A stretch of DNA of 64,000 nt, from NCBI GenBank assembly GCA_000002445.1, contig CM000208.1, positions 2,720,001-2,784,000 of the forward strand, written 5' to 3'. Positions within the stretch are counted from its first letter, which is position 1. Every line of letters begins with the position of its first letter. The notes below the pieces were generated by a model that saw only the letters and a list, made by a program, of their open reading frames with translations, made no database searches and had not been told where the DNA came from. The stretch is from Trypanosoma brucei (Eukaryota). Of the stretch, positions 1-64,000 are shown piece after piece. The translations under genes were made by a program, and so were the position numbers.

Positions 1-1431
1 GCATCCCACACGAAGACCACCTTCGCGCAAACACCGAAGGAGTCGTCGTTTGCCACGTTTGCCGTTGAGCAGGCACCTCTGGAGGGAGGCCAATTGGAGT
101 CTCCGCACCGGGATGCGGAAGCTGAGGTGATGGCTAGGGACGGTGCATGCACGACTAAGCTCCACCGTGTTGAGCCACGGTTGGAGGAGCGGGTGACCGC
201 CCGTCGGGAAAACCACGTGGGTAACGTTGTTGGTAGGCTGTTTAGGGATCAATCGGAGGATGCCGTGGACCTCGGGAGCGACTGTTCCAAGTTGCAGTTG
301 CTCATCGTGTCAGTTGGGCTGACTGTGTCATTTGGAGAGTCGGCTCCGTTGGTATTAATCGGCACGCTCATCTATTTGTTCCGTATTGTCAAGCGGTGTG
401 ATTCTGAGTATTCGAGCGTAACCGCAGCGAATTGGTACCGACTCACAGCTGTCGCCCTGCTGGTTGCTACAAAAATGTACGTTGATGGTTCAGGTAGCTG
501 GAATGAGTGTTTTTCGAATGCCACTGATATACCTTTAAAAGAATTGAACAAGCTGGAGATCGACTTCCTTTTCTTGCTTGACTTTGACGCGCTGATCACG
601 GAGGAAGAGGTCGAAGCTCGTGCTGATTGGATGGACTCTGTTGCCAGCCGACACGATATGATGACACCCCTGCGGACATTTGTATTGGGGAGCAGCTGTG
701 CCCCTTCATGCGTGGCGACTCCCTTGTCTCCTGCTGCTGACGAGGCGTTTCGGTCGGTTCCACTTGGTTCTTCCAGCAACATGCCGTCAACCCCATTGTC
801 CCTTACACCATCCAATATGACACCGGTGAATTGTTTCTCAACTCCATTTACCCAGTCAAGACCAATCCGCAACCAGTGTGTCGGTTCTTTGGTTTCTGGT
901 GTTGATGCGAGTGACAAGCAGCAGCAGCAAACGCGGCCTTCAAGCATGCGTCGTTTGTCCTCATCACTGTGCCCCTGCGATCGCATGAGCCCCTTGCCAC
1001 TGTCTGTGTCGAGTCTGTCTCTAACGGAGAGACTCTTTTCGGTTGTTCATGCACCTGCCGAACCAGAAACACCCCCAAGTCTCCGTCGTTTTGCTCGCCA
1101 AGATGATGAACCTGTATCTCCGTTGACACCACCCGACCAGGAGAGGATGTCCCCAGTATTTTTCTTCTGTAACGCGACTCGGGGGAGACGTTGTAATGCG
1201 ATGACGGCAGTTGGGGAGAAAACAAATAAGACATCGCCGGCAGGCAGTGCAGTGCAGTACCGCGTCTCTGCAGGTGTTGCCGGTGACGCCTGGAACGGTG
1301 ATGAAATGGATGAGGAGGGGGGAACGCCTCCGCACCCGCGGCGTTGTATTCTCTCACCACCCACACAGGAAGCAGCGCCACTGCCTCCGCTGGGTATGAC
1401 AGACTTCCACCACCGTCTTCCCAGGAAATAA
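1..1431 (+). CDS. PHO80-like cyclin, 5'-truncated by window edge. The reading frame is open from nt 1, and the track 'start' at 94 is a TTG.
   Basis: Cyclin box read directly from the translation: TLIYLFRIV...NWYRLTAVALLVATKMYVDGSGSWNECFSNATDIPLKELNKLEIDFLFLLDFDALI. This matches the PHO80/PCL cyclin consensus (ALIYLDR...N.HRL...A.KF.DD...ELN.LE..FL..LDF.L). Frame 1 has no stop between nt 1 and 94. The long C-terminal S/P-rich tail ends at the stop at 1429-1431. Confidence 0.85.
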   Translation, partial: ASHTKTTFAQTPKESSFATFAVEQAPLEGGQLESPHRDAEAEVMARDGACTTKLHRVEPRLEERVTARRENHVGNVVGRLFRDQSEDAVDLGSDCSKLQLLIVSVGLTVSFGESAPLVLIGTLIYLFRIVKRCDSEYSSVTAANWYRLTAVALLVATKMYVDGSGSWNECFSNATDIPLKELNKLEIDFLFLLDFDALITEEEVEARADWMDSVASRHDMMTPLRTFVLGSSCAPSCVATPLSPAADEAFRSVPLGSSSNMPSTPLSLTPSNMTPVNCFSTPFTQSRPIRNQCVGSLVSGVDASDKQQQQTRPSSMRRLSSSLCPCDRMSPLPLSVSSLSLTERLFSVVHAPAEPETPPSLRRFARQDDEPVSPLTPPDQERMSPVFFFCNATRGRRCNAMTAVGEKTNKTSPAGSAVQYRVSAGVAGDAWNGDEMDEEGGTPPHPRRCILSPPTQEAAPLPPLGMTDFHHRLPRK

Positions 1432-1636
1432 ATGTATATTGACAGCCTCTTAAATAAATCGTGTATGATGTTTGTTGAATGTTTCTGCTGGTTCAAGCGT
1501 TAACAACAAAAATAGAGGTAAGAAGGAAGATCATAGGGTATGGGAGGTGCGTCGACTTTTTTGTTTGTTTGTTTGTGATAGGAACTTCTGAGAGGGGGGG
1601 GGATGACGTATGCGTTCTACGATACTTTTTTTTTTT

Positions 1637-1669
1637 GTGTCTGTGTCTGTGTGTGTGTGTGTGTGTGTG
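1637..1669. repeat. (TG)n/(TCTG)n microsatellite following a T12 run
   Basis: tttttttttttt gtgtctgtgtctgtgtgtgtgtgtgtgtgtgtg. Confidence 0.95.
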
Positions 1670-2138
1670 GGAAATTTGTTAACATTGGCTCGAGCGGGGA
1701 AGGGCAATTATAGCGGAGGAAAGAAGTTTTAAATGACGCACGACTCCGTTTGCGTTGGTGCTGGTCGGCTCGTAGAGATGTGACTGTGTCACCTTCCTGT
1801 AAGACTCAAAGTGGGTTAAATCCCTTAGAAATAAAAAAGAAATATAATGAGTGTTGTGAAGGAGTACCCGCATGGAAATGTTTATTAGTGAGACACCATA
1901 TTGTGGAAAGGAAATAAAGTTGTTCAGGTGGTTGAAGGGTTGGGTTCGATATCGTTCCATATAAATAGATCTTTTGAGTAACAAGCAAAGGAGAGTGAGA
2001 GACAGGGAAAGAGGAAGAGTTTGGCATTATATGAATGTGTAGCGAATTCCGTGGTTATCTTGTGAGTAGGAGAGATAAAACGAGAGATAAATGATGTGCT
2101 TGCGCTTGTGGTTGCGGTTGCTTGTTTGTATGTTTCTG

Positions 2139-2207
2139 CGTGTGTGTGTGTGTATTTATATATATACATATATATATATATATGTATGTATGTGTGTGTG
2201 TGTGTGC
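2139..2207. repeat. compound microsatellite (TG)n(TA)n(TG)n
   Basis: tgtgtgtgtgtgtatttatatatatacatatatatatatatatgtatgtatgtgtgtgtgtgtgtg read directly from the sequence. Confidence 0.95.
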
Positions 2208-2719
2208 TTATATTTGTTGAAGTCACGAAAGGGGACCTTCTTTTTGTTTTTGTAACGTATTGTTGCCGTCGGGTGTATGCACCTTGTGGAGGCGTTGAAC
2301 GTGGCTCCATGCGGCACACTTCGTTGTGTTTCTTTTGCTTTTATTTAGTTCTCTTTTTTTATATTTGGTTTAGCCACATGGCCCAATAACTACACCCCTA
2401 CACCACCCATTTGGCCTTAACCACCCTTTGGGATGCCCATGGAGGCATTCTACACGGTTGCTTGAAGCCTTCAGCGCGTTATTATTATTATTATCAGCAG
2501 TCTTTGTCACTGTTATTATTTTGTTTTTTTCTTCTTGTTACCTTTATTTTCATATCTTTTCATTTGTACGTACCGGGTGAAGTCAATAAAAAACGAGAGA
2601 GGAGGGAACTGTGTTTAAGAGAGGTGAATTTGGTGTATGAAGCATACGGGAAGCGTAACAGATTTAGGGAAACCTGGTATTTGCAAAAGAAAAAAAAAAG
2701 AAAGAAAAAAGAAAAAAAG

Positions 2720-2758
2720 ACACACACACACATGCACACACATGCACGCACACACACG
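2720..2758. repeat. (CA)n microsatellite preceded by an A/G-rich homopurine tract (2683-2719)
   Basis: cacacacacacatgcacacacatgcacgcacacacacg. Confidence 0.95.
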
Positions 2759-3142
2759 TATAGCGAACCTATAAGGGAAGAGGAGTGATGTTGAGAAGGA
2801 AGGAGAAATAAAACGATGGAGGAGGGAAAAAGGCAACAAAGGAGGGAAATAAAGCCCTTTCGTTCAACAGTGAAAGTGATTTTTTTTTTTCCTTTTTTCC
2901 CACCTTTTTTTGAAAAAAAAACTTTGTTTTCTGTCCTCTTCCTTTCTTCCCCACATAGGAATTGGTTTAGTGAAGAGTGAGCGGGAGTGTGGAATGTAAG
3001 ATGAAGTGGGTGTAATATTTTTTTTTGTTTTGTGAGGTGTTAGGGAGAAGGGGGAAACACTTTGTGTGGTGAGATTATTGTGTTGTTAGTGAGTGGATAC
3101 CGACGAAAAGGCAAGGGAAGGAAAAAGGAGAGGGGGGAAAAA

Positions 3143-3198
3143 ACAACAACAACAACAAAGAAAAGCAAAAGGGTGTTCCGAAACAACAACAACAACAA
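3143..3198. repeat. two (CAA)5-6 blocks
   Basis: caacaacaacaacaacaa at 3143-3158 and again at 3183-3198. Confidence 0.9.
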
Positions 3199-4515
3199 TT
3201 GCATAAATGGAAGGCTTGTGTATATGTTTACCGTGAAGCAACGCGTTGGGTTTACCCGCCTTCCCGTATATTTATTCGTCACCATTAAAGAAAGGGAGAA
3301 GAAATATGAAAAAAAGAAATCCAAAGGGGATGAGGGATGACGTAACTGTTCTATGAATGCCCAACGTGAACACGTGCTCATGCACACACTTATATGTAGC
3401 AACAATTACAAACGAATACAAAAAAAAATAAGTATAAGTAAATAAACAACCACACACATATATATATATATATACGTTTTCCTGTAAGTTTAAAATACTT
3501 GTTTTAGGATTCATGGTAAGGAGAGAAAAGTTATATAATGATAACATGAATATACATATATGAATATGTACGCTTGTGGAGGAGGTGTGTGTGTGTGTGT
3601 GTGTGTGGGGAACCCTGGCAGCGGGAAAGTACATTAACTTTCCGGTGTAGTGGGGGTTATAAGTTTTTTTCTTTCTGTTTTCCCCTTTCACCCCCTTGTT
3701 GTTGTTCCCTTTTTTTTTTTGTTTAAGCTTGTGAATCAGTGGTGCCCTTCTCCATTGCCATCAGTATTGTAGGCGAAACGGTATTCCTATACTTTTGTTT
3801 TTCTTTCCTTTCTTGCAGTCCTTTCCCCTGTCTTCACTCACAACTGTTGTGTGATACATTTGATTACTTTTTTTTTCTTTCTTTTTAAATTTTGGCTGCA
3901 CTTCTTTCGCTCCATGTACAGGTTTACAGAAGGCAGTTTTCTTGGGAAAGAGTGTGTTACTTAATTTCTATGGTAAGTGAGTGAACAATGGATGATTATG
4001 ACGTCTCTAAGGTCGCGCACAGTCATTGCTGGCACACCGTAGCATTCCTTGAGGCATATCTTTTCTCTTGTCTAAAATTCCCCCCATTGCTGCGGCATTT
4101 ACTTGCTGGATTTCACCCTCATTCTTGCTTGTTACTCTTCTTCCTCTTTGTCTTCTCACTGTTTGTGTTTCCATGTGCCCTTTTTTAAAAAAATTATTTG
4201 TTGTATGTACCTTTTCAGGTATTGTGAGTGAATAACACATTAAACAAGCCAGAAATTAAGGGACGTGAACCTAATAGGGACACTCAAGGGAATTGGGGCG
4301 GGATAGTGTGGAGTGGTGAGACCCACTGAAGTGACGGCAATCCCTGAAGAAGAAAAAAAAAAGAGAAATAATTAAAGGTAACAAGGGCCACATAAACGCA
4401 TACGGAGACGTGCTGCGACTTTGCCGGTGTGCCTTCTTAGATTTAGCGTATCCTGGAGTGTGCATTTGACTCCTATCGGACTTGCTTTCTTTTGGTCAGA
4501 GACAAAGAAGAAAAC

Positions 4516-6705
4516 ATGAATATTTTTTCCTTTGGGAGGGAAAGCATGTGCTCTTTCTCAGCCACAGAGGGAAAGGAGAGTGTGCCTCTAACCGCACGGT
4601 CGTATGAGCGATCCCGGTCTGAGCTCTTCGAGGGCCTTACCACCACCCGTGCCGTTGCTCTGCAGGCGACGACCTCAAGTAACTTCCCTTCGAGCAGCAA
4701 TGCGAAGCAGGTACCTGACGGTGAGGGTTTGTTTTCCATGGGCAGTTGTTCCGTATCCACGGACAAAGTGGAGGAAAACTCAACCATCTGTGAGACCTCC
4801 AGGTCTGCTGGGGGGAAGCAACGGAAACAGAAGGGTCAACAGAAACCCCGTAAGGCAAAAACGAATAACTCTAGGGACGATAACAAGAAGAAAAATGCGA
4901 CGAATACAAAGACGCCGCAGCGGACGTCACGGAAGAAAAGCGGGAAGCGCAAGAAGAGAAGGTCTAGTTGTCGAAGTATGGGTGAGGCAAGCGTGCGGAG
5001 CAACGGGACACCTGCAGAGGGAGAGATTGAGAGTAGTAATGCTGAATCAAGTGTTCAGTTACCACGGCCCTTTAATACCCCAAAGGGTGTACCGGCTGTG
5101 GTGCATGTTGTGGCACACAATATCGCAGAGATGCAGGGAAGGAAAAGAGAAAGTTGCGTCCAATCGCTCTCGCGCCCGTTTGAAATGTTCGATCGAATAG
5201 TTTCCAGACCCGAGTGTGGCAAGGATGCCCAGGAAACGCCTTCAACAGCGGCTTCCCACAGCGATCTTCACACCTCTATATCTGTGTTGAAGGGGCAAAG
5301 CTCCACGACCATCGATTTACCTGAGAGGAGTAATTCTGTGGTTGGCGTGTTTGCGACTGCAACAACTCCGGCACTTCCTTCTTCGCCGCCGCTGTATGGA
5401 AGGAGCAGCAGGCGTGAACATACAGCGCGTGCCGGGGATGGTACGGCATACTTGTCGTCGTTGACATTTTCATCATTACTGGGCTCCTTCCAAAAAGAGC
5501 AAGAGAAAACAGAAAGGCCCCCAGCTAAGAGCCCCTCCACCCTTGAGGGTCTTACTCGACACTCTCTCACAGATATGGTTGAGGGTAAAGTCCCGAGTAA
5601 AACTGAACCTGTTGTAGAACGACTTCTCGCACGCACTCTGAGCTCAACTTCTGAGAAAGAGCGTACGGCGACAATTGTGTTCGACCTTGACGAAACCCTT
5701 TGCAACAACCGCGTGAACGGTCCCGCCATACTTAGACCCGGTGCGATTGATATACTGGGAAAACTGCGGTCGCTATATCCCCGCTGCATCGCACCTGGGG
5801 ATGGGGGCTCGCCAGTTCGTGATGCAAGCGCCTCCGCGGAAAGTGTAGGAAACTCCGGTAGCAGAAGCGGACTAGTTCCGACGGATGTGACGGCTGGTAA
5901 TGGTCCTTTGCTGCAGCTGGAGATTGTTCTGTGGACCGCAAGTGTGGAATCGGTTGCACGTCCCGTAGTCGATCGACTTGACCCTGATGGCACCATCTTT
6001 GATTGTGTTATATGCCGCGACGCGCGTTGGTACGACGAATCTGGATACACGAAGGACCTGCGCCTTCTTGGTCGTTATATTGAGCGTAGCGTAATAGTGG
6101 AGAATTCTCCCCTCTGCGTGAAGTTGAATCGGCGTAACGCTATTCTTGTGAGCGACTTCGTGAGGAATCGAATGGACCGACAACTGTACGTAGTGTGCGT
6201 TATACTTTTGGAGTGGCTCGATAACGTGAACAATCTATTGCTGCGAAAACATATGATGCGTGTCAATATGGAGCGTCGGAGGGGCTGTGGGATGTCCGAT
6301 GGCGGAGAAAGTCCCGAACCGGAAATGCCGCCGAGCGAGGCCCAACTAAGGGGTTCAAAGACACCTGGCCTCACAAAGCCGCATAAAGCGGATATGCTGG
6401 GCTCGACTCTTCCTTTGCACGAACTTGAGCGAAGGGCTTCTGCGATTTATTTTGTGGGGAGCCATCCTTTTATTTCACCCTCAACGCGTCTTGTTAGGTC
6501 GTCTGCTTGCCAACAGGCGGTAAGGTATCTTTGTGGAGAGGGATTTGCCTCTGGGAAGATGAAAATCATCTCGAGGAGGCGCCCGGCAGCAAAACATGCG
6601 GCAGTTACGCCAAACACACCAAAAGGAAGATCTTCTTCGCTTACTTCCATTTCACCTGCACCGGTCCCTGGAAGAGCGCCTTCGCGGGAAGTGTCGTGTT
6701 CCTGA
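4516..6705 (+). CDS. NIF/FCP1-homology (CTD small phosphatase-like) HAD-family protein phosphatase with a long basic, low-complexity N-terminal region
   Basis: Catalytic DxDxT motif in TIVFDLDETLCNN. The downstream block LWTASVESVARPVVDRLDPDGTIFDCVICRDARWYDESGYTKDLRLLGRYIERSVIVENSPLCVKLNRRNAILVSDFV aligns with the SCP1/NIF core (FTAS...A..V.D.LDP...F..RL.RE.C......YVKDLS.LGRDL..V.I.DNSP.....N.....S.F). The track start 4492 is a TTG, and the first ATG is at 4516. The N-terminus carries K/R-rich NLS-like runs (KQRKQKGQQKPRKAK..., KKSGKRKKRR). Confidence 0.85.
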   Translation: MNIFSFGRESMCSFSATEGKESVPLTARSYERSRSELFEGLTTTRAVALQATTSSNFPSSSNAKQVPDGEGLFSMGSCSVSTDKVEENSTICETSRSAGGKQRKQKGQQKPRKAKTNNSRDDNKKKNATNTKTPQRTSRKKSGKRKKRRSSCRSMGEASVRSNGTPAEGEIESSNAESSVQLPRPFNTPKGVPAVVHVVAHNIAEMQGRKRESCVQSLSRPFEMFDRIVSRPECGKDAQETPSTAASHSDLHTSISVLKGQSSTTIDLPERSNSVVGVFATATTPALPSSPPLYGRSSRREHTARAGDGTAYLSSLTFSSLLGSFQKEQEKTERPPAKSPSTLEGLTRHSLTDMVEGKVPSKTEPVVERLLARTLSSTSEKERTATIVFDLDETLCNNRVNGPAILRPGAIDILGKLRSLYPRCIAPGDGGSPVRDASASAESVGNSGSRSGLVPTDVTAGNGPLLQLEIVLWTASVESVARPVVDRLDPDGTIFDCVICRDARWYDESGYTKDLRLLGRYIERSVIVENSPLCVKLNRRNAILVSDFVRNRMDRQLYVVCVILLEWLDNVNNLLLRKHMMRVNMERRRGCGMSDGGESPEPEMPPSEAQLRGSKTPGLTKPHKADMLGSTLPLHELERRASAIYFVGSHPFISPSTRLVRSSACQQAVRYLCGEGFASGKMKIISRRRPAAKHAAVTPNTPKGRSSSLTSISPAPVPGRAPSREVSCS

Positions 6706-7023
6706 TTTTCTCTTTGTCTTTCGGGTATGTTGGTGCCACTTGAGGGGTCATATGTGTGCACGTGACAAATGCCCTGTCATTCAGCAAGGAGGTCTGCAGC
6801 GGCACATGTGCACAAAGAAATGTGTACCCACCATCGCCTACGTGCAAGTTCCGCTTCGTCATCATTTCGTTGCGTCGTTGGCTTTCCCCCTCCTTTTCCT
6901 TCCCTGTCTCTGCATGGTCGAGTCTGCCACCTCACTTGCAGTGTCGCAGCACGATGCCTAGATTTCACAGAGTTCGTAGCTTGTGCTGCGGCATGTTATT
7001 GTTTGTGTCGGTTCTAAACGATG

Positions 7024-7026
<3 letters not shown>

Positions 7027-7058
<32 letters not shown>
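7027..7058. repeat. (TA)16 microsatellite
   Basis: tatatatatatatatatatatatatatatata. Confidence 0.95.
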
Positions 7059-7062
<4 letters not shown>

Positions 7063-9285
7063 TTGCTGTGCTTGTGAGGTGGTAAGGGTATACCTGCATG
7101 TGCATTTGCATGGTTAACATGAGGGCTGCCGTTGCACTGCAGAAATCGTTAAGTGTGTAGCCGCCGTTTGGGGCCGGCTTCTTCCCCCTTTGTTTCACTT
7201 CTTTTATCTCTATCTTTCACTTTTTATTTTCCTTCTTCTATTTCGTTTTTTTCCGTTACCCACCCGTTGGGAGAGTTTTGATCACTTATTTTGGAGCGTG
7301 GGTTGCAGTGGTTTGCACGGTGGTGAAATATTTTTCCTTATTATTTCGCTTTTCATGCTCCACTTAAAAGGTATGTATATCTATATTTATGTGTGTGGTG
7401 AGGTATATGGAATAGAATAAAAGGCCAAACTAAAATGCATGAGGGGGAGGGAAGTTGTGAGGCACGAAGAGGGGAAGTGGAAGGGATGGAGGAAAGAAAG
7501 AAAAAGTTCAAAAATAACCCCACCCTCAAAAAAAAAAAAGAGAGGAAGACTAGCGCGAGGGAGATGAAAAATGGAATAATCTGCATTGAGGAATTGTAAA
7601 GAAAAAGGCGAACACACATGCACAAACATACAATAATGGGTGAACCAGCGATGCATATGGTTCGAAATAAAGTAAGGGAGTTGGAAAAAATTTGAAACGG
7701 TGCCCGTATCTCATTTTCCACTTTTTTACATCTTCTGCCGCCTTTGGTTTAGCCCTTCTTTCTTTCCTTTGGTTGAATTCACATGTTCCTTTTCTCTTAA
7801 GTCCGTCTGGAGTTTTCATTGAGGATGGGATGGAGGGTCGCCGTTTAGTATGCATATATATATATATATATATGCGTTTGTGTATTGGGAAAATCAAAAA
7901 TTCCGTCAATGAGTTGGTGTTTTTTTTTTACTTTTTAATACCTTTTTAAAACCCTTTTAAAACAGCAATGTTAGTTGTTGCTTTTTTTTTTCCCCCTTGT
8001 TCTCTTCTATCCAGTAGGGGACTTTCCCTTTCCTTCAGAGATTGTGCCGCAAAAAAAAACCCAAAGGTCTGTTTTGACAGTTGAGCTCGCTTCCATGCAA
8101 TGCAAAAACTATGTTCATAACTATCTCTATATCTCTTTCTTTCTTTTTCCGCCAGCCACTTCCGTCGTATCGCGTCACCCCCCTTTTTGTTGTTTTCCCC
8201 AATTTTCCTTCTTTTCCTTTTTACGCTTCCGTGTGTGCTTTCGTAGAGGATGGTGTGGGGGTTTATTGCCTCCTTTTTTTTATATTTTTATTTTGCAGAG
8301 GTGGGATGACGACAAGGGGCGGGGGGGAGCGGTGAGGGACGAGGAGACATTTTGGATGAGTAATGGGATAATATCACCGCGAGAGCTCGACGAGGGTTCG
8401 ATTTATTGCGTTTGTAGCGCAGGGGGGCACATGTGTGCGTTTAGAGAAAAATATCATATCTGATTCTAGGTGCGTAGGTGCGCGCGCGTGTGTGTGTGTT
8501 TGTGTGTGTGGGGAGGGAAGCCGCTTTAGTTTCACGGCTCCTCAAGCCGCTGTGCCTGGGAATGCATTCTCAGGTTATGGCACAGTATGAGGGCCGTATA
8601 GGGTGCCACTTTTTTGTTTTTTTTTTTCGTGATGGAACTGTCTCTGTCCATTCTTTTTGTCTTATCCCTTTAACATTTCACTTTTTTTTTTTCTTTACTC
8701 CATCTTCACTTTGTCTTGCGGATATTCAGGTACATTTGTGACGCCGCATGTGAAATACTGGGGGAGGGGGAATTCTAGCTGGGTTTGCCCTAACTCTAAC
8801 CTCACTTTTTTTTTTTTTTTAAATCCTTCCTCTCTCCTCGGTGGATGCCATCGGTGGCTGCGTTGGCGCCACCCCCCTCCATCGATTTCTCTTTTGTGTC
8901 TTCGTTCTTTCACTTAATTTCACTTTTTTTTATTTTTGTTTCTTCCATATCCCCCGCCTCCCCCAAATCATGCCTGCCCTTGACTCTTTGCATATTACAA
9001 CGCTGGTACCACCTGCAGTCGTCCGTCAACTTTCTTCCGTTTGAATTGGGTGTGAGAGGAAGAAGCAGCCGTATGAGGGTACCGGGTCTACCGCGACTGT
9101 TATCGACAAACAAACCTCCGCACATACGGTAGCACCAAACCAATACAAGTTCACGGTAAAACTTGAGTATCAAAGACCAGTTCCCCCCTTTGCTGCCCCA
9201 TAAGCTTAATTACCCTAGTTGTGCGTCTTTCTATATGAAAAATAAACGCATGTTTACATATATATACGTTTGTGTGAATGTCACT

Positions 9286-9336
9286 TTTTTTCCTTCTCCC
9301 CCACCATACTCTTTCGCTCTCGCTGGAAGTACAGGA
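9286..9336 (+). promoter_or_regulatory. polypyrimidine tract (putative trans-splicing / polyadenylation-coupling signal) upstream of the 9348 ATG
   Basis: ttttttccttctcccccaccatactctttcgctctcgc, followed by AG dinucleotides before the ATG. Confidence 0.45.
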
Positions 9337-9347
9337 TAGCTGTGTAT

Positions 9348-12300
9348 ATGTTATGCCGACGTTTCCTCGAATCACTGAGTGCGCCGCCGGCAGGGCTCAC
9401 ACTGCCGTTGGCATCATCACGTTTCAGTTATCGAGTGAGTCCTGTGTTAAATTCAAATGCAGTTGGTGGTGACACAGGGGGTGTGGATGACCGGCTGCAC
9501 GTCACGCCCTTCTTTGCTTCACTGTTTCCTAATCACTTTGCGGTAATAGGGTCGTGCGCAGAAAACAACAACTCCGCACTTTCATTAAAGTGCCCGCTCA
9601 CCGCAAGGAGGGTTGCAGCGGCACCGCGCGTCACCGAACGTGTGGGGGATAGAAAAAGCAGTGTAAAGGCACAGCCGCTTCATCCTTGGCACGCTATTGC
9701 AAATATTAAACATGCTGTTCTCTATGGTTCAAATGGGGAGGACGGAGACAACAACCCCGAGCCTGATGCAAGTGGAACATCTCAAGCAAAATGCTGCTCG
9801 TTTACTATGCTCGAGGGGAGCCGTGACGCTGGAACGTCTACCGACGCGCAGCTTCACACGCGAGGGACCACGGATTCGGATTGCGCAGATAAGGAAGACG
9901 AGGAGCTTTTGCTCACTGCTATGAGGGCACGCCTGGCACGCTATTCCGTCCGAAATGATCCTACCACCAGTTCCAACGCCGCTTCCATTTGCAGTAACAA
10001 TTGCACCGATGAAGATACGGAGAAAGCCGCTCGCGACAGTGTGCCACATAAGAAACCCCTTACTCTGGAGCGGGTGATGCACGCTTCCGCCTACGCATTT
10101 CACCACACGTTTGAGGCCCTTGTACGCGACAAGCAAGATTGGCTGGCGGTTAAGTTGTTGCGCCGCTGGTGGCATCACAATCCACATCTCTTTCCACTCG
10201 AACTGCAGTTGCAGCAGCGAAAGGAGGTTGCGGATGTTTTGCGTAGGGTACGGCTGGGGGGAGAAATAATTGATGATCGAGACCGACAGACTATTGCAGA
10301 GTGCTTGTCTCAAGTGCCTGCCAAGAAGTACCTGGTTTCGTCTGCGTTATTCGGTCGTGTGTTGATGGTTGCACTCAGAATGGGCGACGCGGTGATGGAA
10401 GAGGAGTTCGTACTGCGTGAATTGCTTTATGACGCCGTATACGGCATAGTTTGCGGAGGCTGCTTAGCAGGTGCTGAGGACACCTCTGAGGTTGCGGACA
10501 CCAAGTCTTGCGACATCGGCAATAAACATGGTGTCGGGCCCAGTGATGATGCTTTGGTGGTTGGTGTGGAGTCTCGATCCTCCGAAGGGGGTCCGAAGTT
10601 TCATCTTTACAAGGAGAAATACGAAGACTGGCTGGTGTTCGTTGGGGCTATTGCAGCAGCCGCGATGCTAGAACGACATGCGGAGAAGCTTCAACGTGAA
10701 CATAACCGCGGGTTAACATACGAGCGTCTTGTCCGCGCCGTACGCGAAGAGTATGCCAACTTCATGAACAGAGCGTGCCACCCACAACAAGGGCAACAAT
10801 CGTGGTCGAGCGTTCCGTTTTCGGCGGACGTGAAGGAAAGCCTGCCGGTTTTGCCAGGCTGGGCCAAGATGCTATTCACAACGGTCTTCCGTTGTTACGA
10901 GGAGTCTGGAGTGTTTCATATTTCACCTGCCCGCCGTCCAGGCAACTGTGCTCTGCTGTGGAGGAATATTCATGCAAAACTTCTGGAGAAGTTTCCACAC
11001 GTTTTTCATGCGGGAAGCACAGTCGCAACGTTGCTTTCATTGGAGGCACTTGAGGAAGCAGCCGTGTCAGCCATGGGTACGCGCCGTCTTTCCTTTGTTG
11101 GGAAAGAGGAGGCACTGTGCCGGTGGCGACTGGAATGTCTATCCTGTAAAATCCCATTTGAGCTGTACGGGGGTGTACTCAATGGTGGTGAAAATACCGA
11201 TGTGGACAATCAGCAAAACGTGGGGGACCCATACAATTGGCCATTTAGTGACTTGCCGCGTACGTACAAGCAGCGTCGAGCTCGTTTCGTTGCATCCTAC
11301 AGCACCTTCTCCCACAACGGCGACCGAGAGAACCTCGCCGCGAGTTCTTCCCTCGCGGACAGCGGCCGACACCAACTTCACTGGAAACACCGTGAGTTTT
11401 TTGGCTCTGGGGTTTGTCTTTCCTCCTCTCGACCAAACATTCCTGTTTTCACTTCCCCAGAGGAAGTATACCGCTGCGAGAGGGATGCTCTGGACGAGGT
11501 TGCTGATGCGTGGCGTTGCACGGTTGAGATATTTCGTGATTACTCATCACTGCCCTTACTTCAACTAGACCCTGCGTCCTCAGCCTTTTCGGCGAATGAC
11601 AGCTTACGGGGGTGCGATGGCGATACAGCTTTGGAGGTTTCTAAGCCGTCCATGTTTGTTTTTCTGCGCCTTATGTCCCTGTTGGCCTCGACGGGCAACC
11701 CGCCAAATATCACTGCTGAGAAAGGATCGGCTGGTGATCTGCACTTTCCTCTGGTGGAGTGTATCGAGAGGGACATTATCCCTTTGTGTCATCCGAGTGT
11801 TGCAGCACACTTGCGCCGCTGTTGTGTTACCCATTTATCACGAAGTGGCACGCGGGGAGTGCGGCTGCTTTTGGCTCAGCACCAATTGCTCTTGTCGCAG
11901 AAGTTGAATGAGGATGCTGCCTTGGAGCGACTCCTGACCGGGTTGTTGTGGTCGGGGGGCAATGGAAGTCACGAGGGCGTGTGTCCTCGTGGCTGCTTCT
12001 CCTTTGGAAGCGGGTCGTTAGCATGGCAGTTTATTGCCCAGCAGCGTCGCACTTTCTCCTCTTCATCTGGTTGGTTTATGCTTGATTTGATTCTTTCGCA
12101 CTTGGTGACGCTCTCTCTCTCGATACCTGATGACCACAGGTGTGCGGTGTTCGTTTCATCCAACATGATTGCCGTCGCAAGTGACAACGCGCGTGAAGAC
12201 ACCGCTGTGCATTCTTCACTTCGGGGTGAGTTGAGTTGTAACCCGCCACCTGCACAGCATCTGTATGTTTCGCTACTACAGTTGCTGGCGTGGGTCGTTG

Positions 12301-13433
12301 AACAGGAGGAGGTAGGTAAGATTGACAAGTGTCGGGGAACCGGAACTACATCGGCTACTGATGCAACCGCTGGAGTGGATGTAGAATTGAGCTGTGAATG
12401 CACGGATGGTGAGCTCCCATCGCTGCATGAGACTGCCCATCACTGGCGGACTGTTCGGCGGTTCCTTTGCAAGGTTTCAGGTTCCCCATTTTCTCGCGTT
12501 CCTTTTGCGCCATCGGTGTTGGAACGAATAGCCCTAATCCTCGTTCACACCTGTCCTGACCTCGAACTGCTTTTAGGGTCATTACTTACCCTTTTGTTAC
12601 AACATCAGAGGCAGCAGCTTAATAAGAAACTTTTTGCCTTTTGCACGAAATCAACAGATGGACCAATGAATGCGGGGCAGGACGATACCACGTCTCCTAT
12701 TACCCCGCGGTTGTTGTCGAGTCTTTGTGGATTGTTGGTGATAAATGGAGTGAAGGGGCGTGGTGTGTTGGAGTGGCGTACCCGTAGGGGTGCTCCCAGT
12801 TGTGGCAGTGAGGAGGAAAAAGTCTCACTCTGTGAGTGGCACTGCTCCTGCTTTGAAAGTGTCATGCAGGATAGCCATTCGTCTTGTGAGGGCCAAGATA
12901 CTCGTGGGAGTGGTCGTGGCGCTGCGAGTGTTGCAGGTGGCGAGGACGCGATGGAAGTAACGAAAATCGGGCAAACTGGAGTTGAAGCGAAGTACCTTGT
13001 GGGCAGCGTCGTGCTTGGTATAATCGTAGGGGACAGTAAATGGAAGTCATTTTCTGCTGACAACTACAACGTGGCGCTTTTTCTCGACTCAATCCAAAAT
13101 GACGATAGGGGTGTGTGCGCCAGGGGTTCCAGTGCTACTGACGGAAAGGGCGTTTTCCCCCTAGGAGTTGTGCTTCCGTCGGTGCAGATGACTTCTCTAT
13201 ACCCCGCGGGTGTGCGTCAACGTGTCACAAGCATCAAAGATGTTTTTCGGGAGATGCAGCCCGATCAGCGCTCACGAGTGCGGCAATCTCTATCGCAGAG
13301 GGAGCGTACGGAGGTGGGGGGAATGCTTGCTGATTTTATCTTACCCGGGGCTGACGCAGAGGAGTGTGATGGAGACATTGTGCGTCAATTCACACAACAT
13401 GGGGCTGTGAACGGGGTATGCCACCGTGAGTAG
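9348..13433 (+). CDS. large hypothetical protein (~1360 aa) with no recognisable domain
   Basis: Uninterrupted 4.1 kb ORF on the coding strand of the array. The track start 9270 is a TTG. The first ATG at 9348 lies immediately downstream of a polypyrimidine tract (9286-9336). Antisense ORFs inside it are short and low-complexity. Confidence 0.6.
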   Translation: MLCRRFLESLSAPPAGLTLPLASSRFSYRVSPVLNSNAVGGDTGGVDDRLHVTPFFASLFPNHFAVIGSCAENNNSALSLKCPLTARRVAAAPRVTERVGDRKSSVKAQPLHPWHAIANIKHAVLYGSNGEDGDNNPEPDASGTSQAKCCSFTMLEGSRDAGTSTDAQLHTRGTTDSDCADKEDEELLLTAMRARLARYSVRNDPTTSSNAASICSNNCTDEDTEKAARDSVPHKKPLTLERVMHASAYAFHHTFEALVRDKQDWLAVKLLRRWWHHNPHLFPLELQLQQRKEVADVLRRVRLGGEIIDDRDRQTIAECLSQVPAKKYLVSSALFGRVLMVALRMGDAVMEEEFVLRELLYDAVYGIVCGGCLAGAEDTSEVADTKSCDIGNKHGVGPSDDALVVGVESRSSEGGPKFHLYKEKYEDWLVFVGAIAAAAMLERHAEKLQREHNRGLTYERLVRAVREEYANFMNRACHPQQGQQSWSSVPFSADVKESLPVLPGWAKMLFTTVFRCYEESGVFHISPARRPGNCALLWRNIHAKLLEKFPHVFHAGSTVATLLSLEALEEAAVSAMGTRRLSFVGKEEALCRWRLECLSCKIPFELYGGVLNGGENTDVDNQQNVGDPYNWPFSDLPRTYKQRRARFVASYSTFSHNGDRENLAASSSLADSGRHQLHWKHREFFGSGVCLSSSRPNIPVFTSPEEVYRCERDALDEVADAWRCTVEIFRDYSSLPLLQLDPASSAFSANDSLRGCDGDTALEVSKPSMFVFLRLMSLLASTGNPPNITAEKGSAGDLHFPLVECIERDIIPLCHPSVAAHLRRCCVTHLSRSGTRGVRLLLAQHQLLLSQKLNEDAALERLLTGLLWSGGNGSHEGVCPRGCFSFGSGSLAWQFIAQQRRTFSSSSGWFMLDLILSHLVTLSLSIPDDHRCAVFVSSNMIAVASDNAREDTAVHSSLRGELSCNPPPAQHLYVSLLQLLAWVVEQEEVGKIDKCRGTGTTSATDATAGVDVELSCECTDGELPSLHETAHHWRTVRRFLCKVSGSPFSRVPFAPSVLERIALILVHTCPDLELLLGSLLTLLLQHQRQQLNKKLFAFCTKSTDGPMNAGQDDTTSPITPRLLSSLCGLLVINGVKGRGVLEWRTRRGAPSCGSEEEKVSLCEWHCSCFESVMQDSHSSCEGQDTRGSGRGAASVAGGEDAMEVTKIGQTGVEAKYLVGSVVLGIIVGDSKWKSFSADNYNVALFLDSIQNDDRGVCARGSSATDGKGVFPLGVVLPSVQMTSLYPAGVRQRVTSIKDVFREMQPDQRSRVRQSLSQRERTEVGGMLADFILPGADAEECDGDIVRQFTQHGAVNGVCHRE

Positions 13434-13778
13434 TGTATCTGGGATCGAGGTAGGACGCTTGATGTCCCCATTATTTCAACCTGTCCACCAAAAGTTGTTG
13501 GGCTCTTCGGGCTACTCACCATTTGGCGATGCAAAATGCATATTTCTACCTGTTGTTCACATGTGCACCGTCTGAGGAGCTCGTTCCCATTTTGTGGAGG
13601 GGGCGGCTATTGTTGTGCATGGTTAGTTTTGAGGCATCCCACTGCTTCGTTGATGCCGTCATTAGCACTCTCTTGGCTTGACTGCTCTTTTTCCTTTTGT
13701 GCAATTTGGTTTTTGTCGTGAATGGATCGAGTTTAAGTGGTGATTAGAGCGTGCAGGTGCTGTTTGTGCAATTAACAC

Positions 13779-15692
13779 ATGAGATGCGCACGTTTCTATC
13801 TTATACAGTGGGGGCACACGGTTGCCGCTGGCACCGCCGCACCTCCCCGTCGTAAGCGGCAATTCAACATGAAGGAGGGAGTCAGGGAGCCCCGTCCTCC
13901 CAGAAGCACTGAAGTGAGTGCATCACCAGCTACCGTATCCACACCGTATCGGTCGCCTAGAGGCCTCACGCGCCCCCTTTCTCAACGAGAGGAGTATCGT
14001 GCCTTCCAACAACAGCAGCAAGAGGCCTTGTGCAATCGTGGGATTCCAGGGGAGTGGATGACGCCATTGCCATCACGTGTTGGTATTGACGAGCATGGTT
14101 ATGAGGCTCCCCGAGTTACAAAAGAGGAGCGCCGAACAATGTTACAGCAGGCATTAGAACGCAACGCAGCATCGGTTGTGGAATTCACGGATGGTGGAGA
14201 AAGTGACATTGAAACCCACGGAATGAGTTCTAGCGACTTTCATTCGCGGGATGGATGGACGACGATACCAAAGGAATCGGCACTGTATAGCAACATTTGT
14301 GCGCGTGACGAGCTTCAGTCACGCGCGCGTCACAACTCTTGGTCTCTCTCCCACCTGCGAGGACATGAAAGGGAAACGGGGAACCTGGCAACACCAGGTT
14401 CGTCGGCTGAATCTATGGACAAGGACTGTGTTTCCGTCGCCTCTGAAGACGTTATTGATGCTTCACGAAGACGGCGACATCAGGACGAAGGTTCCTATAC
14501 AAATGTGTTGGGGGGCGATTTGTTAGAACCGAACTTTGAGAGCATTGGGCAGCCGCGCTCAACTTATGGGATGCGCAAGTTGTTTGTTGCTGGGCTTACA
14601 GGTTACGAAGGAATGATCACCAAGGGGGAGGAGGCACTCATATGTGGAGAGTTAATGCTCTTGTTACAGGATCGGCGCGCTGCGTATATCGCAGAAGAAA
14701 CACGTTACTGCGTCAATTTGTACGAAAAAGAGCTTGGAATCCCGGGGAAGGACACACTTGCCTTCGCAATGGACCGTGCCCCCACTCTACAGGCAGTGCT
14801 GGAACGGTTCTTTCATCTCGGTATTATTCCAAGTTTGCCCAACATATGCCAAGTCAACGAGATGATCGGTAACTTCTCGGGGTATCCCGTCCACAAGAAA
14901 CCGCACACAGTAGGACCATACGTTGGTATAATGAATCTCGTTTCGACCACTGTGATGCACATGCAGCACGTAGACAGCCCCTGGTTCCCCCGCATACATA
15001 TGAGCCCACGGTCCCTTTTCATCGTGGAACAACCGTGTTTAGGGGAGTACAAAATGGGTTACAAACAAACACACCAGCCCTTTCACGCCTTTGAATATGC
15101 TACGCGTGTATCTAAAGATTATCGCATCGAGGTGATGTTTGCTACGGTTGAGGTCTCACACATGCGGTGCCTTCGTGAGGCCGTCGGCCTCACCGACTAT
15201 GCACGGGTCAAACAGCTTGATGGAGGGGGTTCTGACGGTGTTCCAAGGCGTCAGGAGCCTCAGTTGACCGAAACGGCTTCGTCAAAATCGTGCGTAACAC
15301 GGAGTGGGGAGGAAAATGATATGTCCTTGTTTGTCGGTTCAGCTGATAGGTGGATTGAACGTCTGCAACGTCAGCTTCATGCGGCTGAAGTCGATAATCG
15401 TGGGTCTTCTGGGAGAGAGACGGCAAGCGTTCAAGGCCCCTGCCATGATGGCAATTTGCTCAGGGAACAACTACTTGCTACGGGGAGCATTGGTTCAAAG
15501 TCACGACCATTTGAAACTTCTAACGCAGCGGCGGAAAATGGTGGAGGAGCGAACCAGTCGAGGCGCCGGATAATGGCTCTGAAGGCACGCTACGAGCTTG
15601 CAAAGAAGTTAAGAGAGGAGCGTGGACCGGAGGTGTCTAGTGGTATGCGCGTCATCAAGGGCCACTCACCGTTGGAAAAGCCAAGGCTGTAG
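13779..15692 (+). CDS. hypothetical protein (~637 aa), with an alternative start at 13869
   Basis: Long ORF beginning at an ATG at 13779 after a polypyrimidine tract (13664-13720). A second in-frame ATG lies at 13869 (MKEGVREPRPP...). No confident domain assignment was possible. Confidence 0.6.
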   Translation: MRCARFYLIQWGHTVAAGTAAPPRRKRQFNMKEGVREPRPPRSTEVSASPATVSTPYRSPRGLTRPLSQREEYRAFQQQQQEALCNRGIPGEWMTPLPSRVGIDEHGYEAPRVTKEERRTMLQQALERNAASVVEFTDGGESDIETHGMSSSDFHSRDGWTTIPKESALYSNICARDELQSRARHNSWSLSHLRGHERETGNLATPGSSAESMDKDCVSVASEDVIDASRRRRHQDEGSYTNVLGGDLLEPNFESIGQPRSTYGMRKLFVAGLTGYEGMITKGEEALICGELMLLLQDRRAAYIAEETRYCVNLYEKELGIPGKDTLAFAMDRAPTLQAVLERFFHLGIIPSLPNICQVNEMIGNFSGYPVHKKPHTVGPYVGIMNLVSTTVMHMQHVDSPWFPRIHMSPRSLFIVEQPCLGEYKMGYKQTHQPFHAFEYATRVSKDYRIEVMFATVEVSHMRCLREAVGLTDYARVKQLDGGGSDGVPRRQEPQLTETASSKSCVTRSGEENDMSLFVGSADRWIERLQRQLHAAEVDNRGSSGRETASVQGPCHDGNLLREQLLATGSIGSKSRPFETSNAAAENGGGANQSRRRIMALKARYELAKKLREERGPEVSSGMRVIKGHSPLEKPRL

Positions 15693-16101
15693 TCGACTTT
15701 TTGTAGTAGTCACTTCTTTTGGGTGCCTGCACCCCTGGTATTTCATCTGCTTCGGCTCGTGCTGATTTACCGTGTGGGCGAAGGTGGATCCTCTATGCTT
15801 TCTGATGCAAAGTTGCTATTCCCATTGTTCTAGAATTCGCTTGCCTCCTCGAATTCAGTGGGATAGGGGAGGTGGTTGCGATGGTGGTTTGTGATGATGG
15901 TGGCTGAGGGGGGAGAACAAAGGACACAGGGCTGTGTAGGTCGTGTTTTATGATTCCATTGGTCTTTTGCCCGATGCGTACTATTGGTGTGCAAGTTGTG
16001 GAGGGATGCTGTTGGTGACGGTTTGTTTCCCCCACTTTTTTCACTCATTTTTCTTCTTTTTGTGCACTATCGGGTAAGCATCTCTAATAAATGTGGTTGC
16101 C

Positions 16102-16104
<3 letters not shown>

Positions 16105-16135
<31 letters not shown>

Positions 16136-16157
16136 GTGTGTGTGTGTGCGTGTGTGC
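16105..16157. repeat. (TA)14 followed by (TG)n
   Basis: tatatatatatatatatatatatatatacctgtgtgtgtgtgtgcgtgtgtg. Confidence 0.95.
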
Positions 16158-16440
16158 TCCACTGCACTCTAAGTAGCAGGACCATCACTTTGAGTTCTCT
16201 CTCTTCCTTTTAAATTCCTGGAACGGTACGGCCTCGTGAGGGGAAGGGGAGAGTCATTTATGTTTCTGCCTTCATATCTATATATTTTTTTTTGCTTCAT
16301 CCACTTTCCCCCGAATAACAACATAAGGTGTAGGCGTGAGGCCTACTTGTGTCTAGTGGCCGTGTGTAGGTGGCAGCGTTGCAACAACGCTGTGAGAACG
16401 CCTGCTGTGGCTTTTCTGCGGAGGGGTGGAGAGAAGCTTC

Positions 16441-17454
16441 ATGTGGCGCCGGGGGATTTTACTTCTCGCACCACCTCGCGTGCTCTGTCTTACAATGGCG
16501 CCAGGTGGGACTATGGCGACGGCGCTCACGCAACTCGGTTACAAGCCGTACACATTTCGTCACACATTTACAGAGGGACGCGTCGGCACGCATCCGCAGG
16601 AGTGGTGCGCGGTTCTTGACAAGGAGAAGGCTTTTGACTCCACTATTTTAGGGAACTCGCAGTGTGGGGCCGCAACAGCGGGTAATGGAGTTAGTTTTGA
16701 TGCACTGGTAGGGCTACCCAGTACATTGGCATTTGAATCCATACTAAGGGAGTGCCCTTTAAGCACACGTGTTATTCTCGTAGAAGAGACTGACAAGGAT
16801 GCCTGGATGAGAGAGGCGGAAACAACGTGGGAACTGCTTTTGCAGCAGACGGAGCGGGCGGCGCGGCGACGTGCGGGCGCGTACCTTCACAAAATGGTCC
16901 AGAAAATGACCACGGGCATAGTGAGTGGGGGATGTGGAAAAAGAAAACAAATATCACCAGTTGCTTTTATTGATATGCTTGAGGAGCGCATCAAAAAAAC
17001 TGTTCCACGGGATCGGTTGCTCGTATATCGCTACGGTGATGGCTGGGAGCCGTTATGCCGCTTCCTCTCCAAGCCTCTTCCAACTGGAGACGGTACCGAA
17101 CCTCTGCCTTTCCCAGCGCGTGACGACGGTACATCTGACGTGGCCTATTTGGCCGATCGACTGCAGCGTGTTGATCGAGTTGTCTGGTGGGCAACATGTT
17201 GCCTTGTCGCTGCCGCTATTGTAATTTACACACCCTTCTGCGCTCAACTGCGTGACATTGTGGCGGAATATTACGTGGACTATCGTTCCTCCTTTGAACC
17301 CCTTTTGGAAGAGAGCGCTGCTTCTGGTGGCAAACTCACACTCCGCCGGGCTCTCGTTTTGGCGAAAAATACAACAATGGCTTTTGAAGAGAAGTTAAAT
17401 GAGCGTGGGGGTGTTGTTGGGGCGGCGGGTGAGGCGCTGAGTAAACTTACATAA
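16441..17454 (+). CDS. Sulfotransferase-family (Sulfotransfer_4/PF17784-like) protein with a C-terminal hydrophobic segment. Alternative starts lie at 16495 and 16513.
   Basis: The track start 16426 is a GTG. In-frame ATGs are at 16441, 16495 (MAPGGTMATALTQ) and 16513. FDALVGLPSTLAFESILRECPLSTRVILVEETDKDAWMRE and LLVYRYGDGWEPLCRFLSKPLPTGDGTEPLPFP resemble the conserved Sulfotransfer_4 blocks (..yP.AKvIlt.Rd...W..S and GWEPLC.FLg.pvP...FPh.N). A predicted transmembrane stretch VVWWATCCLVAAAIVIYTPFCA lies near the C-terminus. Confidence 0.5.
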   Translation: MWRRGILLLAPPRVLCLTMAPGGTMATALTQLGYKPYTFRHTFTEGRVGTHPQEWCAVLDKEKAFDSTILGNSQCGAATAGNGVSFDALVGLPSTLAFESILRECPLSTRVILVEETDKDAWMREAETTWELLLQQTERAARRRAGAYLHKMVQKMTTGIVSGGCGKRKQISPVAFIDMLEERIKKTVPRDRLLVYRYGDGWEPLCRFLSKPLPTGDGTEPLPFPARDDGTSDVAYLADRLQRVDRVVWWATCCLVAAAIVIYTPFCAQLRDIVAEYYVDYRSSFEPLLEESAASGGKLTLRRALVLAKNTTMAFEEKLNERGGVVGAAGEALSKLT

Positions 17455-18397
17455 ATTGGAAATTCTTCGCAGCTACAGCTCAGAGGAGGCCTTGTAGGTT
17501 TGGGCATATCGAACCGTGGTGCTGGTGCTGGTCGTGGTGGCAGAGTGTGCCAGGGAGAGTTGTTTGTGGACTGGAGAGGGCACGAAATAGACAAAAAGAA
17601 AGGACCGAGCAGATAAAGGGGTAGCGAAGTCAGGCGTTTCTTGCCTTTTTTGTTTTGCTTTTGCTTTTTGTCTCAAAAAAAAAAAAATACGCGCAGCTTC
17701 ACTTAACGAGTCGAGTGGTTGCATTAGTCCAATTAGCGGCATTTGTCACACCGGGGCTAGAATGTGTGTCTACCCACCTGTGTACTATATGCTTTCTCGT
17801 CGTTGATTCCAATGAAACACTTTCCTCTTGGCGTTTTTTTCTTTTCGTTGACACGTGTGATTCTGTTTCTACTCTTCATTCTTTTCTCTGATTGCGCTGT
17901 ATAATTCAAATAGAGCGAACGAAGTACGCAGTAGTGACGAGTTTTTCATTTCCCCTCCCCTCTTTTTTTTTTGTTTATTCGTTTGTTCATTTGTTTTCTG
18001 GTGTTTCGGCCATTGTTGCTTGTGTCACTGTCCGAAAGTGGGGAAGGTGGCCGTACACCCGTAACAGCAGCCAACGCGACCTACTAGATTAGAAGCACAG
18101 AATAAGGGGAGGAAGCAGCGTGTGCACGCGGGAGGGGTGAAATAGGGGTTGAGTCGTTAAGTTTCTTCACGATTTTGATTGTCGGGGAGAAAAGATCTTT
18201 AGAAGGGGTTGGGCACTGAGGGGGAAGGGGGAGGATAAGAGAAGGAAAAAAAAAGACAAGAGAATAGTTAAATAATCAGCCGCGGCATCACGGAGTGTTA
18301 AAACATAAGATATCAAATATAGTTCACTGAGTGTGAAGTTGCAACAAGTGAAGGTTGACGCTAAAGTAAAGTCATCAATTTTTAAAAAAAAAAAACG

Positions 18398-19678
18398 ATG
18401 TCTGTTGCGTCTTCGACCGGTAGCGTGAGCGACAGTGATGTTGCGTCTTACAACCCATTTGAAGGCCTCCCTCCCACTCCCCGCAGCGAGGAGGACGATA
18501 TCCGGAAGGGTATATTCGGTCGGGTGTTGCGTCTACTTCGTACCGTAGACGCGGAAGAAAGGGCCCGTTGGCGGAAAGCCATTGAAGAAGCTGCTACCGC
18601 TAAGCAAATGGCATCTCGGGGTGAAAATAAAAAGAAGCCCCAGTTACAGGAGGATGCCGAGGGTATTGGTGGCTCGGCAGCTGTGGATCGAAGCTGTAGT
18701 GGGACGGTTCTTGTGGAGACATCTGGGGCTGTGAAGCGGCCACGTGATGAGGAGGAGGGCGGTATTTCCAAGGTACCGAAGGAAGAGAATCAGGAAAAAC
18801 ATTGTGAGGTTTCACAGGATCAACGTAAACACGATCCCTCGGACGGGGATTATATCGCAGCGTACTTGCGCACCCTTCTGGATAAGGTTATTGGTTTGAG
18901 CCTCCAGGAACTCCCCGTCGATGCCCTTCGCGTGTTATGCATAATGCTCGGCATACCACTGTCAAACAGCAAGAGCAAGATGGTGTACTATAGTAAGCTC
19001 GCTAGTTTCTACTACACAAACTGTGAAAAACTCGGAAAGAGAGTGTCCAAGTCTTTCCATGTTTTTGAGCAGTTCAGGCGCGACGAGGAAGTGCGGCAGA
19101 AAATTTTTTCACAGAACTACACATCTCGTACTTCCACGAGTAGAACAAACTCAAAAGCTACTTCCTTAGAGAAGCAATCTAGAAGTTCTGCAGTCAAAAA
19201 CACCAAGAAGGGTGCAAATCAGCAGACTTCAGGAGACGGGGAGAGCACTGTTTCCTCAACGCAGGGGACTGCGGTAGCTAGTAAAAGGTCTTCTAAACCG
19301 CGTGTGGCCGCAAGCAAGTCAACCCCTGCAGTATTAGATAATGGCATTGTACACCGCGTGGATGAGGAACTGGAGGTGAAACACCATGGAAAGATGTTCG
19401 TTGCTCATGCCAGCAGCCGTAATCAGTTTGCTTCGGCGTCTGGCGGAATGGATGATGAAGTGGCTACGGAGGACGCGTGGACCAGTACAAAACTTGAGGG
19501 TGCGGTTGCTTCTATTATTCATCTGCACGACCCAGTCACTACCGCAATTGTTGTTAGGAAGTTAGCACAGATGGGATACAAAAGTGCGACCGCTGAACAA
19601 ACCGTAGAGGTGATTTTACACCGGTTTCACGACAGGCAGTTTATTTTCTACGATAATGGCATGGCATTTCTCCTTTAG
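18398..19678 (+). CDS. hypothetical protein (426 aa), acidic/basic and low-complexity, with no confident domain
   Basis: Clean ATG at 18398. The ORF lies on the coding strand, with a polypyrimidine tract upstream at about 17940-18020. Lysine/serine-rich central region. Confidence 0.6.
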   Translation: MSVASSTGSVSDSDVASYNPFEGLPPTPRSEEDDIRKGIFGRVLRLLRTVDAEERARWRKAIEEAATAKQMASRGENKKKPQLQEDAEGIGGSAAVDRSCSGTVLVETSGAVKRPRDEEEGGISKVPKEENQEKHCEVSQDQRKHDPSDGDYIAAYLRTLLDKVIGLSLQELPVDALRVLCIMLGIPLSNSKSKMVYYSKLASFYYTNCEKLGKRVSKSFHVFEQFRRDEEVRQKIFSQNYTSRTSTSRTNSKATSLEKQSRSSAVKNTKKGANQQTSGDGESTVSSTQGTAVASKRSSKPRVAASKSTPAVLDNGIVHRVDEELEVKHHGKMFVAHASSRNQFASASGGMDDEVATEDAWTSTKLEGAVASIIHLHDPVTTAIVVRKLAQMGYKSATAEQTVEVILHRFHDRQFIFYDNGMAFLL

Positions 19679-21139
19679 CAGCAGTTAGTGCAGTGTTTGG
19701 TGGGGTTTGCTCATTCTGTGTGTTTGTGTTGTAAAGCCGCGGCACCGTATGATTGATCACGTGACAATTTTCCTTTTCCTTTTTTTTTCTGCCCGTGTGT
19801 TCCTGTATGAGCGTGTGGTGTTACGGCCGTTGCACGCGGGAATGTTTTTGTTCTTTTTTCCCCCTTCTCCACCCCAAGGCGGCGGTCGCTTCACCATGAA
19901 GCCGTGGCTCTGGAAGAGGTCGTGTGTGCGTGCGTATGTGGGGTGACAACACCGACTTGAGTCAAATAACATGAGAGAGGGTTAAAGTAAGGAGAGCACT
20001 TACATTACTGTTTCGTTTGAGAATACACTCGATCTTACTGTCCCCTTATTCCTATTTTCCTTCGGCTCGCTTCTATTCCCTCCTGTGCTCGTTTATTTCA
20101 ACTGATGCACACAGATGTGGTTACGAGGGAAGTACGGCTCACTATTTCAATTTTTCCCCCTTCTGACTTTTTTTTTTGTCGCATGAGGTACCGACGTTTT
20201 TCTCGCGAATTTCACGTTGTTATATTCCCCCCCTTTTGTTATACACTGAAAGGGGGATTGGGGAGGTGGGTTGGGGGGGGGGTATTGTTGACTTGGATTG
20301 CATGCCGGTCCCACCACACGAGTGTTACAGTGAGCGTGGCGGGGAGGGGTGTGAAGGGAAAGCGAAGTGGAGATGCGGGATAAAGGGGATAGGGAGGGGA
20401 AATTTGTTTAATTAGTGACTCGCAACACGGCAGCGGCGGCATTCGTAGCAGCAACTGCAGTTGACTACGGTTCATTTTTTTACTCTGTTTTATCTGCGCT
20501 CGCGTACTGTGACATATGGGAAAGGGAAGGCGGAAGTTGTTGTCCCTTCATGTGGGGTGAGCTTTACGTTTAGCGGGAGCAAGATTGAATGCCCTTGTGA
20601 TGGTGACGTGTGAGGAAAGGATGGGAGGGATGAAGATTGAAGGAAACATAAGTGTGTAGTAGAAGGAGGCGCATAGTAGAAGCGTGTAGTGGAGAGAACG
20701 TTTACTGTTACTTCATGTTGTCCCTTTTGCTTACAACCCCTATGTTGTTATTTTCTCCTTACACTTCACCTGTTTAATGCTCATGCCGCTGCCGTTTCCA
20801 CCGCTCGCTAGTGAGATTGTTTCCTCCCCTATGGAGTGTTTGTATGCGATCGCTTCCTTTGCTTTTCTGTTCCTTTATGTGAAAGCTTGTAAAAGGAAGG
20901 AAGGGAAATTTGAGCGAGTACAAGCCCACCTCTGTGCGGGAAAATAACAGGAAGGAGAAGCCGTAACAGCACTAACGGCGGAATTGCGCGCTGTTAGGGC
21001 GAACTGGCAGTGATAGTTGGACCATTTGCAGGTACACGTGTGCCATTGTATCACATACCTGTTGCATTCGTCGCGCTTGAGGGTTGCAAGAGTAGCGGTA
21101 GTACCGAAACGCGGTCTCTTTCCTACTTGGGGAAACGTG

Positions 21140-21493
21140 ATGCAACCCCCAACCCCACCTATGACGCCATTCGAGCAAAGGGCTACACAGGCTTTTCAGA
21201 GTGTGGGCGCCTTGCGCATGCAATCCAACATTTTACATCGCAGTGCAGCCTTCTGCATGGAACGGTGCCTTGACACGGAGGAGTTGTACACCTTGCTGCG
21301 GACGTCGCAGGCGCCCATTCGGTATCGCCTCGATACCGATCTCGCTGAGAAGAAATGTGCTTCGAACTGCAGTGCGAAGTGGGACGAATTGTATCGTGCG
21401 ACGGCAATGCGACTGAATGAGGAGGCGGTGCGGCGGGTTCAGATGCGGCAAATGCAGAACATGATGAATGCGATGCAGGGGGGAGGGGTCTAG
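21140..21493 (+). CDS. small Tim-like (Tim8/9/10/13 family-like) twin CX3C zinc-finger protein
   Basis: Two C-x3-C motifs, FCMERC and KCASNC, separated by 29 residues, in a ~117 aa protein with helical flanks and a Q/M-rich tail. The track ORF 21017 begins upstream with no polypyrimidine context. The first sensible ATG is at 21140 (MQPPTPPMTPFEQ...). Confidence 0.5.
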   Translation: MQPPTPPMTPFEQRATQAFQSVGALRMQSNILHRSAAFCMERCLDTEELYTLLRTSQAPIRYRLDTDLAEKKCASNCSAKWDELYRATAMRLNEEAVRRVQMRQMQNMMNAMQGGGV

Positions 21494-22072
21494 TGCGAAT
21501 GCCCCCATGAAGGACGTGTGCGCGTACGTTGCTGTCGCGGAGAAATAAGAGAGCGATAGTGGCGAGGGGGCGTGTAGTTGTGTTGACGGTGTCTAAGCCG
21601 AAGGTGACGAATAGCTGTTTCCAATCAGTTGTTCGAACGGCCGTGCTTCGGTTCCCGTTGTTCTATGAAAAGGTAATAGGTGGATTTTGATTCACTTTGA
21701 CTAAACTCTTGGCTCGTTATTAACGTTTTCTCTGTTCATCTTTCACCTTGCAATATCTACGATTTCCTGTAGGTGACGGGTCTGTGGTCTTTGTTGGTAA
21801 GTTCGCCGTCATCAGATGTACTTCTTTTCGCCCTCATGTGTCTTGATTCAACTTGCCCATCGCAACTTTTTTGGTCATCATTGATTGTGTTGGTTTTATT
21901 TCATGTGGGGTGTAGCAACCACGTGGAGACAGACATCAAAAGAGGGCGGAGGAACTAACATAAGCGGACAAACCGAAGACAAGGGGCGTAGGGAAGCATT
22001 TGAGTTGTTACTGTTGTGCACAGGTCAGCGCCTTTCTATCTTCCAACAAATACATCACCGGCTTTTGAGCGG

Positions 22073-22378
22073 ATGTACCTTGCGGTTTTCCAGGAGTTTG
22101 CTCATTCAAAGGTTTTGGAGCGCATCCAAAGCGAGGACATTTGCCGAGTTGACGTGGCCCCGATGCCGTGCAGTTCGGCAAAGTCGGAGGAGGAGTTGGC
22201 TGTGGTGCGGGCATCTGCGAAATTAATTATTGAGGATCCCGAAAAGGAGAATGAGGAGGCGGTTGAGGCGGCACTCGCCACCCTTGGTGGGTTGGGGTTC
22301 AGTATTACGCACCGTCATCCAGTTACATCGGCAGGTTGCCCGATGCGGGACCGTGTCATATTAACATACACCGGATGA
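22073..22378 (+). CDS. candidate unannotated small protein (~101 aa) of unknown function
   Basis: ORF on the coding strand lying between the small-Tim stop (21493) and RPS3 (22748), with its own upstream pyrimidine-rich region (about 21700-21900). The track start 22016 is a GTG, and the first ATG is at 22073. The acidic, helical C-terminal half (SEEELAVVRASAKLIIEDPEKENEEAVEAALATLGGLG) is not low-complexity. Confidence 0.25.
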   Translation: MYLAVFQEFAHSKVLERIQSEDICRVDVAPMPCSSAKSEEELAVVRASAKLIIEDPEKENEEAVEAALATLGGLGFSITHRHPVTSAGCPMRDRVILTYTG

Positions 22379-22470
22379 AGTGGCTTGACCCCGGTGACGG
22401 TACTTGTAGGCAGGTGTATGAGGCATGGCGTCACTGGGCAGACAAACGGCTCGAACGTGGTGCGTCAACA

Positions 22471-22637
22471 ACCGCTCCCCTTCCTTTTCTTTTCCTTATT
22501 TCCCTTCGTCACTTCCATCGGGCTGCCGATGACTGCATGTGGCTATGCTGCTGCTATCGTGGCATCTGATTTTTCACTCGAGAGGGGTCTCTTCCTCTTA
22601 ATTATGTTTGCGCTACTGCTTGTTCTTCCCTTCCCGT
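22471..22637 (+). promoter_or_regulatory. two polypyrimidine tracts upstream of RPS3 (candidate spliced-leader acceptor region)
   Basis: accgctccccttccttttcttttccttatttcccttcgtcacttcc (22471-22520) and ctcttcctcttaattatgtttgcgctactgcttgttcttcccttccc (22587-22637), with a downstream AG at gcag/ggagg. Confidence 0.45.
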
Positions 22638-22747
22638 GCAGGGAGGAAAATGATCTTGCCCATTCTGTTTTGTAAAGTGGACCGTCAATTCGAGAATCGA
22701 CACCGAACCACAAGCCAAGGTCAGCGATACTTAGCACTGAAGGAAGG

Positions 22748-23392
22748 ATGGGGCCTCTATCTAAGAAGCGCATGATGGTGCGCGATGGGGTCTTCTACGC
22801 CGAGCTTTTCGAGTTCTTAAAGCGCGAGTTGGCTGACGACGGTTTCGCTGGCGTTGAACATCGTGTTACTCCCACTCGCACGGAGATTGTCATCCGTTCC
22901 ACAAAGACCCGCGAAGTCCTCGGTGAGAAGGGCCGCCGCATCCGTGAGCTAACGGCTTGCCTTCAGCAGCGGTTTAACTACAAGGAAGGCAAACTGCAGC
23001 TGTTCGCCGAGCGCGTGGAGGTGCGTGGACTGTCCGCAATGGCGCAGGCCGAATCCCTGCGTTTCAAGCTTCTCAGCAACCTTCAAGTGCGCCGTGCGGC
23101 CATGGGCATCATCCGTTACGTGATGGAATCCGGCGCAAAGGGCTGTGAGGTGACAATTGGCGGAAAGATCAAGGGCCAGCGCGCGAAGAGTATGACATTC
23201 CGTGACGGCTACATGATTAAGTCGGGTACTGCTCACAAACACTTCGTTGACACGGCCACCCGTCATTGCCACTTGCGTGCAGGCACCATTGGCGTAAATG
23301 TTAAAATCATGCGCCCACAGAGTATGATAGAGGAAGACGAGGTACTTCCCGATGTGATCACCGTGATTGAACCCAAGACTATTGAGGCTTGA
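22748..23392 (+). CDS. RPS3: 40S ribosomal protein S3 (uS3)
   Basis: Near-collinear match to eukaryotic uS3: [61 protein letters not shown]...[62 protein letters not shown]...VNVKIMRP. Two polypyrimidine tracts (22471-22520 and 22587-22637) precede the ATG. Confidence 0.95.
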
Positions 23393-23821
23393 TCATGGAA
23401 GTGGTGGGACAAATGTGATTAGGACTGCAAGGGTAGTTTTCGTGCGTGCCCTTGCGAGTTCTTGTATTCCTCGTTTGACGGAGCCCTTGATAATTTTCTA
23501 CGGTCTTTTTCACCTTTTTTTTCTTTTGCTTTCATGACTTTAAAAAAAATAAAATGCCCTTTACCTTGCTGTGCTAGCGCTGCGGGGGAACGTACGCGGG
23601 TGTGTACGCCCTCCGGTTGTCGGCTGCAGAGGTTTGCCCCAGCGTCAGGGATGTATAAACCTAACCCGAAGAAAGATGATACTTGATTTCGTTGCTTTCC
23701 CCCATTGTTTTTTCTGTTCTACATTAGAACGAAAAGCACCAAAGCCCACTGACCTCTTATTTGCGAGATTCCGGTGGGTGTAGGGGCTCATTTCTTGTTT
23801 CCCTTGCCGTAGGCTAGGGGG

Positions 23822-26050
23822 ATGGACAATCAGCGCAATACAGAAAGGCAGCCGCAATCTGAGGAAGAAAATGCGAAAAGTGATGTAAACGTATTAGAAA
23901 ATTCATGTAGTGGGGTGGTGAGGTCTTTCCCGTTACCATTCATCAGGAGGGAGGGTGCGACTGCGGCAGGCAGCACTTCGTTTTCACATGCTTTACTCGT
24001 ATCTGGGAGCAAAAATCGAAGTCAGTCGGAAACATGCTCTTCGGATTCGAGTGGGGCAGAACGAACAAGTGGCCAGATAACGTTGTTGCAGACAGGGGAT
24101 ATTGGCAGCGACTGTTCCTTGTCGGAGGACTTCCAAACATCGACCACAGGACATACGGAGAGGTTACGGTTGTGCGCCCCCCTTCGAAAGAGGGATTCCG
24201 AAACCACCAAGGACCCCCGGATAACGCGAAAATGTCTGTTAAATGCATTCCCTGTGTCGTTAAAACATATTGCTGTCGACGAAGTAGCCGCGGCCGGAAT
24301 GAAGCCCGGCGATACTGTGATTGCAGCAACAAGCGGTTATCATCATCAGTTCACGGAGCAAACGCTTCTGGAAATTCACGGGTTACTTCTTCGTACTGCC
24401 GCTGCTGCTGAGGCGAGGAAGCAATATTTAATGGCTGGCGCACACATGGAAGCCACGAGCGTTGGCCGTCGAGTTACTGAAGGTCTCATCGAGGGGGAGA
24501 GTGCCCGAGATCTCACTGTCTGGAGTGAAGGATGGTATAGGCATCATCCGTCTGTCAGGGGTGGAGTCCTGACCGCAGTTACTGTGCGGCCGCCGCAATT
24601 CAAGGCGGGGATGCTATGGAATGGTGAAGACAAATTCCTTTTAGGGGGTACCGCTTTTGTTGAGGAAGCGCGTATTCTGCAGGTGAAAGTTCCTCACTCT
24701 CAGAATTTCCTGCAAATGGTTAGCAATAGCACTACTCTATGCACAGAGGGAAGTCGCGTTACGAAGGACCAATGGACCGAGAGCTGCGACGGTAGTGATG
24801 CGCGGTCCGAGCCGAAGAAGGTAGCGCACTTATTAGTACGGGAGTATAGTTCTATTTCCAAGGTGCGTGGGGGCACTATGGTGCAAACGTTCTCTCTTAT
24901 ACCAGATCATGTGCAGGGCAATACGCAACGGAGTCTCATCTTGCAGCGTGGTCAGATAACGAAGGTGCTGAGTGAATGCGCACCCGGTGCTGTGACACGC
25001 GGGTTTTCACTGCAACTGCTTCTTCCCTCATCATTACGTAGCGAACTTGGCTCAATGGCATATGAAAATCCATTTTCCACCCGAGATACTGACTCTAACA
25101 TACTCGACGATGGTGGTGGTGAATGTGGTACGTTCTGTGCAAATGAGAGCACATTCGCCAACACCATGAACTCCGACTTTATGTCTTCAACAGCCACACT
25201 GATGATGAACCGCACGTCGAAAGTACGCACGACGGTGCGGCAGCCGTTGGGCGACGAAACGTATCTTCGGTTTGCGAACCCCAAACTTTATGCGTTTGTG
25301 ATGCAGCAATCGCCTGCTATACTAACTGCCCATACGAATGCTATACGTGAATACATACTTTACCATCACCGATTCCGGATTCGACGCAAAATTGCGGAGG
25401 TTATGCAGGCAATCCGTGCACTGCAAGGGTTTTTCCGTCACTGCTTGGGGCGCAAGAAGCGAGCGATTAAACGTATGCTTCGACAATGGCGTCGACTTGA
25501 ATATCAGTGCCGTGCTCGGTTGAAGAAGCAGACGTTTGAGGCTCCCAATGTGAGCCGCATCAGTTATGTTGTTGGAAGCGTTCTTTGGGAGCATGTTGTA
25601 ACGACAGACGAGTACAAGCTCAACATGCTGGAGGAGCAGATGAAGGCGCGACGGGCGGGGTACTTGCGGTGGTGTGCTCAGCGTCGTGAAGAGAATAGGA
25701 TGATGCCTAAGGTAAATGAAAGCAGTGAGTCAACAGAAGTTAGGGGAATTGGAGATCCTCGCGGTGCGAGTACGGTACTTTCGCCAAAAGAACTTAGCAC
25801 TGGAACAATGTTGGTCTCAAGGGAACAACCAAGGTTGGATTCTACCTTGAACAAGTCTCACCACAGGTGGATCGCTAAGTGGAGGGATGTGGTACACGCC
25901 CGATTTGGTTGGTATATTGAACCGGAAGTGTTACTTAGGGAGAGTCACCGTCGGCTCCTCCATTCGCTGCGGAACACAATTCTAACTATGGCAGACGTAC
26001 AAGCAGCGCTAAAGAAGAGGGGCGAAGAGGATGAGTTTACGTTGATGTAG
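23822..26050 (+). CDS. hypothetical protein (742 aa) with IQ-like calmodulin-binding motifs
   Basis: Long ORF with an ATG start. The IQ-like basic amphipathic segment is IREYILYHHRFRIRRKIAEVMQAIRALQGFFRHCLGRKKRAIKRMLRQWRRLEYQCRARLKK. The rest has no identifiable fold. Confidence 0.6.
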   Translation: MDNQRNTERQPQSEEENAKSDVNVLENSCSGVVRSFPLPFIRREGATAAGSTSFSHALLVSGSKNRSQSETCSSDSSGAERTSGQITLLQTGDIGSDCSLSEDFQTSTTGHTERLRLCAPLRKRDSETTKDPRITRKCLLNAFPVSLKHIAVDEVAAAGMKPGDTVIAATSGYHHQFTEQTLLEIHGLLLRTAAAAEARKQYLMAGAHMEATSVGRRVTEGLIEGESARDLTVWSEGWYRHHPSVRGGVLTAVTVRPPQFKAGMLWNGEDKFLLGGTAFVEEARILQVKVPHSQNFLQMVSNSTTLCTEGSRVTKDQWTESCDGSDARSEPKKVAHLLVREYSSISKVRGGTMVQTFSLIPDHVQGNTQRSLILQRGQITKVLSECAPGAVTRGFSLQLLLPSSLRSELGSMAYENPFSTRDTDSNILDDGGGECGTFCANESTFANTMNSDFMSSTATLMMNRTSKVRTTVRQPLGDETYLRFANPKLYAFVMQQSPAILTAHTNAIREYILYHHRFRIRRKIAEVMQAIRALQGFFRHCLGRKKRAIKRMLRQWRRLEYQCRARLKKQTFEAPNVSRISYVVGSVLWEHVVTTDEYKLNMLEEQMKARRAGYLRWCAQRREENRMMPKVNESSESTEVRGIGDPRGASTVLSPKELSTGTMLVSREQPRLDSTLNKSHHRWIAKWRDVVHARFGWYIEPEVLLRESHRRLLHSLRNTILTMADVQAALKKRGEEDEFTLM

Positions 26051-27019
26051 CTTCCCAGTAGTATAGTTAAGGAAGTAGTCTCCTTTTTTGAGGGAGGAAA
26101 GGGGGGGGGGAGCAAGCACAAAAGAGAGAGAGATTTGGTTTATATTAGTGCTCTTATCGTTACCCACCACTGTTGAAAGTGCGCTTGCTCCCGTCTGTCG
26201 TGTCTCCTACTTTGGTTTTTGGTTGCATTTGGTGTTGGAGAGTGTCAGCATCACCCTCACTGCACTCTGTTTCTTTAAGAACTGTTTTTCTCTCTCTCTC
26301 CCTATAACCTTCCCCACATTTTTCTATTGTACTTAGTGCTGATGGATCAGTTGAGTTTTTTTTTTGTACAATGTGGTATATATCTAGCTACCCTAAGCAT
26401 GCATGTATATACATATATATATATATGTTTCCCTTCTTCGCGCTTGAGAACTCATCTCTTTTTTCTGTTGCGCGTGTTGGTTTGTAACTACCATTAACGT
26501 TTCATCTTTTTTCTTTTACTCTTTTACCTCGTACTTTTTTTGCCAGGTCTCGTATTTGCTGTGCCCTGCGGGACTAGTTATTATTGTTATTATTGCGCCC
26601 ATGTAATGGAACGGGCCGGTTTTTATATGTATATGTTAAATGGCGGTAAAGTAAAGAGAGAAAGCCAATGATGACCGTAAGGAGGGTGAAGTGGAGAACT
26701 GCGTGACACACGGGTCTGTGTGCAAATAAAGACCACGTCGCAGACTGAAGTAATAGTATTGGAAGGAGGAAAATGGGGAAATTTGTACCAATAGGTGTGT
26801 CTACTGCTGCTTGCAGCTGTTGTTGCCATAAGGGGGAATAAATGTTACCACTTATGTGCTGTTGCTTTATCTCTTTCGACCTGGAACACTGAATCTTGGT
26901 CGCTTTCTCTTTCTCTCTCTTTTTTTTTTTGATGTGCTTCTTTCTTTCCTGTCACCAAGATTCAATTTTCACTTTTTTCTCCTTCGTCTACACATTTTTT
27001 TCTTTTTTGCCCACTTTAG

Positions 27020-28252
27020 ATGGTTGGCGAAGATTCTAATTTAGGGGACCCGATGACAGGTCCTGCGGTTAACCTCCCCGCTTTCCAGTCATTGAGCCAA
27101 CCGGGTCTTTTCCCCCGCAGTATTCCACCAGACCCGTCGTTGCAGTGCCAAGTGCTCGCCGCTGAGTGGTGCGCTTCGCTTTCAATCGCAATGATTAATC
27201 TGTCGTCTGGCGATTTTTCCCCTTCAGCTAACTCATCGTCTTCGTCACCGAAAGGGGGATTCGTAGCAGCGGGTCTAGCAACGACATTATTCCATGATCT
27301 CTCTGCCCACTACGGCTCACATGCGCTGCGGCGTGGCGCAAGTCATCCTTTGGGACCGTGTTACCGAAGCAAGAAACGTTCACGTGCGGCGGGTCATCAC
27401 GATGGGCGAGGAGGAATATGGTCACTTAGGATGGCTCATCGGCTCTGGTGTCGCCGTTGTGGTCTACATCTTTGTCCCGGAAAAACAAAACTTCTGCGAT
27501 CTCCGTGTGCTCCTTCAGTATGTTCCCTAGAAGATAGTGAGGGTTTCGTTGGAGGTCCTGCCGCTGGGGAGGCTTCGCGTGCAAATCGGGGGCTGTACGT
27601 GTGTTGCCGTTGCCTCGCAGCAGAACAGCTACGTCACAAGAAGGAAATGGGATCATTTGTGCAAAGTTGCAAGGAAAGGAATGTGAGATATACCAACAGT
27701 GAGGAGGAGGAGGAGGAGGGCACTCACCTTTCCACTAGTAATCACTTAGCCGCTGCTGCCGCCGCTGCAGCCGTCGGTCGCACACGGCGAAGAAAGCGTA
27801 AGAGGCACAATGATGACGTTGTATCTGGAGATCGGGTGTCGAAAGATGGGCAAATTGCTTCCACTGTTGCCCTACGGAACCTACCTAAAGGCTCTTTGGT
27901 TCGAGGTAAGAGGAGTCGCGTGACGGTTCCCGGGGCTTTGAAGGCGCTGCCGCCTTCTCTGAAGAATGAACAAAAGACACACGGCATCGGTAGCATTGAT
28001 GAGGGCCGTATGACCGCGAGGAAGGCGGCACGCACCGAAACCTATGGTGATGTTAAGCGGGCCAACCACACTCAGGCAGGCTCTGAACCACCGGTTTCTA
28101 TGACTGTCGAGTTAAGACAAGTAACGGGTGCGCAACCGGGGCCGCTTCGCCCACTGAGTCGCCGGGGGACCGCTATACCTAAGAAGGATGGTGCATCAAA
28201 CGCAAAGTCGAACAATGCGTTTTCAAATACCATGTCGCGGCTTGGTCTCTAA
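27020..28252 (+). CDS. hypothetical protein (410 aa), Ser/Ala/Arg-rich and low-complexity, with a Cys-rich patch
   Basis: ORF with an ATG start preceded by a T/C-rich tract (26870-27010). Contains a CRRCGLHLCPGK...LYVCCRCLAAEQ cysteine cluster. Confidence is lowered because of its compositional bias. Confidence 0.45.
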   Translation: MVGEDSNLGDPMTGPAVNLPAFQSLSQPGLFPRSIPPDPSLQCQVLAAEWCASLSIAMINLSSGDFSPSANSSSSSPKGGFVAAGLATTLFHDLSAHYGSHALRRGASHPLGPCYRSKKRSRAAGHHDGRGGIWSLRMAHRLWCRRCGLHLCPGKTKLLRSPCAPSVCSLEDSEGFVGGPAAGEASRANRGLYVCCRCLAAEQLRHKKEMGSFVQSCKERNVRYTNSEEEEEEGTHLSTSNHLAAAAAAAAVGRTRRRKRKRHNDDVVSGDRVSKDGQIASTVALRNLPKGSLVRGKRSRVTVPGALKALPPSLKNEQKTHGIGSIDEGRMTARKAARTETYGDVKRANHTQAGSEPPVSMTVELRQVTGAQPGPLRPLSRRGTAIPKKDGASNAKSNNAFSNTMSRLGL

Positions 28253-28626
28253 TACTTCGCTCGTGGAGGCTACTGCTTGTTTTTGCGCGCGTGCTTTTTT
28301 TTTTTGGCGTGTGCGTGGTGCCAATGGGACATGTAGGTACGACGGCCTCTACGTTGTGTTTTTTTTTTTTTTTACGCCACTTCTCCTTGTTTCAGTTTCT
28401 AGACGGGAAGAAACGGGTGTCGGAAACGGGATAGTGTCCTACGATTGAAAAGTTATTGTATTGTAAACCCCTTGGTATGGTTGCTGTCTTCTCTTCTTTA
28501 CGTCGCTACAGGACAGCTCGTCCTCTCTTTTTTTCTTTCTTTTTTTTTCCTTTTCGTGCGTTCGGACGCGGTCCTATTCTTCGTTGTGCCCTCGCCTTGG
28601 CGCAGGTCCTGTAAGCTCCTACAGAC

Positions 28627-30828
28627 ATGTCGTCGCGCTTAACGCTTCAGTCCTATTCTGCGTGGCCCATGAGTATCGATCTTGACATGCTCCGAGCGTA
28701 TACGGCTGGTCACTCCATTGATAAAACCTTGCGGTTAATGCTGGATGCTGCAGCAGCGTCCTTGAAGGGTGATGAAGGGCGTGGGTATCAGTCGCTACCC
28801 TCGCCAGGAACTGAGCTCTTTGTGCAGCACTTATCGGAATCCGCTGCTCGTGGACGTGAGAACTGCCCAGCGGAGTGTGAAGTAGAGGTTGCGCCTCCCA
28901 GTGATGACAATTGTGTGATCAATGAAGAGTGTAGGAAAGAGAACGGTTCACTGTTGGAAAAGGGGAGTGCACCATCTAGCAGCGCAAGGCGCACGTTCCA
29001 TGAAGAATTACAGCGGATATTGGCCGTTACAGCGACTGAGAAATCCGTATACCTGCGAAAGGAGATTGAGGAGCAATTCAATATATTCGATGTGTTGCGT
29101 GATAATTACCTTGCGACACCTTACGCCTTTCTCTCCAGCTATGCCATTTGTATGCCCTTGAAAGATCGCCGGCTGCTAGTGGAGGAATATTACAGTGTCA
29201 ACGAGGAGGTGCTCAAATTCTTCTTTGGAGACGGTATGCACAAAATGGAGCCTGACGGTGAGCCGGAAACGCGCTTTCTTTTTTGGAGTCGGCGCCCGAA
29301 GCGCTGTGACGATCGTGAAAAGCTCAGATGTGCAGGTATTAGCGACGGCTCTCTAAAGCGACAGTGGGAAAACCTCAAGCACGTGTGCACTTTCTTGCAC
29401 TCTGCGTATCGTGGACGTGGAGGCAAGGTGATTTCGCGGAACACACCCCTGTTAACAGCTTTACAGCGATGCTTTGCTCTCCGTGGCCTTTTGGGGGTAG
29501 ACTACGCTACCTTTGTTTTTGGATTTGAACACCAACTAAAGAATCGTTTCTGTGAAAAATTGTCATACGCGGAATGCACGAATTTGTGCAATGTCTTAGC
29601 CACCATGTGGTGCGATGGGTCGAGGTTGATGCTGAGGCAGAGTTTCTGCAATGCATGCGCACGAATTGCTCGTCTGCTCGACGAAAACCGTGTGATAGCA
29701 GAAATTCATCAGATGATGTTTGGGGAGGCGATGCGACCGCGGTGGCAACAGCAGTTGGATGGGATGCAGCGCGTCATAGCAACAAATAAGGGTGCCTGTA
29801 GTGCAAACAACAGCCGAACTGAGGTCGCGACCCCAGCGCCAGTGGCACCACCAGCAATGGCGAGCGTTTCTGTTGACGTACTCCCACCGGACGCTGATGA
29901 CCGATTTCTTGATTCGGATTCGCGTTCCCGTGTGGTATCGGCGGATGTTTCACTAAAGAGGGAGGGGGATTCGTGTGCCTTCGCCTCATCACATGGGGTC
30001 CCAGCCGCTTGTCAGGACAGTAACAACACGGTCGCTACAGTCAACTTAACCGTTGGTAGTCCGGCGACAGTTGGTGCCGCCGTACCGTCGAACACCGGCC
30101 CAAGTTTTGCTCATCTTAGCGCCAACGGTGCATTTTCAAGAAGGTTCATTTTCGAATACTCTTCCATTATCAAGTTTTTGAGTCGCATTGCCGCTGTCAT
30201 TGGGAGCTCCGGGGCCATGTGTGAAGCTCTGGACATATTTTACAACCGAGTGTACGTTTCACTCGAGAGTTTGGGAGCGCGATCGGCATCCTCTCCAGGT
30301 GGTGAGTCCAACATCACCCGAACCGGAGCGGTTTCTTCTCCAGTGGTTGACACGAAGAGGAACAACACTGTTGTTGGTTTTTCCAAGCCTGTAGGTACTG
30401 TCACCGCCACTTCATGTGCTGATGACAGCGGTTTCGTTGCTAGGTTACCTAAGTGGAGTCAGTCTAATTCTGATGAAAGAGTTCCTTTGTTGCCCGGAAC
30501 TCCCGCTAGTGGGGCTGCCAGCGCACCTTGCGTGATCGAAGCGTGCACGCGGTGCTCGAAGGGACAACAACTCCCCGTCATGCAACGTACAATGTCGTGT
30601 GCTGGTGTCGCGTCGAGCACTAACATCGCTGGGGCGGCTGACTGGGGCGTCCACCTCCGAGAGGCGTGTGTGTTTTTCAGAATGTTGCCGAACGTTTTTG
30701 CGAAACTCACTCAAATCACGGAGGAGGATCACCTGGAGTGTGACAATGAGTTTACAAGTTTAGTAGTTACACTTAAGATGCTTGTGCAAATCATTATGGC
30801 TTCTGAAGATCGTAATATTGCCGGTTAG
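28627..30828 (+). CDS. hypothetical protein (733 aa)
   Basis: Long ORF with an ATG start and a T-rich tract upstream (28480-28560). No recognisable domain. The C-terminal third is Ser/Ala/Val-rich. Confidence 0.6.
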   Translation: MSSRLTLQSYSAWPMSIDLDMLRAYTAGHSIDKTLRLMLDAAAASLKGDEGRGYQSLPSPGTELFVQHLSESAARGRENCPAECEVEVAPPSDDNCVINEECRKENGSLLEKGSAPSSSARRTFHEELQRILAVTATEKSVYLRKEIEEQFNIFDVLRDNYLATPYAFLSSYAICMPLKDRRLLVEEYYSVNEEVLKFFFGDGMHKMEPDGEPETRFLFWSRRPKRCDDREKLRCAGISDGSLKRQWENLKHVCTFLHSAYRGRGGKVISRNTPLLTALQRCFALRGLLGVDYATFVFGFEHQLKNRFCEKLSYAECTNLCNVLATMWCDGSRLMLRQSFCNACARIARLLDENRVIAEIHQMMFGEAMRPRWQQQLDGMQRVIATNKGACSANNSRTEVATPAPVAPPAMASVSVDVLPPDADDRFLDSDSRSRVVSADVSLKREGDSCAFASSHGVPAACQDSNNTVATVNLTVGSPATVGAAVPSNTGPSFAHLSANGAFSRRFIFEYSSIIKFLSRIAAVIGSSGAMCEALDIFYNRVYVSLESLGARSASSPGGESNITRTGAVSSPVVDTKRNNTVVGFSKPVGTVTATSCADDSGFVARLPKWSQSNSDERVPLLPGTPASGAASAPCVIEACTRCSKGQQLPVMQRTMSCAGVASSTNIAGAADWGVHLREACVFFRMLPNVFAKLTQITEEDHLECDNEFTSLVVTLKMLVQIIMASEDRNIAG

Positions 30829-31122
30829 CTGTGTTAAGAGTTGGTTGCGGGGCTGGAAGTGTTGTTATCTTCCCTCTTCGTTTTGCCTTGGGTGCACCAG
30901 TTGGTAGACATCGGTAAGTTTTCGGTTGCACCGTTTTCTGCCCGAGCTGTTTAAATGTGTGCCATAGAAATATTTAGACAAAGACGGCGTTGTCGACCAC
31001 TTTTTTAAATCTCTTTTCGTCAATTTTTTGTCTCGTTTGCGCGTCGACAAGGAAGAGAAAGGTTGACCAAGGGAGAGGGATTGCCTTTTCAAAAAAAATA
31101 AAAAATAAATCTGAAGGAGGGG

Positions 31123-31176
31123 TTCTCTTCCTCCTTTCGCACATATATTTTGTATTAGAGCTTCTCCCCCTTTTTA
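31123..31176 (+). promoter_or_regulatory. polypyrimidine tract upstream of the WD40/EF-hand gene
   Basis: ttctcttcctcctttcgcacatatattttgtattagagcttctccccctttttag. Confidence 0.4.
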
Positions 31177-31261
31177 GGTGGTGGTGTGTACGTGTGTGTA
31201 GATCTGTATTGTTGCGTTGCAGTTCAGAGCGGGCGTGTAGAGGCGAGGGTTCAAGACTAAA

Positions 31262-34200
31262 ATGAATAGGTCGCCCGTAAATTTTTCAGAAAAAAATGCG
31301 CATGGTGATGAACCCGTCACAGCTCCACGGGTGAAGCAGTATGGTGGTGTGGAGCCTCGGGACATGTACAGCTTACCGAGTGTGTCTGTCCGCTCAACTC
31401 CGGCCCTTATGACTTCAGTTGACAGTTGCAACCGCTCTCCGCAGTGTCGACGGCCTTCCCTGACGCCACGCCACACATGTAACGCGGTGTTTGCTGGAAC
31501 GCAGGCACACGGTGAGCGAAAAGACAGACGCTTGATGGTGCTTGCCCCACCAAAGGAATCAGATGGGCCGCGTTGTATCCGGCTTGCGCCAAATGGAACG
31601 TTAGGATCTGTTCATTTTGAATCTACGAATGCTACCGGGAACCGGGACACTGCAGCAGGCGAGGAAGGTTTGGATGAAAGCGGAGCGTACTCCCAAAGTT
31701 CGGATGTGCCACCGCTCGAAGAGCAACTTTGTTTGGAGGACCTGCAGCGGCTCATGCTGGTCTTCTCTTCCACTCCCAGTTTACCCCCCGTCAATGACGA
31801 TGCTTCTTTTGAGAGGATGACTGATTTTCGTCGCTGCGGCGCTGCTCTTCCCAGTCAGGCCAATTCTAGTTGCACGAACACGGAAACAAACGTAAAAGAG
31901 GATCAATCACAGGGTGAGCAAGCGGCATCTGTAGAGGAGAACGTGGGAAAGGCAGGGTCACTTGTGCCCAAGCGCTCTTTTATCGTAGAAAGAAGAAACA
32001 AACCTCGCGGTGCCTTGACGGTTAACTCGCGCAGTGGGCTAAAGTTCGTGTTTGAGAATAAAGAAGAGCTGCAGCGAGTCCTTACACAGGCTTGGGACTG
32101 CAACCAAAACTTTGACAGAACATACTCCCGCGCTCTCAGTGAGGACGAGTTTTCTCAGGCGGTCAGGCGCTTAGTGCCCGCTGCGGGGGATGACGAGATT
32201 ATGGACCTGATGAAGAGGGTAGACTACGAGGCGAAGGGAACTATCAGTTGGGATGATTTTGCTACTTTTCTGGTTTCTCAAGGGAGACACCACTCCAACC
32301 TTTCCCAGGGGACATTTGGTGAGTTTAGCAACGTGCCTGATCCGGAATCTTGTTTCCCGTCTCAGCAGCACGTGAATGGTACGTGCATGGAGGCAGATGG
32401 GCAGCGTAATATCTTACTTACAGGTGGATCGGAGGGGACCGTGCGCGCATGGAACCTTAATACACTCGCTAGCTGTGGTGTTGTCTTCAGTGGGGACTGT
32501 TGGGTTGTCGGCGTTCATTGGGCAAATCATATTCAGGGCATTATAATTGTAACGATGGATCGGCGGGTGATGATTCTGGACTCCAAAACCCTGGAGGTCC
32601 GGCGCCTGTTTCGTGGTCGCCCGGTTGTAGACACATTCGAGGGTTATATGTATGCACACGACAGTGTGGAGACGGTCCGAGTTGGGGCATCGGTGGGGTC
32701 AAAGTCGGGGAAGTTAGGTAACCGCAACGGTGGCCTACCTGGGCGTCCATCGCAGAGGAAGAAAGATGTTGATGGCAGCGGGAAGCCAAAACCAGCGCCA
32801 GGGACAGGCAACATGTTTGGGGGTACCGCTAAAGGTTCTTGTGTGCAGTGCCACGTCGAGGAGTGCACCTTTGCTGGTTTAGTGGATGCTGTGACTTGTT
32901 CTCTTTACCACCGCACGGCGTCAAACGAGGATATGCTGCTTTTGGCCACGGCAGGAGGGGAGGTGCGATTCTACTCAATTCCACGGACAACAAAGCGGGT
33001 TGTCACACCTCATGTTGTCCTCTTGTTACACGAGAAGCGGATTAACAAGATGAGCATCTTTTACAACTCCAATGCATTACTAACTGCTTCCGATGATGGT
33101 TATGTCAAAATGACTTCATTTGACACGGGCGGGATGCTGCGGACGTTTCCCACCTCTGGCCCGTCACCACACGCGGCGGTACACGACTTCGACATCAATC
33201 CAAATCTGAGAATGCTTGTTACAGTGGGACCAGAACGCCACGGCATTGTCTGGGATCTCTCCCTCGACGTACCGATGGCCACACTTGATTCCCACAACGG
33301 CCCATGTCGATGCTGTGCGATGCAACTTGATCAGAGACAAATTGTGACGGTTGGGGCTGATGGGGTCATATTTATTTTTGAAGCACAAGGTTTTCGCCTA
33401 ATACAAATCATTGGAGTTGACCGCCTTCATCCCCAGCGTGTAGTCTCCGACCCACTGAGAAAGCGTATCATATGCCTTGCTGCGTTTCCCTATTCTCACG
33501 GTCGGAACCGAAACATGGCTTTGGCTTACTCCTCTAAATATAAGGGTCACATGGCTCCAATGGTGGGAGTTATGTATAGTGCCATCCATGATTTGATAAT
33601 TACCGTCGACTCAGAGGGTTTGGTCATGACTTGGAAGCGAGCTACTGGTGGCTCCTCATTCACCTTTCAGATCAAAGAGTTCTCGGACTCTGCTGTTATG
33701 AATGCGGCCAGGCTCACATGTTTTGCCCTCGACAAACTTGAGCGTCGGCTTCTAACGGGGTTTAATAATGGGGCCGCAGCAGTATGGAATTTAATGAACG
33801 GGCAGACAACAAACGTTATCACGGCTGCTGCGGAGGGCACCCAGCCTAGCACCGTTGCTCCTGGCGTGACTGCGCTTGGTACACTTATGCGTGAAGGTCT
33901 TACCTTTTTTATCTTTGCTGCGGGAGGGTGTCTTTATTCTACAAGGGAGTCCAGCACATTTACTATTGCAAGCGCGTCGAAATGGGAGGTTCCAGCGCAT
34001 TTCGGAGAAGTTCTTCATATAATGGCCGTATCGCCGCACTGCATTGTTTGCGGTACCTCTTACGGTGCGCTGTTTTTCTATCGCGTTTTGGCTGAGCGGC
34101 AGGAAGGCTCTGTTTTGTGGGTGATGGAAACTGTCGACATGTTGGCACGCTCGACTTGTAATGTTTCTGAAGCACGGCGTGGCGAACAACCTAGCACCGC

Positions 34201-36355
34201 CACCACTTCGCGCATCGTTAAGATATTTCCTCTGCGTACTGTCGGTGAACATATCCTAATGTCTGTTCACGCAGACGGCACTGTAGCTCTGTGGCACACA
34301 CTGCGGCGTACAATGATGGGGGTTGTAAGCTTGCGATCTGCTTTTCCCGTAAAGGGCCTTGAAGTGGGTCTGACGCACGCAGCAGCGGACACCGGTGGAC
34401 AGTACTTCGTGTTTTCAGATGAGCAGGGTAACATTCATGTGTGCAGTATTCTGCTGCGCGAGACACGCGACGATGCCTCCATGTTTGAGACGTGTGTCAC
34501 TTTGGTGCACGATGATGATAAGAAACCTACTGTCAGTTGGCCGGGATCCCCTTTTTGTACTGACGGAGTTCCACCTGTTTTCGGGCCAATGGACGGCGTA
34601 ACATGTGGGGGGGATGATGCTGCGAACTCCTCTGGGGAGGTAAAGCAGCAAACTGGGTCTTTGCGACCAAGATCACTGGACACAGAGAAGACCCTCTATA
34701 CGTTTAGCCGATTCCGCCGTGAATACGTGTTTCATTGTGGGTTTAATGCGGTGACTGGTCTTGCCCTGGTGGATGACCCCAAGGAGATCACTGTGCGGAC
34801 ATATGGGCAGGAACCAGAGGAGGCTGCAGGGCAGGACGTTGGAGAGGAGGATTGTTCTGATATCGGTGGGTTGCATCTTGGAGCCTCAACCAGCTCTCTT
34901 TGTGACGTTGACAGCACGCAGAATTTGCTTTTACCCTCTGTAGATCTCTCGTCCACAATGATGATCACAGTGTCTTCCGGAGTAGATAACCTCACCAGGG
35001 TGTTCATGTTAGATGGTTTAATAGTTGGTGAGTGTGGGATGAACACGTGGGTCGCGGGGAAGGAGTCAACGTACCAGTTTCTTAGTGTCAAACCGTCTAG
35101 GAGGCTACCTCCTCACTCCTGCAGTGCCGATCCTATAAATTTTCTGGCAGAAGCCTTGTCGTCGGATAAGGCTGGCGCCTCAAAGCAGATGCGCAGCAAC
35201 TGGAATTCAAGGGGAGGCGTTCCCCGGTCCGACTGCCAAACTGGACAAGACAATGCTGCATCGGTTATATGTGAGGCTGGGTTGCCTACCTTTCAGAATA
35301 TTGGTGTAGCATTGGTAGATAGTGCTGGTGGTGAGCGCACCCCGATGGTCCAATTAAGCAGTGATCCTGTCGAACGGGAGCCATCGGTAAAACCGCAGCA
35401 ACAAAGCTGTCAGATACAGGGAGAAGAACCAGGCTCTGATAAAGTGCAGGGGGCTGCATCACCAAGGGCGCTTTCCACTTTTATGAGGCCGCAACGATCC
35501 CGTGAAGCGATGCTCAAGGGTCTGGTGAAACCCAAATTTATTAATGCCTTACGCGGAATACCAGTGGAGGAAGGAGGGGAGGAGTTGGCGTCCTTCATTA
35601 TTAGCCCGGTGTCAAGAAGCGGTGGGAAGAAGCAGCACCGAGCTGACCAGGCGAGTGAGCACTCACACACCCTTTATTCAAGAAATGGAAGCGCCATTAA
35701 CCAAACGCCTGCTTCAGTGCGCCACGCAACAGAGTTAAGTGTCTCAGAAGTGCAGCAAAGCGGGGCGCAGGATGGTCGGCCAGTGCCTTCGCAACCCGCC
35801 CTTGCGGCTGGGCTCCCCACTCCGCACCAGGCAAGCCGCCAGCTGAGAACTCACTCGTGGGCAGTCCAGGGACGAAGGTGTCCTACAACTTCGCACGACG
35901 TAGACACGACACCTGCACTCACTAAGACACACGCGGGACCCCACCAATCGTCTGGTGGTGGAGTTAATAACGTCTCGTTGGAGGGGGACACATCACCCCG
36001 TGGGGCTCTGCACGAGCATATCGATTCGCGGCGTCGGCATTTGCTTTCGCTTGGGTGTAAGGACCCTGTGGTCCTTGCAGTGCCTTGTACTACAAACACC
36101 AACACCAAGGGGGAATCTACAGCGGTGAGTGGATCTGATCGTAAACGTAACACGGCTTCTGGTTCAACTGCTCTGTTACGTCGAATACAGGGTAACTCTA
36201 TTTTAGAGGCGAGGTCTCGTGTTGCGCAGATAACTTCCAGGCTATTGATGGCGCCCGTTGAAGAAATTGTGCCACCAAAGGGAACACGCGTTAAGGAGCA
36301 GACAACCGCATGGAAGAATGTGGTTAAGAACGCAACCAGCGCCTCACAACAATAA
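31262..36355 (+). CDS. giant WD40-repeat protein (~1697 aa) with an N-terminal EF-hand-like segment
   Basis: EF-hand-like region DEFSQAVRRLVPAAGDDEIMDLMKRVDYEAKGTISWDDFATFLV. Multiple WD-like blades follow: LLTGGSEGTVRAWNL, LLATAGGEVRFYSI, LLTASDDGYVKMTSFDTG, LVTVGPERHGIVWDLS, IVTVGADGVIFIFE, LIITVDSEGLVMTWK, ILMSVHADGTVALWH. The polypyrimidine tract at 31123-31176 precedes the ATG. Confidence 0.75.
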   Translation: MNRSPVNFSEKNAHGDEPVTAPRVKQYGGVEPRDMYSLPSVSVRSTPALMTSVDSCNRSPQCRRPSLTPRHTCNAVFAGTQAHGERKDRRLMVLAPPKESDGPRCIRLAPNGTLGSVHFESTNATGNRDTAAGEEGLDESGAYSQSSDVPPLEEQLCLEDLQRLMLVFSSTPSLPPVNDDASFERMTDFRRCGAALPSQANSSCTNTETNVKEDQSQGEQAASVEENVGKAGSLVPKRSFIVERRNKPRGALTVNSRSGLKFVFENKEELQRVLTQAWDCNQNFDRTYSRALSEDEFSQAVRRLVPAAGDDEIMDLMKRVDYEAKGTISWDDFATFLVSQGRHHSNLSQGTFGEFSNVPDPESCFPSQQHVNGTCMEADGQRNILLTGGSEGTVRAWNLNTLASCGVVFSGDCWVVGVHWANHIQGIIIVTMDRRVMILDSKTLEVRRLFRGRPVVDTFEGYMYAHDSVETVRVGASVGSKSGKLGNRNGGLPGRPSQRKKDVDGSGKPKPAPGTGNMFGGTAKGSCVQCHVEECTFAGLVDAVTCSLYHRTASNEDMLLLATAGGEVRFYSIPRTTKRVVTPHVVLLLHEKRINKMSIFYNSNALLTASDDGYVKMTSFDTGGMLRTFPTSGPSPHAAVHDFDINPNLRMLVTVGPERHGIVWDLSLDVPMATLDSHNGPCRCCAMQLDQRQIVTVGADGVIFIFEAQGFRLIQIIGVDRLHPQRVVSDPLRKRIICLAAFPYSHGRNRNMALAYSSKYKGHMAPMVGVMYSAIHDLIITVDSEGLVMTWKRATGGSSFTFQIKEFSDSAVMNAARLTCFALDKLERRLLTGFNNGAAAVWNLMNGQTTNVITAAAEGTQPSTVAPGVTALGTLMREGLTFFIFAAGGCLYSTRESSTFTIASASKWEVPAHFGEVLHIMAVSPHCIVCGTSYGALFFYRVLAERQEGSVLWVMETVDMLARSTCNVSEARRGEQPSTATTSRIVKIFPLRTVGEHILMSVHADGTVALWHTLRRTMMGVVSLRSAFPVKGLEVGLTHAAADTGGQYFVFSDEQGNIHVCSILLRETRDDASMFETCVTLVHDDDKKPTVSWPGSPFCTDGVPPVFGPMDGVTCGGDDAANSSGEVKQQTGSLRPRSLDTEKTLYTFSRFRREYVFHCGFNAVTGLALVDDPKEITVRTYGQEPEEAAGQDVGEEDCSDIGGLHLGASTSSLCDVDSTQNLLLPSVDLSSTMMITVSSGVDNLTRVFMLDGLIVGECGMNTWVAGKESTYQFLSVKPSRRLPPHSCSADPINFLAEALSSDKAGASKQMRSNWNSRGGVPRSDCQTGQDNAASVICEAGLPTFQNIGVALVDSAGGERTPMVQLSSDPVEREPSVKPQQQSCQIQGEEPGSDKVQGAASPRALSTFMRPQRSREAMLKGLVKPKFINALRGIPVEEGGEELASFIISPVSRSGGKKQHRADQASEHSHTLYSRNGSAINQTPASVRHATELSVSEVQQSGAQDGRPVPSQPALAAGLPTPHQASRQLRTHSWAVQGRRCPTTSHDVDTTPALTKTHAGPHQSSGGGVNNVSLEGDTSPRGALHEHIDSRRRHLLSLGCKDPVVLAVPCTTNTNTKGESTAVSGSDRKRNTASGSTALLRRIQGNSILEARSRVAQITSRLLMAPVEEIVPPKGTRVKEQTTAWKNVVKNATSASQQ

Positions 36356-36783
36356 CGGGACTGACAGCCAGATATGCTGAGCTAGGTCTTTTCTTTCAGG
36401 TTCCCATCTTTTTTTTGTTTCCTTCCTTTCCTTTCCTTTACGTAGCGTCGTGCTTTTGAGATGTAAAGTGGACTGTGTCAAAATCTTTCCTTTTCCTCCC
36501 CGTTTTCGACTTTTATTTATTGTTTCCATACCACAAGTTAGTCTGACCTTCTTACTCATTTGCGTTGCACTCCTTCTCAGTGCCCCGTGTCGTGATGGAG
36601 TGTGTATTTGTCTGTAGAAGGAAGAATTCTATGTTTTGCTGCCCTTTTGGTGCTGGTGTCTGGCCGCTGCGTGCATTGGATAGCGTGCCTTTCTTGTTTC
36701 CTCTTCCTTCTACTTTTTGCTCCCCTTCTCAGAAGAGTACCAAAGGCATAAATTCACTTGAATTCACGCGCAGTTTTGGATGC

Positions 36784-36826
36784 ACATACACACACACACA
36801 AACACAAACAGACAAACAAACACACA
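36784..36826. repeat. (CA)n/(CAAA)n microsatellite
   Basis: cacatacacacacacacaaacacaaacagacaaacaaacacaca. Confidence 0.9.
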
Positions 36827-37520
36827 TGTGATCACTTGGTGACGGGTGTCTTTAGGGGTATGTCTTAGGCACGTTCATATGGATGAGTGATGTCGTGTGG
36901 CGTTCTATTCTGAATTTTACACTAGCGGTGTCCCGAAATTGGGGTAAAAGGTGGTGAGTGATAAGAGGTGAAGGTGCCCATAATAGTTAAATAGAAATTT
37001 GGGAAAGGGGAATGGTACGGGTGAGTGGAGGTTGTGCTTGGAGGAGAGTGGCCCGATGCATCGGAGGTGGCGAACATGTAGGTAAGGGAGCAGTTAGGTG
37101 GTCAGGTTGGTATGGCAAATCCCACACCACTTGGCAGTCGATTCCTTCAGGGACGTGCGATTTATCTCCCCCTTTCCTCAGCCGTGCAGGTAACCGACAT
37201 AAAATAAAGAAACGTTTCCTTTTAGCATATTCTCGCGTCGGTGTCTCAGTACTCGTGCGGGGTTTCCATCCCCTTTGCTTGCTCCCACGAAAATTGTTGA
37301 TTTAAAGTTTTTTCAATTCTGTGTTCAAGTGCCTGATTTTTGCTATAGGAAAGAGGGTAAACGACAGTTCAGCAACTCTCCGACCGCGGTCACCAGGGAA
37401 AAGACAAGTTAACATCAGATAATAATAACGAGCAGCACTCTAGAGAGGAATATATAAGACACACGAGCCACGGGAACAGCAAGGGTTAAAAGAACCCTAC
37501 CTACGTATAGCATTTTCACA

Positions 37521-38807
37521 ATGAAGCCAATTATAAAGTCGATCCTTGATACAGATGCGTACAAGTTACACATGCAGCAGGCTGTCTTTCATTTCTATCC
37601 CACAATTCACGTTGTTTACGAGTTTCAGTGCCGCAGTTCGGAGAACAAATTGGGTGATGCTGCAGATGCTATTCGAGAGCAGGTAGACCTCATGCGGCAC
37701 GTTGCCTTGACAGATGATGAATATGCTTACCTCTCAACCAAACGTTACCTCAAAAAGGATTACCTTGACTGGCTTCGTGAGTACAGGTTCAAGCCAGATC
37801 AAGTCATTATTGATGCTGTTCCGAAGACTCGGTGCAACGGGGAGACGAATATAACGTATCGGGAGCTCGCCATCACAATCAAAGGTCCATGGGTGGAAAC
37901 TATATTATGGGAAGTGCCGTTACTAGCGATTGTGTGTGAAGTAGTGCATAGCAAGCGGACGCAACATATTGGGGCTGCCGAGGCAGTTGAACACCTCAAT
38001 GCGAAGTTGGATAAACTTTTTGCTACATACGTGAATGGTGAACTAGACATGTTTCGGGTCACGGATTTTGGGACACGACGGCGCTACAGCTTCGATGTGC
38101 AGGAAGCCATTGTCAGGACGTTGCAGTCGCATCCATCATTTGGACGGAACTTTTCTGGCACGAGCAATTACCATTTGGCGATGAAGCTGGGTCTACCGGC
38201 GGTAGGGACGCAGGCACACGAGTGGTTTCAGGCCCATCAGCAGCTTTCCCCAGTTCTACGGGATTTCCAGCGCGTGGCTCTTAAGCAGTGGTTGCTAGAG
38301 TACCCTCAAGATCTTCACATCGCACTCACCGACTGTATTTCAATGGACGGTTTTCTGGGTGACTTTGATGCTGACCTCGCACAAGCGTACGTCGGCTTGC
38401 GGCACGATTCGGGTAATCCATATGTTTGGGGTCGCAAGGCCATTGAGCATTATAAGCGATTCAATATTGATCCGAAGTTGAAGACGCTTGTCTTTTCCGA
38501 TTCTCTTGACCTTGAGAGGGCCGCAAAACTGCATTGTACCTTTGCGCAGGAGTCAAATGTCATGTGTGGTATCGGAACCCAACTCACGTGCTCCATCCCC
38601 GGTGTGCAACCGCTGAGCATTGTGATTAAGATGACAGAATGCGATGGGAAGCCTGTTGCAAAGATATCTGATGAACCAGAGAAAACTACATTTAGGGATT
38701 TGGACTATGTTCAATTGTTAGGGCGAACATTCAATGTGGAATTGCAGGATATGATTGATGCGGGTTGTGGTAGGAGCGCTGTTCACCACCCAACACAGGT
38801 ACAATGA
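37521..38807 (+). CDS. pncB: nicotinate phosphoribosyltransferase, bacterial PncB type (NAD salvage)
   Basis: N-terminus MKPIIKSILDTDAYKLHMQQAVFHFYPTIHVVYEFQCR and the internal blocks GPWVETILWEVPLLAIVCE, FGTRRRYSFDVQEAIV, GTSNYHLAMKLGLPAVGTQAHEWFQAHQQ, GLRHDSGNP, LVFSDSLDL and GKPVAKISDEPEKTT follow E. coli-type PncB block for block (recalled from memory as LLDTDAYKLHMQQAVFHHY..., GPWREVILWEVPLLAV, FGTRRRFS, GTSNY.LA..L.L...GTQAHEWFQAHQQ, GLRHDSGDP, VFSD.LDL, GKPVAKLSDSPGKT). Length (428 aa) matches the bacterial enzyme. Confidence 0.93.
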   Translation: MKPIIKSILDTDAYKLHMQQAVFHFYPTIHVVYEFQCRSSENKLGDAADAIREQVDLMRHVALTDDEYAYLSTKRYLKKDYLDWLREYRFKPDQVIIDAVPKTRCNGETNITYRELAITIKGPWVETILWEVPLLAIVCEVVHSKRTQHIGAAEAVEHLNAKLDKLFATYVNGELDMFRVTDFGTRRRYSFDVQEAIVRTLQSHPSFGRNFSGTSNYHLAMKLGLPAVGTQAHEWFQAHQQLSPVLRDFQRVALKQWLLEYPQDLHIALTDCISMDGFLGDFDADLAQAYVGLRHDSGNPYVWGRKAIEHYKRFNIDPKLKTLVFSDSLDLERAAKLHCTFAQESNVMCGIGTQLTCSIPGVQPLSIVIKMTECDGKPVAKISDEPEKTTFRDLDYVQLLGRTFNVELQDMIDAGCGRSAVHHPTQVQ

Positions 38808-40429
38808 CAAAATTGGAAGGTTGAGCAAGTGCTCATGAATTCAAGAGAATAAGGAAGAGTCGCCGATGGTTTCTCCATATATTCCTTTTTTGTCTTTGGC
38901 TCTCTCGCCTAATTTGTTTGCTAATTTTAAAAATTTATCTTGTCTTGTTGGTATACGTTTTTTCATTTCATTTCATCTCTCAGTTTTTTTTTTTCGCTTA
39001 GGCACTTCACACGTATTTTTAAGGTATGGTTTTCACTTTGTTTTGCGTGTGCGTGTGTTTTGTGCTCGGATACTGGTGTTTACATGTAGCGCTGTGTGTT
39101 GAAACAGGGTATGTGTGTGGGGAAAACGCTGATTTTACATTGCTTCTCTCATTTGATGTTGTGCCGCTTGCTGCTGTTCGGCTTGAATCTGTTAATGCCT
39201 GTCCCTGCATCCCTGCGCTCCTCTTATCCGCATTGTACGCTCAATGGGAGCTTCACAGAGAGAAACATTAGGAGGAATGTTGTGGGATTGAAGGAAAGTG
39301 CTTCTTTTTCATTCTCTAACCATTATTTTCATCTTCAAGTGCCCTCGTGTGTCACTAGCATGAGGGACAAAGCACAATATGACGTGCCGAATGGCGGGGC
39401 GTATCGCTGAGAAGTTGTTGTCACGGCAATAATATGATGTGGATACGGTGCAGCACAGTAGTTGAGGGCATTGATAGAGTTGGGTGGATTATTTTCTTTT
39501 TCATTTTGCTTTCCCAGACACTGAAATGGGAGTCGGTGCGTGGCGCCAACACTACCCTCACTTGCGCCTCGTGAAGGTCTATCGTGTGACATATGGTGCT
39601 GCAAAGCTGTTCGGTCATTTATCCCTCTTCGCTCGGAAATTACCTTTCTTCCGCTGCTGTTCTGTGATCTTGGTAGCTCGTAAACACTTCAAAGTGCAAA
39701 ATTCCTAATCCTTATGGCCATGCAACTGCTCACTTTTTTTTTCTTCTTGATCGACGTCGGGCCGAAGCTTCTGCTATCCCTTCTAGAAGCGCGTGTATAC
39801 TTCTATATATTCTAACTATCGAGTAAAGGGTAATAATACTGCTGTCTGCACCACGACCTAATGAAAGCTTATGGAGAAAACCGAGACATGTAGAGGGGTC
39901 CTCAGTCGGTTGCCGCGCTTCCCCCTTCCGCTATTGTGGATACCCTCCTAAACAATCTTTCGTGTGCAACAATTCCCACACTTTTATTTTCTTTTTAAAT
40001 CAATGTTTATCAGCTCGGTGGCAACGTAGCGATAAGCTCGTGAGCGCAAATTGCCGTGCCTGCGCTCAGGCGTTAAGCATTTGTTATTTAATAGCGGTTC
40101 TAATAATATTTTTTGTTTCGTCTTTTTTGGTTTGCTGGGATGTGGCGCCGTGCATTCGTTTAGGACTCTACGCGCCCGCCCTTTGGGGAATCCGCGACAC
40201 GCAGTATATGTGAGGGAAATTTGATATTCGCTATCCCGTTGCATTCATTCTAGAATAGTGACGAGGGAAAGAGGTTAGGGGGAACAGTTGGGCGGTTTGC
40301 TTGGTTCTATCGAATAACTGCCACTTTTCTCCTCCCATCTTTTAGTTGACGTACTTTTCTTCGATTTCCTTCACCATTTTTCAGTGTTCCCTTCCTCTTC
40401 GCTCTCTCCTTTTATTATGAAATAGAGTG

Positions 40430-42229
40430 ATGGAGTATTCGTCAGATGCAGTGTTGAATGGATATGCTTTACTAGTTTGGTGTGCTCCATCTGTTAAAGA
40501 GGAGGGGGATACTTTTTTGCGTGCTTTCTTCTTGCGGCGCTTTCAAGGGACAGTGGCCGCTTCACCCGCCAGTATTGTTTTCGCAACGCCCAATGGTTCA
40601 CATAAAACCACCTTTTGGGGTGCCGATGGCGAAGGGGGTGCGGAGCCCCCCGACCGTGGAAGCGAGGCGTTGGTATTTTTCCGCGAGCGAGAGGGGGTTA
40701 AAATTGTTTTGTCAGGCATCGTTCAGCGCATACTGCATGAGAAGGAGCCACACAGCGGGGTAGAGCTGCTGCGTGGGTATGTGTTCTTGGGTACTGATCG
40801 TTTGTTAGTTGAAGGTGTTTTTCACCCGACGAGTTGCGCTGTGGGTGCGGGGGGAACAGAAGTCAGTGGGAGAGCCAATACGTCAGGTAGTGATGACAGC
40901 TTGTGGAGACGGCGAGTGTGCACCGACTCATGCTCACAATCATTAATGGGTTGGGGTCAACCGCGGGCTGAAGTTGTCGGAATGGGACGGGACGAGACTG
41001 TTGATTATAATCGCGTTACTGATTCTTACCTGGGAGGTGGAGGAGACTTTGCCGCCACTCCTTCCCAGGGTTGTGATAATAAGAATCATAGTGACCCCCA
41101 GTGCAATTCTTACCATGGGAAATCGAGAGAACACAATCGTGGGGGACGTATTGTTTTGCGCGTGACATTTGTGTGCTTGCTCGGCCGCTGCAAGGGTCTG
41201 CACGAGGGCGGGCACGGTGGTTGCCACTCAACTGGTGTCTCCACCCACGTTGTTTTTAAACTTCTGCGTGGTACTTGCTTCCCGCGGGGCATTATTATGT
41301 TTCCTCCGAGATTACTTGGTTGTACCGATGGGGTTATGGGCGGGGATGGGGCCTGGGGGGTTGATGCCGTCGTGGAAGTGGAGGATGCGGAGGCTGCAAA
41401 TTCCGTTGTTGATTCTTTCGACGGTTCCTTACTCGAGCTCGTAAAACCAGGCCCAAACTCAGACGAAGTGGAGTTTAGGTTTCGTTTGTTTGTGCGCGAG
41501 GACCGGCCTGGGGTGGAGCAGAAGCTTTCAATTCCATTCAACACTGAGTCAGAGTTAAGCATAACTCCAAGTAACTTGCTTCAGATGGGTGGGTCGTTTC
41601 GTTGTGAAAAGTATTCCGTCGAGCCAGCTGATACGGCAGCCAACGGGAGGTGGAACGCTGCTGTGGTACGTGCAAATGGCATAGCCGATAATCTTGTAGG
41701 GTTGGGGAGTATACAACATTTTTCAAGGGACCTAGCCCCTGGTCACCAGGGGATGAATTATGGGCACGACGCAGGCCTTAGCCGATCCCCTGAGCGGGGC
41801 TACGATAGCGTGCAGCGAAGCCGAAATCGCAGTCGAGGGCGGAGTCGGAGCCGGAGCCGAAGTCGAAGCCGCAGACGTGCTCGAAGGCGGGACCGGAGCC
41901 GCAGCCAACACCGAAGCCGAGTTCGCAGCCGCAGCCGCAGCCGCAGCGGGCGACGGGGGCGCCGGCGAGCTCACGGTCGAAGTCGAAGTCGAAATCGCAG
42001 TCGAGGGCGGAGCCGAATCCGAACTCGTGGCCGTAAGCGAAGTCGTAGCTCTAGCCGTGGCTCTTGGTACAGCTACAGCTCTGCCTCCAACTCTGATCGC
42101 AGCCGTAGTCGCAGTCCTAGTTTGAGTCGCAGTCGAACACGGAGTAGTGGAAAAGCTCGTAGGAGCGAGAATGTTGGTGACGATGAAATAAGTAAGAAAT
42201 GTGCTCTTACCCATCACCGTTATCAATAG
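40430..42229 (+). CDS. Arg/Ser-repeat (RS-domain) protein with a ~120-aa C-terminal RS/RSRS tract. No canonical RRM is evident.
   Basis: The C-terminus is RSRNRSRGRSRSRSRSRSRRRARRRDRSRSQHRSRVRSRSRSRSGRRGRRRAHGRSRSRNRSRGRSRIRTRGRKRSRSSSRG...SRSRSPSLSRSRTRS. The track start 40427 is a GTG, and the ATG is at 40430. The N-terminal ~470 aa are non-repetitive with only weak RNP1-like hints (LRGYVFLG). The coding DNA carries an internal near-exact direct repeat (cgaaatcgcagtcgagggcggag at about 41820 and about 41988). Confidence 0.7.
   Translation: MEYSSDAVLNGYALLVWCAPSVKEEGDTFLRAFFLRRFQGTVAASPASIVFATPNGSHKTTFWGADGEGGAEPPDRGSEALVFFREREGVKIVLSGIVQRILHEKEPHSGVELLRGYVFLGTDRLLVEGVFHPTSCAVGAGGTEVSGRANTSGSDDSLWRRRVCTDSCSQSLMGWGQPRAEVVGMGRDETVDYNRVTDSYLGGGGDFAATPSQGCDNKNHSDPQCNSYHGKSREHNRGGRIVLRVTFVCLLGRCKGLHEGGHGGCHSTGVSTHVVFKLLRGTCFPRGIIMFPPRLLGCTDGVMGGDGAWGVDAVVEVEDAEAANSVVDSFDGSLLELVKPGPNSDEVEFRFRLFVREDRPGVEQKLSIPFNTESELSITPSNLLQMGGSFRCEKYSVEPADTAANGRWNAAVVRANGIADNLVGLGSIQHFSRDLAPGHQGMNYGHDAGLSRSPERGYDSVQRSRNRSRGRSRSRSRSRSRRRARRRDRSRSQHRSRVRSRSRSRSGRRGRRRAHGRSRSRNRSRGRSRIRTRGRKRSRSSSRGSWYSYSSASNSDRSRSRSPSLSRSRTRSSGKARRSENVGDDEISKKCALTHHRYQ
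41815..42015 (+). repeat. internal direct duplication within the RS-domain coding region (the unit contains cgaaatcgcagtcgagggcggag)
   Basis: The same ~23-nt string occurs at about 41820 and about 41988. The surrounding sequence is imperfect (CGN-AGC)n-like Arg/Ser codon repeats. This generates the artefactual antisense ORFs 41732..42250 and 41760..42125. Confidence 0.7.
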
Positions 42230-43122
42230 CCGAGGACTCGCCAATGCCAAGGAACTTTGTACGAATCATTCAACTGAAGCTATTTTACTTCACGCATCTC
42301 GTGTGCCGTTGGATTTGTGATAAACCCTTTTTTCCTTTTTAACCACTCTCGGGGGAATATGGAAGTTATCGCCGTGTCTATTAGAGTTCCCAAAAGAACC
42401 ACGGTCGCCTCGCTGTGGATTCCCCTGCTAATGTAGTTGATGTAACCCTTTTTGATGATAGTTGCGATGAGGGTTGTAGGCCGCATGAATGGGGATGATC
42501 CATGTTTTTGTAATAGCCTCCGCGTGAGTGTTTCAGACTTCTTTTTCGTGCTCCTATGTGTACTGGAACGCATTGCTGTGTTGCTTTTGTGGTTGGCAAG
42601 AAGACAAAAATTAACTGATCTTTATGCAGAGGGGGGGGGTACCACACATCGTAAGTAACAGCTTCCAGAGTGTGTGGGAAGGTAGACAATAAAACGTGAT
42701 GCGGGGAATTTCTTGTTAACTTCGTTGTGATTGGAAGAGGGGGTAAACCACGAGGTAAACGACACCTTTTTTGTTCAGTAGTTTCTTTAAAGCATAGCGT
42801 TGACTATATGGAATGCAACCTATGTACGAGAGTGCTCTTGGTTCGGCACTTTACCGCGCGTCAAATTACAATTGAATCGCATCCACACCAGGTATGCATT
42901 AATTCATCTACAATGAAGTTCACATATAGTTTTATATGCTTCCCCGGTGTGCATTTTTTGTGAGTGGACTTGGTGTCTAAGTATTATTGCATCAATACAG
43001 TCAAAAGACACTAGTCAGCCTATTGCATCTACTCTTTTTTTTTTTTAACTTTTTACCCCATTCCCTTCAGGTAAAGTGTGCGGTGAGTTAAGTGTCCCTA
43101 CCGAACCGTTGACTTAGGGAGA

Positions 43123-43812
43123 ATGGTGAATCATTTAGTTGTATTGATCGGCTCAGACGGCAAACGAGCGACGGTGAGTCGCACAGCAGCGACTCATGCA
43201 TCGCTGCTCCTCCGCGATCTGCTGGATGGGAGGGAACCCAACACAACTGTGGTGGAGGGGAAAAGCGGAGTGGAACATGTAAGCAATTCCGACATTTTTG
43301 AGGGTCTCGTGGCGGACAAGGAGGTCGCAGTACCAGCCATTGAGATACCTTTTACTCACGCTACTGGATCCCTCTTGCAACGGATTTGTGCTCACATGAC
43401 GTATAGATATGATTATCGCCCACCAAACGGGGGTGTTGAAGGTTCGACAGTACTTTTTGAGCCTGTTGCAAGGGAACATAGGGCTACTTTTTCATGTGGC
43501 GGGGGTTACGGCAGGAATGTGATGCCTGAGATTCCCCGGCCCATGGTGCTTCCGCTAGTGGACTACTTGGATTCTTTTGACAAGCGGTTTATTGAAGATT
43601 GGGATGAAATTACAACGGTACAGATGGTAAAGTTGGCGACATTGCTGAATTACGAAGAGTTGCTGAACTTAGCGTCCGCCAAACTGGCTGTGTATTTGTC
43701 TGAGAAGTCCATTGAGGGGTTACGAGCCTTTCTTGGCGTGGAGAATGACTTCAAGGCTGAAGAAGAGGCTGAACTCAGGAAAGAGTACGGAAGAATGTCA
43801 GAGGAGAAGTAG
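43123..43812 (+). CDS. Skp1-family protein (divergent SCF ubiquitin-ligase adaptor-like)
   Basis: Skp1 C-terminal dimerisation signature WDEITTVQMVKLATLLNYEELLNLASAKLAVYLSEKSIEGLRAFLGVENDFKAEEEAELRKEY (compare W.D.EFL.VD...LFELILAANYL.IK.LLD..CK.VA.MI.GK.PEEIRKTFNI.NDFT.EEE..IR.EN). N-terminal POZ-like start VVLIGSDGKRATVSRTAATHASLLLRDLLDG. Confidence 0.75.
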   Translation: MVNHLVVLIGSDGKRATVSRTAATHASLLLRDLLDGREPNTTVVEGKSGVEHVSNSDIFEGLVADKEVAVPAIEIPFTHATGSLLQRICAHMTYRYDYRPPNGGVEGSTVLFEPVAREHRATFSCGGGYGRNVMPEIPRPMVLPLVDYLDSFDKRFIEDWDEITTVQMVKLATLLNYEELLNLASAKLAVYLSEKSIEGLRAFLGVENDFKAEEEAELRKEYGRMSEEK

Positions 43813-44201
43813 ACATGAGGGTGTGAGGCACACTTGTTTTTGCCGATGTGCGCGTATTCGAGAACCAGGTGTGGCGCGTGTTGACGGTGGAGGTGGTGGT
43901 GACGGCGGTATGGAAGGATTGCTGAAGTATGACCCAGTGTCCCCTTCGAAATTCTTCGTTTAATTTACAGAAGGGTGACATGATAGTGCTATGTTTCCCG
44001 CATTTGCTCAAGCGTTTACATTTAAAAAAAAATTGGTGTAAGCACGTCTATTCGCGTTGATATCGATGTGTTCTTTGCGTGTGCACGCGTCAATCGACAC
44101 AATCCAGGTGCTTAACGTGACCAACGCTCCCGATATCCCCCCGCAACCCTTTTTGCTTTGTCCGTTTAACCTTGTTTAGATATCTTTTTCTCCTGTTCGG
44201 T

Positions 44202-47200
44202 ATGCGTGGGGAGAGCAGTGCTGTGAGTTTTCAGTATGAGTCTCCCGATGTTACCGGCGCCTCCCCATCATTCACCAATTCTTCCCTAGCGAGGATAATT
44301 GGGCAAAAAGAGCTTCCACGATTCGGTATAGAAATTGGTGGCCATGAAGGGCTACTGAAGCTGCTCGGTGTCCGTTACGACGGGGAACCGACGTGGCGGA
44401 GTGGCGGTGGCTTGCGTGGGGGCATCTTGTCGGATTCTGTACATCAGCGACGGTGTCGTTTTGGTGGCAACCGCCTGCCCCGCCCTCGAGATAAAAGCGT
44501 GGGAACCCTCGTGAAAGAGTCCATCGAGGAGGACAAAATCCTACAGCTGCTAATCGGTGCGGCTCTGTTTTCAATTTTACTCGGTCACTTGACCTCCTAT
44601 CATCAGAAGGAAGGGGGGAATATGTGCCCCAGCTGGGTTGAAGGGGCAGCTATACTCTTTTCTGTGGTGGTTGTTGTCACGCTTGGCGCGCTCAACAACT
44701 ACAACAAGCAGAAGCAATTTTCACATGTCTTATTGCAAGAGGATGGAACAAGGCAGTCGATCGTTGTATGGCGTTATGACACATTGGACGACAGAGCGAT
44801 GGTTAGGGAACTTTGCCTGGCTGCCAGAGAGGTGCCTAGTGAGGATCTCGTTGTTGGGGATGTTGTGCAGATATCTTCAGGAATGGAGCTTAGCTTTGAC
44901 GCCATTCTCTTTGGTGGTAACTATGTCGTTTGTGACGAGTGTTGTGTGTCAGGCGAGAGTGAAGAGGTTGTGAAAAGTTTGGAAGCTGATCCCTTTTTGA
45001 TCAGTGGTTCTAGCGTTTTAGAGGCCTCGTCGGAGGCGATTGCTGTCGTTTGCGCTGTGGGAGAGAAAAGTTTCTCGGGGGAAATTGCCATGGCCGTTCG
45101 AGATACGGAAAAGAAGGTGACACCGCTTCAGGAACATTTAAGTGTTATGGCAGATCACATAGGAAAGTTTGGACTGGCCGTTGCTGTCCTTACATTCGTG
45201 GTTCTTTTTCTCAAGGAGGTGTACGAGGTTGTAGCCATGGGAAAGCCGTTTTTCGTCATGAGTTTTGTTGAGAATCTGGCCACATCCATTGCCATAATTG
45301 TTGTCGCCGTACCGGAAGGATTGCCACTCTCAGTGACTATATCGCTTGCATACTCTATGCGATACATGCTGCGGGATGGCAATTTGGTTCGACATTTGGC
45401 GGCCTGTGAGACAATGGGCAGTGCAACGGTTTTGTGTACGGACAAAACTGGTACCCTTACATCTCCCCACGCAACACTAAGCAGAGTGCTCTTTGAAGGG
45501 AAGGTTTACACGGCAAATGATAGCGGAGGGGATGGAAGTAGTTGTGTCGAGGGCGGTCGATGGAATAAAAGTGGGACCGGGTTATTTGTGGTGGCGTCTT
45601 CTCAGGCAACCGCCGGTTTGCTAATGGAGTGCGTGGTTTCCAATGCGTTGGATCCTGTTCGAGGCCGGCCGGTGAACCGAACGGCGGAGGCCCTGCTTCA
45701 ACTTGCTCAGCATTTGTATGTTTCATGCGGCGATGACTTTTCCTCGCCATTCGTTTACGACATGGGCCGCCTGGCGCAGCAAATGTGCGACGGATCGCGT
45801 TGTGTCCGCTTCCCTTTTACATCAGTACAGAAAAAAAGCGTTACAATTCTGAAGCTTCCTACTGGTGAACTCCGTCAGTATGTTGTTGGGGCACCAGAGG
45901 CGATATTAAGTAGCTGTCGGAATTTTATCACAGCCGCCGGCGCTTTGGTGGAGATAAACACCGAGTCACGTGAATTTCTTCAGAGCATCATTCAAGAATT
46001 TGGCCGCAGAGGCCTCAGGAGTTTGTGTTGTGCGTACGCCGTTGTTTATCCGATTGAGGGGCGCATCATGCCACTGGAAGTTTCCAGCGCTCCGCTCAAC
46101 TTTTTGGCTGCGGTTGCATTAGAGGAAGAGGTTCGACCTGAAGTCCCCGCAGCAGTACGAGCAAGCATCTGTGCAGGTATTCGTGTGATCATGGTAACAG
46201 GTGATGGGCTGCTTACCTCCATTAACATTGCTTATCGATGCGGGTTGCTGAACCCGGTGGGCGGGGAAACAAGTAATTGCTTTTCTCCACCACCGATCAG
46301 TACGTTGATCAACGATGGCTATGCTATGGACGGCCCCGCGTTTCGTGCTTGTTCTGACACCGATCTCCTCGTCAACTACATTCCGAAGTTGTGCGTATTG
46401 GCTCGTGCAACTCCGCTTGATAAGAAACGGGTCTTACAGCTGCTAAAAATGCACGATCCACTCGCTGTGATCGCCGTTACTGGCGATGGCACGAATGATG
46501 CCCCTGCGCTAAAGCTGAGCGACGTTGGTTTTGCCATGAATAGCGGTAGTGAGGTGGCGAAGAGGGCGTCCGACATCATACTTCTTCACGATAATTTTGC
46601 CGGGATGGTGAAGGCAACCATGTGGGGACGCAATGTCAGGGACAATGTACGCAAGTTTTTACAGTTTCAGCTGACCGTAAACTGCGTTGCGTGTGTCTTC
46701 GCTTTTTGCGGCGCCCTGATTAATGAGAGCAATATTTTGCCCCTGAAACCTGTGCAACTTCTGTGGCTCAACCTCATCATGGACACGTTGGCTTCCTTGG
46801 CTCTCGCAACAGAGTTGCCTTTGGAGAAGCGTCTGTTTGATCGGGCACCTGAACCACGAGACACGCCCATCATACTTCCGGGTATGTTGTTTCAGGTGGC
46901 GGTGCAGGGTGGTTATCAATTCGTTGTGCAAATCTACATGTTGTTGGCCGGACACCGGTTGTTCGGCGATAGCAGTACCGGTGAAGTGGAACGGCGGAGT
47001 CGACCGCCTATTGACTATTTGTGTCCGAAACATCTTTCTATCGTCTTTAATGTGTTCGTGCTGATGCAGGTGATGAACTTCTTTAACGCCCGTCTTCTCC
47101 ATGAGGAGGATAGTTTCTTTGAGAACTGGGGTAGTAGCCGTTTGCTGCTGCTGATTGTAGCTGTGATCGCGGTTCTGCAAGTGTGCATCGTGCAGTACGG

Positions 47201-47504
47201 GGGGCGCTTCATGTCTACAGTCCCGCTGAGCACCGAAGAGTGGCTCTACTGCACGTTGTACGCTAGTGGAAGCCTGGCTGTGGGTGCTGCATCGCGGTTC
47301 TGCTGGCGGTGGATGCGGCGCCGTGGAGCGCACAGTACAGGGAGTTGTGATTCATATGTATTGCTGTCGTATCTTCCACGTTGGCTGCGAGCGCTCATCG
47401 ATGGGGCACGTGGGGGTTCCGGGAGGAGACGGCAAAGAAGTAGCTATTGTAAGGCTGCGGTGAAGGGGAAGGGAGCGTGTAAAACTGCCCCTGCATACGT
47501 TTAA
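44202..47504 (+). CDS. P-type ATPase, type II (Ca2+-transporting, PMCA/vacuolar Ca-ATPase-like)
   Basis: Phosphorylation-site motif LCTDKTGTLT, hinge motif VTGDGTNDAPALKLSDVGFAM, PEGLPLSVTISLAYSMRYM (M4 ion-binding region) and 8-10 predicted TM segments. The track start 44172 is a TTG. The first ATG is at 44202 (MRGESSAVSF...). Confidence 0.9.
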   Translation: MRGESSAVSFQYESPDVTGASPSFTNSSLARIIGQKELPRFGIEIGGHEGLLKLLGVRYDGEPTWRSGGGLRGGILSDSVHQRRCRFGGNRLPRPRDKSVGTLVKESIEEDKILQLLIGAALFSILLGHLTSYHQKEGGNMCPSWVEGAAILFSVVVVVTLGALNNYNKQKQFSHVLLQEDGTRQSIVVWRYDTLDDRAMVRELCLAAREVPSEDLVVGDVVQISSGMELSFDAILFGGNYVVCDECCVSGESEEVVKSLEADPFLISGSSVLEASSEAIAVVCAVGEKSFSGEIAMAVRDTEKKVTPLQEHLSVMADHIGKFGLAVAVLTFVVLFLKEVYEVVAMGKPFFVMSFVENLATSIAIIVVAVPEGLPLSVTISLAYSMRYMLRDGNLVRHLAACETMGSATVLCTDKTGTLTSPHATLSRVLFEGKVYTANDSGGDGSSCVEGGRWNKSGTGLFVVASSQATAGLLMECVVSNALDPVRGRPVNRTAEALLQLAQHLYVSCGDDFSSPFVYDMGRLAQQMCDGSRCVRFPFTSVQKKSVTILKLPTGELRQYVVGAPEAILSSCRNFITAAGALVEINTESREFLQSIIQEFGRRGLRSLCCAYAVVYPIEGRIMPLEVSSAPLNFLAAVALEEEVRPEVPAAVRASICAGIRVIMVTGDGLLTSINIAYRCGLLNPVGGETSNCFSPPPISTLINDGYAMDGPAFRACSDTDLLVNYIPKLCVLARATPLDKKRVLQLLKMHDPLAVIAVTGDGTNDAPALKLSDVGFAMNSGSEVAKRASDIILLHDNFAGMVKATMWGRNVRDNVRKFLQFQLTVNCVACVFAFCGALINESNILPLKPVQLLWLNLIMDTLASLALATELPLEKRLFDRAPEPRDTPIILPGMLFQVAVQGGYQFVVQIYMLLAGHRLFGDSSTGEVERRSRPPIDYLCPKHLSIVFNVFVLMQVMNFFNARLLHEEDSFFENWGSSRLLLLIVAVIAVLQVCIVQYGGRFMSTVPLSTEEWLYCTLYASGSLAVGAASRFCWRWMRRRGAHSTGSCDSYVLLSYLPRWLRALIDGARGGSGRRRQRSSYCKAAVKGKGACKTAPAYV

Positions 47505-48874
47505 CTTTAGAGAAGTTGAGGGAGAAATGCAGAGGGTAAGTGGAGAAGTTGTGCACGTGCCACCACTAGAGGGGTTGCGCGCATGGCTAAAGCGCGTGGG
47601 CATTGCTGACCGGTGGGTATACCACTGCATCAATCCAGTGACGCACCCTGTGGCATGGGTTCATGTGCGGAGGTTTTTGTGCTTTTTTTTTTGGTCTAAA
47701 CCCCCCCTATTTCTCATCGTTGCTACTATTGTTATTGTTATTAACGTAGTTTTTACGCGGTTGTAATATGTTTGTAATTTTTCACCTTTTGCATTATCAC
47801 TGGCTTCGGCGGCGGGCATATGCTGAGGGTTTACTGCCTTCCAATTCTGCTGCCAATTAGGCGAACACGATAGGCGAGGAGTTTCTCCCCGGTGGTTCTA
47901 TCAAACTTTACTGCACTAAACTGATGTGTTTGTATGATTTCTACCTATCCAAGTCTTTTTTTTCCATATTACTTTATATTCTTCTTCTCTGTTTGCCTCT
48001 TCTGTGGATACTCATTGCAAACGAAGGCATATATAATATTCACGGGAAAGGAAGACAATAGGGAAAAAGAAAAGGGTATATAAGCCCGAAGTTTAAATAG
48101 GCGACACTGTTACCATTACCATTACTGGTATTGCTTTTTTGTTTTTTTGTTTTTTGAAGCCACACACAAGGGAGAATCAACAGAAAAACAATACTTACGA
48201 AAGACACCTCTTCCTTATTTGTGATTAGGTTAATAAACGCACGCGCGTGTACGCGCGTGGATTCTTTATTTTTTTTTATCACTTATTTATTTTGTTGTTT
48301 ATTCGTTTTTTAATTTTTTTGTCGTTGTACGATAAGATAACCACCAACCACAGCACGAGTACATTTATACACGAAGTGAACTCATACGCATACCTCTCGT
48401 GCGACTAGGGGAATTACGATAGGGAGAAGGAGAGGAAGGAGAGCTTACTCCGTATTTTGCGCTGCGGCGCTGGATTGTGGTGAAGAGGTAGAAAAAAGAA
48501 GGGGTTCCATTGTTTTATTTCCTCTAGGGTTCCTTTGATTACTTCTCCTCGACGTGAGCGCCTGCCGCCTCAAAAAGAAGACAAAAGTGAGGAAACAACC
48601 ATCTGTAGAAGGGGCTTGGGGGAAAACATATATCCATATATATAGTTCTCCGCTGTTAGTATTGACACAGCTATTATTTGACGTTGCTGGTTTCCTCGGT
48701 GGATGAAATTGGCGGCATAAGGAAAAGGTAGACTTTGACAACAGGAAGAAAGAAAAAAAAAACAAGGAAAAAAGGAGCACGAAAGGAAAGAGAAAGCAAA
48801 TTAACAACAGGCAGAAGCGTGGACGGAGTCTCCTTTAAATACAAAACAGGAACAAAAAAGGGGGGGGAAGAGGA

Positions 48875-50779
48875 ATGAGTGCCAAGTTACAACCCATCTT
48901 AGAATCGGCCGACGCAAACGCACCCTTCGACGTTCCGGTGACTCCGATTAAATCCTTTAGTACCAACACGATAATTGGAACGGAGGCCGGCATACGGCCG
49001 ACGGATGGTCACAGTGAATGTAGAATTAGTGTAACCGCTGCGGAGTATGGCGGTAAGTCACATGACCGCATGGTCGGCAGCGATAGCGACATTACATCTG
49101 CCGCCTCATCATCCGGTTCACACACAGGGAATAACTTTCACTGCTACACTAATGAGGGTAGTGGTGAGGGGGGAGGTGGTGCACGGAAACTGGCACCTCA
49201 TCTCCAAAGTTATGAGGAAAACACTCCCACAGAGGCCAGCACGGCCGCGGGCGCCTCTCCAACTCCTAAAGGGGGAAACTCCGATGCGGAGGAAAGCTCC
49301 CATGGGTTTAGAGTCCCCTCGTGTGAACCTCCATCTCAAAGGGAGCTCTCAGTAGCGATGGATTCACATTCTGGGATACAACACAAGCATGAAAACCTTC
49401 TGAGTCCACATGATTCCAGCGATTTCAGCGGCGATGATGTGTCTCATAGGCGGTGCGAAGAGGCTGACGATATGCAGCCAAACCAAGGCAATCAAGGAAA
49501 GGCGAATGGAACTGGGGAAATGAGGGGTACCCGGCAAAATAAGGGGAGGCCGGCAAATGTCCTCAGGCTTCCGCCGACAACCAAACCATCGTTTGTGCAA
49601 GTTGGAACCGTAAGGGATCATAATCTGACGGTTGCCATTAAGCAACGTGTTAGCCACCACGCGGCAGTTTGCGCGAGAGTCAATGCAGTGCCACGGAAGA
49701 TGTGTCTTTCTTCAATACTCCCGTCCTTTGGTACGGCAATGGAGATGCACAGTTGCAAGAGGCAGAACATGCTATTTCCTTCAAGTACGCACGTTCTTCC
49801 TTCTTGTTTGCCCGCCGTGGGCAAAAATGGAGGCTGCGGGTACTGCTCGTCAACTTTTGCCGCACCTGAAGATATTGAAATGAGAGTAAAGAGGGGAAAT
49901 GATGTGGACTGCACACTGCACAGTGTTGGCGGAAAATTACCCACGCAGTCGCCCATGATGTCCCTGTCGTCATCGCACTTGGAGAAGGAACCCGTTTCGG
50001 TGTGCCGTGTAGACAATGATAAATTGGATGAGGAGGAAGAATTAGGGTTCGTCGTTATCGTCAAGGGAAAACATCAATGTAAAGGCTATCTGACAGGTCA
50101 ATCAAATCTATCGGCTGGCGCAGTTGTTATTGTGGAGGGAGACCGTGGCGAGGACATTGGAACCATTCAGCAAGTGTATGCCATAGAAGACGTTGACCAG
50201 CTGCTTCACATGAAAGTAAAGATGACTGACGCTGCCGAAGAAGCGGGAGGGTGTTCGAGCACTGTTGACGATACGACTACGGGTGCGTCTGATACCCCTC
50301 ATGAAGAGGCGGTGTTGGACTCCTGTAGCGTTGCTCGAAGTGACGCTCAACCCCCTGACGATGGCATGCGTCTCCCACGAGTCCTCCGTCTTGCCACATC
50401 GGAGGATATTGCACAACTTTCTGCCCTTCGAGATGAGGAAACCGAGCTTCTGCCGAACGTGTTGCGTGTTGTTAACGGGTTTATATCCAAGTCTACCTCC
50501 GCCGCTGGTGTCACCCTTGTTGACATTGAGTTCCAGTTCGATAAGAAGAAGTTGACAATTTACCTCCGCCGCCCAACAGAGACAGGGTTTGTGAACTTCC
50601 GCCGCATGCAGCGACGGTTCCATCGTCTCCTGAAATGTCGCATTTGGCTAGCGTACATGGATGAAGTAGAGCGCCAAGTAGAGGCCTACATCGAGAAGGC
50701 TCCTCTCGGTTGTGAGGTGAAGGACCGGGAGCCGTCACGGGACCGGTGTCTAGGCGCGGGAGATTTGATCGTAGTTTAA
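48875..50779 (+). CDS. PSP1 C-terminal conserved-domain protein (putative post-transcriptional regulator)
   Basis: The C-terminal region CKGYLTGQSNLSAGAVVIVEGDRGEDIGTIQQVYAIED...LPRVLRLATSEDIAQLSALRDEETELLPNVLRVVNGFI...IEFQFDKKKLTIYLRRPTETGFVNFRRMQRRFHRLLKCRIWLAYMDE matches the PSP1 C-terminal domain core (VIVEaDRGeDLGtV...vlR.At..D......k...E..A.......e....l.meIvdaEyQfD..KLtFyY.A..RVDFReLV..Lf..yk.RIWm). The N-terminal half is low-complexity. Confidence 0.65.
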   Translation: MSAKLQPILESADANAPFDVPVTPIKSFSTNTIIGTEAGIRPTDGHSECRISVTAAEYGGKSHDRMVGSDSDITSAASSSGSHTGNNFHCYTNEGSGEGGGGARKLAPHLQSYEENTPTEASTAAGASPTPKGGNSDAEESSHGFRVPSCEPPSQRELSVAMDSHSGIQHKHENLLSPHDSSDFSGDDVSHRRCEEADDMQPNQGNQGKANGTGEMRGTRQNKGRPANVLRLPPTTKPSFVQVGTVRDHNLTVAIKQRVSHHAAVCARVNAVPRKMCLSSILPSFGTAMEMHSCKRQNMLFPSSTHVLPSCLPAVGKNGGCGYCSSTFAAPEDIEMRVKRGNDVDCTLHSVGGKLPTQSPMMSLSSSHLEKEPVSVCRVDNDKLDEEEELGFVVIVKGKHQCKGYLTGQSNLSAGAVVIVEGDRGEDIGTIQQVYAIEDVDQLLHMKVKMTDAAEEAGGCSSTVDDTTTGASDTPHEEAVLDSCSVARSDAQPPDDGMRLPRVLRLATSEDIAQLSALRDEETELLPNVLRVVNGFISKSTSAAGVTLVDIEFQFDKKKLTIYLRRPTETGFVNFRRMQRRFHRLLKCRIWLAYMDEVERQVEAYIEKAPLGCEVKDREPSRDRCLGAGDLIVV

Positions 50780-52534
50780 ATGATACAAATGCGTCTGTGA
50801 GGGCTGCTGGATTATAAGCGAATCGTGGTGAGGAAAGGTGGAGATTGAGGAAAAGCATATATTATAGGTGAACGGGCTCGTGCACGTGCTTGCAGTGCCA
50901 GTCAACTCCGGTATTACGTGGCGAGAACACGGGTGTGGTATTGATGCACTACCTCGTAGTGCCTAGGATGCTATTTCACAATCTATTCAGTTCTTTTTTC
51001 CCTCTTGGGTCTTCCCTTATCCTTCTTAAAAGGTATTGTGGCATTGCTTTAAGGTTTATTTACCTTCGCTGCCATTTCCATTTTGCCCGCTGCGCTCGAT
51101 AACGTTCGATTGTTATGATCACACAACTTTTTTGGGACCGTATTTTATACAGATCTGATTCTGCATGGTTTGGCCGCTGCAGCTTTTGATCCCCCATTAG
51201 TCCTTTTGTTTTTGTTTCCGTTCCATTATTTTATTTGACTTTGGGTGGACTTTCCTCCCTTCCCCTCTCTTATTGATACGCTCTCCCGTTCGTTCCACAT
51301 ATGTTTGTGTTACTTTTAGCCGTGGTGATGACATGTATTTGTGCTGTGACTAATTATTTCCGGAAAGATATTCATGTGATGGATTAGTAGATAAATTTAA
51401 ATCTTCACCTGGTGAGTACCCCCTTTTTTTGTTTATTTCTTTTGATCGTGTACTTCCCTCCCCCATACACAATACGCTCTTTTTTTTTTTTTACTTTTGT
51501 TGGTTTGTTCGTGGCATGAGTTTTATATCGATTTATCAGAGAATCAACCAATAACAAATACTTGTATGTATATGTTTACATGTATGTGCTTCCCTTTTAT
51601 ATGCATTTGTTTTACTTTGGAGAAGCTGGGACTCGCTTTCCGCTTCTTTTCTTTTAAAAGAAAAAAAAAGTAATTTCCTTGTACAGATGTTTTATTTTTG
51701 TCATGTTTGTTTTGTTTATTGTTATTTATTTTATTTTACAGTTTAGCGTGATTTCGTTTTTCTGACACGTGAAGGCCACCAACCCCTCCAAGAAGAAAAG
51801 GCACAGAAGATCAGAGAAACCAAAAAGAGAAAAAGGAAATAATAATAATAAAACAAAATAAAGGTGAATGTAAAGCGGAAAGATAATTTTTGGGGAGTTA
51901 ATGTGAGGAACTGAAGTGAGCAGACGCGGGACCTATTTATTCGTTCCTTTCATTATTATTTTCGTTTCTTACATTTCTGCGGTACTTCCCTTCATGTTTC
52001 ACGTCCGCTCGTCTCCATTCCCTTATTTATTTATTTCTTTTTGGTCTTTTCACTCCCTTTCCCTTTTCTATTACAAAAACAAATAACAAAAAACAATAAA
52101 AAAATTATGTTCATCGCCGCGTCGTAGTGTTGTTTACCATAACTTCCCTCTCCTTCTCCCCCTCCAAAAATATGAATGAATTACCTCTTTTTTTTTTTCC
52201 TGACGTCATGATGGGCCTTTCCATTTGTTACTTCCATTTTTATTTTATATATTTCTGTTGTTTACTTCATTTCACCATACTTATTTTCTACATTTACATG
52301 TTTTATTTTCGTGTATTTATGGTATATTCCACATTGCTATCTTATTACTTCATTTCTAACTGTGTTATTATTATTATTATTAAAGTTGTTGTTATTATTA
52401 TTATTATTTCAATGTATGTATCAAAGAAATAAATTATCAAACCAATAAGTGAATAGTTTTAATAGCTACAGCTTTGATACGCATTTTCGTGTGTCTATGA
52501 AAGGAAGCGAAGCAACATAAAGATAAAAAAAAAA

Positions 52535-52584
52535 GCAAAAGCAAAAGCAAAAGCAAAAAAAAAACAACAACAACAACAACAACA
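52535..52584. repeat. (GCAAAA)4 followed by (CAA)7
   Basis: gcaaaagcaaaagcaaaagcaaaaaaaaaacaacaacaacaacaacaaca. Confidence 0.9.
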
Positions 52585-53423
52585 CATATATGTTTCTTTA
52601 ATTCGTTTACATCTTCTTTTTTACGTGCGCATTCCATCACCTTTCATTCATTCAACTTTTTTTTCCATTTATTTACTTATTTTTATTTTATTTATTTTAT
52701 TTGGTCACCCTCTCAGTCACTTGCTTTTTATTTCTATCATCATTATTTACATGTATGTGCATGTGAAGATGTGCTGTTCACAAATGTGCGTGTGTGTTTA
52801 AATAAATATATAAATATATAAATGTATGTATTTGTATGTGTTGTGATGAATTTGAAATGTTGCGCCTTCGCAATTTAGTGTGGGGTCACTGCTGAGGAGT
52901 TGGGGAATTCTGTATGCAATTTGTGTTTTTGTTTGTTTAATTTATATTTTTACGCCTCTAATTTTATTTAAGTAATGATATAAGGGATATGTTTAAAAAT
53001 ATCTTTAGAAAACGCCAAACGAATGAATAAATGAATGAATGAGATAATTAAAATGTACGTACAATAGTGTATTTAATGAGCGAAGGCACGTTACTGTGTG
53101 GCATTAAGATGGCACGTAAAATCAAAACAAACAAACAAACAAATAATAATAATGATATGTATATATGTATTTGTATATTTAAAAGGGGTAAATGCGATTC
53201 GTGTGAGGGGTGGTGGTGGGAAATGTTTGGTAACGACAAACAAAAAGAGGGATACCAAGAATAGGTAAGCAAATAAATAAATAAATTAAAATAATAAAGG
53301 TAACTCTCTGGGGCCCGTGTCGGCAACCCAGGAAATAAAAAGTTAGTTTTATTCTTGTTATTTTATTTTCTCTTTTTATGCACTGTCACCGCTTAGCAGA
53401 GGCAAGCCCTTGTGCCGTTGCCC

Positions 53424-53424
<1 letters not shown>

Positions 53425-53452
<28 letters not shown>
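53425..53452. repeat. (ATT)9 microsatellite
   Basis: attattattattattattattattatta. Confidence 0.95.
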
Positions 53453-53454
<2 letters not shown>

Positions 53455-55401
53455 TTGCTGCTGACGTGCCGTTGTTTTTTTTTCTTCTTCTTTTTTTAAT
53501 ATATATTTGTTTATTTATTTATTTATTTGTGTGTATGCGTATGTATATATATGTGACGTTTTGGCTTCGTTGTAACGCTTCGACTTTTTCGTGTAAGATT
53601 GAGAGATTTATGTATTCATTTTTTTTTGTTTTGAGTTTGTGCACTTCTTAATCCGTCATAGCTTTATGAGTTATTGATTTAGTTGTTTTCTTTTCTTTTT
53701 TTTCTTTTCCTTCCTTCTCCTGCTTCATGCATGTAGGATATGAGGGAATAAATGAAGAAGATAGATGAAATAAAAGTGAAGAAGTGAAAGGGAGGTGGAG
53801 GGGGAGGGGAAAAAAAAATAAATAAAAATGAAATAAATACAAACAAACAAACATAAAAAGAAGAAAAAAAGAGAAAGAGAGAAGAATATATGAGACAATT
53901 AAAAGGCCGCCACCACCATTAGAAAATATAAAAATAAAAATAAAATAAAATAAACACGCAGGCGCGCGACCAGAAAAAAAAAAAAAAGAGGAAACAGAGG
54001 GAGAACAGGCGAATAGGAGAATAATGACGGCACGGATGCGGATTGCCGAGGTTTTCTCAATCCATCAGTGGATGTTTTTTTTTCTTTTCCTTTTTTTTTC
54101 TTTAAGTTTTATTTCCTTTTTATGCGTTTCCACACCGACATGTGTTCGGTCTTACGTGCATAACAGATGTGCGTTACTGCGCAAATACATTCAGACATTT
54201 TCGTTTCCTTTAGTTAAGAGAGGATCAAAAAAGGAAAAAAAAAGAGAAAAAGAGAAGAATTTAGAATAATAATTAAAAAAAAATCATAGCGGTACTTGAA
54301 CCTTATATTCTTTTTCTTTCTTTTCTTTCTTTTTTTTTTTTTTGGAGGAAGTGGCACAAAGAGTAACGGTTTTTTTTTTTTTGTGGGGGGATTTCCTCCA
54401 TTCTCTTGAATGATGGTGTTAAGATGAACTGCCATGTCTACACCTATACAAGTATTAATTTTTTTCTTTTTTTTCTTTTTAAAATTAGTACTATTACCGT
54501 TACTATTGTTATTACCGGATTTCATTATTATTATTATGATATATTTATTATTATTATTATTTTTTTTGCGCTTATTACTACTCGTCAAAACGGGTTTCTT
54601 CCACAGTTTTTATCCCAAAACGATGATTTTTTTTTTTAAAAAAAAGATGAGGAAGAGAAAAGGAGAGAAAGAAAATAATAAAGTTTTATTTTTATTTTTA
54701 TTTTTATTTTTAAAAAAATGATAACGGAACTAAAGAGAAGGAAACACACACGTACTCATATTCATATATTCATACATACACACACACACACACATGAAAA
54801 GGGGAAAAGGCGGGGCCTCTTTTTTTTTTTTTCTTTCTCTCCTTTTCTTTGGTGGTTCTTGTTTCAGTGAGCTGTTGGAAGTCTTTTTTTTTTTCTTTGC
54901 AGGAATTTATTTGTGTCCATGGTTTTGTGCTTTAGGGAAACCCGCCACGTCACTTTTATTTCAACTATTATTTATATTCATTCTCTCCTTGTGTTGTCTT
55001 TTGCCTTTCATTAGAGCTAAATATATATTTTTTTTTTTTAGAAAAAGAGAAAAGAAAAGAAAAGGAAAACAAAAGAAGAAAATACATTTGTCACCTATTT
55101 TTGTCTAGTGGCTATTGGCATTATTTACAGCAGATATCAGCTGGCACCTGACGGGTGAGTTTTGTTTGGGTGACTGAAAACCAAACAAAAGAATTAAGTT
55201 AGGGGACGTGACGGTTGATTTTCTTTTTCTTTTCTTTTCTTTTTTTAAAAAGTTTTCTCCCTATTTTGTTAGTGAGATTTTCATTACCAACTACTGTACT
55301 TACATTCAGGAAACCCGTCGGTGTGTTTGTGTTGTAGCGAAAATATTTCGTGCGTTACTGAATTCACCTCCTTCATATATTTCCATACAACAGTGCTGAG
55401 C

Positions 55402-55444
55402 ATATATATATATATATATACGCATACGCAACCGCATATACATT

Positions 55445-55490
<46 letters not shown>

Positions 55491-55512
55491 TATTAATATT
55501 AATATATATATT
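55402..55512. repeat. long (TA)n/(TATTAA)n tract immediately upstream of the prenyltransferase-alpha gene
   Basis: (ta)n at 55402-55420 and 55452-55487, then tattaatattaatattaatatatata. Confidence 0.95.
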
Positions 55513-55541
55513 TATTTAATTAAATCCCTGTTTGGTGAGGG

Positions 55542-57017
55542 ATGCATGACCAACGAAAGGTACGACCACACAACATCGGGGAGAAGGCGCGGGAGCAACA
55601 ACTGGAAAAAATACGGCAATTTACAACCTTGTATGACTCATTACTTGAGCGGCGAAGCAGGCGTGTATATGAGGAATCGATTCTTCCACAACTAGCGGAG
55701 TTGTTGACTAAAAATGCAGAAGCATACACGATGTTTAATTATAGGCGTGAAGTATTATTGGATTTGTGGAGGAAGATGCCTGAAGCTGCTGCTTGTGAGA
55801 CCGTTGCACCACCTGAAGCGGTAAAAGGCGAGGAGAAGCGGCAACAATCGGTAGTAAAAACACAACTGGATTGGTTAAGCGAGGAACTGAAACTCAGTTC
55901 GAGTATAATTCAGAGCGATTACAAAGTGTATGCGGCATTTGTGCACAGACGCTGGGTATTTATGCAACTGCGCCGCCTCGCAGAATCCGCACTGGGAAAC
56001 GTCGGGAAGCGTTCAAAACCTGCCGCCCCTGCGGGATGTCAGTTGGGGGAATGTGCGGCTGCGGGTGAATTCGATCTTCCGGAGGAGGTTCTTTTTTGGG
56101 CGAAAGCGCTGCTTAAGGAAAAACGGCAAGGTGACGCGTTACTCGCAATGGATGAGCGGAATTTTCATGCATGGGAGTTCCGGCGGTGGGTAATGTATCA
56201 ATTGGGACAAATGGAAGATCTGTTCGTACAGAGTTCCATTCAATTCGGACCTGCAGTTGTGGGGATTAAAGAAAGGGAGTTCGCATCTTACATGAATGGC
56301 AGTGCCAAGTCTGATCGACCGCGTGATTTGTTCTTTACCCCAACAGAAGTAAAAGAATTGAACTTTACGTCGGCAGCTGTTCGGCGAAACTTTTCCAATT
56401 ACAGCGCCTGGCACCAGCGAGGATTTATTATGCAGGGTGCACTTCGGCGTTTGCAACAGCGTCAGTGGCGGGAAGAGGAGGCAGACAACAATCTCCGTGA
56501 CGGGATGCTTTCGCAGGCTTGGGGGCAATTGGAGGAGGATTTGACACTTCTCACTACCGCCATTTATTGTGACCCATTGGATCAATCAGCGTGGTATTAC
56601 GCGAAATTTCTCATACACGCCTCTAAGCAGTTGACAGCGTTGCCTTTTGCTTCAACAGCAGTTCCTATTGATATCACAGCGAAACTGGATGAGGTTTGTC
56701 TGGATCTTGTAGGGGAGGAGCGGCGTTTAGGGGAGGATATGGAAACGTATTGGCCTTATTTACATCTTGCCACGTCTCTACTCACAAGTATCAAAAAAAG
56801 CAACGACGGTAACAGCAGTGATGTGATTAGCGATCGGCAGTCGGCGTTAAAACTGGCACGTGAAGTATGGGCTGCCCTACAACCACAAGGAAGGCACGTT
56901 AATGGTGATGATGATTGCATTAAATGCTTGCAAGAATTATGTGCTCACTTAACTACGGCTGACCCTTTACGTGCGGGCATGTACAAATACTTCCTTTCTG
57001 AGGTTACCACAGCGTAA
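55542..57017 (+). CDS. protein prenyltransferase alpha-subunit repeat protein (FTase/GGTase alpha or RabGGTase alpha-like)
   Basis: Repeated PFTA-type motifs NYRREVLLDLWRK, NFHAWEFRRWVMYQL, NYSAWHQRGFIMQ, DQSAWYYAKFLI (consensus N.s.W..R....). Clean ATG start after a long (TA)n/AT-rich tract. Confidence 0.8.
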   Translation: MHDQRKVRPHNIGEKAREQQLEKIRQFTTLYDSLLERRSRRVYEESILPQLAELLTKNAEAYTMFNYRREVLLDLWRKMPEAAACETVAPPEAVKGEEKRQQSVVKTQLDWLSEELKLSSSIIQSDYKVYAAFVHRRWVFMQLRRLAESALGNVGKRSKPAAPAGCQLGECAAAGEFDLPEEVLFWAKALLKEKRQGDALLAMDERNFHAWEFRRWVMYQLGQMEDLFVQSSIQFGPAVVGIKEREFASYMNGSAKSDRPRDLFFTPTEVKELNFTSAAVRRNFSNYSAWHQRGFIMQGALRRLQQRQWREEEADNNLRDGMLSQAWGQLEEDLTLLTTAIYCDPLDQSAWYYAKFLIHASKQLTALPFASTAVPIDITAKLDEVCLDLVGEERRLGEDMETYWPYLHLATSLLTSIKKSNDGNSSDVISDRQSALKLAREVWAALQPQGRHVNGDDDCIKCLQELCAHLTTADPLRAGMYKYFLSEVTTA

Positions 57018-58046
57018 GGGATGTGATGCAACTTCAACTTGCATTCGGCTCCTTACTTCTTGTCACGCATTCCGTAAGGTTTAGCGAACCAGGAATAGGG
57101 CTGGTATAAGAGTAAAGTGAAATTGTTTTTTTTTTTCCTTGTTTGCATAGTGTTATCAAATCATATCATGAAAAGAAACAAAAGGAAAGCAAAGAAAAAG
57201 GATGAAGTATTTGTATGTGACTGTGCACGTGTAGATATATGGAAAGTCTTCAGAGATGTTGGGTGAAGCGATTTAAAATATGTTTCTCTTCATACGAGTT
57301 CACAGTTCTGCGCGTTTAAAAACATACATTCAATCCTTTTTTTCTTTGCCACTACATCTGCTTATCGCTACTCGCTTTACTGTAGCTTTAATTATTCCTT
57401 TCCTTTGGTTTTTCTTATCTCTTTCCCCCCCGCTCTGATGTTGTACATTATCTTTCATGCACTTGCTCCATTGATCTCTTTTTGCTTTTTTTTTTGTTTC
57501 CTTACTATTTGTTTTTGTTTATTTACTTTTTAGAAGAGCAAAAAGAAAAAAAAGAAAGAAGGAAGATATATTCTTACTTCGCATTGATTCGTTCCTGTGA
57601 CTCACCTTGGACATAGAGGTACCTGGTGAAAACATAGGACTAGAAAGTTTTAACCTGTTTTTCAATTTATATATAGAAGGTAGCGAGGAAATAAAAGGAG
57701 AGAAAGAAAGAAGGGAAACCGCAGCTGGTTGGTTGAAGGCAGCGCTACATTGTTACTTAAAGGGGATATCTGCGGAAGTTTTTTGTTCATTTTCTTTTAG
57801 TGCACAGAGGGAAAGTAGAAGGAGACACAAACATATTTACGTGGTCCAGAGCTGTGCCTAGCCGTAATAATATTTGTGTCCGGTAGTAATATATTTGTTG
57901 CTCCTGGAAGGCGAAGGCTGAGGAGACGAAAATAGCGAGGAAACATATTGGAAAGTAAAAGGGTTAGAAGGCCCAACACAGCGGACGAGGTTTAGTTTTT
58001 GCTGTTGTTGTTGTTTTCTTGTCTTCTTATTTTCTTTACCGCATAC

Positions 58047-58048
58047 AC

Positions 58049-58091
<43 letters not shown>
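58047..58091. repeat. (TA)n(AC)16 microsatellite
   Basis: atatatatatacacacacacacacacacacacacacacacacac. Confidence 0.95.
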
Positions 58092-58092
<1 letters not shown>

Positions 58093-58355
58093 TGCGTCGA
58101 ACCGACAGATTCATAGAGGGGTTGTTTGAATTTGTTTATTGGTTGTTTTCTTTAAGGAAAGAAAGCAAAAAGTATACATCCAACCGGAGAGTTGCGGCTT
58201 CGATTGCTCCGCTCGTGTGTGGAGGGCTCGTTTGAGAGAATCACACGTTAACGGTTGTGGGGAGGAGGGGAAAGCAAAAGACAAAAATAAAATAAAAATT
58301 AAATCAGTTCGGAGTAGAAGGCCGAGCAAGTAGAAACCCCAACTCCAGTTATTTT

Positions 58356-58358
<3 letters not shown>

Positions 58359-58401
<43 letters not shown>
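58359..58401. repeat. (TA)21 microsatellite
   Basis: tatatatatatatatatatatatatatatatatatatatata. Confidence 0.95.
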
Positions 58402-58406
<5 letters not shown>

Positions 58407-58579
58407 TGCCCTATCTGAAGAGGAGATATCTCTGAGAGAAGGGGCAGCTCAAAGGCCGGATTAAGGGGAGAAACCAGCGGGTCATACAAACGGACGCTCA
58501 TTTCATACACAAAGAAAGGGAGAGGGAGGGGAGAAACGTACTGTAGCTTTTAGGAGAAAGAAAAACACGAAAGAAAGTT

Positions 58580-59065
58580 ATGGGTTGTGGAGACTCGAAA
58601 GTAAGACAAGGAGGTCCCTCAAGACCTCCGCCGCCTCGAGGAGGGCCGAATTCGGCTTCTACGAAAGTTGAAGGACGAGCAAATGGTCCAAATGAAGAGA
58701 CGTCACGCGTAGAAAGTAAGGGCAGCGCACCTCCTGAACCTGAGGTGAATTCCACACCAGTCCCAACAAAACCTTTAGGAAACGGAGTTGATAACAGTGG
58801 TGCGGAGAAGACAAACGCCCCACCAACCGGCTCAGCTCCACCCGCGCAAAATTGCTCACAGCAAATAGAATTGGATGATGAGGGTAATGCATTAGTGCTG
58901 CCGAAGGGCGAATGGGTGCGTACGGAGGGAACCCCGTTTTACTATTCGGATGCGGAGAATTTGTATTTCCATCCTCCAAGTTGCCAATTCTATGATCCAA
59001 CAAATGAGATGTGGTACGATCCTGAGCAAGACGAATGGTATCGCGACGATGACCCCGCTGAGTAG
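58580..59065 (+). CDS. small protein (161 aa) with an N-terminal dual-acylation motif (MGCGDSK) and a C-terminal OCRE-like aromatic repeat
   Basis: MGCxxS/K N-terminus (Gly2 for myristoylation, Cys3 for palmitoylation). Pro/Gly-rich linker. C-terminal TPFYYSDAENLYFHPPSCQFYDPTNEMWYDPEQDEWY resembles OCRE-type Tyr/Trp repeats (YYYD..SGYYYD..TGLYYD). Purine-rich tract immediately upstream. Confidence 0.6.
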   Translation: MGCGDSKVRQGGPSRPPPPRGGPNSASTKVEGRANGPNEETSRVESKGSAPPEPEVNSTPVPTKPLGNGVDNSGAEKTNAPPTGSAPPAQNCSQQIELDDEGNALVLPKGEWVRTEGTPFYYSDAENLYFHPPSCQFYDPTNEMWYDPEQDEWYRDDDPAE

Positions 59066-60364
59066 AGCAGGTGGAGTGCTCCAGTGGTGTCTGCTGTAGA
59101 TGGGAATTGTTTTATTTTGTGTGGATGTTGGTTGTTCAGTGTGATGCTGGGATGCATTTACGTACATTAATATACATGTACGCGTCTGTTTGTGTAATTG
59201 TTCGAATCTGCTATTATTGTGTCCAACGCATCTCGAATGCATGATGGAGGAAGTAACTTCGTGTAGTGAATCAGGTGGGTGCAGCTGGCGCAATGTGCAC
59301 AAGAAAGGTTTGCAATATTCTCCTCCATGTCATTTGTGGTTCGTGCAAAGTTTGTGGACACTCACATAGCATACGCATCGTTGCATGAGCGAGCGAAGGG
59401 TGTCGCAGTGCAGGTCAAAATCTTTTTTGTTTGTTATTGTTGTTATTATTATTATTACTGCCACTGTTTTACACACTCTCAATCTCTCTGTACGTGTAAT
59501 GGCCAACTGAGCAAATGACTCGAAGTGCCCCCATTAAATATTCAATGATTGTTTTTCGTTTGTATCACAGGGGAAACCCGGCTTCCATTTCAGCTGGGTC
59601 CTAATTCCTTTTATTTTCTTTGACGGTTTTTGGAGGAGTCACATCTACCTGTACGCAAAAAAGAAGAATATAGTTGTGTCGATATTGTGAACATCTTCAC
59701 TCCGGTTGTTTTTGTTTTTGAGGGGGGGGGGTGATTTTTTTCCCCATTCAAGTGTGTTTTTTGTTTTTTGTTTGTTAGACATGCTTTTATACTTAGGCTT
59801 TTTTTCTTTCCTTAAACCCTTTTCTCAACGGGAGAGGGGAAAATAAAAGGGAAGGAAAGGAGAGTAACATGCTACCACCAGCCATTATATTGGGAGATTA
59901 TATGTGTGGAAAGGCTAGTTGGTCATAGAGAGCGGCAACGTTTTTAAAAGGGGGTTGATGCGTTATTATAATTATTGCGAAGGTAAACATCAGACACGAG
60001 ATGGAGTGAACGAAGAACGTTATGTGCATGTGCATGTATATATGCTTTGCTGTGTGTGTTTTTTTTTGTGGAAGGAGTGTGTGTGTGTGCACGCGCGAGC
60101 AGATGCAATGTTCTGAATTCCTTTTATTTGGTTGTTTACTTTATCGTCTCCCTTTCCTCCTTAGGCTTCATACCGCCACATTTCCTATTCTTTCGTCGTC
60201 TTCTCTCTTTTCTCCCTTGGTTCCAATGTAAGCTCGTGGCTTCCGTAGGGGTTGCCTCTTGTTTGTTTGTTTGTTTATTTGTTTAGCTTACTTTTCGTTT
60301 GTTGTGTTGCTGAGGGAACATATTCATTTAGTCACAACCCCGCTTTGCGGTTGGCGAGTGGTAA

Positions 60365-61726
60365 ATGCTGCCGGCTCCGGTAAATTACCCCTTGGAATCG
60401 GTTTCCGCACGTAACACAGCACTTGGAGGGCGGAAGCGTGGTGTGGACTCGCAGTCACTTCTGGAGCGACCATCTGCTCGTGACGCCACTGCTGAGGCAT
60501 TACGTGAGAGGGATGCTGAAGGAATGGCGGGAGATCCGTCTGGCACCGCAACTCTCTCATTGGTGGAGGACTACCCCGAACCTCTAACAGTTGAGCAACG
60601 CAATATGATACGGCAACACGTCGAGTGGTGTGTGCGGCGTTACCAAAGGGTGCGTAAAGGTGCACGTATTATTGACCGCGGTTTCAACAGTTTGCAGTCT
60701 CTGCTCACACGTCTCGAGAGGGATCGGTTGCAAATTCAAGCAAGCTTGGAAGAACTCACTTCGAGAGTAGGCGAATGCTCAACTAATGGTAGTACAGGAG
60801 TCGACAAGAAGGTGGTGCCTCCTTCCGCGGCTGAGGCCACTGCGGATGGGGCGCAACAAACCGCAACTAGTGGAGAACCACCACGTGGTAAACGGCAAAG
60901 AGGGGGTTTGCTGCGTTCAGCCACCTTTGCAAACCTTCATAGTGTTCTTACTGCTGCGAAGCGGGAGCAGAATCAGGAGCAGCGGGTAAGTGTTGCGATG
61001 GAGCGTGAACGGATTGGTAAGATGACGCAGTTGAAGATAGTTGAGGAGGATATCGCCCAGCAGAAACAACACCTTTCCGCTATTGAAGAAAAATACAAGA
61101 TGAGCAACGGACTCTTGACAACCACAAGGAGTGAGGTGCTTGAGGCTTTACGACTTTACGACGATTTGCAGCAGATGGAAGTAATGTACCCCTCGCGTTT
61201 CTTTTTGCGTGCTTCTGGTGTGCAGGGAGTGGATGCAAACGAGGCTGAGGTCCCCAGCGAATGTTATGACGTATTTTTCACGCCCGCAAAGTATACTGAG
61301 GAGGTGCAAGACATGATACGTGAGCAGATTGAAGAGAAGCTTGATGAGTATATTGCCTTCCGGCGGCGTGTGGACCCTCTTCTGGATTCATTAGCGGAGC
61401 GGCGCCGACAGCGTCAATCGGCCCGTGCTGGCCAGCTGCTTCGACTTATTGGTGTTGATCCAGACAGCATGAAGGTGGACGCAAGCGGCAGCGCCACCTT
61501 CGGAGGAGTTGGGATGCCAGCGGCAGGAGGTGCCCACGGGGAGGCAGCTGCGGCTGAGGGAGCAACAACAGTGGTCGATGATAACAGTGATGTGGACAAC
61601 AACGAGGAAAATTATGATGAGCTCGACGATGGCGAGGGCGCTTCCGTGGAGGCGGAGGAGAAGAGGCAACGTGACCAAATTCAATCAGCTCTAGCTGCAT
61701 TGGATGACTTTGATGAGTTGTACTAG
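60365..61726 (+). CDS. hypothetical coiled-coil protein (453 aa) with an acidic C-terminal tail
   Basis: Heptad-rich helical central region (LQSLLTRLERDRLQIQASLEELTSRV..., QLKIVEEDIAQQKQHLSAIEEKYKMS...). Asp/Glu-rich C-terminus (NNEENYDELDDGEGASVEAEEKRQRDQIQSALAALDDFDELY). Confidence 0.6.
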   Translation: MLPAPVNYPLESVSARNTALGGRKRGVDSQSLLERPSARDATAEALRERDAEGMAGDPSGTATLSLVEDYPEPLTVEQRNMIRQHVEWCVRRYQRVRKGARIIDRGFNSLQSLLTRLERDRLQIQASLEELTSRVGECSTNGSTGVDKKVVPPSAAEATADGAQQTATSGEPPRGKRQRGGLLRSATFANLHSVLTAAKREQNQEQRVSVAMERERIGKMTQLKIVEEDIAQQKQHLSAIEEKYKMSNGLLTTTRSEVLEALRLYDDLQQMEVMYPSRFFLRASGVQGVDANEAEVPSECYDVFFTPAKYTEEVQDMIREQIEEKLDEYIAFRRRVDPLLDSLAERRRQRQSARAGQLLRLIGVDPDSMKVDASGSATFGGVGMPAAGGAHGEAAAAEGATTVVDDNSDVDNNEENYDELDDGEGASVEAEEKRQRDQIQSALAALDDFDELY

Positions 61727-61987
61727 GGCACCCTGTCACAAACAGAAATAAGTGCAAACTCATAAAGGAAAGTAAATAGTGCTGCTTTCCTCCCTCTTTG
61801 TCTCATTGAACACTTGTGCCCGATTACTGCTTGTTTTTTTTTCCGTTATTCTCCCCCTTTCGCATATAACATCAGCTTTAGTGAGGGGGATGCCTCTCCT
61901 CTTATTGCCCTCCTTCGCTGACATTACGGTTTGTTAAGCACTTTTGCTTGTTTGTTTTGAACTCCATTAAGTGTATAGTCGGATGCC

Positions 61988-63070
61988 ATGCTGCCTCGTT
62001 ACACCCCGTACGAAAGCAACCCACCGCGTCGTCCCAACATAATCACTGTGGCCACACCAGGTATAACAACATCGCGAACGCACATCTCTCGTTACACTGG
62101 TCCGGACGGCGTTGATGTACTTGAAAATGCATGTAGCTGGCGCCCTACTGAGACTGTTGCAGGTAACGGTGATGCGGCGGCGGAATCCAGTTCTCTTTTG
62201 GGGGACGCCGACAGGTTTGTGCTGACGGCAGATGAGGATCCACCTCTTTTGACCCATGCAACGTGCTCTGTGTCGCCTCGTCTGCTTCACAATGTTATAG
62301 CGTCGCCAGAGATGGATGAGTTTGTTTACAACAGGTGTAGCCTCAATCCTATTCACTGGGTCCTGATGTTAAAGGGGTGCTTGGTCGATCTTTTCTTTTC
62401 CGTGCGACCCATTAACTTTTCCTACTCGCGTGTGGGCATGACAAACCTGGCTGGGGAACGGGATCAAGCGGCCTGCTTGCGTGAGATTCGGCGGGCGGTC
62501 CGCATCATTGAGGGGCGTAAAAGAACTGTAGCAACTGGGACTAACAAGGACAGTTTCCAAGATATGGACTCCCGGTGCCATACGCCGGAACGGCCTCTTC
62601 GCTTGCATCTTGTTTTATTCGGTTTCAGTCGCGGTGCAACGACCACGTTCTACACGGCAATGAAACTACCCCCCGAGTTGGCCACTTATGTTTCTCTTGT
62701 TGTTGTTGAGGCGGCATTCGACACACTACATAATGTGATCGAATCTTCATGTTGGTTTCCATCTTTTGTACTTTGGTTCTTTCGCACATTCTGCGATTAC
62801 AGTGGTGAAGATGCTTACAAGTACGACCGCAACCAGATTCATTTGCGGTGCCCGATAGCATTTGTAATGTCAGTGAAGGATACGCGCGTACCCAACGAAC
62901 TTACGCAACGTTTGATTGATAATGTAAAGGCGGATTGCCCCCAGATCCCCGCTGTAGAAGTGCTTCAGCTCAAACATAGCCGCCACCCACTAATGGCAGT
63001 GGGTAATCGGGAGGACCAGGATGCCTACGTTGCCTTCATGGAGGGACTCTACGACAGATACTGTAATTAA
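61988..63070 (+). CDS. alpha/beta-hydrolase-fold protein (putative serine hydrolase)
   Basis: G-x-S-x-G nucleophile-elbow motif in HLVLFGFSRGATTTFYTA. Later His-containing block LQLKHSRHPLMAVGNRED. Its size (360 aa) is consistent with the fold. Confidence 0.55.
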   Translation: MLPRYTPYESNPPRRPNIITVATPGITTSRTHISRYTGPDGVDVLENACSWRPTETVAGNGDAAAESSSLLGDADRFVLTADEDPPLLTHATCSVSPRLLHNVIASPEMDEFVYNRCSLNPIHWVLMLKGCLVDLFFSVRPINFSYSRVGMTNLAGERDQAACLREIRRAVRIIEGRKRTVATGTNKDSFQDMDSRCHTPERPLRLHLVLFGFSRGATTTFYTAMKLPPELATYVSLVVVEAAFDTLHNVIESSCWFPSFVLWFFRTFCDYSGEDAYKYDRNQIHLRCPIAFVMSVKDTRVPNELTQRLIDNVKADCPQIPAVEVLQLKHSRHPLMAVGNREDQDAYVAFMEGLYDRYCN

Positions 63071-63539
63071 GGCGAAAGAGCCTTAGGTAGAGGGAAATAA
63101 TGAAAAGGATTGTGCCACTTACTGCACGTCCTGTATTTTCGGTTTTGACGATGGCTCCGCGAGGTTACTTGTCGCGCTCTATGACGTGCCCGGTGCTGAT
63201 ATTTTTGGCACTCCGCGAGTGTTGGTGTTAATTGGTCTATTTTTCCGCATGTGTGCATGTGTCACTGATCTTTGTGTATCGCAGATGCTATCCCTTTTAC
63301 CCTTCCCCCCGATATCTTCTGTGTCTTGCAACCTCTGTGCGTGCTAATGTGACCACGGGGGTTTCTTTTCCGCATTCAGAGTTGTACCTAGAAAGAAAGA
63401 GGGGAACGTTAGCAAACGGTGCACCGGGTGTGAGGCTGTTGGCCTCTCCAAAAGCCAGCTTTAGCCCAGGATTGTCGCTTTCCATAATCGGCCGCTCTCC
63501 CACCGTGGTCTAGGATTTCTTCTCACAACCTGCATTTAG

Positions 63540-64000
63540 ATGAAGGGGCAGTCTTCACAGTGTAGGGTCCCACTGCTCGGCGCAGGTTCGTCTGATGACT
63601 GCGACGGCGATAATAATGCCAACCAACCTGTGGCTGCAGTCAGGCGATGTACGAATCGTTTCTCAACAAACATGCCGCTGCTTGAAGAACGACACGACCT
63701 TTCGCTGCGGCAGAAGCTGCAAGCAACGATCCCTACAAGACACCCACGCTTCTATAGTTCGGAAGAAAGGCGTAAAATGGAGCGGTATGAGTCCGTTGAC
63801 ACGTTCGAGCCGGCAACAACAGTATACAAGGACCATCTTGCAGGTCGCAGTCAGGAACCGCGTTGGTTCATATGGGTGTTCGTTGTTGTAATTGGTATTG
63901 CTGTTAGTTTTACAGCCATAGTAGTTGTGGCGTTGTTACACGTGTTTGCAAGCGTGCGTTACGAGCTTCTAGGTTATGGGCTTAATAATTTCTCATTTTA
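63540..64000 (+). CDS. CLC-family chloride channel/transporter, 5' fragment running off the window end (an alternative ATG lies at 63672)
   Basis: The frame opens at an ATG at 63540, directly after a TAG stop, and has no stop through nt 63998. The translation ...MPLLEERHDLSLRQKLQATIPTRHPRFYSSEERRKMERYESVDTFEPATTVYKDHLAGRSQEPRWFIWVFVVVIGIAVSFTAIVVVALLHVFASVRYELLGYG matches the CLC N-terminal region (ERYESLDYD... then RW.I.ALIG.LTGLVA.FID..VE.L...KY). The track ORF 63595..63891 is in a different frame and has no homology. Confidence 0.55.
   Translation, partial: MKGQSSQCRVPLLGAGSSDDCDGDNNANQPVAAVRRCTNRFSTNMPLLEERHDLSLRQKLQATIPTRHPRFYSSEERRKMERYESVDTFEPATTVYKDHLAGRSQEPRWFIWVFVVVIGIAVSFTAIVVVALLHVFASVRYELLGYGLNNFSF

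What the first reader, a model, noticed from the sequence alone, without database searches (positions are those of the whole stretch)
37521..38807. Bacterial PncB-type nicotinate phosphoribosyltransferase in a eukaryotic gene array (candidate ancient HGT)
The 428-aa product aligns block for block, from its first residues (ILDTDAYKLHMQQAVFHFYP...) to its C-terminus (GKPVAKISDEPEKTT), with gamma-proteobacterial PncB as I recall the E. coli sequence. It does not resemble the longer animal/fungal NAPRT architecture. The gene sits inside an otherwise typical kinetoplastid gene array, between a WD40 giant and an RS protein. A bacterial-type NAD-salvage enzyme in a parasite is a potential selective drug target. 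Composition and codon usage look host-adapted, which argues for an old transfer rather than contamination.
Basis: partly seen in the sequence, partly recalled or inferred. Interest (0 to 1): 0.55.

Follow-up and report, generated by a model that had tools for sequence, protein, structure and literature searches.

The report
Bacterial-type NAD-salvage enzyme in trypanosomes

Summary
The ORF at 37521-38807 (+, 428 aa) is real. It is a full-length PncB-type nicotinate phosphoribosyltransferase (NAPRT): it passes the curated TIGR01514 and NF003704 cut-offs. It is 53% identical to E. coli K-12 PncB over 404 aa. The predicted structure superposes on Yersinia pestis NAPRT (TM 0.97).

The window is T. 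brucei-group DNA (100% to T. equiperdum). The gene lies in a one-strand kinetoplastid gene array, and its codon usage matches its neighbours. The order WD40 giant, NAPRT, one further gene, Skp1 is conserved in T. theileri, Leptomonas and three unnamed trypanosomatid lineages.

In my 178-taxon bootstrapped NJ tree:
- trypanosomatids are monophyletic (96.5%);
- they are sister to Enterobacterales (82.5%);
- that pair groups with Photobacterium (95.5%);
- yeast Npt1 (34% identity) is far away.

All 80 best loci among 185,579 prokaryotic species genomes carry Enterobacterales names except one (see full report). Human-type NAPRT is barely detectable (20 bits).

So the HGT interpretation is supported. 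However, Klein et al. 2013 (PMC3833962) already reported this transfer (ML bootstrap 93), and PMC11068527 (2024) already proposed NaPRT as a drug target.

Fungal Npt1 has the same architecture, and the quoted "C-terminus" motif sits at residues 376-390 of 428. Verdict: correct, ordinary, already known.

The parts
37521..38807 (+). Complete CDS (428 aa plus stop) of a PncB-type nicotinate phosphoribosyltransferase (NAPRT, EC 6.3.4.21)
   Evidence: ORF; Pfam NAPRTase_N + NAPRTase; TIGR01514 and NF003704 above their cut-offs; 100% identical to the T. equiperdum protein named NAPRT; 53% identical to E. coli PncB; AF2 model pLDDT 94.4, best PDB match Y. pestis NAPRT with TM 0.97
37545..37934 (+). 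N-terminal domain (residues 9-138), Pfam PF17767 NAPRTase_N
   Evidence: E = 1.4e-37; coordinates checked
37815..37850 (+). Trypanosomatid-specific insertion (residues 99-110, AVPKTRCNGETN) with no counterpart in E. coli PncB. It lengthens a beta-hairpin in the model.
   Evidence: Gap in the alignments to 3os4 and E. coli; mapped; strands E95-106 and E109-123 with pLDDT about 88. Other trypanosomatids carry an insertion of different sequence here.
38052..38741 (+). Catalytic domain (residues 178-407), Pfam PF04095 NAPRTase. Motifs DFGTRRR (182), GTSN (213), GTQAHEW (229), LRHDSG (293), FSD (325) and GIGT (350); all six strings are also present in E. coli PncB.
   Evidence: E = 5.6e-74; motifs; the same motifs in E. 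coli PncB; most of their residues invariant or nearly invariant across 50 sequences, though the H of LRHDSG (Q in most trypanosomatids) and the Q of GTQAHEW vary
38217..38219 (+). Codon for His233, which aligns with E. coli His220 (His219 of mature Salmonella PncB). This is the histidine autophosphorylated by ATP in the bacterial enzyme.
   Evidence: Alignment; invariant in 50 sequences; codon checked. The role of this histidine comes from my own knowledge of the Salmonella PncB literature. General support for ATP-dependent autophosphorylation in NAPRTs is in PMC10907753.
38745..38804 (+). Lineage-specific C-terminal tail (residues 409-428) without a bacterial counterpart, largely disordered in the model
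   Evidence: The alignments end at about residue 408; residues 414-428 have no E. coli counterpart; pLDDT below 50 for residues 422-428
37165..37329 (+). Upstream polypyrimidine tracts followed by AG dinucleotides (37165-37181, 37263-37286, AG at 37328-37329). These are candidate trans-splicing acceptor signals. This is inferred, not demonstrated.
   Evidence: Sequence read directly. The interpretation rests on general knowledge of kinetoplastid mRNA processing.
31262..36355 (+). Upstream neighbour: 1697-aa WD40/beta-propeller protein, a conserved syntenic partner
   Evidence: Pfam. A WD40 giant lies directly upstream of NAPRT in T. theileri, Leptomonas and two unnamed lineages; in L008 the upstream 1907-aa gene has no Pfam record (shown as '?').
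40427..42229 (+). The mechanical ORF starts at GTG; the true start is probably a later ATG.
   Evidence: Translation; no Pfam hit. A gene without Pfam hits occupies this position in the other trypanosomatids; its homology to this ORF was not tested.
43123..43812 (+). Skp1-domain protein, a syntenic marker downstream
   Evidence: Pfam PF01466; Skp1 at the same relative position in L002-L009

Best explanation
The gene encodes the trypanosome's nicotinate phosphoribosyltransferase, the first enzyme of the Preiss-Handler NAD-salvage route. It converts nicotinate plus PRPP to nicotinate mononucleotide. The reaction is driven by ATP hydrolysis through transient phosphorylation of a conserved histidine (His233 here).

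The gene is of bacterial origin. One copy of pncB from a gammaproteobacterium on, or close to, the stem of the Enterobacterales entered the nuclear genome of an ancestor of all sampled Trypanosomatidae. It has since been inherited vertically at a fixed chromosomal position. Over that time it acquired host codon usage, kinetoplastid-type intergenic signals, a short hairpin insertion and a C-terminal tail.

Shown here: family membership, fold, conservation of catalytic motifs, phylogenetic position, synteny and codon adaptation. Inferred: enzymatic activity, the ATP-coupled mechanism, and the pathway role. The pathway role rests on published evidence that trypanosomatids lack de novo NAD synthesis. 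The direction of the transfer is also inferred; a single transfer event is what the monophyly and the fixed chromosomal position indicate.
For: Family and function:
- Pfam NAPRTase_N + NAPRTase.
- TIGR01514 equivalog 460 bits against a cut-off of 269.55; NF003704 508 bits against 379.
- PDB 3os4 (Y. pestis NAPRT) E = 1.3e-129.
- AF2 model pLDDT 94.4, pTM 0.93, superposing on 3os4 with TMt 0.97 and rmsd 2.2 A.
- His233 and the key residues of the GTRRR, GTSN, GT.AHE, R.DSG and GT motifs are invariant across 50 kinetoplastid and bacterial sequences.

Bacterial affinity:
- 53% identity to E. coli K-12 PncB.
- 58.8% to Serratia, against 61.1% to the Leishmania tarentolae orthologue and 34% to yeast Npt1, on 380 shared columns.
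- Of the 80 best loci from 185,579 prokaryotic species genomes, all carry Enterobacterales names except one record titled Pseudomonas lundensis. Identity is a flat 52-57% across the order's genera.
- In the 50%-identity representative library, one trypanosomatid cluster is followed by Proteus (445 bits) and Photobacterium (412 bits), then 317 bits or less.
- NJ tree, 178 taxa, 380 columns, 200 bootstraps: trypanosomatids 96.5%, Enterobacterales 100%, the two together 82.5%, plus Photobacterium 95.5%.
- An independent published ML tree places trypanosomatids within Gammaproteobacteria with bootstrap 93 (PMC3833962).

Integration and age:
- One-strand gene array.
- The same WD40, NAPRT, unnamed gene, Skp1 order in T. 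theileri, Leptomonas pyrrhocoris and three unnamed lineages.
- The gene tree mirrors the split between Trypanosoma and the other trypanosomatids.
- RSCU correlation is 0.57 with neighbours and -0.07 with E. coli pncB.

Pathway context:
- Trypanosomatids lack de novo NAD synthesis and require nicotinate or nicotinamide (PMC3833962).
- The Preiss-Handler route is described as the exclusive route in Leishmania (PMC11068527, citing Gazanion 2011).
Against: No enzymatic assay or genetic test of this protein was found in the searchable literature. Activity is therefore inferred from homology.

My tree is a distance (NJ, Kimura-corrected) tree, not ML. The 82.5% node could be affected by the long trypanosomatid stem.

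Most of the 143 representative sequences in the tree are unnamed, so 'nested within Gammaproteobacteria' rests on the named anchors (E. coli and 11 other named Enterobacterales, Photobacterium, V. cholerae 4hl7, and 1yir, which I recall as P. aeruginosa) and on the published tree.

Eukaryotic PncB-type enzymes are represented in my tree by yeast alone.

Presence or absence in bodonids, diplonemids and euglenids could not be settled. The transfer could therefore be older than Trypanosomatidae.
Confidence: 0.93

Rival explanations
1. Vertical inheritance. The gene is the ancestral eukaryotic (for example mitochondrion-derived) NAPRT, and it looks enterobacterial only because it evolved slowly.
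For: Yeast Npt1 has the same two-domain fold (TM about 0.85) and matches over the full length (E = 2e-49). A PncB-type enzyme therefore does exist in at least one other eukaryotic lineage.
Against: Identity to Enterobacterales (mean 57.3%) is as high as Enterobacterales to Photobacterium (56.4%), and higher than Enterobacterales to the 1yir protein (52.7%). Yeast is at 34% from both groups. At least 148 clusters at 50% identity outscore yeast's PDB-search score (235 bits or more, against 172 bits; different searches, but bit scores do not depend on database size). The grouping with Enterobacterales plus Photobacterium has 95.5% support. The published ML tree gives 93%. A mitochondrial origin would predict alphaproteobacterial affinity, yet 1ybe, which I recall as being from Agrobacterium, scores only E = 2.5e-46.
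Confidence: 0.02
2. Bacterial contamination or assembly chimera. The ORF is a piece of enterobacterial DNA mis-assembled into a trypanosome contig.
For: The protein is more than 50% identical to proteins of common laboratory and gut bacteria.
Against: At 52-57% identity it matches no extant bacterium closely. Codon usage matches the neighbouring trypanosome genes and not E. coli pncB. The flanking intergenic DNA carries polypyrimidine tracts. Orthologues sit at the same syntenic position in independently assembled genomes of Trypanosoma, Leptomonas and others. More than 30 trypanosomatid clusters form one clade.
Confidence: 0.005
3. The donor was the betaproteobacterial endosymbiont (Ca. Kinetoplastibacterium) of symbiont-harbouring trypanosomatids, or another non-gammaproteobacterial symbiont. 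This would be endosymbiotic gene transfer.
For: Some trypanosomatids (Angomonas, Strigomonas) harbour a betaproteobacterium that itself has a pncB gene.
Against: The symbionts' own NAPRT groups within Alcaligenaceae (bootstrap 90 and 99), separately from the host gene (PMC3833962). The host gene is present in symbiont-free Trypanosoma, Leishmania and Leptomonas at a conserved locus. The nearest relatives are Enterobacterales.
Confidence: 0.01
4. Reverse direction. Enterobacterales acquired the gene from a kinetoplastid.
For: In an unrooted view, the sister relationship between trypanosomatids and Enterobacterales is symmetrical.
Against: Successive outgroups are all bacterial: Photobacterium, P0124 from a 3.9-Mb genome, the 1yir protein, and V. 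cholerae 4hl7. As far as it is resolved, the bacterial part of the tree follows gammaproteobacterial taxonomy. No other eukaryote is near.
Confidence: 0.01

Closest known systems
Enterobacterial PncB (E. coli b0931, Salmonella PncB; structure 3os4 from Yersinia pestis)
   Same: The two-domain architecture, length class and catalytic motifs are the same, including the histidine that aligns with E. coli His220. Identity is 53-59%. The predicted structure superposes with TM 0.97. The protein passes the TIGR01514 and NF003704 cut-offs.
   Different: The gene is encoded in a eukaryotic nuclear polycistronic array with host codon usage. It has a 12-residue hairpin insertion (residues 99-110) and a C-terminal tail of about 20 residues. 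It branches outside crown Enterobacterales, which are monophyletic at 100%.
Trypanosomatid NAPRT as described by Klein et al. 2013 (PLoS One 8:e79786, PMC3833962)
   Same: This is the same gene family and the same conclusion. Trypanosomatid NAPRT is monophyletic, groups within Gammaproteobacteria (ML 93, NJ 91), and has host-like GC content and codon usage in typical one-orientation contigs. The window gene is the T. brucei-group orthologue.
   Different: Nothing essential differs. This work adds denser current sampling: all best hits among 185,579 species genomes are Enterobacterales (one oddly titled record aside), there is a sister-to-crown placement, synteny was checked in five further lineages, and a structure model was made.
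Fungal Npt1 (S. cerevisiae YOR209C, PDB 1vlp)
   Same: It has the same PncB-type fold and domain order (TM 0.83-0.86) and matches over the full length at E = 2e-49. By general knowledge it has the same Preiss-Handler role.
   Different: Identity is only 30-34%. It is a separate, distant branch, with patristic distance 1.42 against 0.64 to E. coli. The trypanosome gene is not its orthologue by descent.
Human-type NAPRT (PDB 4yub, 538 aa; the TIGR01513 / E. faecalis 2f7f type)
   Same: It has the same overall reaction and the same type II phosphoribosyltransferase superfamily.
   Different: Sequence similarity is barely detectable: 4yub gives 20 bits, E = 0.0025, over residues 286-402 only. TIGR01513 gives 85 bits against a cut-off of 297. 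2f7f aligns with TM about 0.3. This distance underlies the selectivity argument.

Membership tests
PncB-type nicotinate phosphoribosyltransferase (TIGR01514 / NF003704) | Whole-protein score above the curated cut-off of the equivalog model | tested here: met
   TIGR01514 460 bits (cut-off 269.55); NF003704 508.2 bits (cut-off 379); both cover nearly the whole profile
PncB-type nicotinate phosphoribosyltransferase (TIGR01514 / NF003704) | Two-domain architecture: NAPRTase_N followed by the NAPRTase catalytic domain | tested here: met
   PF17767 at residues 9-138 and PF04095 at residues 178-407, both full-length on the profiles
PncB-type nicotinate phosphoribosyltransferase (TIGR01514 / NF003704) | Three-dimensional fold of solved PncB-type NAPRTs | tested here: met
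   AF2 model pLDDT 94.4. Foldseek against PDB: 3os4 TMt 0.97 with rmsd 2.2 A; 1yir 0.94; 4hl7 0.89; 1vlp 0.85
PncB-type nicotinate phosphoribosyltransferase (TIGR01514 / NF003704) | Conserved autophosphorylated histidine (His219 of mature Salmonella PncB) and surrounding motifs | tested here: met
   His233 in GTQAHEW aligns with E. coli His220 and is invariant in 50 sequences. The role of the residue is from my own knowledge of the literature.
PncB-type nicotinate phosphoribosyltransferase (TIGR01514 / NF003704) | Catalytic activity: nicotinate + PRPP (+ ATP) gives NaMN | not testable with these tools
   No biochemical study of a trypanosomatid NAPRT was found. PMC11068527 states that NaPRT 'has received less attention'.
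Human / Gram-positive type NAPRT (TIGR01513) | Score above the curated cut-off; chain of about 490-540 aa | tested here: not met
   TIGR01513 84.7 bits against a cut-off of 297.4; 4yub (538 aa) 20 bits; the query is 428 aa
Bacterium-to-eukaryote horizontal gene transfer | The recipient clade is nested among donor-group sequences with statistical support, away from other eukaryotes | tested here: met
   NJ bootstrap: trypanosomatids + Enterobacterales 82.5%, + Photobacterium 95.5%; yeast distant. Published ML 93.
Bacterium-to-eukaryote horizontal gene transfer | Physical integration in the host genome (not contamination): host flanks, synteny across species, host codon usage | tested here: met
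Bacterium-to-eukaryote horizontal gene transfer | Absence of the transferred type from sister eukaryotic lineages (bodonids, diplonemids, euglenids) | tested here: inconclusive
   No named non-trypanosomatid euglenozoan appears among the top 120 hits of the single-sequence search or the trypanosomatid-profile search. No extra cluster lies between the trypanosomatid and Proteus clusters. However, only the top hits are shown and most database entries are unnamed. Literature searches gave nothing.

The most novel reading that the evidence does not exclude
The transfer happened specifically on the stem of Trypanosomatidae, after the split from free-living bodonids. The donor was an insect-gut bacterium on the stem of the Enterobacterales. 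The gene replaced whatever NAPRT the euglenozoan ancestor had. On this reading, acquisition of the NAD-salvage enzyme coincided with the origin of obligate parasitism in insects and the loss of de novo NAD synthesis. My data are compatible with this: no bodonid, diplonemid or euglenid homologue appears among the top hits, the gene is sister to crown Enterobacterales, and synteny is fixed across all sampled trypanosomatids. They do not demonstrate it.
Probability: 0.3. Interest if true: 0.35.

Novelty: already known. Interest (0 to 1): 0.15.

Why it matters
Trypanosomatids cannot make NAD de novo and depend on the nicotinamidase, NAPRT, NMNAT, NAD synthetase route. Their NAPRT is of a bacterial lineage that is almost unrecognisable at sequence level from the human enzyme. 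That makes it a conceivable selective drug target.

It is also a clean textbook case of an old bacterium-to-protist transfer that has been fully domesticated. Both points are already in the literature (PMC3833962, 2013; PMC11068527, 2024). The practical value here is confirmation with much denser present-day sampling, not discovery.

Two things remain open. One is the biochemical and genetic validation of the enzyme in T. brucei. The other is the exact node of acquisition within Euglenozoa.

Tried and rejected
(1) I looked for deeper-branching Euglenozoa carrying the gene. A trypanosomatid-only profile search turned up five unnamed Logan-assembly proteins (P0313-P0316, P0318) scoring between named trypanosomatids and bacteria. 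Their contigs show the same trypanosomatid synteny, and they branch inside crown Trypanosomatidae. They are therefore not bodonids, and the timing question stays open.

(2) Literature searches for NAPRT or nicotinamidase together with Bodo saltans returned only irrelevant papers.

(3) I searched for biochemical characterisation of a trypanosomatid NAPRT. None was found.

(4) The AT-rich 52-56 kb region was checked for tandem repeats, Rfam families and ORFs. Nothing structured turned up, and it is unrelated to the finding.

(5) I considered a third database search seeded with yeast Npt1 to enlarge the eukaryotic outgroup. I rejected it as poor value, because the top 120 hits would be fungi only and the pairwise and structural distances already answer the question.

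(6) No ML tree program was available, so I wrote an NJ/bootstrap routine instead.
Full report
**1. Observation**

The window contains an ATG-initiated ORF at 37521..38807 on the + strand, encoding 428 aa. ILDTDAYKLHMQQAVFHFYP is at residues 8-27 and GKPVAKISDEPEKTT is at residues 376-390. The second string is therefore not the C-terminus. Homology with bacterial PncB runs to about residue 408 and is followed by a lineage-specific tail of about 20 residues.

All ORFs of 400 aa or more in the 64-kb window lie on the + strand. This is the hallmark of a kinetoplastid polycistronic array.

The protein is 100% identical to a database protein named nicotinate phosphoribosyltransferase of Trypanosoma equiperdum. 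The window is therefore T. brucei-group DNA.

- a 1697-aa WD40/beta-propeller protein upstream at 31262-36355;
- an ORF with a long Arg/Ser-rich C-terminal region downstream at 40427-42229;
- then a Skp1-domain protein, a P-type cation ATPase and a PSP1-domain protein.

**2. What the protein is**

- Pfam finds the two NAPRT domains in order: PF17767 at residues 9-138 and PF04095 at residues 178-407.
- NCBIfam places it above the curated cut-offs of TIGR01514 (460 bits against 269.55) and NF003704 (508 bits against 379). TIGR01513, which to my knowledge covers the human and Gram-positive type, reaches only 85 bits against a cut-off of 297.
- Against solved structures, the ranking is as follows (with organism names where it gives them). 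The organisms of 1yir (Pseudomonas aeruginosa) and 1ybe (Agrobacterium) are from my recollection of the PDB entries, not from a tool output.

| PDB entry | Organism | E-value |
|---|---|---|
| 3os4 | Yersinia pestis | 1.3e-129 |
| 1yir | not given by the tools | 2.5e-104 |
| 4hl7 | Vibrio cholerae | 1.3e-87 |
| 2im5 | Porphyromonas gingivalis | 4.8e-52 |
| 1vlp | S. cerevisiae Npt1 | 2.1e-49 |
| 1ybe | not given by the tools | 2.5e-46 |

- I fetched the real E. coli K-12 pncB (b0931) as L001. BLASTP gives 53% identity over 404 residues, E = 5e-152.
- An AlphaFold2 model built on a 50-sequence alignment has mean pLDDT 94.4 and pTM 0.93. Its best PDB match is Y. pestis NAPRT, with TM 0.97 normalised on the target and rmsd 2.2 A.
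- The motifs DFGTRRR, GTSN, GTQAHEW, LRHDSG, FSD and GIGT are present.
- His233 aligns with E. coli His220 and is invariant across 50 kinetoplastid and bacterial sequences. From my knowledge of the Salmonella PncB literature, this is the histidine (His219 of the mature protein) that ATP transiently phosphorylates to drive the reaction. PMC10907753 supports the general statement that ATP-dependent autophosphorylation is a property of NAPRTs and NAMPTs.
- Relative to E. coli, the trypanosome protein has a 12-residue insertion (residues 99-110). The model shows it as a lengthened beta-hairpin. It also has the C-terminal tail.

**3. Where it comes from**

In the 5.8-billion-protein database, the best hits after the identical protein are about 30 trypanosomatid clusters at 56-68% identity. 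These include Trypanosoma, Leishmania, Leptomonas, Herpetomonas, Angomonas, Strigomonas and Phytomonas. They are followed immediately by Enterobacterales at 54-57%, including Budvicia, Serratia, Pragia, Pectobacterium, Yersinia and Enterobacter.

An exhaustive HMMER scan of 1.84 billion 50%-identity representatives gives the following:
- one trypanosomatid cluster at 565 bits;
- two clusters at 445 and 412 bits, which are Proteus and Photobacterium;
- a short 281-aa fragment (P0123) at 326 bits, then a drop to 317 bits or less.

A scan of one genome for each of 185,579 bacterial and archaeal species returned 80 best loci. All carry Enterobacterales names except one record titled Pseudomonas lundensis. 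Identity is a flat 52-57% across genera that span the order, such as Serratia, Pectobacterium, Enterobacter, Proteus, Pragia and Pantoea.

I aligned 178 sequences. The set comprised 20 trypanosomatids, E. coli, 11 other named Enterobacterales, two unnamed Enterobacterales-like proteins (P0033, P0034), Photobacterium, four PDB anchors including yeast Npt1, and 139 full-length 50%-cluster representatives. I kept 380 well-occupied columns and ran NJ on Kimura-corrected distances with 200 bootstraps. The results were:
- trypanosomatids monophyletic, 96.5%;
- Enterobacterales monophyletic, 100%;
- trypanosomatids + Enterobacterales, 82.5%;
- that clade + Photobacterium, 95.5%.

The next outgroups are an unnamed bacterial sequence, the 1yir protein and the Vibrio cholerae enzyme.

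On the shared columns, T. brucei NAPRT is 58.8% identical to Serratia PncB. That is almost as close as to the Leishmania tarentolae orthologue (61.1%), and compares with 34.0% to yeast Npt1. The mean trypanosomatid-Enterobacterales identity (57.3%) equals the Enterobacterales-Photobacterium identity (56.4%).

The donor was therefore a gammaproteobacterium on, or near, the stem of the Enterobacterales.

**4. It is a resident gene, and an old one**

- Codon usage: GC3 is 0.516. The RSCU correlation with the other 18 window genes is 0.57, within their own range of 0.27-0.77. E. coli pncB correlates at 0.30 with the window genes and at -0.07 with the trypanosome gene.
- The upstream intergenic region carries polypyrimidine tracts followed by AG. 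This is as expected for trans-splicing signals, though that reading is an inference.
- The order (large WD40 gene), NAPRT, (gene without Pfam hits), Skp1 recurs in T. theileri, Leptomonas pyrrhocoris and three unnamed Logan-assembly lineages. In one of these (L008), the large upstream gene has no Pfam record.
- The gene tree reproduces the split between Trypanosoma and the remaining trypanosomatids.

A single acquisition before the last common ancestor of the sampled Trypanosomatidae, followed by vertical descent, explains all of this.

**5. Rivals**

- Vertical eukaryotic ancestry is contradicted by the tree, and by the 57% against 34% identity contrast.
- Contamination is excluded by synteny across genera and by codon usage.
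- Transfer from the betaproteobacterial endosymbiont of Angomonas and Strigomonas is excluded because the symbionts' own NAPRT groups in Alcaligenaceae, and because symbiont-free genera carry the gene at the same locus.
- Reverse transfer is implausible because successive outgroups are all bacterial.

**6. Comparison with what is known**

This exact result is published. Klein et al. [quoted passage not shown]
- trypanosomatid NAPRT is monophyletic (bootstrap 100);
- it groups within Gammaproteobacteria (93 ML, 91 NJ);
- it sits in typical one-orientation contigs;
- it has host-like GC content and codon usage.

The drug-target idea is also in print. A 2024 prioritisation study ranked the Leishmania NaPRT group 8th of 6502. 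It noted that the enzyme has received little attention and needs characterisation (PMC11068527).

The animal type is indeed remote: 4yub (538 aa) gives 20 bits over about 115 residues. Fungal Npt1, however, is a PncB-type enzyme with the same fold (TM about 0.85, 30% identity). It differs by lineage, not by architecture.

**7. What remains open**

Klein et al. noted that no dating is available for these bacterial acquisitions, and called for study of more distant, free-living Kinetoplastida. I tried to resolve this. A trypanosomatid-only profile search found no named bodonid, diplonemid or euglenid protein among the top 120. The only new sequences turned out to be crown trypanosomatids by synteny and by tree position. 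That is suggestive of absence outside Trypanosomatidae, but not conclusive.

No biochemical or genetic study of a trypanosomatid NAPRT was found.

**8. Verdict**

The finding is a correct rediscovery of a published HGT and a published target proposal.
- Novelty: already known.
- Interest: low (0.15).
- Most novel reading not excluded: the transfer coincided with the origin of trypanosomatid parasitism in insects and came from a gut enterobacterial-lineage donor (probability about 0.3, interest if true about 0.35).

Noticed in passing
window 51000-55500: An AT-rich, gene-free gap of about 4.7 kb (GC 0.30-0.34, against about 0.50 elsewhere) lies between the PSP1-domain gene and the next ORF at 55542. 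It contains only short simple repeats ((TTA)n, (ATT)n, (AT)n). There is no Rfam hit and no ORF of 125 aa or more. It is unusually long and AT-rich for an intergenic region inside a one-strand array. Its function is unknown.
   Followed up: partly
window 2001-4000: A second low-GC stretch (GC 0.38) lies between the first two large ORFs. It was not examined.
   Followed up: no
window 36780-36830: A (CA)n / (CAAA)n microsatellite sits in the intergenic region between the WD40 gene and NAPRT.
   Followed up: no
L023 (JAWQUI010000015.1): A record titled 'Pseudomonas lundensis strain I31' carries an Enterobacterales-like pncB, 55% identical to the query and ranked among Serratia and Enterobacter. 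This is probably a mislabelled or contaminated assembly, or a recent bacterial transfer.
   Followed up: no
L004-L009 (Logan SRR22803260, SRR22803246, SRR29272344, SRR29272310): Unnamed trypanosomatid lineages with very compact intergenic regions form their own NAPRT clade. It is sister to the Leishmaniinae, Phytomonas, Strigomonadinae and Herpetomonas group. Two divergent versions (P0314, P0316) co-occur in the same two samples, which suggests mixed infections or two species.
   Followed up: partly
window 43812-44172, compared with L003, L004 and L006: Leptomonas and the unnamed lineages have a small rhodanese-domain gene directly after Skp1; in L004 and L006 the P-type ATPase follows it. The T. 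brucei window has no such ORF at that position, and T. theileri also shows none there.
   Followed up: no
window 40427-42229: The mechanical ORF of the RS-rich neighbour starts at GTG. The N-terminal part has no Pfam hit, and the true start is probably a downstream ATG. The C-terminal 150 residues or so are almost pure Arg/Ser repeats.
   Followed up: no

What the first reader, a model, noticed from the sequence alone, without database searches (positions are those of the whole stretch)
40430..42229. Long RS/RSRS-repeat protein with an internal DNA duplication and no canonical RRM
Trypanosomes rely on trans-splicing yet have very few described SR proteins. This ORF ends in a ~120-residue near-pure Arg/Ser dipeptide array with interspersed RRR/RGR. 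The N-terminal ~470 residues show only weak RNP1-like similarity (LRGYVFLG). The RS-coding DNA contains a near-perfect ~23-nt direct repeat about 170 nt apart (about 41820 and 41988). This suggests recent expansion or contraction of the array and a risk of assembly collapse. The Ala-rich antisense ORFs on the - strand are artefacts of the same repeat.
Basis: seen in the sequence. Interest (0 to 1): 0.6.

Follow-up and report, generated by a model that had tools for sequence, protein, structure and literature searches.

The report
ESAP1: known trypanosome RS-repeat nuclear protein
This ORF is the Trypanosoma brucei gene Tb927.10.11600, described in 2025-26 as ESAP1, an RRM-like protein with a C-terminal Arg/Ser tail that helps recruit an RNA-degrading enzyme to the parasite's surface-antigen expression site; so it is a real but already described gene, and one detail may be new: the brucei lineage lost an ancestral WW domain and greatly expanded the Arg/Ser tract.

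Summary
ORF 40430-42229 (+) encodes a 599-aa, 66.0-kDa protein. Residues 462-575 are 73% Arg+Ser. An exact 23-nt direct repeat lies 168 nt apart (41822-41844 and 41990-42012). Pfam finds no domain.

The gene is not undescribed. The window is T. brucei TREU927 chromosome 10, and the protein is identical to XP_823367.1. Flanking genes (SkpZ = Tb927.10.11610, PMCA = Tb927.10.11620) and the 66.0-kDa mass identify it as Tb927.10.11600. That gene is ESAP1 (Lansink et al., Nat Microbiol 2026), published as "RRM-like domain + C-terminal RS repeats". ESAP1 is needed to recruit ESB3 and the PIN nuclease ESB2 to the expression-site body and to keep ESAG mRNAs low. It also co-purified with the splicing kinase CRK9 in 2016.

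The RS array is not an assembly artefact. Four independent assemblies agree except for one CGCAGC (Arg-Ser) unit.

- The family spans Trypanosomatidae, with a syntenic Leishmania orthologue. The paper says it is restricted to trypanosomes.
- All 20 homologues outside the brucei group end in a WW domain, which T. brucei has lost while expanding the RS tract.

Novelty: already known. Interest is low to moderate.

The parts
40430..42229 (+). CDS of Tb927.10.11600 = ESAP1 (599 aa, 66.0 kDa), stop codon included
   Evidence: The ORF is. The protein is identical to XP_823367.1/Q389I1 of T. b. brucei TREU927. The computed mass is 66,002 Da, and Tb927.10.11600 is listed at 66.0 kDa in PMC4783070. Neighbouring genes match Tb927.10.11610 (SkpZ) and Tb927.10.11620 (PMCA).
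40457..40828 (+). Folded domain 1 (residues ~10-133): beta-alpha-beta-beta-alpha-beta core plus a conserved C-terminal beta-hairpin. The topology is RRM-like, but the fold was not confirmed by structure search.
   Evidence: AlphaFold2 gives pLDDT mostly 83-96 outside the 57-72 loop. Strands are 13-18, 48-51, 78-83, 99-105, 112-120 and 123-131. Helices are 27-37 and 87-95. The domain profile has no sequence hit in the PDB.
40769..40792 (+).
   Evidence: It is among the most conserved stretches of the family: G116 and G121 are at least 90% conserved across 21 sequences. In the model it forms strand 112-120 of the hairpin that follows beta4, so it is not in the beta3/RNP1 position.
40829..41140 (+). 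Disordered, poorly conserved linker (residues 134-237)
   Evidence: pLDDT is below 50 for residues 136-237. The region is highly variable in length and sequence among orthologues.
41141..41629 (+). Folded domain 2 (residues 238-400): extended RRM fold of the PTB/hnRNP-L type, without RNP1 aromatic residues
41813..42154 (+). RS domain (residues 462-575)
   Evidence: It is 73% R+S, has 47 overlapping RS/SR dipeptides and a pI of 12.0. RS-dipeptide content is 58% over residues 462-545. The best 100-aa window has 43 RS/SR dipeptides, against 2-17 in 20 orthologues.
41822..41844 (+). 23-nt exact direct repeat, copy 1 (encodes RNRSRGRS, residues 465-472)
41990..42012 (+). 23-nt exact direct repeat, copy 2 (encodes RNRSRGRS, residues 521-528)
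   Evidence: The copy is identical in T. b. gambiense DAL972.
41924..41947 (+). (CGCAGC)4 microsatellite-like tract. This is the only site of length polymorphism: 4 units in TREU927 and 3 in DAL972 and both T. equiperdum assemblies.
   Evidence: The DNA alignment is, the protein comparison, and the tract coordinates.
41732..42250 (-). Ala/Ser/Thr/Pro-rich antisense ORF (172 aa), a reading-frame by-product of the CGN/AGY repeat and not a gene. The same applies to the plus-strand alternative-frame ORF at 41760-42125.
   Evidence: The ORFs coincide exactly with the RS-coding repeat. The sense frame is the one conserved and annotated in four genomes.

Best explanation
The ORF is Tb927.10.11600 (ESAP1, ESB-associated protein 1) of Trypanosoma brucei.

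Architecture, shown here:
- a folded N-terminal domain with RRM-like topology;
- a disordered linker;
- a divergent extended RRM fold;
- a C-terminal RS domain of about 115 residues.

Function, shown in the literature:
- In bloodstream forms the protein forms a single nuclear focus at the VSG expression-site body. This depends on VEX2.
- It is required for recruitment of ESB3 and of the PIN endonuclease ESB2.
- In insect forms it spreads into nucleoplasmic speckles and is dispensable.

Mechanism, inferred:
- The RS domain probably provides multivalent, phosphorylation-tunable interactions. These would partition the protein into the ESB condensate or speckles and bridge to ESB3/ESB2.
- The RRM-fold domain contacts nascent expression-site RNA or a protein partner.

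Evolution, shown here: the RS array is an expansion specific to the brucei group, in a protein that elsewhere in Trypanosomatidae ends in a WW domain. The 23-nt repeat and the CGCAGC-unit polymorphism are ordinary traces of slippage or short duplication in a low-complexity coding repeat. They are not an assembly error.
For: Identity:
- The protein is identical to XP_823367.1 of TREU927 chromosome 10.
- The computed mass of 66.0 kDa equals the mass listed for Tb927.10.11600.
- The downstream Skp1-domain gene is SkpZ, Tb927.10.11610. The next gene, a P-type Ca-ATPase, is Tb927.10.11620.

Published function and architecture of Tb927.10.11600/ESAP1: PMC13056571.

Co-purification with CRK9, in the same list as TSR1 and CLK/DYRK kinases: PMC4783070.

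Structure:
- Two confident domains.

RS domain metrics.

Repeat:
- Exact and non-random.
- The array agrees in four assemblies apart from a single 6-nt unit difference.

Evolution:
- The profile search finds 21 family representatives.
- All 20 homologues outside the brucei group end in LPPGW...YYV...TG...W..P. This segment matches Pfam WW at E = 4e-5 to 7e-3.
- L. major Q4Q494 ('WW domain-containing protein') lies between NAPRTase and Skp1 genes, as ESAP1 does.
- No WW remnant is found downstream or anywhere else in the window.
- RS/SR density is 43 per 100 aa in T. brucei against 2-17 elsewhere.
Against: - The gene ID was assigned through neighbours, mass and architecture, not from an annotated record carrying the locus tag.
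- RNA binding by either domain is unproven. Domain 2 lacks the RNP1 aromatic residues, so it could be a protein-binding pseudo-RRM. The authors overlay it on UPF3, whose RRM-like domain binds UPF2.
- The RS domain's role in condensate targeting and its phosphorylation are inferences. No deletion or phosphosite data were seen here.
- Pfam WW matches in the orthologues are below the gathering threshold (17-24 bits against 26.9).
- The RRM-like assignment of domain 1 rests on predicted topology only.
Confidence: 0.85

Rival explanations
1. It is a general SR-type splicing factor for trans-splicing. On this view the ESB phenotype is secondary to a splicing role.
For: - It has a C-terminal RS domain that meets the usual content criterion, together with an RRM fold.
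- It co-purified with the splicing kinase CRK9, alongside TSR1 and CLK/DYRK-type kinases.
- It shows a nucleoplasmic speckle pattern in procyclic forms.
Against: - RNAi in procyclic forms gave no fitness cost and no transcriptome change.
- In bloodstream forms the dominant effect was specific up-regulation of active-site ESAG mRNAs, matching the ESB2 and ESB3 knock-downs.
- The protein forms one ESB focus rather than a general nuclear pattern (PMC13056571).
- It is not among the SR proteins listed for trypanosomes.
- The CRK9 co-purification was at low abundance (rank 59, emPAI 0.7).
Confidence: 0.1
2. It is a pure protein-protein adaptor. The RRM-fold domains are pseudo-RRMs (UHM/UPF3-like) that bind ESB3 or VEX2 rather than RNA, and the RS tail serves mainly as a nuclear or speckle targeting signal.
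For: - Domain 2 lacks RNP1 aromatic residues; its beta3 strand reads DAVVEVED.
- ESB3 localisation depends on ESAP1.
Against: - The best structural matches are RNA-binding PTB and hnRNP-L-type RRMs, which also lack canonical RNP aromatics yet bind RNA.
- No direct ESAP1-ESB3 or ESAP1-VEX2 interaction is reported in the passages read. The authors note that the module was absent from VEX affinity purifications.
Confidence: 0.25
3. The RS tract length, the internal repeat or both are assembly artefacts of a collapsed or expanded low-complexity region.
For: The region is a low-complexity CGN/AGY repeat containing a 23-nt exact repeat and hexamer tracts. One unit of length difference exists between strains.
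Against: - Four independently assembled genomes (TREU927, DAL972, T. equiperdum OVI, T. b. equiperdum) give the same array, differing only by one CGCAGC unit.
- Sequence between the two repeat copies is unique and in frame.
- The longest exact repeat, at 23 nt, is far shorter than Sanger or Illumina reads.
- The protein was detected by mass spectrometry (21.7% coverage); the 66.0 kDa listed with it is the predicted mass.
Confidence: 0.03

Closest known systems
ESAP1 (Tb927.10.11600), ESB-associated protein 1; Lansink et al., Nat Microbiol 2026 (PMC13056571; preprint 10.1101/2025.05.24.654301)
   Same: It is the same gene, judged by an identical TREU927 protein, matching neighbours and matching mass. 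The published architecture, 'RRM-like domain + C-terminal RS repeats', is what is seen here.
   Different: There is no difference in identity.
- a second folded N-terminal domain;
- the PTB/hnRNP-L-type character of the RRM fold;
- orthologues outside Trypanosoma (Leishmania, Novymonas, Lotmaria, Angomonas), where the paper states 'restricted to trypanosomes';
- a C-terminal WW domain in all homologues outside the brucei group. The term 'WW domain' does not occur in the paper's main text.
Classical SR proteins (SRSF1-12 as defined by Manley & Krainer 2010; in trypanosomes TSR1, TRRM1, RBSR1-3)
   Same: The order is N-terminal RRM-fold domain(s) followed by a C-terminal RS domain of more than 50 aa with more than 40% RS content. 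It is nuclear with a speckle pattern in procyclics, and it co-purifies with a splicing kinase.
   Different: - No sequence-detectable RRM_1.
- A 60-residue spacer separates the RRM fold from the RS domain, and a 100-residue disordered insert separates the two folded domains.
- The demonstrated role is locus-specific recruitment of RNA decay machinery, not splicing.
- It is a different locus from TSR1 (Tb927.8.900), TRRM1 (Tb927.2.4710) and RBSR1-3.
PTB / hnRNP L / hnRNP-L-like extended RRMs (PDB 2e5i, 2adc, 2adb)
   Different: Identity is only 15-18%. No sequence-level relationship is detectable. There are large loop insertions at residues 253-271 and 297-307. The resemblance is at the level of fold, not family membership.
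Leishmania major Q4Q494 'WW domain-containing protein' and its trypanosomatid relatives (Novymonas, Lotmaria, Angomonas, T. cruzi, T. grayi, T. melophagium, T. congolense)
   Same: They are positional orthologues, lying between the NAPRTase and Skp1-like genes. They share both folded domains (profile E = 1e-11 for the L. major cluster) and have an R/S-rich linker in the same position.
   Different: All end in a WW domain that T. brucei lacks. Their R/S tracts are shorter and Ser-run-like rather than RS-dipeptide arrays, with 2-17 RS/SR per 100 aa against 43.
UPF3B RRM-like domain (PDB 7NWU, 1UW4)
   Same: It is an RRM-like fold and the authors' chosen structural comparator. It appears among the hits here.

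Membership tests
ESAP1 / Tb927.10.11600 (gene identity) | The protein sequence is that of the TREU927 chromosome 10 gene located between Tb927.10.11590 and Tb927.10.11610. | tested here: met
   The protein is identical to XP_823367.1/Q389I1 on a 4,054,025-bp contig. The downstream 229-aa Skp1-domain ORF is SkpZ, Tb927.10.11610. The next gene is a PMCA-type ATPase, Tb927.10.11620.
ESAP1 / Tb927.10.11600 (gene identity) | Predicted mass and architecture as published (66.0 kDa; RRM-like domain + C-terminal RS repeats). | tested here: met
   The computed mass is 66,002 Da, against 66.0 kDa in PMC4783070. The RRM fold and C-terminal RS domain match the description in PMC13056571.
Classical SR protein (Manley & Krainer definition, as quoted in PMC8311971) | One or two N-terminal canonical RRM domains. 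| tested here: not met
   Pfam RRM_1 and all other families gave no hit at E <= 10. Domain profiles gave no RRM hit in PDB sequences. Only the fold is RRM-like, and the RNP1 aromatics are absent.
Classical SR protein (Manley & Krainer definition, as quoted in PMC8311971) | [quoted passage not shown] | tested here: met
   58% of residues 462-545 and 64% of the best 50-aa window lie in RS/SR dipeptides.
Classical SR protein (Manley & Krainer definition, as quoted in PMC8311971) | A role in constitutive or alternative splicing. | not testable with these tools
   The literature reports an ESAG-specific mRNA phenotype and no procyclic transcriptome change. The only link to the splicing machinery is co-purification with CRK9.
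RRM fold (structural superfamily) | A beta1-alpha1-beta2-beta3-alpha2-beta4 sandwich that superposes on solved RRMs. | tested here: met
RRM fold (structural superfamily) | RNP1 ([RK]-G-[FY]-[GA]-[FY]-[ILV]-x-[FY]) and RNP2 consensus motifs on beta3 and beta1. | tested here: not met
   In domain 2, beta3 is GVDAVVEVED and beta1 is IVLRVTFVCLLG. In domain 1, beta3 is EALVFF. The RNP1-looking LRGYVFLG lies outside beta3.
Described trypanosome SR-related proteins (TSR1, TSR1IP, TRRM1, RBSR1-3, U2AF65) | Orthology, meaning the same locus or detectable sequence homology. | tested here: not met
   Those genes are at other loci (Tb927.8.900, Tb927.2.4710, Tb927.9.6870, Tb927.3.5460). Searches with the N-terminal 407-457 residues returned only this family (3 hits; 21). 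All homologues outside the brucei group share the two-domain + WW architecture. No direct pairwise comparison with the TSR1, TSR1IP or TRRM1 sequences was run.
Trypanosomatid two-domain + WW protein family (e.g. L. major Q4Q494) | Conserved N-terminal domains 1 and 2 and a conserved genomic position. | tested here: met
   Profile hits range from E = 1e-123 (T. grayi) to 1e-11 (L. major cluster). The gene order NAPRTase - gene - Skp1-like is the same in L. major and T. brucei.
Trypanosomatid two-domain + WW protein family (e.g. L. major Q4Q494) | C-terminal WW domain (LPPGW...YYV...TG...W..P). | tested here: not met
   It is present in all 20 homologues outside the brucei group, with Pfam WW at E = 4e-5 to 7e-3. 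It is absent from the T. brucei, T. b. gambiense and T. equiperdum proteins. It is also absent from all frames downstream and from the whole window.

The most novel reading that the evidence does not exclude
ESAP1 is the brucei-group derivative of a protein found across Trypanosomatidae, built from two RRM-like domains, an R/S-rich linker and a C-terminal WW domain. After the split from T. congolense, the brucei-group lineage deleted the WW domain and expanded the linker into a near-pure RS-dipeptide array. This domain swap could be what re-targeted a general nuclear protein to the VSG expression-site body and its ESB3/ESB2 RNA-decay module. The swap is seen only in the brucei-group genomes examined here, the same species the paper names as the only ones with ESB3 and ESAGs. 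The published statement that ESAP1 is 'restricted to trypanosomes', and the absence of 'WW domain' from the paper's main text, suggest this evolutionary route has not been described.
Probability: 0.3. Interest if true: 0.5.

Novelty: already known. Interest (0 to 1): 0.25.

Why it matters
ESAP1 belongs to the machinery that lets African trypanosomes express one VSG at very high level while holding the co-transcribed ESAG mRNAs down. That function is already published, so the finding does not open a new question.

What this analysis adds is modest but testable. The RS array is a lineage-specific replacement for an ancestral WW domain in a conserved trypanosomatid protein. This gives a natural experiment: brucei ESAP1 against congolense, cruzi or Leishmania orthologues, or RS/WW swaps. 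Such comparisons could show how a nuclear protein was recruited to a new nuclear body. They could also test whether RS-domain phosphorylation (CRK9, CLK or SRPK) controls the switch between ESB focus and speckles at different life stages.

Tried and rejected
- Pfam on the full protein at E <= 10 gave nothing. Pfam on the full-length T. congolense and T. cruzi orthologues at E <= 0.01 also gave nothing. The WW domain appears only when the C-terminal 40-45 residues are scanned alone, and it stays below the gathering score.
- Profile searches of domain 1 and domain 2 against all PDB sequences gave no meaningful hit.
- hhalign of domain 1 against domain 2 gave no significant similarity (probability 0.7%). 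It aligned only the beta3-alpha2 segments, so an internal duplication of the two domains is not supported at sequence level.
- A 168-nt segmental duplication was rejected. Identity at offset 168 is 51%, no better than at other offsets, and similarity is confined to about 35 nt around the 23-mer.
- The search for a WW remnant found none, either by three-frame translation downstream or by tblastn of three WW segments against the window (best E = 0.41, noise).
- The exact-product contig lookup found no record for the TREU927 protein. The DAL972 protein worked.
- Literature searches for 'Q389I1' and for NAPRTase + Tb927.10 found nothing. The gene ID came from guessing neighbouring IDs.
- Rfam and tRNA scans of the whole window gave nothing.
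Full report
**Observation.**
It runs from ATG 40430 to the stop at 42227-42229 and encodes 599 aa (66,002 Da, pI 10.5). Residues 462-575 (nt 41813-42154) are 73% Arg+Ser, with 25 RS and 22 SR dipeptides. In residues 462-545, 58% of residues lie in RS/SR dipeptides.

The 23-mer CGAAATCGCAGTCGAGGGCGGAG occurs exactly at 41822-41844 and 41990-42012, 168 nt apart. Both copies encode RNRSRGRS. Composition does not explain this. No codon-order shuffle out of 2000 produced a repeat of 23 nt or longer. Only 0.25% of synonymous-codon resamplings of the same peptide did.

Similarity is confined to about 35 nt. At offset 168 the region is only 51% identical, no better than at other offsets. It is therefore a short local duplication or conversion tract, not a large segmental duplication.

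Pfam finds nothing in the protein, even at E <= 10. The Ala-rich ORFs on the minus strand and in the alternative plus-strand frame coincide with the CGN/AGY repeat and are by-products of it.

**Is the array an assembly problem?**
No. The protein is identical to XP_823367.1 of T. b. brucei TREU927. T. b. gambiense DAL972, T. equiperdum OVI and a second T. b. equiperdum assembly carry the same RS array. The only difference is one Arg-Ser dipeptide. At the DNA level this is one CGCAGC unit of the (CGCAGC)4 tract at 41924-41947. Both 23-mers are identical in DAL972. Slippage does occur, but at the hexamer tract and by a single unit.

**What the gene is.**
The window is TREU927 chromosome 10. The flanking genes are as follows:
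- a nicotinate phosphoribosyltransferase (37521-38807);
- a 229-aa Skp1-domain protein (43123-43812);
- a P-type Ca-ATPase (44172-47504).

The Skp1-like gene is SkpZ, Tb927.10.11610 (PMC11732084). The PMCA-type ATPase is Tb927.10.11620 (PMC6027440). The gene between Tb927.10.11590 and Tb927.10.11610 is Tb927.10.11600. It is listed as a 66.0-kDa conserved hypothetical protein that co-purified with the splicing kinase CRK9 (PMC4783070). That matches the computed mass.

Tb927.10.11600 was named ESAP1 (ESB-associated protein 1) by Lansink et al. (Nat Microbiol 2026, PMC13056571; preprint May 2025). [quoted passage not shown] It reports the following:
- In bloodstream forms the protein forms a single focus at the expression-site body. 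This depends on VEX2.
- ESB3 and the PIN endonuclease ESB2 need ESAP1 for their localisation.
- ESAP1 RNAi causes a fitness cost and specifically up-regulates ESAG mRNAs from the active expression site.
- In procyclic forms the protein is down-regulated, appears as nucleoplasmic speckles and is dispensable.

The feature is therefore real but already described, including its SR-like architecture.

**Structure.**
An AlphaFold2 model of residues 1-457, built from a 21-sequence family alignment, shows two confidently folded domains. Much of each is at pLDDT >= 90. A disordered linker (residues 136-237) separates them, and a disordered segment precedes the RS domain.

Domain 1 (residues ~10-133) has a beta-alpha-beta-beta-alpha-beta core plus a conserved beta-hairpin. 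It is one of the most conserved motifs of the family.

- TIA-1, Raver1, PRP24, RBM39 and others, so that all top 60 hits are RRMs.

The same ranking appeared for the whole model, so those hits came from domain 2. Foldseek was only weakly informative. Its list did include UPF3B 7NWU, the authors' comparator.

At sequence level neither domain hits any solved structure. The two domains are not detectably related to each other. Domain 2 also lacks RNP1 aromatics; its beta3 is GVDAVVEVED. 'No canonical RRM' is thus true of the sequence but not of the fold. Whether the domain binds RNA, as PTB and hnRNP L do without the aromatics, or binds protein, as UPF3 and UHM domains do, remains open.

**Relatives.**
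A word-indexed search found only T. brucei-group, T. congolense and T. cruzi proteins. An exhaustive profile search found 21 cluster representatives. Named members are T. grayi, T. melophagium, T. congolense, T. cruzi, Leishmania major, Novymonas esmeraldas, Lotmaria passim and Angomonas deanei. The rest are unnamed contigs from sequencing-run and metagenome assemblies (Logan, ENA, JGI/IMG).

The L. major member (Q4Q494, 'WW domain-containing protein') lies between a NAPRTase gene and a Skp1-like gene, exactly as ESAP1 does. It is a positional orthologue. The published statement that ESAP1 is 'restricted to trypanosomes' therefore holds only for easily detectable similarity.

All 20 homologues outside the brucei group end in a WW-type module, LPPGW...YYV...TG...W..P. 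It matches Pfam WW at E = 4e-5 to 7e-3, below the gathering score. The T. brucei-group proteins end instead in ...SENVGDDEISKKCALTHHRYQ. No WW remnant exists in any frame downstream or anywhere else in the window.

Conversely, the best 100-aa window holds 43 RS/SR dipeptides in T. brucei against 2-17 in the others. The Leishmaniinae-type sequences do have R/S-rich (about 0.6) Ser-run tracts at the same position. An R/S-rich linker is therefore ancestral. The near-pure RS-dipeptide array and the loss of the WW domain are derived in the brucei group, after its split from T. congolense. The term 'WW domain' does not occur in the ESAP1 paper's main text.

**Mechanism.**
*Shown in the literature:* ESB localisation, VEX2 dependence, the requirement for ESB3/ESB2 recruitment, and ESAG repression.

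*Shown here:* the domain architecture, the RRM fold, the RS-domain metrics, the repeat structure, and the evolutionary domain swap.

*Inferred:*
- The RS domain supplies multivalent, phosphorylation-tunable contacts that drive partitioning into the ESB condensate or into speckles.
- Co-purification with CRK9, in a list that also holds TSR1 and CLK/DYRK-type kinases, hints at RS-domain phosphorylation.
- The RRM fold engages nascent expression-site RNA or a protein partner.

*Rivals considered:*
- General trans-splicing SR factor. This is disfavoured by the specific RNAi phenotype and by dispensability in procyclic forms.
- Pure protein adaptor with pseudo-RRMs. This remains open.
- Assembly artefact. 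This is rejected.

**Comparison and verdict.**
The protein works like an SR-related protein, but it fails the classical SR definition on the canonical-RRM criterion. It is not an orthologue of TSR1, TSR1IP, TRRM1 or RBSR1-3. It is ESAP1.

Novelty is 'already known', and interest is low to moderate. The residual value lies in three observations that the paper does not appear to cover:
- the WW-to-RS domain swap;
- the wider phyletic distribution, supported by synteny;
- the second folded domain.

Noticed in passing
window 50780-55541: A 4.7-kb stretch has no ORF of 125 aa or more and unusually low G+C (0.30-0.34, against about 0.50 elsewhere). It lies between a PSP1-C-terminal-domain gene (48875-50779) and a prenyltransferase alpha-repeat gene (55542-57017). 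(AT)n tracts lie at 55436-55515 and 58359-58406. It is probably a very long UTR or intergenic region.
   Followed up: partly
window 40417-40425: A minimal upstream ORF (ATG AAA TAG) sits 5 nt before the ESAP1 start codon. It lies downstream of a long polypyrimidine tract at about 40320-40410 that probably holds the trans-splice acceptor. Whether it falls within the mature 5' UTR is unknown.
   Followed up: no
P0006 (RHW68971.1, T. b. equiperdum) compared with window 40430-42229: This assembly annotates the orthologue as 464 aa, starting at an internal Met (brucei position 134), so domain 1 is missing. The downstream sequence, including the RS tail, is nearly identical. This looks like an annotation or start-codon difference rather than a real truncation.
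   Followed up: partly
L002 (L. major chr 33, FR796429.1:440813-458606) and window 37521-47504: The gene order NAPRTase - ESAP1 orthologue - Skp1-like is conserved between T. brucei chromosome 10 and L. major chromosome 33. In L. major the next called gene within the fetched stretch is a rhodanese-domain protein, not the PMCA that follows SkpZ in T. brucei. The intergenic spacers are also much longer there, about 4 kb.
   Followed up: no
window 31262-36355: A 1697-aa ORF combines an EF-hand pair (residues ~284-336) with WD40 beta-propeller repeats. All the specific propeller families score below their curated cut-offs, so its identity is unresolved.
   Followed up: no
window 1-64000: Every ORF of 200 aa or more with a plausible product is on the plus strand, and cumulative GC skew rises monotonically. 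This fits a single polycistronic transcription unit. There are no tRNA genes and no Rfam family hits in the window.
   Followed up: yes

What the first reader, a model, noticed from the sequence alone, without database searches (positions are those of the whole stretch)
50780..55541. 4.8 kb AT-rich, ORF-free, low-complexity block inside a unidirectional gene array
Between the PSP1-domain gene and the prenyltransferase-alpha gene lies about 4.8 kb with no ORF over 100 aa on either strand. It is dominated by A/T homopolymers and by (ATT)n, (GCAAAA)n, (CAA)n and (TA)n arrays. A few compositionally normal islands are embedded at about 51100-51420, 52830-52960 and 53290-53420. This is much longer than the other intergenic gaps here (0.4-3 kb). 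It could be an unusually long AU-rich 3'UTR of the PSP1 gene, as regulatory genes in trypanosomes often carry them, or it could hide small ncRNA genes. It is not a tandem 100-200 bp repeat array, so it does not look centromere-like.
Basis: seen in the sequence. Interest (0 to 1): 0.5.

Follow-up and report, generated by a model that had tools for sequence, protein, structure and literature searches.

The report
Long AT-rich trypanosome 3'UTR/intergenic spacer
The 4.8 kb gene-free, AT-rich stretch is an ordinary, if long, untranslated spacer of Trypanosoma brucei chromosome 10, most likely the low-complexity 3' untranslated region of the PSP1-domain regulator gene Tb927.10.11630, with no sign of hidden small RNA genes, a promoter or a centromere.

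Summary
Window 50780-55541 is a 4,762-nt gap with 32% GC. It has no real ORFs and is full of microsatellites and A/T homopolymers. It is the longest and most AT-rich of the 20 intergenic gaps in the window.

The window is T. brucei TREU927 chromosome 10, 2,720,001-2,784,000. The gap lies between Tb927.10.11630 (PSP1-C protein PCD5) and the Rab geranylgeranyl-transferase alpha gene, inside one plus-strand polycistronic unit.

Nothing else was found in the gap:
- No Rfam family, tRNA or C/D snoRNA candidate.
- No unusually stable fold in the "islands".
- No Pfam hit and no dispersed repeat.
- No block conserved in T. vivax, T. melophagium or T. cruzi, whose equivalent gaps are 2.2, 1.4 and 1.3 kb.

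Kolev et al. 2010 list no internal transcription start in this unit and no novel transcript in the gap.

The gap carries the usual trans-splicing and polyadenylation grammar. There are 20 polypyrimidine tracts. The last one (55219-55246) is followed by an AG 289 or 269 nt before the downstream ATG.

Most likely reading: a 3'UTR of up to about 4.3 kb, possibly with shorter isoforms or by-product non-coding RNAs, plus the downstream gene's 5'UTR. No RNA-end data for this gene could be retrieved. The finding is ordinary and of low interest.

The parts
48875..50779 (+). CDS of the PSP1 C-terminal-domain protein Tb927.10.11630 (PCD5), 634 aa; the upstream gene whose 3'UTR the block most likely is
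   Evidence: Pfam PF04468, E=1.6e-13. The protein is identical to TREU927 XP_823370.1/EAN78542.1. The computed mass of 68,401.8 Da matches the 68.402 kDa listed for Tb927.10.11630 in PMC6907760. The neighbours Tb927.10.11610 (Skp1-like) and .11620 (Ca-ATPase) match the window's gene order.
50780..55100 (+). Presumed maximal 3'UTR of Tb927.10.11630, about 4.3 kb. It is AT-rich and low-complexity, with many internal polypyrimidine and polypurine tracts. The 3' end is predicted, not mapped.
   Evidence: There is no gene, ncRNA or conserved block inside. The predicted poly(A) zone lies 123-178 nt upstream of the predicted splice acceptor (spacing rule from Kolev 2010), that is about 55075-55150, directly after the A/G-rich tract 55040-55082.
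52365..52584 (.). Microsatellite cluster: (TTA)n 52365-52408, (AAAAGC)n 52531-52558, (AAC)n 52563-52584
   Evidence: TRF. These tracts vary in length between T. brucei subspecies.
53424..53452 (.). (ATT)9.7 microsatellite
   Evidence: TRF. Indel-polymorphic between subspecies.
53686..53726 (+). Strong internal polypyrimidine tract (41 nt, score 37) with an AG 9 nt downstream (53735); candidate alternative trans-splice/polyadenylation module
   Evidence: PPT scan.
53742..53886 (+). Long polypurine / A-rich tracts (53742-53833 and 53855-53886)
   Evidence: Pairs with the preceding PPT when 53670-53900 is folded: MFE -41.4 kcal/mol, z -2.0.
54075..54103 (+). Strong internal polypyrimidine tract (score 29) with an AG at 54105, preceded by the polypurine tract 53972-54021
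54308..54343 (+). Strong internal polypyrimidine tract (score 36) with an AG at 54346, preceded by the polypurine tract 54227-54259
54816..54850 (+). Strong internal polypyrimidine tract (score 35) with an AG at 54866, preceded by polypurine tracts 54638-54675 and 54796-54815
55040..55082 (+). Polypurine / A-rich tract just upstream of the predicted poly(A) zone; complementary to the last polypyrimidine tract
   Evidence: Inverted repeat I13: 33 nt, 88% complementary. The hairpin 55025-55265 folds at -67.4 kcal/mol, z -4.65.
55219..55246 (+). Last polypyrimidine tract before the downstream CDS; predicted trans-splicing signal of the Rab GGTase-II alpha mRNA
   Evidence: Score 28, 296 nt before the ATG, with no other tract scoring 14 or more in between. 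A comparable tract lies 280 nt before the ATG in T. melophagium and 203 nt before it in T. b. gambiense.
55251..55541 (+). Predicted spliced-leader acceptor AG (55251-55252, alternative 55271-55272) and a 5'UTR of about 270-290 nt for the GGTase-II alpha gene, including the (TA)n tract 55402-55515
   Evidence: Sequence and first AG after the PPT. The (TA)n is the largest indel between subspecies (92 alignment columns). The T. equiperdum OVI assembly breaks there.
55542..57017 (+). CDS of Rab geranylgeranyl transferase (type 2) alpha subunit, 491 aa
   Evidence: Pfam PPTA, E=4e-30. Orthologues are named geranylgeranyl transferase type-2 subunit alpha. EAN78543.1 is the next accession after the PSP1 protein in TREU927, which suggests no annotated CDS in between.

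Best explanation
The block is transcribed, non-coding spacer inside a Pol II polycistronic unit of T. brucei chromosome 10 (TREU927 v4 2,770,780-2,775,541).

Mechanism (established trypanosome biology; inferred here, not measured). Pol II reads through the block. The polypyrimidine tract at 55219-55246 and the AG at 55251/55271 direct spliced-leader addition to the Rab GGTase-II alpha mRNA, giving a 5'UTR of about 270-290 nt. Coupled cleavage and polyadenylation about 120-180 nt upstream, next to the A/G-rich tract 55040-55082, makes the 3' end of the upstream RNA. That upstream RNA is most likely the Tb927.10.11630 (PCD5) mRNA, with a 3'UTR of up to about 4.3 kb.

The U-rich, AU-rich and polypurine low-complexity sequence would act as a landing pad for RNA-binding proteins that set mRNA stability and translation. 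The 20 internal polypyrimidine tracts, five of them very strong in 53686-55246, must normally be ignored or masked. Their occasional use would give shorter 3'UTR isoforms and short spliced, polyadenylated by-product RNAs.

The sequence itself is weakly constrained. It drifts by microsatellite slippage and is an expansion found in the T. brucei group.
For: Identity and context:
- The PSP1 protein equals TREU927 XP_823370.1.
- The window is anchored to Tb927_10_v4 at offset 2,720,000. Tb10.26.0420 at 2736260-2736619 is an exact 360-nt ATG..TGA ORF at window 16260-16619. The listed RPS3-position poly(A) site and 3'UTR length also fit.
- All 21 large ORFs are on the plus strand and cumulative GC skew shows no reversal of trend.
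- Kolev 2010 Table S14 lists one plus-strand unit, Tb10.26.0690 to Tb10.389.1460, with no entry for a unit starting between them.

No other content:
- Rfam 0 hits at gathering; the best sub-threshold hit is 30.7 bits against a cutoff of 100.
- No tRNA.
- 0 C/D candidates against 0.04 expected.
- Nine of ten island folds have z between -1.23 and +0.93; the tenth is -2.12.
- Small ORFs have no Pfam match.
- No repeats shared with the rest of the window.
- Kolev Table S7 has no Tb10.NT transcript with a coordinate in 2,770,000-2,775,999.

Processing grammar:
- Plus-strand PPT density is 4.2/kb, within the range of the other gaps, which are mostly 2-7/kb.
- The last PPT lies 296 nt before the ATG.
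- Spacing rules come from Kolev 2010.

Weak constraint:
- 113 substitution columns (2.4%) plus 43 indel runs among three subspecies, against 0.5-0.9% in the flanking CDSs.
- Only microsatellite matches to T. vivax, T. melophagium and T. cruzi, whose gaps are 2,249, 1,423 and 1,333 nt.

Precedent:
- 3'UTRs range to about 6 kb in Kolev 2010.
- A gene in the same unit, Tb10.26.0140, has 5.5-6.5 kb.
- RBP10 has an 8.5 kb 3'UTR, and long 3'UTRs contain many PPTs that DRBD18 is proposed to mask.
- Long low-complexity 3'UTRs are typical of RNA-binding-protein and kinase mRNAs.
- Tb927.10.11630 carries the GO term for post-transcriptional regulation and is cell-cycle regulated.
Against: - No mapped poly(A) or spliced-leader site for this gene could be retrieved. 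Kolev's PAS summary shows no entry between 2,743,550 and 2,791,410 in the retrieved passage of a truncated file, and the per-site tables are truncated in the held copies.
- Five of the window's 14 strongest polypyrimidine tracts cluster in the distal 1.6 kb. Each has an A/G-rich tract nearby and is followed by an AG. The real major poly(A) site could therefore be much more proximal, for example about 53.6 kb, with the rest made into separate short RNAs or degraded.
- The deeper lncRNA catalogue (1,428 genes; PMC9200285) could not be queried.
- Kolev's data are from procyclic forms only.
Confidence: 0.6

Rival explanations
1. Short or medium PSP1 3'UTR plus one or several independent trans-spliced, polyadenylated long non-coding RNAs. 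The distal 1.6 kb (53686-55246) would be cut into RNAs of about 150-500 nt by its five strong polypyrimidine/AG modules.
For: - Five PPTs with score 28 or more are each followed within 2-16 nt by an AG, and A/G-rich tracts suitable for polyadenylation lie next to them.
- T. brucei has at least 1,428 mostly intergenic, AT-rich lncRNAs with normal SL/poly(A) signals.
- UTR-internal transcripts are documented.
Against: - Kolev 2010 Table S7 (1,114 novel transcripts) has none with a coordinate in the gap, and the gene is not in the alternative-3'UTR list, Table S3.
- PPT presence alone does not define a used splice site (PMC9380746).
- Other long gaps in the window also hold strong internal PPTs.
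- About 20% of annotated lncRNAs turn out to be parts of UTRs.
Confidence: 0.27
2. The block hides small structured ncRNA genes (C/D or H/ACA-like snoRNAs or others) in the less AT-rich islands.
For: - Trypanosome snoRNAs are processed from Pol II polycistrons, and a snoRNA is embedded in the grumpy lncRNA.
- Three RUGAUGA motifs exist in the gap.
Against: - No Rfam family reaches threshold in the whole window. The relaxed search gives only low-complexity artefacts.
- No C box / D box / terminal-stem candidate on either strand.
- Most islands fold no better than shuffles.
- No tandem cluster organisation.
- No cross-species conservation.
Confidence: 0.03
3. The gap is a chromatin or transcription landmark: an internal Pol II start or termination site, or a replication origin inside the unidirectional array.
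For: - It is the longest gap in the window.
- Internal start sites exist in T. brucei.
- A G-rich tract lies at 53784-53809.
Against: - Kolev 2010 Table S14 lists the unit Tb10.26.0690 to Tb10.389.1460 as one plus-strand unit starting at a divergent region, with no entry for a start between them.
- No tRNA gene.
- G-runs are common throughout the window and are not enriched here; no GT-rich excess.
- GC skew stays positive across the gap overall, with no reversal of the cumulative trend.
Confidence: 0.03
4. Degenerate remnant of a gene or mobile element, or centromere-type repeat DNA.
For: Lineage-specific expansion relative to T. vivax and T. melophagium.
Against: - No Pfam signal in any ORF.
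- tblastx finds nothing but low complexity.
- No long-period tandem repeat.
- No dispersed repeat shared with the rest of the window.
- Not at a strand switch.
- Indels between subspecies are microsatellite or homopolymer slippage, which explains growth without insertions.
Confidence: 0.02

Closest known systems
Long low-complexity 3'UTRs of T. brucei regulator mRNAs (e.g. RBP10, 7.3-8.5 kb; mRNAs bound by ZC3H28 and DRBD18)
   Same: - Lies downstream of a regulator-type gene in a polycistronic unit.
- Kilobases long, AU/U-rich, with poly(AU), polypurine and many internal polypyrimidine tracts.
- Length is within the documented range.
   Different: - The 3' end is not mapped here.
- No binding or reporter data exist for this UTR.
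- At about 4.3 kb it is shorter than the RBP10 example.
UTR-internal or intergenic spliced, polyadenylated lncRNAs of T. brucei (Kolev 2010 novel transcripts; Guegan 2022 catalogue, e.g. grumpy)
   Same: AT-rich intergenic sequence carrying ordinary polypyrimidine/AG and A-rich signals that could yield 150-500-nt RNAs.
   Different: - No such transcript is listed in the gap in Kolev's Table S7.
- No embedded snoRNA-like element was found.
- The Guegan catalogue could not be queried.
Canonical trypanosomatid intergenic processing module (poly(A) site, polypyrimidine tract, AG spliced-leader acceptor)
   Same: The last 500 nt of the gap match it. There is an A/G-rich tract at 55040-55082, a 28-nt PPT at 55219-55246 and an AG 5 nt later, with spacing compatible with the 123-178 nt PAS-to-SAS distance.
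   Different: The A/G-rich tract and the PPT are 88% complementary over 33 nt and can form a long hairpin. This pairing was not seen upstream of the orthologue in T. vivax, T. melophagium or T. cruzi.

Membership tests
Trypanosomatid 3'UTR / intergenic spacer inside a Pol II polycistronic unit | Lies between two same-strand protein-coding genes of one transcription unit | tested here: met
   All large ORFs are on the plus strand. Kolev 2010 Table S14 places the locus inside the plus-strand unit Tb10.26.0690 to Tb10.389.1460.
Trypanosomatid 3'UTR / intergenic spacer inside a Pol II polycistronic unit | No conserved ORF or known RNA gene inside | tested here: met
   In TREU927 the flanking proteins have consecutive accessions.
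Trypanosomatid 3'UTR / intergenic spacer inside a Pol II polycistronic unit | Polypyrimidine tract plus AG acceptor upstream of the downstream CDS, with an A-rich zone about 120-180 nt further upstream | tested here: met
   PPT 55219-55246, AG 55251, A/G-rich tract 55040-55082. Spacing rule. This is a sequence prediction only.
Trypanosomatid 3'UTR / intergenic spacer inside a Pol II polycistronic unit | Continuous RNA coverage from the stop codon to a mapped poly(A) site | not testable with these tools
   No RNA-end data for this gene were retrievable. Kolev's per-site tables are truncated, and the PAS summary shows no entry between 2,743,550 and 2,791,410 in the retrieved passage. The Logan contigs are colinear with the genome, carry no spliced leader and end at homopolymers or other low-complexity sequence.
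snoRNA gene cluster (C/D and H/ACA-like) of trypanosomes | Match to a curated snoRNA covariance model | tested here: not met
   0 hits at gathering score in the whole window. The relaxed search gave only far-sub-threshold hits in low-complexity sequence.
snoRNA gene cluster (C/D and H/ACA-like) of trypanosomes | C box (RUGAUGA) and D box (CUGA) 40-130 nt apart, closed by a terminal stem | tested here: not met
   0 candidates on both strands; shuffles give 0.04.
snoRNA gene cluster (C/D and H/ACA-like) of trypanosomes | Tandemly reiterated cluster organisation (from my own knowledge of trypanosome snoRNA loci) | tested here: not met
   No tandem repeat with a period above 21 nt; direct-repeat families are all low complexity.
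Spliced-leader trans-spliced, polyadenylated lncRNA | Own splice acceptor and poly(A) signals | tested here: inconclusive
   Five strong PPT/AG modules with A/G-rich tracts nearby. However, PPTs are common in 3'UTRs and usually unused.
Spliced-leader trans-spliced, polyadenylated lncRNA | Detected as an independent transcript in transcriptome catalogues | tested here: not met
   Kolev 2010 Table S7 has no Tb10.NT entry with a coordinate in 2,770,000-2,775,999. The Guegan 2022 tables are not held, so this is only a partial test.
T. brucei centromere | Long arrays of AT-rich tandem repeats at a strand-switch region, often with retroelements (from my own knowledge of Obado 2007 and Echeverry 2012) | tested here: not met
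   No long-period array, no strand switch, no retroelement signal.
Internal Pol II transcription start region | Listed start site, histone-variant peak or 5'-triphosphate RNA | tested here: not met
   No entry in Kolev 2010 Table S14 for a unit starting between Tb10.26.0690 and Tb10.389.1460.

The most novel reading that the evidence does not exclude
The distal 1.6 kb (53686-55246) is a regulated processing switch rather than passive UTR. It holds five unusually strong polypyrimidine/AG modules with polypurine tracts alongside that can base-pair with them. The last such hairpin (55025-55265, -67 kcal/mol) sequesters the trans-splicing signal of the Rab GGTase alpha gene. Use or masking of these modules would set alternative polyadenylation of the cell-cycle-regulated PCD5 mRNA, the output of short lncRNAs, and the splicing efficiency of the downstream gene.
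Probability: 0.12. Interest if true: 0.35.

Novelty: already known. Interest (0 to 1): 0.1.

Why it matters
It matters little beyond annotation. The work shows that a conspicuous 4.8 kb "empty" block in a trypanosome gene array needs no special explanation. It is the kind of long, low-complexity untranslated spacer already described for regulator genes in T. brucei. If RNA data confirm it, Tb927.10.11630 (PCD5) joins the set of mRNAs with 3'UTRs over 4 kb. Those mRNAs are candidates for control by proteins such as ZC3H28 and DRBD18. The locus would also be a convenient case for studying how internal polypyrimidine tracts are ignored.

Tried and rejected
ncRNA and structure searches:
- Rfam at gathering threshold on the whole window and at E<=10 on the gap gave nothing credible.
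- ARAGORN found no tRNA.
- A custom C/D-box scan found none.
- Folding ten less AT-rich islands gave z between -1.23 and +0.93 for nine. One reached -2.12, which is not significant after ten tests.

Coding potential, repeats and conservation:
- Pfam on eight small ORFs gave nothing.
- The repeat finder, and blastn of the gap against the window, gave only low-complexity families.
- blastn, nhmmer and tblastx against the orthologous gaps of T. vivax, T. melophagium and T. cruzi gave only microsatellite matches.
- Known cell-cycle and regulatory motifs are at chance level: 0 CAUAGAA, 0 UUGUACC, 1 UUGUAC, 2 UAUUUUUU.
- G-run and GT-richness profiles show nothing special in the gap.

Transcript evidence:
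- The Logan contigs (ERR79291xx; L006, L009-L015) are colinear with the genome. They end at homopolymers or other low-complexity sequence and carry no spliced leader, so they are uninformative.
- The TREU927 locus could not be fetched through the 428-aa protein.
- A homologue search with the whole PSP1 protein returned only its own cluster.
- T. congolense has no contig on record.

Literature supplements:
- Gene-level UTR data were sought in PMC4845500, PMC9200285, PMC10090614, PMC8982893, PMC9380746 and PMC12876127. Either nothing was found or no files are held.
- The old-style ID Tb10.26.0280 for the PSP1 gene is my inference from ID arithmetic only. The 7.2 RNAs per cell listed for it is therefore not used as evidence.

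Full report
**What is there.**
The PSP1-domain ORF ends at 50779 and the next large ORF starts at 55542. That leaves a 4,762-nt gap.
- GC is 0.321, against 0.38-0.50 for the other 19 gaps between large plus-strand ORFs and about 0.50 for coding sequence.
- It is the longest gap; the others are 261-3,060 nt.
No repeat has a period above 21 nt.
- The gap is 7.4% of the window but holds 34% of the bases in A/T homopolymers of 8 nt or more.
- Two ATG ORFs slightly exceed 100 aa: 54794-55108 (+), 104 aa, and 54214-54525 (-), 103 aa. Both are low-complexity translations without any Pfam match.
- The "islands" are only relatively GC-richer, at 0.36-0.41.

**Where it comes from.**
- The PSP1 protein is identical to T. 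brucei brucei TREU927 XP_823370.1/EAN78542.1 and to the T. equiperdum protein.
- Its computed mass, 68,401.8 Da, equals the 68.402 kDa listed for Tb927.10.11630 in the proteome tables of Benz and Urbaniak 2019 (PMC6907760). That paper calls it PCD5 (PSP1 C-terminal domain protein 5), with protein abundance that varies over the cell cycle and a GO term for post-transcriptional regulation.
- The upstream genes match the window order. The Skp1-like gene is Tb927.10.11610 and the Ca-ATPase is Tb927.10.11620.
- The downstream gene is the Rab geranylgeranyl-transferase (type 2) alpha subunit. Its TREU927 protein, EAN78543.1, is the next accession after the PSP1 protein, so no CDS appears to be annotated in between.
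- Kolev et al. 2010 (PMC2936537) list Tb10.26.0420 at Tb927_10_v4 2,736,260-2,736,619. Window 16260-16619 is an exact 360-nt ATG..TGA ORF. The listed poly(A) site 2,743,550 with a 158-nt 3'UTR fits the stop of the ribosomal protein S3 gene at window 23392.
- The window is therefore chromosome 10, 2,720,001-2,784,000, and the gap is 2,770,780-2,775,541.

**Is it real, and how does it evolve?**
The same gap is 4,672 nt in T. b. equiperdum IVM-t1 and 4,681 nt in T. b. gambiense DAL972.
- Among the three sequences there are 113 substitution columns (2.4%) and 43 indel runs. Nearly all the indels lie in microsatellites or homopolymers, and the largest is in the (TA)n.
- The flanking CDSs differ by only 0.5-0.9%.
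- The T. equiperdum OVI assembly has N-gaps at homopolymers and breaks at the (TA)n.

Synteny (Skp1, Ca-ATPase, PSP1, GGTase alpha) is conserved in other trypanosomes, but the gap is shorter:
- T. vivax: 2,249 nt (GC 0.46)
- T. melophagium: 1,423 nt (GC 0.23)
- T. cruzi: no PSP1 gene at this site, and 1,333 nt between the Ca-ATPase and GGTase alpha genes

blastn, nhmmer and tblastx find only microsatellite-type matches between the gaps. The block is thus weakly constrained DNA that is expanded in the T. brucei group, mainly through slippage.

**What it is not.**
- No Rfam family reaches its gathering score anywhere in the window. With relaxed thresholds the best hits (30.7 bits against a cutoff of 100, 30.1 against 90) sit on polypurine/polypyrimidine or (TA)n sequence.
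- There is no tRNA.
- A C box / D box / terminal-stem scan finds no candidate on either strand.
- Ten less AT-rich segments fold no better than dinucleotide shuffles. One reaches z = -2.1, which is unremarkable for ten tests.
- Direct and inverted repeats are all low complexity, and nothing in the gap recurs elsewhere in the window.
- G-runs and GT-richness, which have been linked to trypanosome start regions, are not enriched.
- Kolev's list of transcription units gives a single plus-strand unit, Tb10.26.0690 to Tb10.389.1460, starting at a divergent region, with no entry for a unit starting between them.
- Kolev's complete list of 1,114 novel spliced, polyadenylated transcripts contains none with a coordinate in 2,770,000-2,775,999 on chromosome 10. 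The gene is not in their list of genes with alternative 3'UTR processing.

**What the sequence says about processing.**
I scored polypyrimidine tracts across the window.
- The gap has 20 on the plus strand, or 4.2 per kb. That is within the range of the other gaps, which are mostly 2-7 per kb.
- The last one, 55219-55246 (28 nt), is followed by an AG at 55251-55252 and another at 55271-55272. It lies 296 nt before the ATG.
- A comparable tract lies 280 nt before the ATG in T. melophagium.
- Kolev et al. report a median tract length of 18 nt, and a distance from poly(A) site to splice site of 142 nt, with an interquartile range of 123-178 nt.
- The upstream RNA should therefore end near 55075-55150, right after the A/G-rich tract 55040-55082.
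- If that RNA is the PSP1 mRNA, its 3'UTR is about 4.3 kb.

This length is long but within the known range:
- Median 388 nt, range to about 6 kb
- 5.5-6.5 kb for Tb10.26.0140 in the same transcription unit
- 8.5 kb for RBP10

Long 3'UTRs with poly(AU), polypurine and many polypyrimidine tracts are typical of mRNAs for RNA-binding proteins and kinases. They are bound by ZC3H28 and DRBD18. DRBD18 is proposed to mask internal polypyrimidine tracts, and its loss yields shortened mRNAs plus spliced RNAs made of downstream 3'UTR sequence (PMC10090614; PMC9380746).

**The remaining uncertainty.**
Five of the 14 strongest polypyrimidine tracts of the whole window lie in 53686-55246. Each is followed by an AG within 2-16 nt, and A/G-rich tracts lie next to them. 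These could serve as alternative processing modules. They would give shorter PSP1 3'UTR isoforms and 150-500-nt by-product RNAs.
- T. brucei has more than 1,400 mostly intergenic AT-rich lncRNAs with normal processing signals (PMC9200285).
- About 20% of annotated lncRNAs are really parts of UTRs (PMC10048164).

I could not retrieve mapped RNA ends for this gene. The per-site tables of Kolev are truncated in the held copies. The poly(A) summary shows no entry between 2,743,550 and 2,791,410 in the retrieved passage of a truncated file. Six other papers' supplements were empty or not held. The Logan contigs that carry the flanking genes are colinear with the genome, end at homopolymers or other low-complexity sequence and carry no spliced leader.

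My estimates are therefore:
- About 0.6 for one long 3'UTR as the main product
- About 0.27 for a shorter UTR plus independent non-coding RNAs
- A few percent each for small ncRNA genes, a transcription or replication landmark, and a repeat or relic

**One structural detail.**
The A/G-rich tract 55037-55069 is 88% complementary over 33 nt to the last polypyrimidine tract. Segment 55025-55265 folds into a long hairpin at -67.4 kcal/mol, z = -4.65, with 0 of 200 shuffles as stable.
- Segregated purine and pyrimidine blocks pair almost by construction, and shuffling destroys the blocks, so the z-score overstates significance.
- The pairing is kept in T. b. gambiense but was not seen upstream of the orthologue in T. 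vivax, T. melophagium or T. cruzi.
- It might modulate access to the trans-splicing signal. That is speculation.

**Verdict.**
The "long AU-rich 3'UTR of a regulator gene" interpretation is the best supported, but it is unproven at the level of RNA ends. The "hidden small ncRNA" alternative is not supported. The feature belongs to a well-described class and is of low interest.

Noticed in passing
window 55025-55265: The A/G-rich tract 55040-55082 and the last polypyrimidine tract 55219-55251 are 88% complementary over 33 nt. They fold into a long hairpin (-67.4 kcal/mol, z -4.65) that would bury the predicted trans-splicing signal of the GGTase alpha gene. The pairing is kept in T. b. gambiense but was not seen in T. 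vivax, T. melophagium or T. cruzi. It may simply reflect block composition.
   Followed up: partly
L004 8668-10000 (T. cruzi), L003 4433-4633 and 6207-7751 (T. vivax): The syntenic locus differs between species. T. cruzi has no PSP1 gene between the Ca-ATPase and GGTase alpha genes. T. vivax retains only a short Ca-ATPase-like remnant, and it has a PSP1 orthologue (stop-free frame 6207-7751) that is not among the called genes of that assembly.
   Followed up: partly
window 55542-55730: TREU927 annotates the GGTase alpha protein as 428 aa (EAN78543.1). The 491-aa form starting at 55542 is the one annotated in T. equiperdum and T. b. gambiense, and the 489-aa T. congolense orthologue aligns over 100% of it. 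The TREU927 start codon therefore looks called too far downstream.
   Followed up: partly
L008 8749-9075 (T. b. gambiense), equivalent to about window 54214-54588 minus strand: The DAL972 annotation calls a 108-aa minus-strand hypothetical gene inside the gap. The equivalent window ORF is a K/N/I/F low-complexity translation with no Pfam match and is almost certainly spurious.
   Followed up: partly
L001 end and L002 start (T. equiperdum OVI), equivalent to window 55400-55515: The short-read T. equiperdum OVI assembly has N-gaps at homopolymers inside the gap and breaks into two contigs at the (TA)n tract. The (TA)n is also the largest length polymorphism among T. brucei subspecies (92 alignment columns).
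   Followed up: yes
window 1432-4491 and 6706-9269: Two other long gaps (3,060 and 2,564 nt, GC 0.40-0.43) also contain very strong polypyrimidine tracts far from the next ATG (scores 37 and 45). The second holds a 162-aa TTG ORF (7975-8463). They may be further long UTRs or hold unannotated transcripts.
   Followed up: no
TREU927 chr10 about 2,802,300-2,808,769 (outside the window, same transcription unit): Kolev 2010's poly(A) summary gives Tb10.26.0140 a 3'UTR of 5,466 nt (weighted mean) to 6,465 nt (major site). It shares the same major poly(A) position as Tb10.26.0100. This shows that multi-kb 3'UTRs, or mis-assigned sites across doubtful ORFs, occur nearby.
   Followed up: no
window 16260-16619: The ORF Tb10.26.0420 ('hypothetical protein, unlikely') appears in Kolev's Table S2, which from its contents I took to list annotated ORFs without transcript support. 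It overlaps the start of the 342-aa ORF 16426-17454. It served here only as the coordinate anchor.
   Followed up: no
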